64,000 bases of DNA from Rhina ancylostomus (lineage: Eukaryota): the NCBI GenBank assembly GCA_030265395.1, contig JARFYF010000052.1, positions 114,726,505 through 114,790,504 on the forward strand. Reading direction: 5' to 3'. Below are positions 1-64,000 of this stretch, one piece after another; the stretch's first letter is position 1, and every line of letters begins with the position of its first letter. A program made the position numbers and the translations under genes. Below the pieces are notes generated by a model. That model was given only the letters and a program-made list of their open reading frames with translations. It did not search any database and was not told the DNA's origin.

Positions 1-228
1 CTGGCTTGATCTGCCCATCATCCTTCACGCCTCCTCAGTCCACCTATCACCCATTATTCCTCTCTTTTTACTGGCTATCTCCCCTCTCCATTCCTAGTTC
101 TGATGTAGAGTTTCAACCAGAAATGTCAACAATTCCTTTCCTCCAACAGATGCTGCTTGACCCCTTTGATTTCCTCCAGCAGATTATTTGTGCTCCAGAT
201 TCCAGCTTCTGCAGTCTCTTGTATCTCT
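1..228 (+). mobile_element. Penelope-like element terminal repeat (pLTR) remnant
   Basis: C-rich tract (cacctatcac...ctggctatctcccct), a degenerate hammerhead motif at 96-131, then cagatgctgcttgaccc...cctccagca...ctccagattccagc. The same sequence terminates the RT-bearing element at 17782-19078. Confidence 0.7.
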
Positions 229-1944
229 TATTGTTCAGGTAAATTCTCCAACCCAAGTGGTAATGAACAGCTATACCTTTGTAGCAACATGGACTCCATG
301 AGACATTCAACAATAGAGTACAATCAAAGGCTTCCTTAAGAACAGCTATCCTGAAGTTTGGAAATTATAAATTTGAACATGCATATACAGGAATCCTGAA
401 TTTACAGGGAACTGATAACAGTTATTCACAGGACTACCCAGGATGCCTGTAAAAACAGAGCCACTTTTCTCAAGTAAAATCAGCATCCACTATTCAGTCA
501 TAGCTTGCCACCTTGTACAGCCAGCCCATCACACCGCCTTAGAAACACATGGACCATCACTTCTAATGCATCCAAATCCTCTTTGAGTGTGCTCCATCTC
601 CAACATAAGCGCATATGATTCACCTCATCCTTTGAACTGTCTTCTTCACAGAATTTTTGCATTGTTTCAGAACTTACTGTCTGCATTTAAACTCCACAAT
701 TTTCAATGTCTTTTTATCTGACATACGAATAATTTCATTTCTCGCATGCTATTTAGACAGTTGTTTTAGCTGAAATAACATGCAGATGCTTCAGGGAGAA
801 TAAATGGTCCTTGCAAGTACAGTCTGTCTTTGAGGCAGTCTGAAGGGATTGTACATAAGACATTGTGAAGTGCTAAGAAATGTCAAGCATATGCTTCTTT
901 GACAAAAAATTGAACACAAGCCAGAATGCTGGGATGATCATTATTTTGAGCCTAGATATTATTTAGATGGGTTTGGAAGTTGTGCTTAGTAAAGAAGCTG
1001 CAGTGGCTAATGGAATGTGCTTCCTCATTTTATGTACCAATCTGTTCAGGTAGTTGCATCTATTTCCATTGTTAATTTAGAAGGTAATAGTTCCCTTCTC
1101 TTAAGTGCAGATTAGAACAGTGGAAATTTTGTTTTGATGTTCCTACAGATGTCAGAGCATGTGCCTGGAGAGATGAACAAGTCATAATGTTTCTGTCAGT
1201 TTCTAATCACACAGAAAAAGAGTATTTTTATCGCTTTCAGCAGAATTTCAGATCCATCTAAAAACACGCTATTATTTCCCTCCATTGGTAATGCATTAAA
1301 GAACAAATTGAGTTTCTTCAGAAGTCATGTTAATACAATATCAGCATGAAAAGAAATTCACAACATTTAAGGAGCCTAGGGGTAAACTATTTCCTTGAAA
1401 GTTGCAATAAGGACTGAAGGTGAAATTTTGTCTTTTAAATATAATTGAAAGAATGTTTTCCCTCCCGCCCTTTTTTGTTTGCAGTCTAAATAAATTGTAG
1501 GATTACATCTTCAACAGTTCTGATTTCTGTGGAGATTTGCCAGTTTAAGTCTCAAAACTGAAACAGCTATTTCTTTATGGAGTTAGTTCATGCATTATTT
1601 TTATCTATTTGCAGTTGGTTTTTTTCCCATTCCTTTTGCATGTAATCACAGTAATTCTTTCCTGTCAAACACTAAAAACTTGTCAATTGTGAATTTTGGC
1701 ATTTGATTGACTGTGCAGTGGAAACGCTGGCCAATCATCTATCTCAGCAACAAGGCCACATCTGTGGTTATACCCTCCTAGCAACCTTATCACTAAGTGG
1801 TATTCAGCATCCTGATGCAGATTGGGGTTTAGATGTCATGGAGGCATCAGAGGCCAACTTACTTTGGCTGCGATGTGCATCACTCTTCTTTTATCATGGA
1901 TCCTGTCCATCTTCTACTCCTCCTCCTCATCCAAAGAGACTCTG

Positions 1945-2855
1945 TCCTCTCTGGCTTCTTGTGCAGAGTACAGAAGACCACCACTATTCTGAAGAGTCTG
2001 GCTGGTATATTTTGAAAGGTAGTAACAGATCTGTCCATTCACCTAAAGACCATCTTCAACAAGCTGATCTTTTTTTCAGACAGGTTATTTTCTTAGTTGG
2101 TGGCTTTTGTTTTATTGTTTCTGAGCCTTGTTGCTTCACAAGTTGTCATCTGCCATTTTTAAGAGTTTATGCCTTTGAGTAACCAGTCCTAAAGTCAATT
2201 CAGAGATGTGAAGAAGTCAAGGAGAGTGCACTCCACATATAAACTTGCATCAGGTATGGCAAGCAGGGTCATGCCTCAGTCATCCCCCACCATCCCCGAC
2301 AATCATCTAAAGTAAATGTGTATTTATGATATATGTGCACACATTTGTCCTGCAACATTAAGAATGCATATGTGTACCTCTTGAAAAGATGGTAAAACTA
2401 AAGTCCTGCACACCCCTGACCGCACAGGAACAAATTCACCTGCAAAAAAGTCTTCTTCTGGGTACTGACCAGGCAGGTGATCAAAATGAAAGGCTTTGTG
2501 GTTCAGGTGTGCACCTAGTCGTTCTATTTCAGCCAGTGGCACCTTGCACATGTGGGAAGCCAACCAGAGCTGATACATGAGCTTCTGTGCTTTCTAATTG
2601 GCCTCACCCATAGATTTAGTTGCCTTGGACATCTAGGCATCAGTCAGCTGTTTGATGCCTTTGTATGTTGCCCTCTGAGAACTTGCATAAGCCTGGAAGA
2701 GTGCCGGGGCATAGGTGTTGAAGAACAGACATTTTTGACAATGACTCGAAAAGTGTGGCTACTAAGTAAAACAGGTACAGGTCTTGTTCCAGATGCTATC
2801 AGTGCACTGACATAATGAGCCCCCTCAGACATTGCTTTTCAAACATCTTGAAGAA
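1945..2855 (-). mobile_element. PIF/Harbinger transposase fossil (frameshifted)
   Basis: Manual minus-strand translation gives colinear blocks in different frames: KMFEKQCLR, FNTYAPALFQ, TYKGIKQLTDA, VGFPHVQGA, LNHKAFH and LKMVFR*MDRSVTTFQNIPARLFRIVVVFCTLH. These resemble HARBI1-type motifs (GSFQ, GFPxVxGAIDCTH, NRKGFHS, LKxRFRCLDRS...CCxLHN). Confidence 0.65.
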
Positions 2856-3001
2856 ACAGTGTAGCAAAATGAAAAGTAGATCACTAATCACAATACCAGC
2901 AGGATGGCTCCACAAGTATGGAAATGGAATGAATACATCAGCTTTGAAAATCATGCAAGTACAATATCAGAAAGGCCTGTTCCCAGCCCTGGAGGCAGGG
3001 C

Positions 3002-3055
3002 GAGTGGAGTGGAGTCGAGTGGAGTGGAGTGGAGTGGGGTGGGGTGGGGTGGGGT
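3002..3055. repeat. Compound pentanucleotide microsatellite (GAGTG)n followed by (GGGGT)4
   Basis: Directly visible tandem units. Confidence 0.9.
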
Positions 3056-3359
3056 GACCAGGAAATTTGGGCCAGACGATTTTTTTATTGCACCTAGGTA
3101 ACTCCTTGATGAAGGAATTATGTGTTGATTTCTCTAAATCAAGGGGGTGTGTTTGAGTAACAGGAAGCTCACCCTCCAGAGTTTGGATCGGTTACTGTGA
3201 ATCTCACCCTCTTAGGCCTTGTGTAGATTACTGGAAATATAGTCCTCTGGAGTCTTGGAGATATTACTGGGAATATCATTTTCCTCTCTCCTCTTGATTG
3301 ACCCAGGACCTCTCGCACACCTCTTTCTTTCCCAACCCAGCCCCTGTTACCCAGTTTCC

Positions 3360-3820
3360 CCTCCCCCATCTTGATTCGATCTTCCTATTACATGCACTCT
3401 ATTCATTCAGTCTCCCATCCACTCCCCTTCCTCCACTGTTATAATCTTCCCACAGTCCCTCCCTTATCTGGTTTCACTAGTCACCTTTTCTTATCAGATT
3501 CCATGATCTGAAGTCCTTGTTGTGTCAACTATTCGCCTCCCAGCCTCTGTCACTATCTAACCCCTCCCTCCCCCACTTAGCTCCATCTGCCCATCAACCC
3601 TCCTCATCTGGATCCACCTATCACCTGCCAGCTCCTACCTTCCCCTTCCCCCTCATTTCTTTGTGCTGGCTATTTCCTCTTTACACACTCAGTCCTGATG
3701 CAGAGTCTCAACCCAAGACATGGACTATTCCTTTGCCTCCAGATGCTACCTGACCCGCTGAGTTCCTCTAACAGTTTGTTTATTGCTGCGGATGCCAGCA
3801 TTTACAATCTCCTGTGTCTC
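3360..3820 (+). mobile_element. Penelope-like 3' region/pLTR remnant
   Basis: Pyrimidine-rich body, ccacctatcacctgccagc, agtcCTGATG...gact at 3691-3726, then cagatgctacctgacccgctgagttcctc. Confidence 0.7.
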
Positions 3821-5209
3821 CACCAAAATTACAAATGCAGAATATTGTTGGAACAGTTATTTGTGACTCCCTTGATCCGCTGAGCTATAATGTATCCTTG
3901 AAACAGATGCTGAATTTATGGAGATGGATAAACAGGAAGAATTTGTATCCAGCCAGCTAAAGGGATGAGCTTAAAATAAAAAGGAGTAAAGTGTATGGCA
4001 TATAGTTGGTTTAATCCACTTAAGGGAAAAAGAAGCAGCTTTGGAAAAGTAATTCTTTCACAAAAAACTCCAGGAGAATTATTAGAGAAACTTAACAACA
4101 AATTGTAACTTCAGGTGAAATGCATGAAAGAAATCAATAAAAATTGAAGGTATTCCAACTGTGTCCAATCCTGGAAGGCTCTGGCCTCCAGAAAGAAACT
4201 GTACAATATTTTGTTAAGTATCCTTGTGAATTGAAGGGTGTGGTTGGTTGGTGTACCAAAACTCCTTGAAATGTTCAGTAGAACATTGAAATATATCTTA
4301 ATTGCTACCCATAAGTGTTTAAAGGAGAAAATTAAAGTGAACTATTGCGTGAAAACACTTTCATTTACAATGTTTATGCAAGAAACTGTTTTCATTTAGT
4401 ACAAAGAATAAGCACTAACTTTATTTATACTTCCATCATGCAACAAACAGGAAGTTGTCCTTTAAGACATTATTTGACAAAGCACAGCTGTTACTGGGTT
4501 TAAAATCTAATATTAACAATTAAGTGACTAGTCATTTGCTCCATTTGCACAGAATATATTTTTCACTATCGACAGTGTACTTGGAAAATAAGTTCCACGT
4601 ACCTTTGAATATGTTTGATTGGACCATGTGATGAAAAAATATTACTGAATCCAGATTAAATCAGTTCTATTTTCCATTTCATGCACAAAGTCACAACAAG
4701 TTTGGTACAAAATATATGACTAAAGATCTTATTAAATGGGTGAATATATTTCCTTCACCTTGATTGCCACTGATTTCAATCATTCACGATTACTCAATTA
4801 ACAAAGCCTTCTGCCTAAAGAGCAGCTTTAAGCTTTACTTAAAACAATTAATATTTGAAAAGAGTTATCATTATCATTCTTTTAACTGCTGATCAAAGTG
4901 GTACTGACTGACACTTACAGGTTGGATTCACAGCCTTCACTTGGATGACGGTCCTCAACTAGTTTGGAATGCATATGCCACAACTATCCATTTGATCATC
5001 TGGCTAATTACCCGGGGTATGGATGAATGCAGATTGAGTATAAAATTTATTCAGTTGTCAATCTTTTGCAACAGAGCAGCTGTTGAAGCAGAAAGGCAGG
5101 CTGGCCCAAGAACTCAGAGTTATTCCATTAATATGATCAACTGGAGTAGATTAACATCGTGTTTTCATTATTCTTGTGAAGTTTTCAGCCTTGGCACAGA
5201 AGCTGCAAT

Positions 5210-5345
5210 CAATTCTCTGACTCAGAAGTTTGTGGGTTCAAATCCCACTGCAGGGATATGTTCACATAATGTATGCTGACAGTCCATTATATGCCAAGGA
5301 AAAGGAGTATTATCTTTTGGATAAGATATTATACTTTGACCCTGA
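5210..5345 (+). mobile_element. 5' fragment of a tRNA-derived Deu-SINE (SacSINE1-like)
   Basis: ctctgactcagaagtttgtgGGTTCAAATCCcact (Pol III B-box), similar to the head of the longer copy at 45125. Confidence 0.5.
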
Positions 5346-5399
5346 CCTAAAAGTTCATTCCTGATCAGTCTTGCCCAATGCCCTAGATAGTAGCGGCCG

Positions 5400-6201
5400 T
5401 GCATTGTATTCTGCTCTGAACCTCAGATGGTGATGAGGAGACGTATAGAAGTGAGTTAGATTGGCTGGTTGAATGGTTTCCAACAACAACCTGACACTCA
5501 ACATCAGCAAGACCAAGGAATTGATTGTGGACTTCAGGAAGGGGTGTTTGGGGAACACACACCACTCCTCATTGATGGTGAAAAGGGTGAGCAGCTTCAA
5601 GTTCCTGGGCGACAGCATCTCAGAGGATCTATCTTGGGCCCGATGCATTGATGGAATCATGAAGAAGGCATGCCGGCAGCTCTACTTCATTAGGAGTTTG
5701 AGGAGGTTTGGTATGTCACCAAAGACTCTTGCAGATTTCTACAGATGTATATTGGAGAGCATTCTAACTGCTTGCATCACCTCCTGGTATGGGGGCTCCA
5801 ATGCACAGGATCGCAAGAGGCTGCAGAAGCTTGTAGACTCAGTCAGCTCTATTATGGGCACAACCTTCCCCCCCCTTCCTCCCGGCTGTAGAGGACATCT
5901 TCAAAAGACAGTGTCTCAAGAAAGCGGCATTAATGACCTTCTCCATCCAGGACATGCCCTCTTCATGTTACCACCATCAGGAGGAGGTACAGGAGCCTGA
6001 AGACCCACACTTAACATTTTAGGAACAGCTTCTTCCCCTCCACCATCAGATTTCTGAATGGTCCATGAACACTACCTCGTTATTCCTATTTTGCACTATT
6101 TATTTATTTTTAAATTATAGTAATTTTTATGTTGCACTATACGGCTGCCGCAAAACAACAAATTTCACAACATGTGTCAGTGATAATAAACTTGATTCTG
6201 A
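5400..6201 (+). mobile_element. 5'-truncated Rex1/Babar-type LINE (post-RT region and 3' tail)
   Basis: ORF 5473-6000 reads NNLTLNISKTKELIVDFRK...FKFLG...LSW...QLYFIRSLRRFGMSPKTLADFYRCILESILT..ITSWYG. It ends in the tail gtgatAATAAActtgattctga. Confidence 0.85.
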
Positions 6202-9145
6202 AATTTAGTTCCATTGAAGTCAATGAAACTGTATTTCGGAGAGAGAGGACACATGCTTTTGCTGTTGTTTAGCACTGCCATCTGGGGATGAGTCTTCCCC
6301 TCAAATTCAAATGAGCCCTAAAGAAGTAGTACCGACCAAATTAGAATTAATACAAAACTTCAAACAAAATATGTCCAGCATTGTGTGATATAGAATAATA
6401 CCTGGTAAAATCTGGAGCTATGACAACTTGATAGGTGCAATGTGTGCAAAGTGAACCTCCCACAAGTTCCAGACCTCTGCTGGGAACCAAATGAAGTCGG
6501 TCCCCTTTACATTATTTAGTTACCTGGCTCTTTGAACCCCAAGACAAACCAAATGTTAATTGGTTCACTTGTTGAAATTCAATAGCTTTGTGGGCACAAA
6601 ATAATTCTTTTAACTGTACAAACTTTAGCTGTGGAATGGGTACTACTTAACACCTGGTTAACATAGTCTAGTCAAGGTTAGTAGTTTTGTTTTGCATACA
6701 GGACAAAAGAGGCTGAACTTTTACATTTTACTCTGCTGCTTCTAAGTTTGACAACTAATGCTTTCAATATTTTGTGGAACATCTTTTGACCGTATCGTTA
6801 TATTTAAGCTCAATTGAATGTAAACCAGCATCATTCTTCTCCATAATATTTTAGTTAAATGGCTTTTGTGGAAGCAAAACATTTTCCCTTGTTTTAAATT
6901 CAGCTGTCCAAGAAGGCTACCAAAAAGGAATGTTGAAAGCTTTTTCAAGCATGTTATTCATTAGCAAGCAGCCCAGGGATTGTGCTAGCATTTAGCCCCT
7001 TGTTTGTACAAGGACTTTAACTGCTTGTTTTGAATTCATTCAGCTGAATTTTAAATGAGCAATTGAAATGAGAAGGTGCACCAGCTTTTTGTTTCTTGCT
7101 CTTGACTGTTTAATAATATAAATCTAACACTCCAAGCTTAATTTGGCAAGAGTTGACCTTCAGTACTAAAAATAAAATCTGAAAAAAAATCACCCAGCTA
7201 AGAATTGTTTCACATAAATTTGACCTGGTGAAAGCATTAATGAATATAATATGAAACATTTTTGCTGTATTTTAGGATATTATTTGTGTCTATATAGGGT
7301 TATGATAATGGGATGCAAATGTTTGGTTGTTAAGTAAGATTGGACAGCAAATAAGAATAAAATGTGATATGTTCACAATTGACGTTACATGAAGCTTTCT
7401 TTCTGGATTGTACTGCAGTAGACTTGGACCCACAAAGACTTCTCAAAGACATAGGAGCAAGCAAGTGCTATAAAGCGATTTATCCTCATTCTTTTTCCCA
7501 TCATTCAGCCTCCGTGGGAGAAAGCTGTATTTATTTAATTAAATTTAGCACTCTAATACTGTAAGCATACAGACTTCATCCACAACACAGATCCATTCAT
7601 TTGGTATTTGATCATGGAATCAAAACTGGTCTGGTTGCGAGGCAACTCGGTCAGATCAGTAAACAGCCCATAAGACCATCTGCTTGCTCATCATCTGAAA
7701 TATAAGGCAAAATGATGTGTTTAATCTCCATGCCATTTAAAGGGAGTGTATTTTCAATAGGGACTGCTTAACTTTCACACATCAGTGGTGGTATTGCACT
7801 TTAGTACAGCACAACATTGCTCGCTAACTGTTTTCAGTAAGTTGAGAGAAATTTTTCAACATAGTGGAACAGAGATAGACTGAGAGAGAGGTTCAACTCC
7901 AATCACAGTGGAGAACTACCAAGTGGCTTTGTCATTTAAATCTATTTGATGGAATAATTCCACATCCCACAAAAACACACAAAAATAGGAGCAAGAGTAG
8001 GGCACCAGGCCCTTCAAGCCTGCCCTGTCATTCAATATGATCACGATTGATCAATGCTGGGCTCAACTCCTCTTCTATGCTAATTTCCCATATCCCTCAA
8101 TTCTTCAGTCTTTCAAATATTCATCAGTCTCTGTCTTAAATGATCTCACTTCCACCATCCTTAATGGCAGAGAATTCCAGAGATGCACTGCTCTCTGAGA
8201 AAAGACATTTCTAACACCTGTTTTAAATGACTGACCCCATATTTTGTCACCATGTCCCCATGTTTATGACTCTCCCATTAGTGAGAACATCTCTACATCT
8301 ACCCTATCAAGCCCCCTTAGAATTTTATATGTTTGAATAAAATCAGTCCTCAATCTTCCAAACTCAGAATACAGACCCAAAATGTCTAGCCTCTCTTGAA
8401 AGGAAAACCCTCTCATCTTGTGTATTATCCTGCTGAACCTTCTTTGGACTGCCTCTAATGCTACTATATCCTTTTTTAAGTAAGGGGACCAAAGCTGTGC
8501 ACAGTATTCCAGGTGTGGCCTCATCGACACCTTGTACAGCTGTAACAAAACCTCACTATTCTTAAATTCCAGCCCCTTTGCAATAAAGACTAAAATGCCA
8601 TCTGCCTTCTCAACTATTTGTTGGAGCTGCCTGCTAATTTTTTGTGATTCATGCACTAGAACACCTAGATCCCTCTGAACGTCATTCCTTGACAGTCTCT
8701 CTCCATTTAAATTATAATCCGCTTTTTAATTCCTCTTACTAAGGTGCATGACTCCACACTTCCCCTCATTAAACTCCATTTGTCAGGTTTTCACGCAGTC
8801 ATTCAATCTATCTATATCCTGTTCCAGAATCACAATGTTCTCGTCACAATATGTCTTTCCACCTATTTTCGTATCAACAGCAAACTTGGGAACCTTACAT
8901 TTTGCACCTCTTCCAGGTCATTAATGTAAATAGTGAACAATTAAGAGCAAAGAACTGATCCCAGGGGTACTCCATTAACTACTTCCCTCCAGCCTGAGAA
9001 GGATCCATTTAATCTAACTTTGGTTTTCTACGTGACAGCCTGTTTTCAACCACGCTAACACACTTCCTCCAATACCTTGGGCTATTAACTTATGCATCAG
9101 TCGCATATCTGGCACCTTGTCAAATTCCTTTTGCAAATCCAAATG

Positions 9146-9465
9146 CAAGTCACCCCTGGAAAATGAATAGGTTTCAGTTTTACAGCTGTCCATAAGTCGA
9201 TTTTGCCTGTGTCGGAAAATACACAGGAATCACTTGATGTGGTAACCATACCTCCAGTGTATTGTAATAAATGGCATCAGAAGCACATAAGACTGATAAG
9301 AAAGAGCAATTACTAAAAGTGGGGAGAGAGAGGAAACTAGTTCAGCCATTCATAGTAATGAAAATATGTATGTGCAATGGATTTTTGAATTTAATAATAT
9401 CATGGGAGCTCATTCGAATGTAGTGGTGTCCATAAGTCAGATTCATGTTACCCAGAAACAGCCTG
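9146..9465. mobile_element. Tc1/mariner (Tigger-like) non-autonomous element nested in the CR1
   Basis: Interrupts the CR1 sequence aaatccaaa[TA]cactacatc. Left flank is TG (9144-9145) and right flank is TA (9466-9467). Ends are caagtcacccctgg / cccagaaacagcctg, and gtccataagtc occurs near both ends. Confidence 0.6.
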
Positions 9466-9577
9466 TACACTACATCTATTGGTTCCACTCTATCAACTTT
9501 CTCTGTAACCCCATCAAAGGATCGAGCAAAATTGTCAAACATGATTTATCTTTCATAAAACTATGCTGACTAGGTTA

Positions 9578-9767
9578 AAACACAAACAAATTCTGGAGGA
9601 ACTCAGCAGGTTAGGCAGCGTCTATGGAGGGAAATGAACAGTTGACATTTCAGGTCAAGACCCGTCATCAGAACCTTCATAGCTGCAGCCTGACCTGTTG
9701 AGTTTGTCCATCATTTTGTGTGTGTTGCTCCAGATTCCAGCGACTGCAGAATCTTTTGTGTTCCCTT
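9578..9767. mobile_element. Fold-back Penelope-derived mini-element with 11-bp TSD
   Basis: TSD tgactaggtta at 9567-9577 and 9768-9778. Inverted arms 9581-9630 and 9674-9724 match at 39 of 51 positions in a manual alignment. Confidence 0.85.
9639..9675 (-). ncRNA. Putative minimal type I hammerhead ribozyme
   Basis: Minus strand reads GGUU CUGAUGA C GGGU CUUG ACCU GAAA UG UC AACUG. Core boxes CUGANGA, GAAA and UH are intact; stem I is GGUU/AACU, stem II is GGGU/ACCU, and stem III is vestigial. Activity is untested. Confidence 0.65.
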
Positions 9768-11044
9768 TGACTAGGTTATTCAGCTTTCCTAAATAATTAT
9801 TTACTTCCTCTTTGGTTATTGACTCAAGTGTCTTGCCAACAATAGATGTCAATCTATCTGGCCTATACAGTAGTTATTTACCTTCTGTCTTTCCTTTTTG
9901 AAGAAGGGAGTCATATTAGCTGTTTTCTAGATTTCTGGTACCATCTCAGAATTTAGTGAGTTTTGAAAAATTTCAGCCAATGGATCCACAATCTCTGTGC
10001 CACTTCCTTCCAAACCCTTAGGTGCAACCCATCAAATTCCAGCCATTTGTCTACCTTTAGCTCTGTCTTTTTCTTTAATACTTTATTCCTTGTTAGTGGG
10101 ATTTTTACAAGTTCTTCCCTGTTATTTGTAATTAACCCATCTGTTATCTTACGGATATTTGCAGAATCTTCCATCATGATGCCTGTTGCAAAAATGTTGA
10201 TTCAGTACATCTGCCATTCCTTTGTTTCTTGTTATTAATTCACCAGCCTCATTCTCTAGATTTCGCTCACTGACATCAGACACATTCTTCCTCTTTATAT
10301 ATCCATAGAAACTTTTACTTTTTGTTTTGATATTATATGTGTTTTCTCTCAAAATCAGTTTTCCCCCTTATGAGTTTTTTAGTTTTTTGCTGATGTATCC
10401 TAAAGTATACCCAGTCCTCTGGCCTACAACCAGTTCTTGCCACTTTGTATTTCTGACTTTTCAATTTTATCCTTGACCTCCTTTGTTAATCACAGGTTAT
10501 GCCTCTTTCTCATGCAATCCCTCTTTCTAATTGGGATAATTTACTGCTGAATATTATGGTCCAGCTTTTTGAATATCTGCCACTGTTCATCTACTGATCT
10601 GTCTCTTACCTTATTTTCCAGTCCAACTAAGATAACTCCACATTCATACCATTCTAAAAGCCCCAATTTGAGTTGAAGACAGTGGTTTTGGTCCTGTAGT
10701 GTTCACCCTCAAACTGCATCTGGAATGGTCACAACCTCCTAGGGGATCTTTAACCACAAGCTGTCTTATTAATCCTACTTCATTAGTCATGACCAAATCT
10801 AAAATAGCCTATTGCCGGGTAGGTTCTATAATATACTGCTCCAAGAAGCAACCCCTGGCGCATTCCACAAAACCTTCTTCCATGATACTCTTGCGGGTTT
10901 GGTTTGTCCAATCATAGATAGATACAAAACTCCCATAACAATTGCAATTAGCTTCCAACATGCCCTTGATATTTCCCCATTTACACTCTGCACTATCAAG
11001 TGGACATGTCTTCATTCCACTGCTGTGCATGATTTCAACCCAAA

Positions 11045-11225
11045 TCACAGGTTGTGGAGGTTGGTAAGTTAATTGGCCATTGTTAAATTCCCCCTAGTGT
11101 GTAGGTGAATGATAGAATCTGGAGGACTTGATGAAAATTTGGAAAGAATGACATGGAATTGGTGTAGGATTAGTGTAAGTGGGTGCTTGTTGGATGATGT
11201 GGGCTTGGTGGGCCAAAAGGCTTGT
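11045..11225 (+). mobile_element. HE1/V-SINE-like 3' fragment
   Basis: ggttggtaagttaattggccattgttaaattccccctagtgtgtagg...ttggtgggccaaaagg, similar to the copy at about 42000. Confidence 0.6.
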
Positions 11226-13083
11226 AGAGTACATGAACAGGAAAAGGTCTACCTCTGTTGATCTTGCTATCACCTGGAATGTTGGGTAGAGGCTAACTCA
11301 TTTATTAGAAAGAGAGAGAAATAACAATAACAGATTAATAAACTGCCCAGCAGTACGCCAAAGGAGACGTGTAAACCTGTTTTATTTTCTAACTGAATAG
11401 AATGAAAGTTAATGCAGCCACAGTTCACTCATATGTAGAGAAACCATGGGTAAAGCCCTGCAGATGGTTCACCTCCAATTAGTTGAATTAGCATAAATTC
11501 AATGATCTAAATTTGATTCAGTTCAGGTATGTAAGTTAATTTGTGTGGGAGCATAAGTGAATACTGCTCTGAAATCATCAGTCTNNNNNNNNNNNNNNNN
11601 NNNNNNNNNNNNNNNNNNNNNNNNNNNNNNNNNNNNNNNNNNNNNNNNNNNNNNNNNNNNNNNNNNNNNNNNNNNNNNNNNNNNTAAAGACCACATTGCA
11701 TGTATTGGATGATGCTGTCAACTCGATTCCCTGCTTTATAAACATTTAGGGTAGGAGTTTCTTCTTAGCTCATTACTCCCCATCACTGCCCAAAATGCAC
11801 TGCTGGTGTATAAGCATCTTTAAACAAATTCCCATTTATTGAAGATCATAATGCAAGCACATTGATAATGAATTTATGATTAACTGTAAATGCTTTGTGC
11901 TGTGGAGGAAACAGACATTAATATTCTTAAGCTGTGTTCAATAAACATCAAGAAGCACCATCATAACTCTTGGCTCTAGAGGAGTTTTCTTGGGTTCTAG
12001 CATTGTGAATTTTAGCCTTTTGGAGACAGGTACAGATTTTTTGCACCCTCACTCAAATACAGTGCTTAGGCAATCCCCTGTCAATGGCTGTAATAGGGGA
12101 TTGATGTTTGAAAAATACCTTTGTGTAGCTCTTGCAAGTGGTCAATCAGCAACTTGTGCTGGCAGTGGAGGATGGCTGCTTCATATAAACTGATCCTTTT
12201 TTAAAAAAAAAGCCTGGACACAAATCAGAGGAGCCACATGGCACAATCAGTAGAATTACTACCGTACAGATTAGCTGCAAGTGGGATGTGAAGAGATGAC
12301 ATCTTAAATCATGTTCTAAAATTAATCTCTGTAAAGCAAAGCAGTGATCCTTGGGTTAGTTATCTTAAATTATGGAATATATTTGTAGAAATTGGACCCA
12401 CTTATCCCTGTTTTATGTGCATAAATTGCAGACAAAATCATTTTACTCAGGTTTTGAAGCATTTGTGTTCCCATTGAGGTCATGCCCTTGGGAAATTGGA
12501 CCAGGCACTTCTGAGCTCGATTCATCCTAACAAAGGAATCATTTTCCTATTGCTATTGGTGGCATGTGAAATCATCATCAACATATGTGGGGTTCATTTT
12601 TTTTATTTTCTGTCAGAAATTGAATCAAAAGGCAGAAAATAGCAAAGCATGGAAGTGTATGTGAATTGAACGTTCAGTGTTGGGAAATCATTTTTATATG
12701 CATTAGCTTTTTCATTTTTATTTCCTGATCTTTTCACTGCAGGCAGCAGTAAGTCAGATCATAGCATCTCTGCCCTGTGCTCCTGGGTACAAGATGCTGT
12801 GATCAGTGCCTCATGTAGTTGAGGTGCTCTCCATGAGAACATGTAAGTTCCCTCACTTCAGAAATTTCCCTCCAATGTTCCCTCATCTCCCTGCCAGTGT
12901 GCACTTTGACCAAGCTGAACTCTTTCAGTGAGCAGCATGTGAATGATGCAGCCGCTGTGATGTCAGTGAGCAGCTGCCATCTGTATACAAGCAAGTTGTG
13001 TTCTATCACTTCTAAATTGGGGAGAACCATCACTAGACCTTCTGAAAGGCAGGATGCTCTAATTTTGTGGGGGGTTTGTCATA

Positions 13084-13201
13084 ACCTCCAATCTGGCTTT
13101 TGCACTATGTGGGAAAACGTATTCAGTGCCTAAAATAAAGGTACCTCCAATCTGGCTTTTGCACTATGTGGGAAAACGTATTCAGTGCCTAAAATAAAGG
13201 T
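13084..13201. repeat. Perfect 59-bp tandem duplication
   Basis: acctccaatctggc...cctaaaataaaggt occurs at 13084-13142 and again at 13143-13201 with no mismatch. Confidence 0.95.
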
Positions 13202-13714
13202 GAAATGTAGTTTTTAAACAATGATGTTTCTTTAGCATCCTGATTTATCAAAGTATTTCAAGCTGTCGCAGAAGGACAAAGTATTTGAAATCAACTTTAT
13301 CCCACTTATAATGCACTTATGACATAGAATGTTGGATGCTATAAATTATTCCCATTATAGAAAGTACCAAATTTCCTTGCCAAAATTTTTATATATTTGT
13401 ATGTTAATCTCAGTGCAATTGGTGGAGATACTGTTGCCATGGTCATCTACATAATAACATGCAATACTCGAAAAAATAAGTTTATGAATTGTTTTGGCAA
13501 GGTGCTAACACAGTGTATAAATACAAGTGATTTTTTAATATCTGCAGTATTAGAAGGGGAATTTTGATAACCTAAAAGAACCCTTCCTTGTTAGCAGTGG
13601 AACAAGAATAGGGATTTTGATCACTTTTCCACAGAAAGAACATCAAAATGTGTCTTAAAACAAATTGAATTTGTGCAGGTTTAAAAAGATAGATACTTTA
13701 TTATTCCAGGAAAA

Positions 13715-13880
13715 CTAGATTCAAATCCAACTTAGGTTGACAGGAATCAAGAATCTGCTGCCACCAGTATGAAATGTATTGGATAAAGCTCCATGATAGG
13801 CACTGGCCTACAGTATAAAAAATGTTGCTAGTGTTATCTGAAGCAGAGAGGCCTCTGGATGACTGGTTCAAGAAATGAAA
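13715..13880 (+). mobile_element. Ancient tRNA-SINE remnant (LF-SINE-like)
   Basis: B-box-like attcaaatccaacttagg, then tatgaaatgtattgg and gcagagaggcc, in the order recalled for LF-SINE. Confidence 0.35.
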
Positions 13881-16800
13881 AACTTGTCACATTAATGTAG
13901 TAAAATATGCTTTTCTGAGTTTGAGGCATGATGTGAGGACAGAGCAGATGCTGAGAGCTGCTTAGCTGGCTGGCCTTGGAGAGTTTGATGATGACTGACT
14001 GTGTCAGAAATCAGGATTTCATTCTCCACCATTAATGTTACTCAAAATGATAAATAAAAATATCAAAAGTAATTCAGGAAATGATGCATCAAATTGAACA
14101 TGCTTCATATGATACAGATTCTATTGAAAGACAAGTATTCCATTGAACAGGTATGATTTTTTAAAATTTTTGGATAAGGCACCTTTTTGAGGAGATCAGT
14201 GAAAAGAGCAACTCATAAGATGCAGCAAATGTGGCTATAAACCAAGGGTAACTAATTACATGAGTCTGTAATCTCCCAGACTGCCAGAAGGATACAAATT
14301 CATTTATTTTCCTCAAAGTTTGTGTACAGTCTCTTTTAGTTGTAGAATAATCCTTCTGCAGTGGAAAATAACTGGGATTCCTTCCAGCTAGACATCAGTT
14401 AATATTATGCATTCTTTAGGTGACCTAATTGTGGAAAGAAATTGGAGATTAGTACTTGTGATTTTGGAACAGAAATATTTACAAAGTTCACTGGTTGCAC
14501 AATATCCACAGAAGGAAGTTAGGCAGAGCACGTCAGTCTGAGGCCCCAACCTCTCATATTGAATAAGTAGACTACAAGTACCAAACAAGCCAGGTTGCTG
14601 GATACTGGCTAGAGTGATAGCAGGTATCTCAGGGAGCACCAAGCAAACAGCAAGATAAATCAGAAGGTGAAATAGTATTNNNNNNNNNNNNNNNNNNNNN
14701 NNNNNNNNNNNNNNNNNNNNNNNNNNNNNNNNNNNNNNNNNNNNNNNNNNNNNNNNNNNNNNNNNNNNNNNNNNNNNNNTAGTATTGGGGGGGGGAGGGG
14801 GTGAGCGGTGGTGGTGGTGGTCAGTGGTGGCAGTGTGGGATGCGGAAGTTGCTATAATGAAGTGGAGGAAGTTCATATCCAATTCACATTCTAAAAGAGC
14901 TCTATAGTGGCTGCTGAGCTATGGGATCTTATGGAAGGTGCAGTGGGCCACTCAATTGCATTCTGGGGTAGTGGGTCTATTATCTAATTTTGAGAACTGA
15001 CCCTGCCTATTATGGCTGTTTTCCATGTTAAAACCAACATAATATGCACTATTTCCCTGTGATTCCTATTGAAAAATGGGCAGGATTGGGCTGAAGTTGC
15101 AAGTGTTAGTAATTCTGGTACATTTGTAGGAACTTTTTTGAATGGAGGTAGTAACAAATAATGAAGGACATATCTACATACAAGTAGTAGTTTTTCACTC
15201 CAGCTGACATTGTGGTCTAGATATTGCTTCATGCTTTTTATGTCCAGTAAACAACATTGTGGGTTAATTTAATGCTATTTGAGAAAATCACATAAAGTAT
15301 GAGAACTTCAAATGTGAAGCTCAATTGCATCGTTGTTTTTCCCTACATAACACCTGGCTGAAGCTGACATCGCCAGCAATACCTCAAAGCAGTACCTCCG
15401 TAGCAAGCTGGCTAGAAGATTGAAAGCCCAAGGGACTGAAAGAAGTGATGTTGGCTCCAAATTTGGACTTCAGATTCCACTGAATTTTTGAATAATTGGT
15501 GCACAAGCTAGTCATTTCCATGCTGCACTGAAACTGATCAATGTGTCCCTGCAGGCACAGACAAATTTCAAATCCATTGTGGCATTGACTTTACATCCCA
15601 TTTCCATTAATTTCCATTCATATAGGCACTTTTTCTTCATCTGTCTAAACATAGAATTTTATACCACAGATCAAAACTTGAGAAGAGCTAGTTGAACCAA
15701 TGATTGTAAATATGGGGATTAAATTACCACCCAGTTCCTGGGTTCCACGCAGCCAAAAAAGACTAGGAAGCATGTGAAGTACTGATTGTGGTAAATGTTC
15801 TTGTGCCCGTAAGTCCAGTGACTAATCAAAACATGGAGCAGCAAGATGATGGTAGGAATTAGTATACAAAGTTTATTTGAAGCAAATTTACAACTTCACA
15901 TTACATCTAGTACTTTTCTCCCATACCTGAATATGTTGTAAATCAGTGTGTAGTGCTCAGACTAGCTTTGAGTAAAGCATTGTGTATCTTATCTGTTGTT
16001 GCAATTGTGTCTCCTGTAGAAATTTCATTTACAGTAAAACTCCAATAATACGCTATCAGAGTTTTTGGAAATTACTATGGTATTTGGATTCCTATGTATT
16101 CAGCCATTCTTCAACATTTTATGCAATGGTTTATCTACGAAAGGACTCCCATCATTTCTTGTTACCACATGATGCCTCCCCAATCCATGAGGCACAGGCT
16201 GCATATTCATGATATCATACCCCATGCTGGACAATGCAAGTAGCTGTGGCTGCAAACAGCATCTGTGTAAAACTGTGGGCTGCGTGAATTCAGCTTGCTG
16301 CCAGTATTGCATTAAGCAGACACATGTGCTGTATATTACATAACGCTGTCCCAGCACCCATTTCCTGTTATCTCTTCCTTGTCTTTTCATGGAAATCTAA
16401 CTGCCTGAGCTATTTTAATTTCTTCTAGGATTATGACAAAAGCACAGTTATGTTACTCTTTTATACCTCATGCTGCCAGGTACAAATTATGTAATAACAC
16501 TGAACCATGAAGGACTGTGCAAGTTTTCATGGCGATTAATCCCCAGGCTGGAAATCAAGCAGCTCCAGAGATATCAATTGGCAGTCTCACAATGTTTGAT
16601 GACTGAGAGGAGTGGAAAATAGCAACTCATTATTGGAGAACTGCACATTTTTAAAACCTAAAGCAATTCTACTCCAATATATAAAATGGTGGGATAATGT
16701 GAAAGTAACAGAAGTTGTAAATGTCAGCATTTCTGCAGAAGTATTAAAGACAATACTGAAACATTTTTCCCCTATGTTTTAAATTAGACAAACGCCTGAT

Positions 16801-17170
16801 TTAATTTATAAACCGCTGAGCATGTCTCTGTTTGGAATTTTGCACTGCTTTTCCTCTCTTTAAATCTCACACATGAATTTATTCCTTCAGCATTAGCAGT
16901 GGAATGCACTTTACCATTAACATATTACAATCTGTTCTTGGATCAACTATCCAAAACACTCTACCCCTTTACAGGTGTCCACTGCTTAGCTCTGCAGCTA
17001 CAAAACACACAATGAAGACTTGAGGGAATATCTTAGTGAACAACTTCATGGAGCAGCTGATAGCTCGCTGTTTGGCAAACCAAGTTACAATGCACTCATT
17101 TTGTTCTTCTTGAAAATATTCCATTTTAATTATGTCAGCAGGCTTTGCAATTAGCACAAGGTGTAAACTA

Positions 17171-17462
17171 GGGGCAGGCATGGTAGTGTAGTGGTTAGCG
17201 TAATGCTTTAGAGTGCCAGCGACTTGAGTTCAATTCTAGCCACCTGTATGTTCTCCCTGTGTCTGCTTGGGTTTCCTCTGGGTGCTCTGGTTTCCTCCCA
17301 CACTCCAAAAGGCGTACGGGTTAGGAAGTTGTGAGCATGCTATGTTGGCGCCGGAAGTGTGACGACACTTGCGGGCTGCCTCCAGAACACTCTACTCAAA
17401 AAGATGCATTTCACTGTGTGTTTCGATGTGCATGTGACGAATAAAGACATCTTATCTTATCT
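17171..17462 (+). mobile_element. Near full-length tRNA-derived V-SINE with LINE-like 3' tail
   Basis: A-box tagtgtagtgg (17184-17194), B-box gttcaattc (17228-17236), V-core tgttctccctgtgtctgcttgggtttcctctgggtgctctggtttcctcccaca, and tail gtgacgAATAAAgacatcttatcttatct. Confidence 0.85.
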
Positions 17463-17781
17463 GATGTACACTTTAAATTGCAGCATAAATATTAAATTTA
17501 TAGATCTTCATTTGGTAGAATTCAATTTAATTCATGGTTGTGCTAACTGATGAGCTTTGAATCAGAAGAACAATTTCGGGCACAATTAAAGATTAAAGGA
17601 TGAAGTTGGGCTTGATACACCCCTTTCTTTGGGTGCATTGAACACCCCTGGAACTCCAAAATAGCATCTGGTCAGTGCACATTTAAAAGGTGGATGTTGC
17701 TGTATGCTGTGTTGGTGAAGAAGTAGAGTGATATAGGGACATGTTAGCTGTTGTACAGTAAATATAACCGTGAATGTAGAA

Positions 17782-19078
17782 GCACAAGAAAGATTGCAGA
17801 TACTGGAAATCTGGAGCGACGCACAAAATGCTGGAAGAACTCAGCGGGTCAAGCAGCATCTACGGAGGGAAGTGGACAGTCAATGTTTTGGGTTGAGACC
17901 CTTCTTCAGTACTGTAAAGAAAGAGGGGAAGTAGCCAGTACAAAAGGTGGAGCGAAAGGTGGCGGGTGACAGGTGAATCCAGGGGAGGGAAGAAGATGAG
18001 CAGGTGGGGGAGGAGGGATCCAGGCTGGTGCCCCCTCCAGATCCCGCCCCGGCTGCCTTCGGGCCAAGACCTCTCACGCTGCCACTGGGTCTTACTTCTC
18101 CTCCTCTTCCACCACCACTCCCCACCCTCCTCTGACCCCTCCAATCCTCAACGCTTCTCTCACCTCTCCAACACTCTACACCTCCCCTGACCCCAGCTCC
18201 ACTCCCTGCCATGTTTCCACTATCCCCTCTGACCTTCCACTCTCTGAGGAGGAACGTTCTGTCCTCAACAGGGGCCATACCTTAGTCCCCTTGCACCCAT
18301 TTCTGCCTCCATGCTGACTTCTTCGGCAAGGACTCCTCCCCACTGATAACCCCTTCTCCCGCCTCAAGCCTTCCCCCACCTCTTGGACACCCCGCTCTGG
18401 CCGCCTGCCCACTCTGGATCTTTTCATCTCTAACTACTGACAGGACATTAACCACCTTGACTTCACCACTCCCCTCACCTACAATGACCTCATCCCCTCC
18501 GAACACATTGCCCTCCACTCACTCCACACTAATCCCAAACTCACCATCAAACCCACAGACAAGGGTGGTGCTGTTGTAGTCTGGTGGACTGACCTCTACC
18601 TTGCAGAGACCAGAATGCAGCTCCTAGACACCTCCTCTTACTTATCCCCAAACCAGGACCCAACTGAGAAGCATCAGGCCATTGTCTCCTGCACCATCAC
18701 CGACCTCATCACCTCTGGAGACCTCTCCTCTACAGCCTCCAACTTCATAGTTCCCCTACCCCGCACTGCCCATTTCTACCTCCGACCCAAAATCCACAAA
18801 TCTAGCTGCCCAGATAGGCCCATTGTTTCTGCCTGCTCCTGCCTCTCTGAACTCGTATCCTCGCCTTCCTCCCTCTCTCCACCTGCCTATCTTCCCCCCT
18901 CACCTGGATTCACCTATCACCCGCCAGCTCTTTCTCAGCCCCCTCCACCCACCTTTTATACTGACTATCTCCCCTCTTTCTTTCCGGTCCTGAAGGGTCT
19001 CAACCCAAAACATCAGCTGTCCAATTCCCTCCATAGATGCTGCTTGACCCACTGAGTTCCTCCAGCATTTTGTGTGTC
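17782..19078 (+). mobile_element. Internally deleted Penelope-like retroelement with inverted pLTRs and 15-bp TSD
   Basis: RT N-terminal motifs TIKPTDKGGAVVVW and FYLRPKIHKSSCPDRPIVS (18543-18840). The left pLTR is reversed and the right pLTR is forward. TSD accgtgaatgtagaa (17767-17781) / actgtgaatatagaa (19079-19093). Confidence 0.9.
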
Positions 19079-22000
19079 ACTGTGAATATAGAAATATGTG
19101 TTGGGCTAAGCAGGAAGTGTAGGGTGTGTGCGCTTATTGGTAGAGATGGTTGGAAGACAAGTGATGGAAATGTGGTACACTTAGGCTGGCTGAGGCTGGT
19201 GACGCAGTTCATAGGGAAAGACATTTGATAGTCTAGTCACTGATTTTGACAGCTTCTGAGGCCACCAAACCTCTTCAAGTAGTGTATCCAATGCTTGGGG
19301 CTTTGCATGTGGCATTAACCACAACAGTTATTGTGCCCACTTCTTTCTGAATGAATGCCAGGAGACCTTCCTGACTTTCCTCCTTTCCATCAAGGCTTCC
19401 AGTACAATATCCAAAAGCTTCAGAGCCACCTTCCATGTGTCCCATTTTATTGTTTTCTCAGTCAATTTCACATGTAGAGGAAAAGCTAGAACCCACATTC
19501 GGCACAGTGCATAACCCTTTTAAATAGTGCAAGCTTGCTTGAAGCAGTGCTTTAACTTGTGTTTGACTGTCATGATATTGGCTGCTGCTGGAATGTCTGG
19601 CCAATGAACAGCACAGTTAACAATGGCTGTACACTGAAATCATTATAATGAACAGGCAGCCAAGGATAGCATGCTGGCTGCATTTCAACCAATGGGCACA
19701 GGTCAATGTTACCTTACAATTCATTTAACTGTTTTTAGGGAGTATCTAATATAGGCCCCTAAATTTAAGTAAAGAATCCATGTTAACAAACTTTAATAAA
19801 AAATAATTATTTGGTACTTGTATTTAATCTGAATTCTAAATAACAATATGAGGTATTTAAATATAATGCATATGGAGATGGAAAATTGGAAATTCCAGGA
19901 AGTGACACAGAATTGAATCCAAAAACAAATTCAAGACTGGAGACAGCTATGTTCTTCAGCATGCATATCAGAGAACGTATTCCACATGGTGTCGTTGTAG
20001 TTCTCAAGAGTCAGCATTGTGGTTTTGGGCAAAATTATTTTAGAAGAAAGTGCTTGATGAAAAACACATCTGCAACACATAAAATGAAAAAAATACTTTC
20101 CTGTATTTTCATGTTTTCTTTTTGTTTTTGGTTGATTCATAATCGAGATTTATTAAAAAAGGCTCTCTTCAAGACATAGCTGGCAAAAATGGCATCCATT
20201 GTCAAACTAAGAGACACTGTCGGTAAAGACCTAGATTTGCTGGTTGTAGGCCAGGTAGCTGATTTTGATTTAATTTCCAGCACAAGTTTCACCAATATTG
20301 AACTAAAAAGAGAAAGAAAAGAATTAGCCAAGATTTCTGTTTCTGATTGCTATCGAGTGACACCATTGAAATGCAGCAAATTGAACACTGGAAAACAACA
20401 GGATTCAATTTAGTGATGATAATCCAATTGTCGAAGTGCCCTTTTGACAACCACTTTCCAAATTCTCTCATGATGATTGTGAACATGGAATGTTTTTCAT
20501 CTGTGGCTGAGATGCCAGAGGGTGGTCAGAATTCATGAAGTTGTGCATTTTATGAGGTGGCAGCTCAAGAGAAAGGATCAGAAAAACTTCATGATAACAC
20601 TTCCTAAAGAAGAATTGTATTGATGGGAAACAAATACAAAACTATGTGAATAATGCTGTCCACAAGAAAAATGTGCAGTTTGCCATGCAAATGAGGAAGC
20701 TGTGTTTTTTTTCACCCTTTATCTAGTTTTAGAATAATGGACTTCAGTAGAAAACTGGAAGTGGATCATTTTTTTCTGCCAGGATAACAACACTTTTATT
20801 TAGTCCATGTTCAACATGTTTATGAAGTTGAATACAATGACTACTATACCTTTCAGAGAGTTAGCCATGTCCAGTCATTTCCAATCAATCTTTATTTTCC
20901 ATCGTTGTGTGAGCTCGACAGCAAAAAGGTTTGTTACTTGTTTCCTTTTAATTAACAATCAACTTAAAAAAGCAACATAATACAACTACCCAGCTGAAAT
21001 TGTTCTTTATATCTTTTTTGCTCATTTAGAATTGCATTTTATTAGTATCCAAACACATAGTGTCTAATCTTTGGCAATATTCCCAGATACAGAAACTTCT
21101 CAAGAGAAATTGAATTTAGTGTAGTGTATGGAAAGATGACAAATACAGAAAAAAGGTTCAAAAAGTAAAATGATAAAAAATAATGCCATTTTTTAACATT
21201 GAAAGTACCAGATTCATTTTTGCCTTAATGCTCTGCAAAGTGTGTAGACACATCAGCATTATAGGGAGGAATTCACTTTGGGCAGATGAGTAGGGGTTAA
21301 TTCTTAATATGGTTAACAAATTACAGACACATAATGTTATTATTCAGTTTCTTAATTCTGGAGTATAATGTTCAACCATAAAAATTTACTGAATATCATT
21401 TTTCACATATGTTTTGTGATCAGAACCACATGCACAATTTCAGAATGGCCAGCAAAATGTAGCACACAGACTTGAAACTAGGCAGTGGGGGGGAAAGAAT
21501 TGCCCAAGTGAAACTGATTCATGCTAATAAGACCTTGACTAAACTAATAATTGTGGCTGATAACTTAAGAACGTGCTTGCAACATATAGTTTGTTCGGAA
21601 TGTTTCATCTGGATCTGGCTTTTAAAATGAATTTTGTCCAGAGTAAAACACAGCAGGGTTTATCTCACTTTAATCATTGATGCTGCAGTATAGAGTAAAA
21701 CAGCAGAACAATCAGAAGCAGTTTACAATAAATCAACATTGCATTCAACAGTTCACCTGATGTTGCAAAGTAAAGAACTGGGCCCAAAGAATGATTCTAT
21801 CTTGATTCTGATCATTCCAGAAAATAGAGATGAATCTTAAATCTACATTTGCTATTTTTAAAAAATCATATTGTTTTCCTACAGTTAGTGGTAATCACCT
21901 TGGAAGGTTTACATGTCAAGGTTGCATGGACAATTGGTTCTGTTTTTATAGAGGACTAGACAGAGTGCTCCAGTATCTCCTGCTGATAAAATTGTCGAGC

Positions 22001-23834
22001 TGGGACAGCATTAACAGTGTTTCTGCTGGAAGAGGGGACAGCAACTCAATATAGGTATCATTCCTTGTTGTAAAGGTAGTGCAGTGATGCATTACCACTC
22101 AGTTGCAATTAAATAAGTTACTAGAGCAAAATAAATACAGCAATTTAAACAGTAAAACCTTTGCACTTGAGTGCATTGTTTCCTTAAAAGAGAATGCAGG
22201 CAAAATCTGATTGGAATTTTAATATACACTGCGTTAATTCAATGGAGCATTCACAAAGAAAATGATCAAGGTAATTAAACTCTAAAATGTGTTTTGGTGC
22301 TTGAATTTAATTGCGAGGGAGTGGTTGCTGTCTCGGCAAAATAATTTACTGTTGGGAGAAACCTTCGCCCAGCATTTGATGTTCTTCTCTTTGGTAAATT
22401 GGGGCCTCTATATGGAGTATTACGGAAGTTGTAGAACATGCAGGATAATTTGTATAGTTCATTAATATGTATATTTTTTATTATATATCACTGAAGCAAT
22501 GGAGTGTTATTCACCAGTGGCTTGGTCAACCCTACAGCCTGGATTTTATCTGAGAAGAGCTGAATGGAAAAGATATCATTGTGAGATCCAGAAGCTCAAA
22601 GAATGAGTTTGCCACATGTCCTGTAATATTTAATATTGGAAGCCAGCCTGATTAACATTAGGAGGCTTTTTAAATAAGAAGTCTCCTTTACATAGTCACA
22701 GAAGAAACCTGGTGCAGATAAATTGGAATGAGATAGGTCATTGGGATTTGGAAGTAGCTCCACAGAAGTGGAAGGAGTTGGTGGGGGGGGGGTGTTCTGA
22801 ATGAAAGGGTGGATGCCTGCATCATGGTTCAAGGGAGGCAAGCCCTGATTGCTATGGTAATAGCACCTGGTAGAATTGAGGTTCCATCTGCAGGGCCAGA
22901 AATGACGTTGGATAGGAAGAGAAGATGGAACTTGGTGAGGAGTAGACTTGGAGAGTAGCTTCTTCAGACCCACAAACACTGCTGTAAGGATATACACCTT
23001 CAATTCTTGCCCGGAGTTAGCTATTGGATTCCCTGAGACTTGTCATTAATACATGGACATTGAAATTATCCNNNNNNNNNNNNNNNNNNNNNNNNNNNNN
23101 NNNNNNNNNNNNNNNNNNNNNNNNNNNNNNNNNNNNNNNNNNNNNNNNNNNNNNNNNNNNNNNNNNNNNNNCCTTGTTATTATACTCAAATGCCAAACCA
23201 GTTCATACAAATACTCAGGCTACCTGCCCATTGACCTACCTCAATTAAAATTGAAATTGATTGGGTTTGTGGTGGGTTTGGTTCCTGCTTCAGATTTTTT
23301 GCAAAAGTTTTGACCCCAAGCCACTTGTTTTAGGGAGTTGAAATTCAGATATTTTCCATGGAAAGAATATGAAGATATGAGAAGCATGGAAAGTTCAAAT
23401 AGTTCCAAAGATACCTTAATGGGAAATGAGAGGTGTAAAAATTGGGAGGAACATCTCCAGCTGTCTTATGTGGTTCACCTTGGAGAGCCCCCATAATGGG
23501 AGCACTAACTTGTGAAAGTTGCTCAAAGATTTTTAGTAGATGCTTGAGAAGATGGAGCTTGGCAAGAACAAGAATAATGGGAGTATTGGACTTTATACTT
23601 CAAAAGTGCCCTGTTGCTCTGTTGTGTACTGATCATGTAAGAATGTGTATTCCAGGATCACTATTCCACAGTTGCTGCATTAGTTCATTATCAGTGGAGT
23701 AGGGGAGATGTCCCTGAGCTGACATCCAACTTGGCCATGACTTTATCCACTATTTACACGAGTTTCATTCTCCATTCCTGGACCTGAAATAGTAAGAAAT
23801 ATTCCCGGTGACAAAGTAGGGCTAGGAGGTTCAA

Positions 23835-24067
23835 AGGGATCTAAGGAAGGATTTTTTTCACTCAGTGGGTGGTTGAAATCTGGAACTCACTGCCTTACAG
23901 GGTGATGAGGCAAAGACTTTCACAACATTTCAGAACTATCTGGACAAGCACTTGAATTGCCAAAGCAGAGATGCCTGTGTCCAAAAATTGGAAAATGGGA
24001 TTAGTATGGATGATCAGTACGGACGTGCTGGACTGAAGGACCTGTTTCTGTGCTGTATGACTCCATG
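23835..24067 (+). mobile_element. CR1/HER1 3' end fragment
   Basis: ttttttcactcagtgggtggttgaaatctggaactcactgcc (FFxQxVVxxWNxLP-type) and tail ctgaaggacctgtttctgtgctgtatgactccatg. Confidence 0.8.
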
Positions 24068-25149
24068 GTGTATGATTCTTTGAACACGTGTGGGTGCAGC
24101 TGGCCAGTTGAGCCTTTGCTTCCTCGCTGTTCTTTGTCTTTTTTCTCGGTTGAAGAGGAAACATCTTAATTTACTGTGACCAAAACTCTGTTTATGGCAC
24201 TGAATTGTGAATTTCCTTAAATTCAGATTGAGGTTTGGTGGGCCTCTCTCCCATTTTGTAGCCCTGTGAGCCATTGGTAGGAAAACTCAGCATCCTGCCT
24301 GACAATGAAGCCAACTTTCCATGCCTCAAACCCAGTCTCTGTTTTCTGTAAACAGCCAACAGACTTAATTTTTCTCAGAATCATTGATGGGGTTCCTAAA
24401 GTTGTGTGGCTGTTGAAGTGCTGCATGAGGTTAATTACATGCATCTGTCTGTTCACTGCTCACTGAAGTTTGGGACTGTTCATTTAAGAATAAGTTAGAA
24501 AAATAACCCATACTCGCATATTTAGTCAAACTGTCCTGTACATTGTTTCATTTGACAGTAGATGGCTTTGATCTTCTTACAGCTGAGAGTAGTTTGTAAA
24601 GCTAGGGCCTAATTTCAAACCTTAAACCCAAACAGAAACATCAGAGATTATTTCTTTACCCTGTTGCAAAATAATCTTTGTTTTCTTTTGTTATTTTCTT
24701 CTATTATATATTATTTAAACAGTTTACAGGGTAGTTTTGTGTACTGGAATGGGAAACTTAACCAGTTTGAGTAGCTCTTACATGAAACATAAAATCCTTA
24801 TTAATCCTAAGAAATGAGAATTGCTTTTCATCATGGACAGTCAATATAATCATAATTTTGGTGGTGTTTTAGAGATTGGGGTTTGGAAATACTGGTGTTA
24901 TAGGTGCTTGCCTCAATCATTGATATTCTGTACATCATCTCCTAACTTTGTGTAGGTAGGACATTGCTTTTAAAACATAATTTTTCTTTTTCTTGGTAGT
25001 CTTCATGAGCTTTTGCATTGATTTTATTTCTCTTTGCCCTGTGCCTGTTCTCTTTCTTTTTGTTTGCCCAGTCAGCTCCATTACTTGTGGGAATCAGTCT
25101 GTCTTTTGGGTTTGGAAGAAGTTGAGGACCAACAGAAACATGTAAGAAA

Positions 25150-25930
25150 CGTCATTAGGTCTTTGCCTTCTTCATACTCTTAGGCAAATCATCAGGTTTG
25201 AGTATATCGTAGGGTTCTGTGGTGGCTGATAAGGCTGGTCAAGGGTAGGTGGGTGGCTGGTTGGTGAGGGACATACTCCTTTCCTGAATGAATGATTCAG
25301 GATACTCAGTGCTATCCAGATGCTTTTGCTCCATTTTGATTTATCACAAGCTAGTGATTCCAATGAGGATGTTTCATTTTTTTTAAGGTTTTGAGAAAGA
25401 CCTTGAATCAGTTCCTTTGTCTTAGCAGCCCACTGCCATGATGGAACTTGGAATAGAATTGCTATTTTGGGAGATTGGTGTCAAGAATGCAAATGATGTG
25501 CTCAGTCATTGGAGCAAGCAGAGTAATTAAAGCCTCGATGCTGGGGTGTGGGTCTGGGAGAACACACTGGCATTGATTTGCTTATTCTACAAGTGCTTTT
25601 GGAAGATTTAGTAGAGGGCAGATAGGTTCTGCTTCTCTGGTGCTCTAATGTACCTGCTTTTGAGTCCATTTCTCAAAGGGATACATGAGATCAGAGATCA
25701 CTGCTGCCCAGCAGGTCATGAACCTTGTGCCAGATTTGAAATTTTGTCTAAAGATTTTGAAAGCACATAGGAAGAGATGATGAATTTCATCATTAATGTC
25801 TGCCCTCACTGAGAAGTGGTTCCCTAGAAATGAATGGAGATCAGTTTCTGAGGGGGGCCAAATTTCAGAAGGATACTCCATCTTCTCCTTTACTTGACAA
25901 AGGCTTTTGTAATGTCAGAAGCCTATCTTT
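25150..25930 (-). mobile_element. Decayed RTE-clade LINE, 3' part
   Basis: Minus-strand pieces FLGNHFSVRADINDEIHH and GTRFMTCWAAVISDLMYPFEKWT resemble the RTE post-RT region. Confidence 0.7.
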
Positions 25931-26594
25931 TATAGTGAATGTCCTCCCTACATTTTTATAGTGTTCTGGGCCCATTTGTTGCATTTATCAATAGACAGGG
26001 ATAAAACCTACTTTAGTAGACAATTACTGAGGGTAAAGCCTCCTCTCCAGATGAAAATGATTAAAGGAGCTGAGGTTCCTGTTCCCAAACACCTCAGTAT
26101 CTGGTTTCTTGGAGCACCTTAGTCACTATTTGTTATGGTTTTTGGTGGCAAAACATGAAAAGATAGATACTTCATGGAGAAGAACAGCCAACACAGACTG
26201 ATCGTTTACACCCTCTCAAGGTGGTGTCAGTCATAATGTGGTTGGCAGCATCTGCAGCCTATCTGGCCACAATTGCAGTAAGTTGTCACATTTTTCCAAA
26301 TGCTTACATTTGTTCCCTTATTGTGACACTCAGTTAATCACACTTATGTGCAGTTAAGTATGATGTTCCATTCCCACTATTAGTATGCCCTCTGAAAACA
26401 AACAAATGTGCCCTTCCAAGTCATGAAATGTGTATCAGTAACACCTATCATTTGGACGTTCCTTAGACCTCCTAGATGGGACATGGGAGACACACACCTT
26501 GTTGATTTCAAGGCTTCTCCATAAACTATGGAGAAGTAAGGTAAGGAGCAATGAGAGACATTTGCACTTTAGTAGCAAATCAAAGACTTGTTAA

Positions 26595-26750
26595 ACTAAA
26601 AACACAAAATGCTGGAAGAAAACTCAGCAGCTCAAGCAGCATCAGTGAAAAGAGAAACAATTAGCATTTCAAGACTACTTCATCAGAACAGAGAAAGAGA
26701 GAAAAAAAGTTAGTTTAGTTAGCAGAGAAGGTGAGATGGGTAGATCAAGA
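26595..26750 (-). mobile_element. Penelope pLTR remnant (reverse)
   Basis: aacacaaaatgctggaagaaaactcagcagctcaagcagcatc...ttcatcagaac, with a degenerate CUGAUGA...GAAA motif at about 26659-26690 on the minus strand. Confidence 0.6.
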
Positions 26751-27002
26751 GGAATGCAGGTGGTCCCTACAACTTGTTGAACTACTTATGTTGAAGTGCA
26801 TTCAATAAGTCAGAAAAGCTTGTGAAGACCATTTAGTATTAAATGTGCCTCCTCAGCCAAACTCTGTCTTGATGTGATATGTACAGAAGAGCTCCAGTTT
26901 GCTTTCTGTGATCATTCTTTTTTTTACTGGCCTTGATTGTGTTGTTATTACCTNNNNNNNNNNNNNNNNNNNNNNNNNNNNNNNNNNNNNNNNNNNNNNN
27001 NN

Positions 27003-28230
27003 CCTTCTTCTAAAATTCGGTGAGTACACCCTCACACACAAATTCACAGCCTCTTCTCCCATATCTGAGGAGAGGACGACATGTCAGGAGACCTCAGAGA
27101 TGCCGTAATTTCTTCAAGAAAGGAGACATCCAATTGTGGTAACTACAGAGGGTTCACCCTGCTGTCTGTTTCAAGAAAAAATCCAAGCATACTCCTCAAC
27201 TGCTTATTCCCAGCAGCTAAAGAGCTTCTCCCCAGATCACAGTTTAGATTCTCTCCGTCTTAAGGCACAACGGACAGGATCAGTGTCAACATGTGCGTGT
27301 CTTGTTTGACTTCACGAAAACCTTTGACTCTCTCAGTGGAGCGGACCTGCGTGAAGCCTTCTGAGTTTTTTTCTGCCCTCAGAGGTGTGCCTCTAATTCT
27401 GTGTTTGCAAAAGGATGATAAGAAAACTGTGCTATTAACTNNNNNNNNNNCTAAAGGGTCCATGAAAGACTGCTCCCAGTGCAGAAAAGGTTGATGCTAA
27501 GCTATATTTTCACTGCACCTCTTTTCTCAATTTTTCTTACCACAGCAGTGCACCTCGCCTTCAATAAAAGATTTCTGCTACAGTGGAGCTAATCTACAGG
27601 AAAAATGAGAAAATGAGAATCCACATCAATTCCACGCCAGAACCAAGGTCACCCGACCCAGTCGTCAATCCACAGTATGCAGATAGTACATGAGAATGTG
27701 CATGATGAGAGGCCAAGCTCCAAGTCATTATTAACTCATTCATTGAAGTATACAAGAGAACGGGGCAGATATTAAACAACCAGAAAACAAAGATCCTCAC
27801 TGCACAACACCAACTCCCCAAAATAAAGGTCCATGAAGATAATCTGGATTATGCAAAGGCAAACTGACGATGAAAGTCACCACTGCCTCCAATGCATCAG
27901 CGTAGCTGTTGGCCATCTGAGGAGAAGAATGCTTAAAAAATGAAGACCTAAAATCCAGCACAAAGCTCACGGTCTAGTGACCCCTGCCTGCCTGTATGCT
28001 TCAGGGATATAGATTACCTATTGCAACACCTCAAAGCAATGGAGGGGTGCCACCATTACCATCTCTGCAACATTCCCTCAAGTCCACTGGCAGTATAAGT
28101 GAACCAACATTAACATCTTCTCCCAGAACCAACATCCCCAGCATCAAAGCTGTAATTAAACACAGTCAGTTATGATGTGCAGGCCATATCATTTGCTTGC
28201 CTGATGTCAGACGCATGAAACAGACAGTTT
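27003..28230 (+). mobile_element. Decayed RTE-clade LINE, RT region
   Basis: SNCGNYRGFTLLS...LLPRSQFRF, a QYAD-like cagtatgcagat at about 27673, and a downstream cacaaagctcacggtc...gcaggccatatc segment. Confidence 0.75.
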
Positions 28231-29074
28231 CAGTTCCAAGAGCAACAGATCATGGAAGTTCTCAAAGCCCCCCACCCCACCAAGCTCATCATCACAAATT
28301 ACACTCCAGTATTTCTGAGATCCCTCATTTCCACACATCAGAATGCTTACCGCTCCAACAATCTCTGGCAATTTTTATGTCTCTGTGATCTCCAAGTAAT
28401 TGTTTGATTCCACTAAACCCATTCCCCCCTCCCCATAATCTCTGATTTTTCCTACCATTTTGGGATCTCTGACAAGCTGCACCTTTGATCTCAACTCTCT
28501 CATCCAGTTGCCTAATCTCCAGTTCCACCCACCTACCAGTGTTGTGTGGTCTTGTGATCTGGCACACTGATGGAAAACAATTTGCTGGTTGGAAGAATTG
28601 AGAGTTGGAAAATAAAGTTTGGCTCATCAGTGAATTTCTGTCTATCTGTCTCTGCCACACTCTCAGCTGTCAGAAATTAGGGTGTTCGCAATTTTTAACT
28701 ACATTATAACTCAATTAGAGCCTGCTGGTGTGAAATTTGAATCATTAGCACCGATTATTTAGATGTGCGAGATTGACCATAGTGACCATAGTGTTGCCAG
28801 TCGCATTTGATGAAGATGAATGCCAAATGGATGAATTCAGCGATGTCTGGCACCAGCCCAGCCATCTGGGAGTTCAGCATTCCAGCTACAGCTCTCCTTT
28901 AACCTTGCAAGGCTAAACAAACTTTCAGCAGCAGGAAGTCTAAAGAAATGGAGGGGGGGAAGGAGTGGGGAGTGCCTTAGTCCAATAGTGCGCATGGCTT
29001 AGTTAGGAATGCATTCACTGGTGTTGACTATTGGACCACTACTCCCACAGAGCCTTCAAAGACACCACATTCTT

Positions 29075-29620
29075 TCTGTTCTGTGATGGACAATGTGTGT
29101 TTATAGGCTTAGGTTTTCAAAGGTTGCCATCACTGAGATATGTAACATTCTCCAAGACTTTCATCTGTCCTCTCAAGCCTACATTGCTCTCTCCATGAAG
29201 GTCAAGATCACATTGACAATCAACTTCCTCACCACAGGATCATTCCAAGTGGCCAGAGCCAATCTCTCAATTTGTTGTTCAGTGCTTCCCCAGGGAGGTC
29301 ACTCAGATATTTCCATCTGCTTTGATTTCACTGAGGAACAAGTGGTGTCTGGGGCACTGATGTTTCCCACATTGATGGTTTTCCAAAATAAAACATTTTC
29401 TATTGTGTATAAACTGTGATGTGCCGTTCACCTGGACATATCTCGTGTGATTCACGGTCCTGGGGAAGGCAGCTGCAGCCACACTTGCTAGGCTGTGCTG
29501 GTGCACTTAAACCTCCCCCCAAAGTGATTGTGGGAGTTGTTTCCTTGTCCCTTACAGACTTCAGCTCCTGAAGGCACCAAAGTATGGGTTGCTGGTGACT
29601 GGCTGTCACTGTGGGAGTGT
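29075..29620 (+). mobile_element. Second PIF/Harbinger transposase fossil
   Basis: ORF 29093 reads CVYRLRFSKVAITEICNILQ...ALSMKVKITLTINFLTTGSFQ, the HTH-region signature of HARBI1-like transposases. The right boundary is uncertain. Confidence 0.7.
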
Positions 29621-32600
29621 GCCTTTTTAAGAGCTGATGTCCTTCCCTAAATGTCACCCAGCAGAGTGTTGGAGGTACATGAAATTGAAGAGGAATTCCC
29701 CAAGTTGCATTGCAATGCTTGTTTCCAGGAGAAAAACCCATGAGTGCCATTTCAAACTAAATTTTGGCCAAATATTGTGATTATTTTGCAGGGGATCAGT
29801 TTGGACATTAGTTATGTATCAGATATGGATATAAACCAATTTTTACACATTTTTGTTTCTTTACTTGAAAATACCATAAAGCTTGGAAATTCACTGGGTA
29901 TGAACTATTTGTATTATGTTTTGTCCTTATTTGACCACCACATACAGTTCCTTTTTTATTCATCAGATGCAGAATACTTTGCTGTGATTAAACAGAGGAT
30001 CCAAGTACCTAGTTAAAAATTTTTTGACCAATATTGTCAGCTTAGCAGAAGAGTACTGCATTTTGCATTGCATAGTATAAATTCTCTGTCTTTATCACAA
30101 CATTTCTAGGCCTTTGTTTTAATCCTGGAACTCAAAATACATCAGTGCTATGTTTGCTAGTTGTATTGTGGATGTTGATTGTGAATAGAAATGAAAATGA
30201 ATTATCAAAACATTCAGGTAAATAACTGATTGTTAGTGTTTGAAGGTACTTTTGGTGAACAATAAACCATAATTTTCCAAACCCGTGGGAAATATTAGTC
30301 ATCAATACCATGGAACAAGAATATAGGAAACAGAAGCTTGAGTAGAAATTTATTCTCTCTTGACAAGAGAACACTTTCCCAGAACTCATCTATAGGACGT
30401 GCAGAAATACATTGTTGTCAGTGGATTGTGCAGCAGGCATGATTCTCATGCCTTTGTACACCACAAGCATCAAGTTCAGTCAACAGAACCAGAAGCTCAA
30501 CACTACATGTTGTAGAACTAGAAAAAAAGCACTAGGTAATATATCTACTAATTATAAATGAACTCCAGTGGAGTAATGTTGCAGCCCATAATCCACTTTC
30601 TGTCATGGATGACCAGAGACTCTCATAGAATTGGTCGAGTCGCCCTTTTGCTACCTTCGAGTAGTTATAGTAGTGGAACATAATCCTGTCAGTTTTCATG
30701 AACCACACCCAAATTGGAGCTTCCAACAGCAACAGAATAAGTCATTGATTAAGGTTATGGCTGTCAGAATTTGGATAAAGGAGAATCCATCAGCAAGATG
30801 AGTGAGCATTTCCTGGTAAAATTTTAAAGTTAAATTTCCATCAGAGCTTTTTGGGGGCAGGTTTGTTGCAGGTCAAAACTTCTCCCTGCTTCTTGAAGGA
30901 GAAAAAAAAGCTGTGGATTTATAGAATGTCTTTCACAGCATGTTGTAGCAAATGTACAGAAGTAGACCTCATTGCTAATTCTGGGGTATGGTGCGTTAAC
31001 GTATTGCTAATAGGTGCCCACATATTTTACAGCATAATTGGGGTTGTTGTCTCAGGTAGAGAAGGAGAATTGGCAGTGTACCAGTACTGCCAGACCATAA
31101 CAGCTATAATAGCCAGATCCAGCAGTTTTTTTTTCTGTGGGCCAACTGCTGAAAACAATCAATCAATTGCATTCAGGAAACTGACACATTTTAAAAATTC
31201 CACTCCTATCCCACCTCAAATGCCTGGAGTAATTCCAGATAGTATAAATGCAAAGGTGTCCCTTATATAGATCAGTCCTGATGTTTTAAATTAAGGAAGT
31301 GCATTATTTGACATATTTGCTTAGCATTGTAATGCAGAGTGTATGTTATATACCCACATAGAAATAAAAACTAGATTTTTGTGGAGAGAAGAGATGGGGT
31401 TTCCTGCCTTTAAAATTATGATGTACTTATGCTGATTTCACTGCAGGTCATTTGAAGCTTTAATCCCCTCATGATTTTAGTAGCTGAGTAGTTTGCTTAA
31501 TAGAAGAAGGAGCCCTAGTCACAAGTCCTAATAATTTGTGAAGAAATTGTGAAAGAGAGAAACTAAGCATCTGATGACCTGAATTGAGAAATTATGTTGT
31601 AAATTACAATTAAACAAGAACAGAAACTTTACATAAGAATAATGAATGTATATTTTTAAAAGTTCCATTGAAAATTAAGTGCAGTTGCCAGGTGCTTTTA
31701 CAACAACAAATTGAAAGATCTATCAAACTTACGAACCTGACATCAAATTTTAAATCCACAGCACTCAACAAAACCAATGTTGAAAATCAGGGTGAGTTTC
31801 TGGGGCAGGAGAACTAGATTTCAATTGCTTTCTGTTGTTAAATCACGAAAAGTCAAACCAGAACAGAAATGTATCTCATAGTGAAAATATCTTGTGTGGA
31901 TAAATTTTCCAACATTTAAATTCATGATCACGTTCTATGTGTTGGTCTTCCTTTTTGTTTGTTTCTCTGTAATGTTAACACATTGTTAAGTTGGAAGAAC
32001 AATTACGTTAGCCAATAAGCAGATTCTTTTAGGAATGGAGTTATTTATTGGGTATTGGATGTATTAGATTAATTATTTTGTTGCTTAAACCCAAAAACCC
32101 AATAACTGTCAATGACAGAAAAAACATTATCTCTTCATAAAATGTAGCAGCTAATGTTCTTGTTTGTTTCTAAAGCTAGATACTGCTATTTAATGGTATC
32201 TTTTACTGACAGAAGGATTCTTTCAAACTGTGGCAAGTAAAGAAATAATTACAGTGTCTTTAGATGACTTAGGTACTTTGGTATGGGAAGACAGAGGTAG
32301 GTCTGCCTATCTTCTATTGGTGAAAAATAGGTAGTTGTAATCTTTGGAAACAGTCTTCCATTCAGGTCAGTTATACTGCATATTCTAATTCCTAGCTGCC
32401 TGACCTTAGTCCTCAATTCGCCACAGTACTTTTACTGCCATCAATCTGCTTCCCCATTTCTCTACATCAAGTTATGATGATTCTGTCACCCGTAAAACAT
32501 TTGCTATTATTCTATGCAATCCCCTATGTATGACTTTCTTCTCCTTTCGCTAATTCAAGGATTCATCTTCAACATTTTTTTCATTATAGGACTTCATTTT

Positions 32601-33375
32601 CTTTCTTCCAAGACCACATATTATTACAGAATCATCTAGCAGGCAAGACAACTACTTTTCTGTACTACCACTCATCTATTTAAACCCCCCTGCCTTCCCC
32701 CAACACACTCATCTCCAACAAATATCCATCAATAAGAATTCATCGCATAGATTGTGACCAATCATGTAGCTTTCCTTGCTGCTTCTCCTCCCCAGATACC
32801 GTTATTAGGACAAACATTTCCCTGGTCCCACCTGCATGTGTCCTTGAAGGCACAGCAGCATCTCCACTATCGTCTTTATGTCCTTTATTGAGGATGCTCT
32901 CTTTGGATAAGGATGTCCAATAATTATCAATATCACCAGGCATCATTTTTTTTCTCTGCAGGAAAAGTCCTTTGATATACTCAAAAAAAGCTTGCATAAG
33001 AGACCTCAATATGATTTATGCTTTTGGAATAAGAAACCAAGGCACAGGAATTGGACTTTGTTGTCCTCATCTCAGCAACCAATATTCTGAAGCTCAAGAA
33101 CCCATAAAAGTATGTCCAACATTAATCATGATTTTGGCCTTTGTATGAGATATCACATCTCACCTAGACTTTTCTGATGAGCAATGTATTCATAGGCTCA
33201 TAGTTTACAAAGCTGTCATTTCAAAGGCATTTGACATTCTTAAGGAGCTTGTTAAAATGAACATAAGAAGCTTTCTTTTCAGGAAAGAATCATAACTAAA
33301 TATTCTCAATAAGAAAGTTTTACCCTTGCCAAAATTCCTAGAATTATGCTGCAAACTATTTTTGAGGACATTTTG

Positions 33376-33590
33376 AAGTCAGGTCAAGTTTATTGTCATG
33401 TGTACAAGTATGGTGAGGCACAGGTACAATGAAAAGCTCTCTTACAGCAGCATCACAGGCATAAAGGTACAGACAACACACAATGTAAATTATGCTTAAA
33501 TTATACAAGACAATGGAGAGAGTAAAAAAAGGTTGTGATATTATCAAAATATTAATGATACCACAAGATTATACAAGATAGTGCAAAAAA
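33376..33590 (-). mobile_element. LINE/SINE 3' tail fragment (Rex1-type)
   Basis: Reverse complement ends cacatgacAATAAActtgacctgactt and contains tgatgctgctgtaag...ttcattgtacctgt. Confidence 0.6.
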
Positions 33591-34547
33591 CAAAGACACA
33601 ATCAGAGGCAAGTTTATGGCAATGTACATACAGAGATTATGGAGAAAGACTCTATCTCCACACAATGTGCAAAGCAGTTGCTAACTAAGTTAATCATAAA
33701 TTGCAGCAAATGGAGATATTTTGTTAAGGTGTTGGAACTGACTTGAGATATCTGGAACTAAGTTCCTCATAGATTCACTTTTTCAAGAATGCATTAGCAG
33801 CTTTGTATGCTTGTTAGGATGTTTCCTCAGCATAAGGAAGTCCAGAGATATCAATGTCACCAGGCAGCAAGTTCTGAAGTGCTGTTTTTCTGCAAGTTAT
33901 TCTTTTGACATACTCAATAAGGAGCTTGCATGAGAGACTTCATAAATAACAACTTCGATTTAGAATTTCAAAGATGACTAGCCCAATTGGACAACTCTAG
34001 TTGCAACCCGGGCTACAAGGTCTTTTTGTCTGCTGAACTTATGTTGCCATGGTATGAAGTAAGGCCTAAAGAATAGTTAACCATTATATCAGAATTCAGA
34101 AGATCATGAAACCAGCCATTGTCTATTATCATGCCAACATGTAAAGATGCCCATTTTAAATTCTGTTGATAATCTGAGGGAGAAATAGCAGACTTATTTC
34201 CAAACACATCTGTTATAAATATTGTTCAATGTTAATTGGAACCATACACCAATGATTTTAACTTAACTTTTAAGTAGTCCCCATAATTTAGCACATTAGA
34301 AAAAAAACTGTTAATCTAAACAATGTGTGTTCAAATTCTTTATGCTGAAATCACTAATGCTGTGTGAAATGCAAGCTTTTTAAGGGATGCATACACTTCA
34401 GCACGTTGACAATTCTCATGTCAGAGAAATGCTAGTCAGCAGGATTTGCTTTTGAAAATTTGTGGCATTATCTCCCAGGGAGATTGGTTAGCTCTGGAAT
34501 TTCCAAATTTGGTCCAATCCAGTATTTGTACTGCCAACATTTGTGTG

Positions 34548-34576
34548 TCTCTCTCTCCCTCTCTCTCTCTCTCTCT
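34548..34576. repeat. (CT)n microsatellite
   Basis: Directly visible, with one interruption. Confidence 0.9.
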
Positions 34577-37500
34577 TTGTGTGTATATTTTTTCATTTCA
34601 ACCAGCCATGCAATTCCTGAATGATACTCTTTTACTTTTTCTATTAAGTATGAGAATCTCCTACAATGCTTACATCAGAAGATTATGATGAACTTCAGTG
34701 CTTAAGTGTGGTGTGTGTATAAGTACCAGGACTGAAGTCAGCTACACATAGTCATCATGTGGTGGATTTACTCATTGCCAAATTTAATTTTGTGATTTTT
34801 GTTGGCCAATAGGTCCAGTTACATATGACCCTGTAAAGCCTGTCCCTCTGTGTATATGCATTCATATGCTATCATGCCTGTAATTGAGTCTGATGACAGC
34901 CATAATCACTTTCTAACATATAGAAGATCTGGTGATATGTTGGATAAATGCAAGTATGAAGTCTCCTTGGAATTTCTGTTGATTCTAATTTCAGAAACAC
35001 TTAAATTATAAGTTATTATGACACAATTGGCTCAGCATAGGGAATGGTCAATTATGACATAATTTATTTAATACACAGAATCCTGTACCATGACACCACC
35101 ATCATATTAGAATCAGTAACGGGCAAGTTATGACACATTGCCAGCATAGGAAGCACAAAAGCCAAAATTAAATAAATTGGAAATTTAATTCAAATCTACT
35201 TCTCTTTATCATACTACTTGTGCCTTGTTGATGCTTGAAAGGCTTGGGGATTCAATAGATGAGTTATAGATTTTTTTAAAAAAGCTACCTGTTTGATCTT
35301 GGTTGCTCCAGATAAATTTCTAGACCCTGCACTGGCCCCATCCTACCCGGATATATATGCTGGAGAATTGGCAATGCTAATGCTATTGAACAATATGAAA
35401 AGCTGCTTAGATTTGCCTTCTTTGTAGATCCATGCTTGGGACTTAACTGACTCAAATTTCATTGCCTGTTACCAACTTATCTTGAAAGTTGCTTGGTCAT
35501 GCTGCATGCAAACAAAGAATGCTTCATTTTCTGAAGAACAGCAAATGGAATTAAAGCTCTACAATCCTCAGACTAGAATCCCACTCCTGAATTTATAATG
35601 AATGCAAGCCCAGGACACTGCTGCAATGATCTCCCTCAGCCAAAATCTCCAACACCACAGCCATCTTACTTGTTACATCTACGACTGGAATTAGAACAAG
35701 ATTTTCTGTTCCAATGATTTAAGTTTTACCAGGGCTTATTGATATTATTCTTGGCTACAAGAGATTCTGGGTGTTCTATTTTCAGTAGAACAATTTAAGG
35801 AGAGATTTAGTGTCACTGTTGCAAAGCCTAAAGGAGTTGATCAAGAAGGGAAATCGATTCAGGAGCATAATGAGAAATGTGCTTAAATAAACAACTTTGT
35901 CAAAGAGCCCTGACTTTTCATTAGGGAGCTTTATCAAACCACTAGCATTATGACACCATCGGCCAAATGATCTCTTTGTGTGCTGGAGGAAGCAATAATT
36001 TGTAGTCAATTCCACAAGAAATTAATATTTGTTTCTAATGTCATTTCAATGAAGACTAAATGGGATAGATTTTGGCCCTGGTCCCAATTCAGGCTCAGAC
36101 AAGGCAATATGCAATTAATTGGAGCTTGATCTGAAAAAGCTGAAGAAATTAATTCTTGAACCTGTACAGCATGCTCAGGGCAATCTACCAGGCACTGTTG
36201 GCCTCCAAAATCTGCTCTTCCATATGAAGATACTGTATCATTGCTTGGCTACCTGCTTCACTGCATTGCCCCTCAGGAAATTCCCTGGAAGGGGTTTTGG
36301 AGCAGGGCAATGGACATATTTTTAAATGCAACTCTTGAGAGTATTCTTGCCCCTTCAGCTCCACAAAAACATTTAAAATACATTTCTCTTCTTCTCACTG
36401 GGAACCAGTGAGGCCAGATTTTTTTTATGGGTCAATCCATGATTTGCATTCTTAGAGACCAGCCAGGAGATTAAAAATTGGCCCTATAAATTTAGCAGTA
36501 GGCCTTTTGGCTGTATTGATCGGATACATACTATCCTGCTGCACAGTTAGAATGCATTGTATTTGTTCTTGTCTCTATCATAATTAATAGAAAGGTGTGA
36601 TCTATTTGCAGATCTACTCCAATTATATTTATCATTTGAAATATTATATGTAGTGTCTGGGTTAAAAAGTACCAAGAATGTTTCTACCTACAGACATGCT
36701 TGCCAAATATTGATTTCAATGAGAAGTACCACTCTAATCATAGAGCATAGATAGCTATGACCCATTGCGACATAGTGCTTCTCAATACTACAAACAATAA
36801 ATCCCATCTCAATATATTACTAACCCTATTAAATTGTCTGTGACTCTGCTGAAATGGAACAAGAATCTCCCAGTCCGTCTTAGCAGAAACCCAGGCAAAA
36901 AGTACAATATATTGCTTAAGTATACCTGCACAGAAGCAGCCTTCATGTATATTTCAATTAAACTCTATGCTACATGCATACAGCAGCAGTTAATATAAAA
37001 ATATCTCTGTCATGCTGTGAGTTTGAAAAAAATCTCAGAGTAATGGCAGAGGTAAAGATGAATTATTGCTCCATTGGAGCTGCACCTGCTAATTTACAAG
37101 GGCGGTGTTCTCAATTTTCACAGCACTATGGAACTGAGTACAATGTGCAAAAGCCAAACGACATAATGGTCTTCAGAAGAGATGCTCCTCCTTTACTCCA
37201 TTCCAACACATCCAGATGCTGACAGCTAGTGTTATTCCTGAATCTCCAGTAATCTTTGTTAGTATCACCTCCACTAACTCAAAAGCCCTGTTAGGTTGCA
37301 TTAGGCCTTTGGAGGCCAGTTGACATTCAACCAGAACACCTGGGTGCAAGAGGGGCAGTAGTCAAGCGTGCAAGTGTGTTATTGAGATCCTGGGAGCAAG
37401 TTGCAATTAACCCAGCCACTGGGAAACTGACTGGATTGGGTATAATGGTGCTTCTATGCTCTCCAATTTTACTGTGTTGAACCCAGTATTGGCTGGGACA

Positions 37501-38569
37501 AACTGACATTGCACCGTATGTCAATTAATCTCGTGGATAATCTGCCCAGTGAATACATAAAGATTACAGTGATCAAAACCTGGCAGAATCAGGTTAGTTT
37601 GATGTAATCTAATTTTGAATAATCTGACAGCAATCTAAGATCCAACATGAATAAAAGTCACTTACATAGGCTGTAAGTAGGAACTGACAGGAAAAAAACA
37701 ACAGAAGTCATCTTCAAGAAAAGAGAAAAAAGCAGTAGATCTTGGTAACTATACAATGGTAGAATTAGTGGTAAATATTAAGATATTGGACTTTTTCTTT
37801 GGTGATATTTACCTGAAACCTAACGCGTCAGCATTCGTAGAGTTCTCTCTTAGGTGGTGCTTTACACCAGTCTCTGTTCAGACATCAATAAACTTGAATC
37901 CAAAGTCAAATAAAATGAAGTCTGGTAGACATTCGCAACTCTCTGAGAAGCCCATGTTTGGAATAGAAGCGCAGCTTTGAACAAGAAGGTGGTTGTTCCC
38001 ACAACAGAAGCTGCAATAGCACTATTGGCACAGTGCCCAGAATGTCTGGGCTCAGTATGTTTAAGGCTATCACCAGATGCAATGAAAAGTGTCCATTTCC
38101 TTAGGTATATACACTTCTGTAATAACCCATAAACTAAATCAAGGGCAGACTTGCTCACATTGTGAAGTTCTGGAGAAGTGTGAACTATGTTGAATGTGTA
38201 CATTTGGTAAGTTAACTTCAAAACATAGGTCTAGATTTTCCAATTTGCAGGAGTATTTGAGTATACTTTAGGATACATTTATTGTCAGATTGACTTTTCC
38301 AGCTTCTGCTAATGGTCAGTGGTAGCTTTAGCTGCAAGTGCCATTACAATCTAAATAAGCCAGTAGTTATCTAAAGATAAATTTGCTCAGCATCAAATTT
38401 CACGCACTGATTTTGGAAGTGAACATCTTTATAGAACTTTACTTTTCAATGTCCTAATAGCAAAGTGAATCAACAGTTACTTCGAATAGCCAGTTAATAG
38501 TCACCAAGTATCGGCCATTGCCACATAATCTCTATTTTAATTGCTTCATTTTTGAAATGGCTTCGAGGT

Positions 38570-39640
38570 GAGAAACAGCAACGAGAATGCTGAAAGCCCT
38601 CAGCGGGTCAGGTAGCATCAGTGGGGAGAGAAACAGAGTTGTTTTTTTGGACTTTCCCTCTATCATATTTGATAGGGCTCTCAAGCACATCTCTTATATA
38701 TTTCATACCTCTGCTCTCATCCCCTCTCCTTACTGTCTGCCCCACCAGCCTTTACAGGTCATCTTCTATAATGTTTGCTAGTTCCAGTTGGACTAACCAT
38801 ATCTCCCTCTCCCCTTCACTTTCAGCATTCTATATGGATCACTCTCTCCACAACTCCCTGGTCCACTCTTCTGTCTCTACAAGCCACTCCTCTTCCCATA
38901 ACACTTTCCCATGCAATCATGGAAAATATAACACCTACCCTATTACTGCTTCCATTTCCCACAATCCAGGGACCCAGTAGTTCTTCCAGGTGAAGTAACA
39001 ATTCCCTTACACTTCTTCCAATTTTGAGTATTGAATTTGGTGCTCACCATGTATTCTCCTCTGTGCTGAAGAAAACTAAATGCNNNNNNNNNNNNNNNNN
39101 NNNNNNNNNNNNNNNNNNNNNNNNNNNNNNNNNNNNNNNNNNNNNNNNNNNNNNNNNNNNNNNNNNNNNNNNNNNNNNNNNNNTCCTCTGTGCTGAAGAA
39201 AACTAAATGCAGATTGGCTGAACATTTTGCAGAACGCCTCTGTTTAATTTGTAAGGAAATCCTAAGTTATCAATCGACTCACTTTAATTCTCTGCCTCGC
39301 TCCCAATCAGTCCTCTCAGTCTTCACCCTTCTACGTTGCTGGAATAATGCCCAACATAAGCTAAGGGAACAGCACCTTATCTTCCACCTGGGTATGCGGA
39401 AGTTCTTGGAACTTAATGTTGAATTTAACAGTTTCAGGTTACCACTCCATTTTTCCCCTCCCTCCCTATGGGTGAGTCTGTACCTTTCCATTTCAGTTTG
39501 TTTCAGCTTAGCTTTCAGTCTCCAAATGGTCTGCACCCTATTACAGGCATTCCATTTATTCTCTCCACCCATCTCCTCTCTGCAACTTATAACATGTGGT
39601 TTCTCACTTCTTCGGTTCTGATGAAGGGACCTTGACGTTA
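38570..39640 (+). mobile_element. Penelope-like element 3' part with decayed GIY-YIG endonuclease
   Basis: LHNSLVHS..HNTFPCNHGKYNTYP, then EY*IWCSPCILLCAEE/TKCRLAEHFAERL (decayed GIY-YIG), HFNSLPRS and HKLREQHLIFHLG..LNVEF. A reversed pLTR piece lies at the left end and CTGATGAAGGG at 39618. Confidence 0.8.
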
Positions 39641-40471
39641 TTTACTCCAGGTTATAAAATTGTATTTGTAGAACACTGCTAGAAAGGTCTTTGAGGTAGC
39701 AGTTGTGTGTCTTTTTTTTCTGCATTTATTTTTTGTGATTTTTTTTCATTAATGAAGTTGGAAAAAACATAGTACTCATAAATATTATCACAAATGACCC
39801 ACAATTTAATGTTAATATTTCAAACACAAGCATCTTTAATTAAATTTCCTGAAGCTTCATGGATTTTTGTGGTGTTGCATGTTTAATGTAGAATACGCTG
39901 GGAAGGACTAAAATTGATTGACAGTTTGGCAGGATATATTGTTTAATATGAACAATCATTACTAAACCAGAAATATATCATTACAGAGCCAGTAAATGGA
40001 ATAAGATTCTTATTGAATCATTGTAGAGTAAAATTACATATTTAAGTAATTTATGGAGAAAAATTTGGAATTATATTTCTTTTGTTGCCTTATAAATATT
40101 TTCTAAAACAGAAGCAGTGGTCAAATCAATGGTTGGAAATGCATGGGAAGGAAATGCAATTTCAATTTCTCTCATAGATATGGTCTGATAACTTGTGTAG
40201 AAGACACATCATCCAATTTAAGATGAAGATACATTAAACAGCAACTCAATACAGTTTTGCTTCAGAGGAAGATTATTGTCTTTTTTTGACTATCCTCAGA
40301 TGATTACATTCCACATAGAATTACCATAATACATTTAGGAATTTGAGTTTTGCTTTTCTTTGAGAAGAATAGGTCTGTAGGGAAAGATGAAAATACACTT
40401 TTAAATGTCTGTTTGGTTTATATGTCTTTTCTTGGGTTCTCTGTCTCACTCTTTATACTTACTCCTTGCAG

Positions 40472-40652
40472 GATCTCCAGTGCTCACTGGCACTGGCACC
40501 ATCACATTGATTGTAGATGACATCAATGACAATGTTCCAGCATTCGCTTTCAAAACATACCATGCCACCATCCCTGAGGACGCTCCAACAGGGACTGATG
40601 TTTTGCTTGTCAACTCCACTGATGCCGATGAAGGTTTGAATGCAGTTGTCAG
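40472..40652 (+). CDS. FAT4: FAT4 internal coding exon (181 bp, phase 1 to phase 2), cadherin repeat junction
   Basis: Acceptor ctttatacttactccttgcAG (40470-40471) and donor AG|GTaagg (40653). Translates GSPVLTGTGTITLIVDDINDNVPAFAFKTYHATIPEDAPTGTDVLLVNSTDADEGLNAVV, with cadherin DxNDN, PE and DxD motifs. Closely matches vertebrate FAT4 as recalled. Confidence 0.95.
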
Positions 40653-41997
40653 GTAAGGTCATTGTGTAGCAATTTTTTTTCTCTGCAGCAGCAGAGTACA
40701 AGTAGAATTCTAACTCATTGATGTACCCTGAGCTGAAATGCATTTTACTCATCGGCCTTAAAATTTGATCACATCACCCATGCTATTCAAGCAAAAGACT
40801 GCCCCTAAAGATCCAATAAGACACGTGATATGCTCACCATCTACATCACAAGTATGTTAGCTGCAATGTTGGACTAGAACATGCTCCTGGGTGTGGTTGA
40901 ATTGTCTAACGCTGTTTTCTGTGTTTATTTGGGAACACTCAGATAGTGATACATCTTGATATAAAATGTCAGCTTTTGACATAATGTCTTTATCATGCCA
41001 CATGTGGGTATTCCCTTGGCTGACCAGANNNNNNNNNNNNNNNNNNNNNNNNNNNNNNNNNNNNNNNNNNNNNNNNNNNNNNNNNNNNNNNNNNNNNNNN
41101 NNNNNNNNNNNNNNNNNNNNNNNNNNNNNNNNNNNNNNNNNNNNNNNNNNNNNNNNNNNNNNNNNNNNNNNNNNNNNNNNNNNNNNNNNNNNNNNNNNNN
41201 NNNNNNNNNNNNNNNNNNNNNNNNNNNNNNNNNNNNNNNNNNNNNNNNNNNNNNNNNNNNNNNNNNNNNNNNNNNNNNNNNNNNNNNNNNNNNNNNNNNN
41301 NNNNNNNNNNNNNNNNNNNNNNNNNNNNNNNNNNNNNNNNNNNNNNNNNNNNNNNNNNNNNNNNNNNNNNNNNNNNNNNNNNNNNNNNNNNNNNNNNNNN
41401 NNNNNNNNNNNNNNNNNNNNCTAATGCATTGTTAAAGTGGCAGTATTTACCTGCAATACCAGGTTAGCCTGCAGATGGCAATACTAATGGCCTGTATTGA
41501 TTACAAAACAATCCATTGTGACACAGGTGTTCTGTTGTTGAAACTTTGAAAGTCACATCCAGTCTATGCAACGTACTTCCAAGTCACAAAGGGATTCAGG
41601 AAATCCTAAAATCGGACTGATGTATAATTCAAATGCAGTATTTCATCTTCCTCAACTGATCTATGGAACATATACTTGTGAATTACACAAATATACACAG
41701 AAGTAAAATTGGCAGACAGAAATAGAAATCATCATAAGCTTCTTGGACCAAAGAAAAGTGCAAAATATACACTACATTCCTTTTTAAGCCCCTCTCTTAT
41801 GTTGTTGATGTTCTGAAAATTGAAATTTGGAGCCAATAAGACTTCATTCATGCACATTTAAGTAAACCGTGCTTAAGAATGTACAAATCTTTTTTCACTG
41901 TCAATGGGCAAGTCAGTTGCATTGTTCTAATTTTAGCGGCTTTGAGGTATGAGAAATAGGCCATTAGGTTTAATGAGGAACAGTTGGCCTCACGATC

Positions 41998-42246
41998 TCC
42001 CTGTGACTGCATGAGGTTCCAGTTTACCACCCTCCCCCCCGGCATCCCAATGACGTGTGTTGGTAGGTTAGCTGGTCACTGTAAATTTTCCCTGGTGTGT
42101 AAATCAGTGGCAGGAATTGAAGAAGTTGATAGGACTGTGACAAGAATAAAGTGGGATTGGTGTAAATTGGAAGTTAGGGTTGGTGTAGATTTGGTTGGTC
42201 AAAGGGTCTGTTTCTGTGCTGTAAATCTCTTTGAATCTGTGACTCT
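41998..42246 (+). mobile_element. HE1-like V-SINE fragment with CR1-type tail
   Basis: catcccaatgacgtgtgttggtaggttagctggtcactgtaaatt... with tail aagggtctgtttctgtgctgta, shared with the CR1 end at 24040. Confidence 0.7.
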
Positions 42247-45124
42247 GGGAGTATAGCATTAAGAGTTGGCAGGACTGTAACACTTTCTTTCTGTGTTATT
42301 AACATTTACATAGGTGTATAAGATATTTTTGAAAATCTATTAAACCAGATGTACTGAAATGTGATTACTTTCCTGGCAAAGAACTGTCTCGGGTAAAAGG
42401 AAGCCACTAACTTTGTTTGAAGACAGACACGGAAATTGTTACATGAATCTTTTCACAGCAGAAACATTTTCTAAACATCCTTTCTGTGTACCATTAAAAT
42501 AGTGGATTACAGAGGAGGTGATTAAGTCCCTGGACAAGCTTAGATGCCAGAAATATTGCACCAAGTTTAGTTCTAACACTTATTGTCATGGTGTTTTGAC
42601 GCTATTGGCAACTGCTGTAGCACAATTCATAGCTCTGTTTATTGAACGAGAAAGCAACTACTGTCATTCCCCCATGTAATTTTCAAAAGGATTGGTACTC
42701 CCATGTCAGCTTGAGAAAATGCCGAAGTCCTGAACATCACTTTGACTGCTTTGCTTTGTTGGATTGGAGACGAGTGTCCAGTAGGCCGACTGGGAAATGG
42801 GCCTGTTGTACCTGTTGCAGGTCAGGGATAGATGTAAGGGGTGCTGGCCAGTGAATTGGTGGTTGGGAATAGGGGACAGGCAGACATTGGATATATAATG
42901 GGCATGGCGATAGTAGATCAATGTGGCAGTGGGTGGTGTTGATGAAAGGAGGTTGCTGATCGTGATCAGGGCAGTTTTCAGGAGCCCCAGAGAGAGCCAT
43001 CACTGGCTTTATTCCATTTAAACAGAACCTATCTGAGCTGTTGTCCCAGAACTGGACCCCAAGAATTGCAACCTAATCAAGCAGTAATAGTGAAGCAGGC
43101 CTCACAAGTGCTGTGAAGATCTACAGCATGAGTGTCCTACACTGTCTACAGGCTACTCATGGACAATTAGATTTAGTGGAAGTGGCAACCAAGCATATAG
43201 TGCATCCCACTGGGTCAGTGCACAAGTCAGTGCACTTTCATGTAATGTCAATTGCACAGAAGATGCAGAAGAAAAATCCTCTAAGAAAGGCAGTAGTGAA
43301 TTCAACAGTAAATGAAAATCAAAAAATTGCAGATGTTGGAAATCTGAAACAAAAACAGAAAATGCTGGAAATTCACAGAATTTGTACAATTTGCAGTATT
43401 TCACCAAGATTCAAATATTAGCGATTTTTCATTGATAACAAATCTCTTAGTGAACAAATATATGTCCCTATTTGATCCATTTTCTTGGTAAATGTCAGGC
43501 TTATACCAACTTTTTTTCTGTTGGTAATCTTTACTTCTCTTTGTCTTCTAATAAAGGCATTGATTTGAGTTGTGATTAGCCAGGTCCTAGGCAACCTCCC
43601 ACAACTCACATGTGCAAGGAGTGTGGCAACAACTTCATAGTAATCTGCCGACTCTCATGCATATCTTCTGCTCTGCAACTCAAATATTTTAGTGTCTTTA
43701 GTAATTCATAGCTGTATTCACATTACTCGAAACACATCAGTTACAGAGCATCCATATTAGTCACATAATTTACTGAGTAAACTTCCCAGAATTTAACGTC
43801 ATATTTGTCAGCTTCTTGGCATAAGTCCTTCAAATTAGACCTTTTGTGCCCAAGTTCTGTTGGAATTATGCTGGATCCGATGATTGGTTCATTAATCATC
43901 CAGTGTGCCTGCCTTTAATAGGCATATTATTCTTTCAATAAAACCAAAACTGCTCAGTAGGTAATGCAGTCTCTATGAAGAGAAAAACAGAGTAACATTT
44001 TAAGTTGATGATTTCCGTCAGAACATAGGTTCTGTTCGTTAAATATTGTTTGGAGCTTCCACCATATCTTACTGGATCAGGCAGTGTGCGAGCTAGCCGT
44101 TGATCCCTGAAGAAAGGAGGGCATTCAGAATGTAGGCAAGCAATGTTTTAGTCTTTATTTTTATGAGCCCAGACATACGGATAAAACAGTAGCTTCCTGC
44201 TTTATTTTCCAAGGACCTCCATCCATCCACAACCTTTCCCCAAGAATTTTCTCCACCCAAAGACTGGCAAGATGAAGATAAGCTGCAGTAGGGGGCTGAT
44301 TTGCTATCTTTAAATTGCCAACGACATCTAACCAGACCCCAATGCCATATTTTGCTCAGGCCTGAAGTCAAGTCATTGTGAAAGTTTATATATTGGAAGA
44401 TGATGTTAATATGTCTATTAATTAGTATTTCACATCACACCCTATCAACTCAATGATTTGCCATTCTGCTTAAGGTTTAAGTCTTCACATTAGAAACTTA
44501 ACAGTGACCTCTACAAAGATGCTTATCAAATTATGTAGATTGGAAAAAAAACTGCAGTTATTAAAAATTTGGAATATAACAAAGTTCTGGAACAGACAGC
44601 ATCTTAAATAGTCTTTTTATCAGATACAGAGCAACTTAGCATGCAATTCCAGCAGTTTCTGTTTTTATTACTAATGTTATTAATTATATGCAGGATGAGC
44701 TGGATGGATGTTGAATTATATCCACAAAACTGCCACAGAGGTTTTTGGAATAGTATAAGAGCTTTTAGTTGTGGTTGAGGAAAGGAGTAGAAGTCAGCTC
44801 TCAGGCGGATTATTAAAAGATTGAAGATGAGTGCTGGGATTCTCTTCTGTCATCTTACTGAAAGCAAAATGGAGAATAATGGTAAATGTGAACACAGTGA
44901 TCCTCTTTTGTGTGGGACCCTTCTGCCACTTTAAGTGCCCAGTGAATTCTTGTGGTACTGCAACAGCAGTTCTCTGTGAGCAGCAGGAGACTTGAAAGTG
45001 CCACTGGGAACTTATTGTGCATTAAGGACTATCTGCGTATTTGTTTGTTTCCTGAACACTGTCACTGGAAAGGTAACTTCTGCAGGACTACTGTTTAGTT
45101 TGAAACTGCAAACCTAAGTGTAAC

Positions 45125-45572
45125 TGGTGTAACTCAGTGACATCACTCTTGCCTCCAAGTTGGTCAGTTATGGGTTTAAGTCCTACTTCAGGTACAAAAT
45201 CTAGGTTGACACCCTAGTGCAGTACTGAGGAAGTGTTCCACTATCAGAAGATTGGTGGATGGAGACAAGATGTTAAACTTAGGTTCTACCTGCCTTCTCA
45301 GCTGGATGAAAAGGGTACCAAGGTACTACTTTGAAGAAGAGCAGGTGATTTATTCTGATTACCTTGTTCAATATTTATCCTTGAACCAGCATCACTAAAA
45401 TTGGCTGGTCATTATCACATTCCTATTTACGGGAGCTTGCAATGCCTAAATTGGTTGCCATGTTTCCTTACCACATCATCCACCTTACCACAATGACTAA
45501 ATTTGCTATGAAATGCTTTGAAGCACCCAGAGCTTTTGAGTAGTGCTATATTAATGCAAATCTTTCTTTCTG
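45125..45572 (+). mobile_element. Near full-length Deu-SINE (SacSINE1/AmnSINE1-related)
   Basis: tRNA-like head, gtgcagtactgagg, tttgaagaagagcagg, caatatttatcc, ctggtcattatcacatt, aaattggttgcc, and 3' end gctatattaatgcaaatctttctttc. Confidence 0.8.
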
Positions 45573-47054
45573 TCTTAATGAGTAGAAAATAATGGCGAGT
45601 AATATGGAACTACTAATTGTGCATTCTTAGCAATTTGCAAGAGGATTCAAATGTTAGGAAAAATGTTTCTTTGATGAAAAATTGAAGCAATATTTGGATG
45701 GACTTAAACTTATTTACATCTAAGCCTAAGTAGCCATTGGGTTAATTCATGATTAAAGGCTGAACCATAATAAGAGAAGAAATAACTTTTAGCTAAATAT
45801 TATGCCAGGGATTTTAAAACATATAAGGAATTGACATTCTGCTTTCCAGTATTAATCTGGCGGAGACTCAATGAGAAACTTCTTTCCAAATTCCTAGCAT
45901 TGACTTCAGTAAAATATTTTGCTTAACATTCGTTGTATTTATAATTTAGAGTTACCTGAAATGCACACCTTGCTTCCTAAATCAAAGCATGTGTAACTGA
46001 TTGCCTGTGTTTAACTTTGAAGCTAGAGTGTCTAATGTTAGCCATACTGTTTTCACATGCTTACATAGTTATTTGCTTTAAATCAGTACTCAAACAAGTC
46101 TGCTTTCTTAGGAAATGATGTGCAGAGTTTTCATGGTCGATTAAAGGCACTCTTGGCTCTGAGTCATAGCTTTGGAATCAGTGCTTTATGTTATTTAACA
46201 TCTGGAGACATACATTATTAACCTCTTTGTGGAATGGTGGATAGTGGCTGGAGTGAGTGTAGATTAGACTAATCCTTCAATGAAATGTGTACAAAATAGC
46301 TTATCTGCTGAAAATGTGAATGTAGTCAGTGACTGTTATCCTGTGTATTTAGCCAAACTAAATACACATCTGTGCTCAGCACTTAGCAGTGGTAGATGAT
46401 TATTGGAATTGTTTTGAGTTCTGAAGAACAGAGTAGATCCAACATTCCTGGAGTAGTCCCCTGAATGAATCAGTGAAGAAATGCAGTCCAGAGCTTTAAG
46501 ATGCAGAGAGATTCCCCCATTGTTTTCTAAGTCTCCATTGAATTAGCAGAGCCAGAATAATGAATAGTTTGGCAACAACTAACCAAGGTTAAGAATCTTA
46601 TTCCTGATCCAATCTCCCCTGCTGGAAGATTATTATTTATGAATGCTGGGCAAGCAGCAGTTGAATGGCCTTGCTCATACACACTATCTAAACTTTTGGA
46701 TGAAGGACAGGTTGAGATACAAAAGGTACCGGCATCTGTTAAGCATTATTTTAGTTTTGTTTGGGTATTCAAAAGAAGAGAAAAGAAAGGAACTGATAAA
46801 AACATGATAATTTTTCATAGCAAGTAAAAAGCAACTACCACATGTCAAATAATTGCATCTAAATATCAACTGTAGGAGTTATGTTTTCTTTTGACAGCAA
46901 CTAAGAGTGATATTTAAACCAATAGAAAATGCTTTTGAAAACAATGTATACAACAGTACTCTTTTTTTTGTCATGGTGTCTTTACTTAAGTTGCTCAATG
47001 ATATTTAATCCAGGTGTACTGACTCGATTTCTTTTATTTTCTTTCCACTAACAG

Positions 47055-47305
47055 CTACAGCCTGGTTGGAGGTAACTCCAAGTTTTCCATTAATCCATCC
47101 ACTGGACAAATTATCACAAGTGCTCTTCTGAACAGAGAGACCAAAGAAACATACAATCTTATTGTGGTGGCTACTGATGGAGGCATACCTCAGGCCAAAT
47201 CCAGTTCAGCCATTGTTTCTCTAACAGTTTCTGACATCAATGACAATCCTCCCAGGTTTCATCATTTCCCTTATGTTACCCACATTCCAGCACCCACAAA
47301 TGAAG
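47055..47305 (+). CDS. FAT4: FAT4 internal coding exon (251 bp, phase 2 to phase 1)
   Basis: Polypyrimidine tract ending ctaacAG (47053-47054) and donor G|GTaagc (47306). In frame with the previous exon: (S)YSLVGGNSKFSINPSTGQIITSALLNRETKETYNLIVVATDGGIPQAKSSSAIVSLTVSDINDNPPRFHHFPYVTHIPAPTNEG. Confidence 0.95.
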
Positions 47306-48094
47306 GTAAGCATCTTTATCATAACCACGGTCTGCATTATTTTGTAAGTTAATGTCTAAAATCTGGAGTTTTACTTGCTTATTCTTCCAGTGTTGCGAAT
47401 GATTCACTGCCTAAATGTAACATATAGGGCTACTGTTTCATCAACAAACATGGCTCAAATATAATTGGTGCTACCCTTTTTACAACATGTCAAATAACTT
47501 CTTGTAATTGCAAACCAGGAATCCATTTGATCTCAACAAGAGCAATTGGAAGTTAAAAATAAAATTCAGATCAATAAATAATAGTGTTACACAGTACAAT
47601 CCATACTGATTGAACAAATTGCTGGTCACCAATGTGTTATCCTGTGAACTTATTTTCACATTATAACTGGAGGAATAACATTCAACAAAAAACTTAAAAC
47701 TTACTCAATTTAAAACGTCTTCTTAATTCTTGTGCCATGCCCACATAACCACAATCATGGTTTTAATTAAATGACATGAGATTGAACTTTTCTCTCCCAT
47801 CAAAAGTGAATGAAAATCAGAAACTAAAAGATAAAAATTCATCATCAAGATCCCATTGCCTCCATTCCTGTGATAGATAGCCAATCATGGTTAAAAATGT
47901 AAAACGTTAAATTGTAAGAATCTTTTCTCAAAATTGCTGAGGTTACCTATTTAACTTCTTCAAAATATATCATTAGACTATGAAGCAAAAGCTGTGAATG
48001 CTGAAACAAAAACACAAAACAGTGGAAACATGCAGCAGGCCAGGAAGCATCTGTGAAGAAGCAAGAGGAAAGTCAGATTTACATGGTACTCTTC

Positions 48095-48226
48095 AAGATC
48101 ACAAGATGTCACAAAGTTCTTCACCACTAATATAGTACTTCAAAGTGTAGCTGTGATATAGTGTAGGAGTTGTGGCAAAGAATTTGCCGAGCATGGTCCC
48201 ACAAATAGCAGCATGATCATGAACAG
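48095..48226 (-). mobile_element. Deu-SINE 3' fragment
   Basis: Reverse complement contains gctgctatttgtgggaccatgc...aaatt...ctacactttgaagtact, matching the 3' half of the same SINE family. Confidence 0.55.
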
Positions 48227-49865
48227 GAAACTCTCAGTGCTTTTATTCTGTGCCAGTCCACTGTGCCCTCCATATTTATGTAATAATGCCAAACCAAAGG
48301 GAAACAAGGACTATTCTCTAACCAGATGGCTCTCAACTCCAATGTTCAACTTCTGGTTTAATTCTGAAGAAGTGAAAGGGGGTACTATAAGAGAGTGATA
48401 GAAGGAAGCCCTGGGAGTCAGTTAACATTTATAGATCACTTCAGTCTTATTTTCAACACTGATGCCATCCTCTCAGACAAACAGATAATTCCAAATAGAC
48501 ATTGTTGACTTTATTATATTCTCATATGACTATCATTCTGCAAAACTAACAGCAATTCTCATAATTTCCTATTTGGGTCATTTCAGCTTTACCTTTTATA
48601 ACTGTCTTTTTACAACAGTTTAAAACAACAGATTAAAAAAAAACAAAGGGTGGTAGAAAAGGAATTCAGGCTGTATTTAATCTATAGGCTTGGATAGCAT
48701 AAAAAAATTACTTGACCATTATTCTTAAGATCAACAACATCAACAGCTTCAAATTATGTCTTATTAATAATTCATAATTATCCATTGTGCTGCATAATAT
48801 GCATTCCTTTTAACATTCAGAATCAGAAAAATAACTATTGTGGTCCATTGGGTAGTCTAGGAAGCAATGGCCATCAGCATTCCCATAAAGTATTTTTCTA
48901 AGCATGTTTTATAATATGGGTTGGCAGATTTCATCTGGCTCTGGAACGTAGATTGGCTGCATAGGAACAGATGCTTGATTTTCACTGCAGATACCTAGTT
49001 TTGTATATTTAAATCCTATACACTGGCAAGTTATACACACTAAAACAATGCTCTTTTGTAAAGGCTTCATTGTGTTGGATCTCTGCTTTATGACTCTGCA
49101 CATGAATAAAATTGTCTAGTGCTCAACAGCAGGAGCAATGGAGCAAAATATTTAAAATAATCACCAAAACTCTCTTCTTAAAGATCAAGTTACATGATTT
49201 ATGACAGTCTGGATGTACTCATTTGTGAGTTTAACATGCCTCATTCAACAATTGATTTCAAGCGCCATTCTATTAATTGGAAGCATGTTGGCTTTTTACA
49301 GCAAAGAGACATGGTTCTGATCATATTGTTGCTGATCTCACTGTTTATTGTGGTGTTCAAGGATAAATAATCAGGATGAATTTATTCTTTGCATTCTGAT
49401 GTAAACCTGTATTTCTTTTACAACTGCTGAAATTTTTCTATTGTTTCCAGCATTTGTACAGTGTGCAATGCCCTGAAGATTTTACATATTTATCAAAATG
49501 ATTTCTGGGTTTCCAGAACTGTGAACATCAATTGTATTTGTGACCCTGTTGGCAGTCTTTCTAAAAACCCAGGTCATGCAAGAATTATTTGACTTTTTTC
49601 CAAATCCTTCTTTTGAGCTCGAACATTTCTTTCTAGTGTGCTACAAAATTAATATTATTCAATTTCATGAACTGAATAAAACCAAAAGCAAAGACATAAG
49701 ATTGATAGTAATTGGGATGGTGTGCTGGCAGAAAGAGGTTGACTATAGAGATGCATATTGATTATCTAACACTACCCTTATTTATGACCAAATTTTATGA
49801 CAGGTCAATTTGAATTGTGTGCACATAAATATGAGCTAATATATTCCCCTTCTTCCATTCTGCAG

Positions 49866-52800
49866 GATCATTTGTGTTTGCTGTTACTGTTTCTGATGCC
49901 GATAAAGGCCCGAATGCAGAACTCCAGTATTCCTTAACAGGAAGAAATGTGGAAAAATTCCAGATTGATCCACACCGTGGTGCTATTATGGCTGCTCAAA
50001 GGTTAATGGGAGGCACTGACATTACTGTTACTGTTAACGTTAAAGACAGTGGAATACATCCCATGTCAGATTCTACCACTGTGACAGTCAGATTTGGAAA
50101 TGAGGCTGATTTTCCACAATTCAAAGCAGGGCAACAAATTTTTGTATTTCCTGAAGACCAGAAGGTAAACACCTATATTACAACGGTATCAGCATCTTCC
50201 ACAAGGCAAGATGTAAGAGGGCCATTATCCTACTATATAGCCAGCGGTAATCTCGGCGCTGTCTTCCATATTGATCAGCTGACAGGAAAACTTGTTCTTA
50301 TGAAGTCTTTAGACTTTGAAGCCGTTCAAAACTATGTGCTATGGATCGAAGCCAGAGATATGGGGTTTCCTCCCTTTTCTTCCTATAAAAAATTGGATAT
50401 AACTGTAAAAGATGTCAATGACAATGCACCAGTTTTTAAGCAGGATCCCTTCACAGCTAATGTAATGGAGAATTCCTTCTCATACCAAATAATCACCATT
50501 GAAGCTGAAGACATAGACAGTGGGCCCAATGGTCAAATAGAATATACCATTGTGGATGGCAACAAAGGCAATAATTTCATCATTAACAGACAAACAGGGC
50601 AGATCAGAAACGCCGAACAATTGGACAGAGAAAGGATTGCTCAGTATACATTAACAGTACAAGCAACTGACAAAGGAGCATCGTCAAGGAGCTCTTTGTG
50701 TCATGTCATTATTAATGTCTTGGATGAAAATGACAATGCTCCAAGATTCTCACAGATATTCAGTGCTCAGGTGGCTGAAAATGCAGCTATTGGTTACACG
50801 GTGACCCGTGTTACCACATCAGATGAAGACACTGGAATAAATGCTGTCAGCCAGTACTCAATAACAGACGTGAATCTTCCCTTCTCCATAAATCCAAAGA
50901 CTGGAGATATCACAGTCAGAAGGCCTTTGAATCGGGAAGATACAGATCACTACACTGTCAGAGTATATGCCCATGATTCTGGGTGGACAGTGAATACTGA
51001 TATTACTGTTTTTGTGACAGATGTAAATGATAATGCTCCACGATTCTCTTATCCATCATACTACCTTGATTTCCCAGAGCTCACAGAGATTGGCTCCAGA
51101 GTTACTCAGGTAGTAGCTACAGATCCTGACAGTGGCCTCAATGGTCAGGTATTCTATTTCATTAAGTCGCAGTCAGAATTCTTCCGAATAAATTCCAGCA
51201 CAGGAGAAATCTGCACTAAACAATATGTAAAGTATCACAATTCTACCAGCTCCAACAACCTAAATATCAATAGGCACAGTTTCATTGTGATGGCCTCAGA
51301 CCGGGGTAGGATTCCCTTGGTGAGTGAAACCACAGTCATTATCAACATTGTGGACAGTAATGATAATGCTCCACAGTTTGAATCAGAAAAATACTTTACT
51401 CCTGTTACTAAAAATGTCAAGATTGGTACAAGGCTAATTAAAGTCACTGCAATAGATGACAAAGATTATCACATGAATTCAGAAATAGAGTATTACATTT
51501 CTGGTGGAAATGGTTCAAATCAGTTTGCACTGGACAAGAATAATGGCTGGGTCTCTGTTGCATCATCTCTGAGAGTCTATGTACATAAAATGTTCATTAT
51601 CATAATCACAGCAACAGATAAAGGTAATCCACCACTATCTGCTACGACTACAGTCCGCATTTTAGTAACTGAGGAGAATAACCACACCCCTCAGTTCTCT
51701 CAGAGTCATATCAGTATCACTGTTCCTGAGAGCCTCACTGTGGGGACAGTCATCAGAACAGTTTCGGCTAGAGATAAAGATGCTGATATGAATGGGTTAA
51801 TCAGGTACAACATTTCTAAAGGGAATGAGGCAAGATTGTTCTCTATTGTTAATTCAACTGGTGCATTATCTCTAGCTGGACAATTGGATTATGAGACCCA
51901 GCAAGTTCATGAACTGACCATTAGTGCTGAAGATGGCGGTTGGGTGAAAAGAACTGGCTTCCTCAGTATTACTATCCAAGTCACTGATTCAAATGATAAT
52001 GTGCCACTGTTCAGTCCCAGTGAGTATTTTCCAATTATATCAGAGAATGCTCCGAGTGGTACAATAGTAGTTCAATTAAATGCCACAGATGCAGATTCTG
52101 GAGGTAATGCTCTGATTGCCTACACAATTGAGACAACTGACAGTGATCTTTTTGCCATTGATCCAAATACTGGAGTCATCAGGACCCAAGGATTTTTGGA
52201 TTTTGAAGCTCAACAGAGTTACCACTTGTATGTGAAAGCCTTTAATGTTCCAGATGAGGATCGCCTCAGCTTCGCCAATGTTTATTTGCAGCTTAGTGGT
52301 GTGAATGAGTATGTCCCACGCTTTGTCTCCAGGCAGTATACTTTTGAGATTTCAGAAGCTGCTGCAGAAGGTACTGCTGTCGGGGAAGTATTTGCAAGTG
52401 ATCGTGACCTTGGAGATGATGGAGTGGTGAAATACATGCTCTTTGGTAAAAGCAGAAAGAAGGGATTCATGATTGATGAAAAGACTGGCCAAATTTATGT
52501 ATCAGGCCAACTGGATCGAGAAAAGGAAGAAAAAATATCTTTAAAAGTTCTGGCTAAGAATGCAGGAAGCATCCGTGGATTTGATATTGATGAAGTCTTT
52601 GTGAATATAACTGTGCTGGATGCCAATGATCCCCCCGTTTTCACAACTGAGGAATACTCTGTACAGATTAATGAGGAGGCTGCACCTGGAGCTCATGTTA
52701 TTTTTGTAAGTGCCTTTGACTCTGACTCTGTTCCCAGTTGGAGCAGATTCACTTATCACATTGGAACTGGAAATGAAAAAGGCGCCTTTTCCATTAACTC

Positions 52801-54331
52801 ACAGACTGGCCAGATTTCAGTGGCAGCAGAGCTGGATCGTGAGTCCATTCCTGTATACAACCTCTCTGTGTTGGCTATTGACTCAGGAGTGCCTTCAGCC
52901 ACAGGTAGCACCTACTTGGTCATCAACCTGGAGGATATAAATGACAATGGGCCTACCTTAACGTCTACAAGTGGAGAAGTTGTAGAAAACCAACATGCAG
53001 GGGCTGTAGTCATGACACTTAATGCCACTGATCCAGACCTTCCACCAAACCAAGGTCCTTTCACCTACCATTTGCTCAGCACAAGCTCTGCTACAAACTA
53101 CTTCACCCTTAGCTCTGAAGGAATCCTTACCACAACTAGAGAAATTGACAGAGAGCAGATCAGTGATTTCTACTTGTCAGTAGTCACCCGTGATTCTGGT
53201 ACTCCACAGATGTCTTCCACTGGAACTGTGCATGTCACAGTGCATGATCAGAACGACAATCCATCTCATCCCAGAACCGTGGAGGTATATGTCCACTATT
53301 TTGGAAACCTATTTCCTGGAGGGATTTTGGCCAGTGTTAAACCCCAGGATCCGGATGTATTGGATAATTTCCGCTGTACTCTGACTACAGGGGCTACAAC
53401 TCTTTTCAGCATTCCAGCAGGCACGTGCAATCTGAATTGCCAGCCAAGGTCAACAGATGGAACCTTCGATCTGATTGTCCGTAGCAGTGATGGTTTGCAC
53501 AGTGCTGTAACCAACAATGTCCATGTTTTTTTCATGGGATTCAATAACCTGACCATAGACAACAGTGTTCTTCTTCGCCTGAATATTGTCACCGTGAAAG
53601 ATTTTCTTACCAATCACTATCTGNNNNNNNNNNNNNNNNNNNNNNNNNNNNNNNNNNNNNNNNNNNNNNNNNNNNNNNNNNNNNNNNNNNNNNNNNNNNN
53701 NNNNNNNNNNNNNNNNNNNNNNNCTATCTGCACTTCCTGCGCATTGCTAACTCTCAGCTGACTGGGATGGGGACCACAGTTCAGATCTACGGCATTTATG
53801 AGCAGGATGACAAAACATATGTAATGGCAGCTGTGAAAAGATTTAGTAATCAATATATAAGCCCCAGTGGGGTAGCCACTTTTTTTGAGAGCATCAAAGA
53901 AATCTTATACAGGCAGAGTGGTGTACGAATAGACTCAGTGGACCATGACCCTTGCTCGAATGATCCATGTCAGAATGGTGGAAGCTGCCTGAAAAGGCTT
54001 GCTGTTAGTCCGACTGTGCAAAGTGAGGAAAGTATCCCAGTGGTTATTGTGGCTAACGTGGTTCTACAACCATTCGTCTGTCGATGCTTGCCAGGATACT
54101 TTGGAGAGGTCTGCGAAACTGACATAGACGAATGCCTCCCATCTCCTTGCCACAATGGTGGAATCTGCCACAATCTAGTTGGTAGATTTTCATGCACCTG
54201 CCCTGAAGGGTTTATGGGCACTGCTTGTGAGCGGGATGTCAATGAATGTCAATCAAATCCCTGCAAGAGTGGTGGAAGTTGCCACAATTTTCCAGGAGGT
54301 TTCAGCTGTGCTTGTAAAGCTGGATATACAG
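49866..54331 (+). CDS. FAT4: FAT4 giant coding exon: about 11 distal cadherin repeats, a linker and three EGF-like domains; interrupted by a spurious 100-N gap
   Basis: Acceptor ccattctgcAG (49864-49865) and donor ACAG|GTatat (54332). ORFs 49874-53761 and 53767-54384 show repeated LDRE/LDFE, DxD and DxNDN motifs, then EGF cysteine patterns (CQNGGSC, DIDECLPSPC, DVNEC). Removing the gap plus the duplicated 7-mer (107 bp) gives 4359 bp, or 1453 codons, phase 1 to phase 1. Confidence 0.97.
53624..53723. other. Spurious 100-N assembly gap inside the FAT4 exon
   Basis: ctatctg is present on both sides (53617-53623 and 53724-53730). Confidence 0.95.
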
Positions 54332-54639
54332 GTATATATCATAGGAATATTATGTTTATAATTTATTCAGATCTAAAATATTAGAAAGTAATGCTTTGGT
54401 CACCATTGTATGATGATAAATTGCTGACAAAGCACATGGAATCGGACACTTACATGGTTAATTTATCTGTGGCAAGCCATCAAGGGAATGTTTCTCCCTT
54501 GGTAATTAAGGAAAATCAGGGAGAGTGCTGATATTAGCTACCCTTTGGGTGGTCCCTGAGCAACAACGGCAGAGCAACAGTGCGGGTCTGTGGCAGGTGG
54601 GAAGCTTTGTGCCAGGTAGGATGTCTCCTTCAGACAACT

Positions 54640-54960
54640 AAAGGGATATGGGAATTGGTCCATGTTTTCCAGGGTCTTGCTGGGGATTGATGTTGTTCAG
54701 CAGGCGCAGGTTTGTAGAGTCCCCTTGTTTTCTAGAAGTTAAATGCAAGGAACATTCTCTCATTTGCTTCAGTGAAGGAATATTCAGTGCTCTTGGAACT
54801 CTGAGTATCTGTAAATGCTATCTGTGTATGCAGCTTGATGACTGAAGTTGGAGTGACTTTGGTTCTGGAGTGGAGGCAGCGTAGGCCCCCATTTGTCCTC
54901 TAGGTTAGCTCTACTCCAGCAGGAAGCTTATTGAAGGTGAGATTCAGCATTGCATCAAGA
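54640..54960 (-). mobile_element. Decayed RTE-like RT fragment
   Basis: Reverse complement cctccactccagaaccaaagtcactccaacttcagtcatcaagctgcatacacagat parallels the plus-strand RTE at 27630-27690. Confidence 0.55.
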
Positions 54961-55259
54961 AAAATTGAGACAAGTTTTAGAATAATTCTGAGATTGGTTC
55001 TGTTGTGGACCCGTTGCTTAAGAACATGGTTTGCATGTTATCATGTAGCAAGCATAACGTGGAGTTGAATTTCTGCAGTCACCCNNNNNNNNNNNNNNNN
55101 NNNNNNNNNNNNNNNNNNNNNNNNNNNNNNNNNNNNNNNNNNNNNNNNNNNNNNNNNNNNNNNNNNNNNNNNNNNNNNNNNNNNTGGAGTTGAATTTCTG
55201 CAGTCACCCAGAGTTAACAAGGATATTCCTCAGTCCCTCTCAATCAGATGCTTTGGCAT

Positions 55260-55660
55260 TGACATCACTGTTCTGAGTGTGATATGACAGGCAGGAATGG
55301 CTAGTTTAAAGAACAAAGAAGTGGGTGCACCTTGTTGGATGGGCAAACCAAAGAGGAACACCCTCTACAAGGAGTGGGCTTTGCCATCTAGAATAAGCTA
55401 TTGACATCTCAGTGACCCCAATCCTCCATAGGACAAGTGAACACTCTAATGTGCAATCAGCATACTGTGTTCATAAGTTCATACACACCAACCTTGGAAG
55501 CTCTGGATGCAGCCAAGGATGACGGAACAAAGCCAAGACTATATCCAAGAGGAAGACAAACTAATCCTCCTGGGCAACTTCAATGCCAAGGTCAGAAAAA
55601 TTCAATCCTTTGGAATGGCATGAGTGGCAAGGAGGAAGTCAGGAAAGCTAACTGACAGGG
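55260..55660 (+). mobile_element. RTE-clade LINE endonuclease fragment
   Basis: GVGFAI, ISSYTPTL and LILLGNFNAKV (ctaatcctcctgggcaacttcaatgccaaggtc) are APE-endonuclease motifs. Confidence 0.75.
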
Positions 55661-56674
55661 TCACACTGTCTTGCCTTCAGCAATGAATAGAAACCAAAAT
55701 CCTTTCATCCTTTGACCAACAAATGTACCTCTTATTATGATGGATTATATTTTGCCAGCTGCATTGTGCCTCATTTTAGTTAATCTGTTCTACATTCTTG
55801 GGCCAAGAATAGTCAAAAGAGTTTAGTTCAGTCCTATGTCATTTTAAGCTTTAAACACTTAAGCTCCAGAGTCAAGTTTGTTAATGATGATTTAGGACAT
55901 TTTGTCCTCTGTTCTAAAGAAGGTACAATTGCTTCAAAGTAAATAGATTTTTTTAAAATATGGTAGGTCATTATTTTTCTGCCTGTCCTTTCCTTGAACC
56001 ATTCCTTTCCTGTTACATGTGCTTTATTACGTTAAAAGGACTACACTTTCATTAAATTATTTTTATTCNNNNNNNNNNNNNNNNNNNNNNNNNNNNNNNN
56101 NNNNNNNNNNNNNNNNNNNNNNNNNNNNNNNNNNNNNNNNNNNNNNNNNNNNNNNNNNNNNNNNNNNNCTTTATTACGTTAAAAGGACTACACTTTCATT
56201 AAATTATTTTTATTCAAATCAAGAAATTAATTACATATTTGAATAACTGAACAGTAGCAAAGGGATGCAGATCTAGAATTTACTGTCAAAGCAATAACAA
56301 GACTAAATATTCACAATTACCCAAGTGCAAATCACATAGCAACACATGATTAAATAGAAAATTCTGGAACGTTTTGTCCTTTGTGAAAATCATTGTCATG
56401 CTTTCTGACTCACCATTGAAACACTTTGAATTTCATAAGGTCCCTGTATGTGCTTGATAATTACAAATTAGACTTGCCACAGAAAGAATAGGTGTGCCTA
56501 TACAATCCTTTCTAACAGCATGAGATCTGCTAATTACCACCAAATAACCTATCATTGCCTGGATTTTCATTCTATCAGCTTTTAATTATTGTTGGAGATT
56601 TAACAATAGTAGAGAAATTTTCAGTGCAAAAGAAGACAAAAAGCTCAATGTATAAATATTGATCAAAAATGCTA

Positions 56675-57260
56675 CCTGATTTAATCCCACTTTCCACCTC
56701 TTGGTCCACGGCCTTGTTGACGACCACAATTCAAGTGCTCATCAAGCAGTTGTTAAATAGGATGAGTGTTTCTGCCTCTGAAAACTGAAGGACAATGAGT
56801 TCCAAATGCCCATTGCCCTCTGAGTAGAAAAACATCCTCTCCTAATCCTTTAAGTAATTGCTTTATATCTATACCCTGGTTTTTGACCTCTGAAAGTATT
56901 CCAATCCACTCCGTCGCAACTTCTTATAATTTTAATCCAAATTAATTAATTCTTCTCTCGGTTTCCACTGATCCAAGGAAAATAATTCCTGTCTGTTATT
57001 TTTTTCCACATATTAAAATTCTACAGCTCTGCAACATTCTCAAAAATCTCTCGACTGCAGTCACATGCTTCCTGTAACACAGTGACTGGGATTGTTTGCA
57101 TTACTTTATGACTTAACTAGTCTTTTGCATCTTTGTAGAATAACGGTCTTATTATCTGTGCCTCAGCCAATAAATGAAAGCATTCTATATGCCTTATTCA
57201 CATCTTGTCTAACTGTCCCTCAGCCTTTAGTGATCTAAAGGTATGTACTCCCTGTGTTTT
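56675..57260 (-). mobile_element. Old CR1-like 3' fragment
   Basis: Parallels the minus-strand CR1 end at 8000-8700 (gagttccaaatgcccattgccctctgagtagaaaa; cttataattttaa). Confidence 0.55.
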
Positions 57261-58384
57261 TCTCTACATCTGTCTTTAAAAATATAGTCTTTCAATAATT
57301 CCTTTCTGTCTTCTTTTCCCTCTAATCTAGTCTTTATTTTCCTCTTTTTATTTCATTTTCTGTGCCAGATTCCAGCTTAATCCTTCTGGTTTAGACTCTG
57401 CACTATCCATTTCCTATTACTGGTTGGTTAAGGAGGAGACACACACTTGTTTGTCCTGCCCATAGTGGTCATGTAGAAAGAACCACACCATTGTCATCAC
57501 CCACTTAAAGTAACTTGTAGGACAAAGTCCCATAGAAGTTAAGCAGGCAACAGCAAGTCTCTGGCATTATTCTTTATCTACAGTAAATTCTGTCCTAATT
57601 TAGTTTACCTATTTTCTGCCTTTTTAAAAAAAATTACTACTTTAATTTTGCAGCCATCATTGCAGCTAATTAGGCTATATGTTGACATCAGTTTTCATTT
57701 CTAAAGATGTTATCGAATATTTATTAAGTATGGCTTGACACGGGCATACATTTTGATGATTGTACATTCTTAATATTCATACTTTATTTTTGACTAGAAG
57801 TCATGAATACATTGGAAGGGATTGCACAAACAACACATGGTTTTCCAAGAACAACTATCTATAACATAGCATCCATGTACTTCAATCATTCCAATTGTAC
57901 ACTCGTTGTTATATAATCTGCATCTTAATACTTAGGTTTAAACTAAACTTTTTTTAGTAAACTAAAACTAAGAATTGCTTGAAATACAGATTTAAGATTC
58001 TAATCAAAATATGTGCTGTTTTATTAACTTCATTAACCTCCAATTGAACCCTTGCGGCTTGACCTTCAAGGTGAGCAACTGTCCCTAATGTTTGAGATAA
58101 GTGACACTGTGAAGAAAGTACTTCCTATGTTAGAACTCTCTAAAAGGTTGAAAATCTGGGCTCCAGTGATTGACTGCCATCTCACTCTGGCATTATTCTT
58201 GGGTGCCACCTTCCCCCTTCCCCATGTGAGAATGAGCAGATTCCCCATTGTATTTATTCACCCAAGTCTTTAGCAGTTACTCTATCACCTTATCTTCCTC
58301 GTGACAGAACCCCAACCCCCAACTTATTCTTGGTGACCATCCTGGCCCAGACTGCTGCAGACTAGTTTTATAATATTTTTGAGA

Positions 58385-59220
58385 TGGACTTTTCAAAGAC
58401 TTAACCAAGAGGATAGATGAAGGTAGGGCAATGGACATTGTCTATATGGACTTTAGCAAGGCCTTTGACAGGGTCCTGCATGGCAGGCTAGTCTGGAAGG
58501 TTAGATCACATGGGATCCAGGGAGAGACAGCTAACTGGATTCATAATTGGCGTGATAGTAGGAAATAGAGAATGATGGTCTAAGGTTGTGTTTCAGACTG
58601 GAGGCCTGTGACTCAATGTGTGCCACAGGAGTCAGTGCAGGAACCTTTGTTGTTTGTTACTTATATTAACGATTTGCATGTGAATGTGCAAGGCATGGCT
58701 AGTTAGTTTGCAGATGATACAAAAATAGGTGGTATTGTAAAAATTGAAGCAGGTTATCAAAAAATTACAGGGGGATCTTGAGAAGTGCAGAGATTTACGA
58801 GAATGTTACCAGGACTTTAGGGCCTGAGTTATAGGGAGAGGTTGGGCAGGCTCAGACTTTAGTCCTTGGAATGTAGGAGATTAAGGAGTGACCTTACAAA
58901 GGTATATAATATCATGAGAGGTATAGGTAGGGTGAATGCACAGGGAAGGGGAGCTAAAAACTAGGGCATAGATAGGTTTAAGGTGAGAGGTGAAAGATTT
59001 AGAAGGGACCTGAGGGGCAACTTCACACAGAGGGTAGTGCGTATATGGAATGAGCTGCCTGAGAAAGTAGTTGAGACAGGTACAATAACAACATTTAAAA
59101 GACATTTGGATAAATGCATGGATAGGAGAGGTTTAGAGGGATATGGGCCAAATGCAGGCAAATGGGACGAGCTTGGTAGGCACCATGGTCAGCATGGACG
59201 AATAGGGCCAAAGGGCATTT
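58385..59220 (+). mobile_element. CR1/HER1 LINE fragment (RT core and 3' end, internally deleted)
   Basis: IDEGRAMDIVYMDFSKAFDRV, VPQESVQEPLLFVTYINDL and FADD, then RGERFRRDLRGNFTQRVVRIWNELPEKVVE. Confidence 0.9.
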
Positions 59221-59948
59221 TTGAAAGTGCAGATGTCCTGATGACATCAAAGTCCATCGTAATAGATTGACAATTTTTGATAATCAGTCGTAACTATATT
59301 TTCTGATATACGGCATAATTTGTATCCCCAATGAACTTTAAAAAGTATTATGAAATATTTATCAATTTATAATTTAAAAGCATGCAAACGTGACTGACTA
59401 AATCTATGGGAAGCACATGATATCTGGTCAAGGCAAACAAAATGAATAATGGCTTTCCCATTCAAATAAGTAACGCAGCTAACAAAGTCTACCAAAATCA
59501 AGATCATCACACATCCTTTAACATACAAAACAACAACATGCAGAACAGCATTTATTTCTTCAAATTGGCTTTAGCCTTTAGTTTTATTCCAGTCCAGTTG
59601 GATAATAAATCTTATTGCTGGATTTCTGAATTAAACAATAGATCATCGAGAATATTTTAGAAATACCTCAGCAAAAATTGTTCTAAAAAGTAAAGATTTA
59701 TTTCCTGTTGCATTATCCAGTTGCATTGTGCATCTGAGTCTTGCTGAAGTGAGGGAGCACAGACTCTGAAGAATGCTCTAAAACCACCCTGATAAATTAC
59801 CTCTTCTAGATTGGACTGTTGAACTATATCAGTGCATTGGAAAGCCACAATTCCCAGAAGGCATATTAATGTTATCTTATCATTCTAATAAAGTATTGGA
59901 TAATATGTCTGGATTTATTCAAAATATCATTGATTTTATTTACTGCAG

Positions 59949-60053
59949 GCAGAACATGTGATTCTACCATTAACTACTGTGAGTGCAATCCCTGTTTCAA
60001 TGGAGCAACCTGCCAGAATCAAGCTGATGGTTATTACTGCCACTGCCCATTTG
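59949..60053 (+). CDS. FAT4: FAT4 coding exon (105 bp, phase 1 to phase 1), EGF-like domain; absent from the ORF track
   Basis: Acceptor ttttatttactgcAG (59947-59948) and donor G|GTaaga (60054). Translates GRTCDSTINYCECNPCFNGATCQNQADGYYCHCPFG, continuing CKAGYT from the giant exon. Confidence 0.94.
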
Positions 60054-60546
60054 GTAAGAAATAGCAATATGAGCATACATCTGCATAGACACATATGCAC
60101 AGTCCAAGTATGTTTATAGATTTCTTATGCTGTGCATGTTTATTTTACCTGAACCAGGCAATAAAAGGAGTGCAAGAAATAACTTTTCCTCCTTTTTGCT
60201 TTCCTTAGGTTGTGAAAAAGATAATTGATAATGTTTTGCATTGATAGAATTGCAATTAAATTCCTTTAATATAGTGCTTTGACATTTGTTTCATTGCAAC
60301 CAGCAATTCAGAGTGACTTGTACATACTTCAGAGTATGTGCCTGAACTGCTGTTTTATAAGTTTTTTATAACTCTTATCTTCACTGTTATTAGTTGTGTG
60401 TCATTCATAAAATTACTATAATGTTTAATTTGCAGCATGCACTACATCAATTGAACTAATGTCAGGACAATTTACTAGATTTTGCAACAATACCACATTT
60501 GAAAAGAGCTTCTTTGGCTACAAGGGACTTCCACTTGTCTTGATGT

Positions 60547-61379
60547 TGTGAAATGGTTGGATGAGTGAAATTAAATGTTTGTTTCCTTTCTTTGTTTCTT
60601 CCTGTACATGAAGGTGATGCAGTTAATAAAATCATGACGAACATGGTTACTTTCAGATTTATCAGTCCAATTCTCATTACCACTGCCTGATTATTTTGAC
60701 ATTTTACATTTTCATTAATTTTCAGCCAAACTGAAGTCATATCTGAACTGTAACCAGAGAGAAAATTAATTATAGATGACATAGTGAAGATGTCTGTCCT
60801 GTCCCATATGGAAACTGTTTTAAGTTTGTTTCTACAGAATGGGAATGCCTCCTTCCTCTAACTCATTTTTTAAAATTTTCTCCTTCCCTTCCCATGCTAT
60901 TATTTTTCAGCTTTCTCTCAGAAGTACCCTTCTCTCCTCCTCTGTCCATCCCCGTCGAGGTTTGCATTTATCTTTCTTCACTACTTTACATTAGTATCCC
61001 TTTATCCACTCTCAAATGCCTCTTCCAAATAACATTGGCATCTTCTCCCCAATTCACTATTTTTCCCCTTCACTCCCAACTCCAAGTCAAAGTGCTGGAA
61101 GACAGTAAACCATTTACAGAGTCAGTTAATATTGAATCGACCTGTGAAATGGACGGATAATAAATTTTTTCTCCCTTTCATTTCCTGTTCTTGATGATGA
61201 TGCAATTATTGAAGTCAGGTTGAAGATAGTTGCTTTCACATCAATCAGCACAATTCTCATCATCCATACCTGATTATTTTTATATTTTACATTTTCATTC
61301 ATTTGCAGCTGAACTGAAGTCGTAGCTGGACTGTAACCAGAGAGAAAATTAATTGTAGATGACTAGTGCAAATCTCTGT
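60547..61379. repeat. Two diverged direct repeats of about 240-250 bp
   Basis: 60547-60797 and 61143-61379 share tgtgaaatgg, caattctcat, cctgattatttt, attttacattttcatt, aactgaagtc and actgtaaccagagagaaaattaatt. Confidence 0.85.
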
Positions 61380-62229
61380 TTATAAAATTTACTTATAATA
61401 TAACAACTTTTATAATATATATGTGTAAGAGAAAAGATTGTTACATGCTAAAAGTGTGAGAACATTCTTGGTGTTACAAAATTATCATAAAAGTTTAATG
61501 AAGTTTATTTTATGATCCGATGCATGTAAGTTAGATTACTGCTCTTCCATATCATATCTGGTTGGCAAATATACAGTATATCAGTCAGTGAACACAAACA
61601 TTGGTTCACTAAGGACAGCAGCAAAAGCTTAAAGTTATTAGTTACACAGTTAAAGTAGATCCAGACCATAAGTAACAAAGCCAAATTGACTCATGGATAA
61701 CCATAGTGAATGACGTAAAATGTGAATGTCTGTTCACAGAGAGNNNNNNNNNNNNNNNNNNNNNNNNNNNNNNNNNNNNNNNNNNNNNNNNNNNNNNNNN
61801 NNNNNNNNNNNNNNNNNNNNNNNNNNNNNNNNNNNNNNNNNNNAGAGAGACAAACAAATGCAGTCCACAAAGTGAAGTAAGTACAATGTCAGCTGAGTGA
61901 TCCATCATGCACAGTTTAAGGAGCTGGGCATCATACTAATTGGCATGCTAATATAGATACAGGAAACCATGATTCTATGTTTAGTTTTGAAGATCTCATT
62001 AAAGAAAAATAGCCCTTTCTTCAATACAAGTGGTGGATTTCCCATAATTCAACATCTGGAGTGTCCAGTTTTCTTCTTCTTGGGTTCAAGGATAACTGAC
62101 TTTTCTGCTGGGTTTGTGGATTCTGAGGTGGCTAATAAAGTCAATAGGCTCTTGCACAGATGAAGCAGATGGGTTGTGTGTTGGTCTACTCTTTCCACCT
62201 CATACATAGAGCCTCTGTGTACTCACAAT

Positions 62230-62830
62230 GCATGGATTTGAAGTTCTCAATACTATCTTAAATGTTCCTTCTCCACTTCGAGAGAGCCCTAGGAGTCAGT
62301 GGACATGTTGCTTTTCTTCAAGTCTTTAAGCATATTCTTGAATCATTACATCTAGTAATCTCTACTCAGAGCAGTGCTGGTTTAGAATGCATGTTTGTGA
62401 AGTCTGTTATTGGGCATGAGAACACCGTGACCTACACAATGTATGAATATAACTAGGGCTGAATGAGTATAACTAGGGCCTTAATGCTAGAGAAATTAGC
62501 TTGGGAGAGATAACTGATATTGGCCCACTTATCCTTTCAATGAATTTGGAGGATTTTGCAGGACAATGTTGGTATTTTTCCAGTGTATCAAGATGCCTGC
62601 TGTAAATAGCTCAGGTCTCCAAAGGTGTAGGTGGGCAAGAATCATAGCTACCTGATAGACTATGAGTTTTGTGTTTGGTCTGAGATCTTGAAGTTCAAAT
62701 ACCCTTTTCCTCAGTTGACCATCACTGCATTGATGGTGCAGTGAAGATGGTGGTGAATTTCATCATCAATGTCTCCCTTCACTGGTCTAACTATTTCTGT
62801 TAAGACTGAACTTCCTAAGCCTATCACAAG
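62230..62830 (-). mobile_element. Decayed RTE-clade LINE, 3' part
   Basis: Minus strand KGDIDDEIHHHLHC and cacaaaactcatagtctatcagg, parallel to 25150-25930. Confidence 0.65.
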
Positions 62831-63471
62831 GCAACTCAGTTCAACACTGTGGGTATTCACTTTCCCGATGTAAATTGCAATTGGAATTACTTGCATTTTT
62901 TTAGTCTCTGCAGCATCTGGAAAAATGCTCTTAATCATTCTGTTTGTGAAGAGAACATGCTAACTTGAACAGAAACTATTGCCATCATGCATTAAAATAA
63001 TGTATTAAGGGTTGCAATCAGTGCCAGTATGGCAGGCGACCAGCAAGAATTTAAGGTGATTTAAACCACATTGGACACTGCAGCATATTAAATGCTGAGA
63101 GCTGTTACTTCATTCTGTAAATTTTATTTAAGATAAATCACAATTACTCTTCTACCATATTTGTACTTGTCCAAGGTTTTGTATGCATTAGCTTATGTTA
63201 TAGTCATGAGCTTACCGATAATGACAAGTCATCAAATTGAAGTTGGAATATAAACTAGATACAGCAGATGGCTTATACCAACAGATTCCAGGCTGTCCTT
63301 GTGTTAAACAGATATGATTGACAAAATGTACTGTGAACTCAGATTTGGGCATTTATTGAAACAGTGACCCTTTTGAGTCCTGCATTCTGTAATAAATGTT
63401 CAGTCTATGTACATTGAGAATTGCAAGAAAAAGCATAAAAATAACAGTAAAACTTTAAATTCTTGTGGGAT

Positions 63472-63680
63472 TAGATGGTTCAGAGCATTTGTAAACTGCC
63501 CTTTCACTTCATAGACCAGAGTTTCAATCCAGTCTACGCAAATGAGTCAAGATCTAAGAACCCAATGTAATACAGAGCATCTGATTGACAATAATTAACT
63601 GCACATAACTTCAGTCAATATCTCACCAAAATGGCAATTTCACTCTCATGCCCCAGTGATGGTTGGTTTGAGAGGTGAAC
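63472..63680 (+). mobile_element. Ancient tRNA-SINE remnant (LF-SINE-like)
   Basis: gatggttcag...gccctttcacttc...gtttcaatccagtc resembles the LF-SINE head as recalled. Confidence 0.35.
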
Positions 63681-64000
63681 AAATCAATACTAGTGGTTGT
63701 TTTGAAGGATTTAATTGTATAGCTGTGGGTGAGTGAAGGAGACTTAGTTAGCATTTAATCCAACTGCATATAATGCTGCTATGTTTTACAAATAATGAAG
63801 AGCCAATAATAAGTTTTGTGTTTGTATCCTAACACTATAGCTGGCTTCAGGGTAAATCTGGGAATGTTACCAGTCTGCTCCAGGAACTCTGCTCATCATT
63901 CGCCATTGAAAGCCATGTCTGTTGAGGTGGCTTTCCATTCTGGGCTTTCATAAAGTCACAAAATTTAAGGAGGTCAAAAGTAGCAGATTTCAGATGGAAC

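Follow-up and report, generated by a model that had tools for sequence, protein, structure and literature searches.

Does the hammerhead-bearing fold-back of 190 bp at positions 9578-9767 represent a unit that was amplified as such, or a single insertion of a larger retroelement? The earlier note had taken it for a MITE-like derivative that may represent a non-autonomous family. The window (the whole stretch of 64 kb that was analysed) was the entire DNA searched for copies of the repeat and of its junctions. Very probably, the locus is a single insertion, 5'-truncated in both arms, of an endonuclease-positive Penelope-like element (PLE), an abundant chondrichthyan element of the Neptune or Nematis type; the copy is now decaying neutrally.

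Anatomy of the insertion at 9567-9778

The element is flanked by an exact direct repeat on the plus strand (9567-9577 and 9768-9778), which matches in all 11 positions and agrees with the 11-bp target site duplication (TSD) first described for it. By chance, an exact 11-mer located within 5 nt of both ends was found in 62 of 200,000 random position pairs. Alignment to sibling repeats divides the enclosed 190 bp into two parts, which abut without a spacer (9578-9674 and 9674-9767). The left arm (9578-9674, minus strand, 97 bp) is the inverted, 5'-truncated 3' end of a PLE pseudo-LTR; it bears the hammerhead, begins 3-4 nt before C3 of this motif and has no extension or 'tail'. The right pseudo-LTR piece (9674-9726, plus strand) is in direct orientation, is likewise 5'-truncated and starts downstream of the hammerhead. 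It is followed by a 41-nt tail (9727-9767, plus strand), which is present in the right arm only and recurs in the sibling pieces at 17782-17818, around 190-228 and around 3785-3822. The two arms meet head to head at 9674/9675 with an overlap of 1-2 nt, and no palindrome was seen at this junction.

Inverted arms of about 50 bp, previously counted at 39 matches in 51, were recovered with 41 of 53 columns identical (9579-9630 on the minus strand against 9674-9726 on the plus strand). The description as a fold-back with inverted arms holds in that the arms exist, but the right repeat is not terminal, as 41 nt (9727-9767) separate it from the TSD; the inverted repeat is merely the portion that is common to both truncated pieces. 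Identity between the two arms amounts to 77-78%, whereas the left arm is 84% identical to a sibling arm. By pairwise identity the arms of the element do not cluster together and may come from more than one source RNA. None of the tandem arrays in the 64-kb window contains the 190-bp element.

Hairpin z-scores were -5.1 (minus strand) and -8.0 (plus strand), and on neither strand did any of 200 shuffles reach the same stability. For 9579-9726, all five transitions between the arms lead to G-U pairs on the plus strand, the sense strand of the host gene (by eye and post hoc), which gives the hairpin of this strand an advantage of 12.6 kcal/mol over that of the minus strand. The arms of the sibling insertion at 17782-19078 have no plus-strand wobble bias (~7 versus 13, by eye), and the bias is probably due to chance. 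The tail segment 9731-9754 folds as a short, imperfect hairpin; in the available description of the anole element, the start sites of reverse transcription sit in a stem-loop.

The repeat family and its parent element

According to BLASTN and nhmmer, both arms are pieces of a single repeat, each corresponding to its 3' end, and profiles built from window copies detected 12 pieces of this repeat in the window. Eleven of these were found at E 0.0015 or better, six of them being training pieces, and the twelfth (39609-39637, E 0.038) had also been used in training. Read on the hammerhead strand, the repeat consists of a pyrimidine-rich stretch, the hammerhead, ~60 nt and an optional extension of ~35-41 nt. 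Three head-to-head insertions are present in the window. For the other six pieces, an inverted partner was not found within 3.5 kb; of these six, one is cut by the window start and another lies near an N gap. Weak repeat-like and tail-like pieces (E 2-3.3) at 3458-3529 on the plus strand, just upstream of the copy at 3566-3828, are possibly a decayed partial tandem. As a contamination check, an exact 23-nt pattern of the repeat was compared with prokaryotic genomes, which gave 0 matches.

The sibling insertion at 17782-19078 (junction near 18020) consists of an inverted arm of ~240 bp with a tail (~35 nt), a reverse transcriptase (RT) fragment and a tail-less repeat. Its TSD is a direct repeat with 13 of 15 positions identical (17767-17781 and 19079-19093), a 14-mer with at most two mismatches being met by chance in 22 of 20,000 cases. 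The N-terminal RT fragment (18189-18863, plus strand) has a broken frame and a DKG motif. Pfam recognised neither of its two stop-free pieces, and a search with the 141-aa stop-free part yielded 430 homologues. Among the best four (60-67% identity), two belong to Chiloscyllium and one each to Mobula and Stegostoma, and a homologue from Hemitrygon is 70% identical over two thirds of the query, in line with the chondrichthyan context that had been proposed. When five RT relatives were subjected to Pfam analysis, RVT_1 was detected in four and GIY-YIG in two, of which one passed the curated cut-off and the other fell short of it; RVT_1 and GIY-YIG occur together in long relatives. In this one copy the RT frame passes from just after the RPIVS motif directly into the terminal repeat by an internal deletion, which could mark a non-autonomous PLE subfamily.

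The third head-to-head insertion (38563-39637) contains two pieces found with the repeat profile, an inverted one (38563-38657, minus strand) and a direct one (39609-39637, plus strand) that includes the hammerhead's 5' half. Between them lies a decayed linker and GIY-YIG remnant (38771-39441, plus strand) that is interrupted by an N gap. This remnant was detected by profile only (iE 3.8e-10 and 9.7e-6), the profile being made of the 31 long RT relatives; BLASTP against two relatives gave no match, and among the 32 candidates of a homologue search none reached E 0.001 or better. A TSD of this insertion was not found. The N gap (39084-39183) is flanked on both sides by an identical 27 nt and is probably an assembly overlap.

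In the siblings, the same repeat joins a PLE RT fragment (18189-18863) and a GIY-YIG remnant (38771-39441), which bears out the Penelope origin suggested earlier. By the features examined, 9567-9778 is an inverted PLE insertion in truncated form; its tie to RT and GIY-YIG is made through the siblings and not through the element itself, which is non-coding. Neptune and Nematis are marked by a CX2-5CxxC linker ahead of GIY-YIG (PMC8557442). Such a linker is common to 17 of the 31 relatives of at least 800 aa, and its decayed motif lies in the window at 38.9-39.1 kb. The parent PLE would be of the Neptune or Nematis type, an assignment made by linker motif.

The hammerhead and its decay

On the minus strand, 9640-9675 parses as a minimal type I hammerhead, as the earlier note had read it. 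The motif comprises the 5' strand of stem I (9675-9672), the core C3-A9 (9671-9665), an unpaired C (9664), stem II (9663-9660 with 9655-9652), GAAA (9651-9648), UG at positions 15.2-16.2 (9647-9646), U16.1 (9645), C17 (9644) and the 3' strand of stem I (9643-9640). All 12 positions of the catalytic core are intact, with one base between positions 9 and 10.1, and the C of the putative GUC cleavage triplet, placed before at plus-strand position 9644, agrees with C17. The claim of stems I and II stood in part: the parse fits both, but in the 5' strand of stem I only about GUU is derived from the repeat, the G at 9675 belonging to the other arm, so that stem I is clipped by the junction. The pair G10.1-C11.1, which is G-C in three of the eight window copies, is replaced by G-U, and with the non-palindromic UG at 15.2-16.2 helix III has lost its Watson-Crick palindrome.

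The scan that had been suggested for the motif gave a divided result. The hammerhead was the sole descriptor match in 64 kb, but no Rfam hammerhead model matched: an Rfam scan had 0 hits at the gathering score, and at E up to 10 four weak matches were obtained, all to non-hammerhead families. As the Rfam model classes miss minimal motifs, this silence is no argument against the parse. Among shuffled or simulated windows, 9 of 100 matched a loose descriptor by chance, and 0 of 100 control windows matched a strict one, which had been set post hoc after the hit. The 45-nt motif alone folded no better than shuffles (z -0.08). When the monomer was constrained to the hammerhead fold, the ensemble fraction was 6e-9 for the sequence as it stands and 2e-7 when three CpG positions were restored, both of which are negligible and do not discriminate. 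Across the eight copies the stem register was supported by 75.7% paired cells compared with at most 52.9% when slid, and covariation in stems I and II was not above shuffles (observed values reached by 96-228 of 500).

The reduced stem III had been explained by CpG decay of an ACGU palindrome, and the window copies support this proposal. Positions 15.2-16.2 read TG in four of the eight, CA in three and CG in one, variants from which CG would be the family's ancestral state. The change is costly, as the 4-bp helix III duplex was calculated at +2.6 kcal/mol as found and -1.7 kcal/mol for ACGU, i.e. ~4 kcal/mol worse. G12 is lost in four of eight copies; at 9640-9675 the decay of the CpG at 11.1-12 affected the C, which left G12 in place. 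The full core is present in one of eight copies, whereas 1.07 would be expected under neutral decay according to a rough model. The intact core, to which the earlier note had drawn attention, can thus not be taken as a sign of function.

The metazoan PLE minimal hammerheads described in PMC4209133 share CUGANGA, one unpaired base, stem II, GAAA, a two-base helix III, UH and a short stem I with the motif at 9640-9675, which differs from them in UG at 15.2-16.2, G-U at 10.1-11.1 and the clipped stem I. In Fig. S3 of that paper, we counted G10.1-U11.1 in 8 of the 56 natural motifs, so that the G-U change alone is not disabling. According to our own reading of the same figure, UG at 15.2-16.2 occurs in no minimal motif. 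The 56 aligned motifs include no cartilaginous fish. Most motifs of that study were single copies, probably derived from truncated PLEs, and some were opposite-strand pairs 100-700 bp apart; a lone minimal motif gave no cleavage and multimers cleaved weakly (PMC4209133). The anole hammerhead depended on protein, and insertion in vitro did not need it, as hammerhead mutants still inserted (PMC11167929).

The window also contains a plus-strand gene, in which Pfam detected 11 cadherin repeats (exons at 40405-40653, 47023-47349 and 49835-54384), followed by EGF-like repeats when read by eye. Going by the Pfam hit, this gene would be a FAT4-like protocadherin. If 9.6 kb is intronic, as we infer, the hammerhead is probably antisense to the FAT4-like pre-mRNA. 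Being single, clipped, CpG-decayed and probably antisense to the host gene, the hammerhead in 9578-9767 looks like a fossil, and its features point to an inactive motif. It is probably a passenger that belongs to the terminal repeat of the parent; there, it would function in dimeric form or be helped by protein. In the sibling, the arms at 17880-17910 (minus strand) and 18985-19020 (plus strand) have the same G-to-A states at three hammerhead CpG sites, including G12, on opposite genomic strands. The source RNA of the sibling at 17.8-19.1 kb may already have carried a dead ribozyme, a weak indication with a chance of ~1 in 8.

Where the left arm (9578-9674) stops, 3-4 nt upstream of C3, the siblings continue into a tract of pyrimidines that has AG or GG at its end. 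In six copies (~96, 3692, 17911, 18987, 26689 and 39615) the tract is 66-83% pyrimidine and resembles a 3' splice site, with endings AG in three, GG in two and TG in one. The left arm (9672-9675) and the copy at 44025 both start right at the edge between tract and hammerhead. The intron of Drosophila virilis Penelope is described to end at helix I (PMC4209133).

Probable origin of the insertion and comparison with known elements

PLE insertions have been described as an inverted, 5'-truncated copy beside the 5' end, with a tail of 30-40 bp at one end only (PMC8557442), and a tail of this length is also described in PMC11167929. The purified anole PLE protein, which is a predicted dimer, cuts both strands of the target and extends them; its reverse transcription begins at either of two sites, and the interval between these is the tail (PMC11167929). 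For rotifer PLEs, TSDs of 8-10 bp were reported, and self-priming on an antisense template was favoured from junction palindromes (PMC3846280). The origin of inverted PLE insertions is described as unresolved in PMC8557442 and PMC3846280.

At 9567-9778, an RT/GIY-YIG protein would nick both target strands 11 nt apart. One 3'-OH would prime cDNA synthesis from the outer RT start site, leading to the right arm with its tail, and the other 3'-OH would prime from the inner start site, leading to the tail-less left arm. Both cDNAs would halt after ~95 nt and be joined at the 1-2 nt overlap, and fill-in would generate the TSD. Priming on both nicked strands would thereby place an antisense repeat after the left TSD and a sense repeat with tail before the right TSD, with a variable junction. 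The twin priming is put forward by analogy with L1, and the joining step is likewise a proposal.

A different history was considered, in which the 190-bp fold-back is a re-mobilised non-autonomous unit that was copied in trans by PLE RT and endonuclease from a master with already diverged arms. This would account for a perfect TSD despite 12 of 53 differing arm columns (23%), which has p ~0.06-0.09 if both go back to one event. PLE terminal repeats are moreover enough for mobilisation in trans (PMC3846280), and vertebrate retrozymes were proposed as non-autonomous PLE derivatives (10.64898/2026.07.22.740005). We nevertheless consider it unlikely, as the three head-to-head insertions of the window have three different junctions, 0 of the 2 others sharing 9674/9675, and the 30-nt junction of the 190-bp element has no second copy in the 64-kb window; the MITE-like family of the earlier note lacks support on the same grounds, differing junctions being the refuting condition that the note itself had named and that applies within the window. 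A tail on one arm and a TSD outside both arms are expected of a primary insertion, the perfect TSD is also what drew notice to this example, and priming from two different family RNAs would explain the divergence of the arms. Improbable, too, is the idea that the 5' edge of the hammerhead, with the splice-site-like tract of the siblings, is a preferred point of breakage for the left arm and that the 190-bp hairpin itself was amplified by PLE enzymes as a fixed head-to-head ribozyme unit in cartilaginous fishes. If true, this unit would be a non-tandem counterpart of retrozymes, with a long hairpin extending stem I.

Retention of the copy by selection, as a working cis-element in the form of an active ribozyme or of a hairpin in the host pre-mRNA, is very unlikely. 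The 12 of 12 core bases, the natural occurrence of G10.1-U11.1 (8/56 motifs, PMC4209133) and the strong plus-strand hairpin (z -8.0) with all five arm transitions giving plus-strand G-U pairs (by eye, post hoc) would be compatible with such a role, but core retention equals the neutral expectation, covariation does not exceed shuffles, the arms of the sibling lack the wobble bias and the hammerhead probably runs antisense to the cadherin gene of the plus strand. In addition, a single minimal hammerhead did not cleave, and no minimal motif in Fig. S3, by our own reading, has UG at 15.2-16.2 (PMC4209133). It is hardly credible that the two pieces were inserted independently, or that a local inversion took place later, and that the 11-bp repeat at the ends arose by chance. 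The arms are 77-78% identical without clustering together and the family is dense, with 12 pieces in 64 kb, as this scenario would have it; against it stand the rarity of an exact 11-mer at both ends (62 of 200,000 trials), the direct abutment of the pieces and the recurrence of the same anatomy with a TSD in the sibling, for which the chance was 22/20,000. The preferred reading of a one-off, truncated PLE insertion is consistent with an old, heavily shortened PLE copy in the form of two head-to-head end fragments, which is an ordinary outcome for such elements.

Endonuclease-positive PLE insertions (PMC8557442, Fig. 2 legend; Pen2 and Pen2a in PMC3846280) have in common with 9578-9767 the head-to-head inverted terminal pieces, a tail at one end, a short TSD (which is optional in PLEs), strong 5' truncation and a hammerhead in the terminal repeat. 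The element differs from them by its extreme truncation, to 190 bp in total with no ORF, and by the lack of a junction palindrome. Non-LTR retrozymes are, like this element, short and non-coding, carry a type I hammerhead and are kin to PLE terminal repeats, and they were reported in one chondrichthyan (PMC7229834; 10.64898/2026.07.22.740005). A retrozyme reading was rejected, as retrozymes are described as head-to-tail tandem units, each with a hammerhead, and here a single head-to-head unit is found with no tandem array. The element also resembles MITEs in being small and non-coding with inverted repeats and a TSD (PMC8969392). This reading was rejected as well: according to the same source MITEs, which have terminal repeats and a fixed structure, originate from DNA transposons, whereas the element is derived from a retroelement, its repeat lies 41 nt from the right end and the junctions vary.

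In the literature searched, with Repbase and Dfam outside the search, no description of a shark or ray hammerhead family of this kind was found. The locus is a known PLE insertion form with a known ribozyme class, in a lineage for which no motif description was found, and as it stands it matters little. Given 12 pieces and three fold-backs in 64 kb, fold-backs should be very numerous in the genome of a shark or ray. As a dataset, the family could be of use, since a map of breakpoints, tail side and TSD lengths could separate twin priming from self-priming.

Two further reading frames lie upstream of the element, one at 5473-6000 (plus strand) with a Pfam match to ALKBH8_N and one at 8264-8725 (minus strand) with no Pfam match. 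Both resemble what we presume to be C-terminal remnants of non-LTR retrotransposons. Downstream, an exact tandem duplication of 59 bp is present at 13084-13201.
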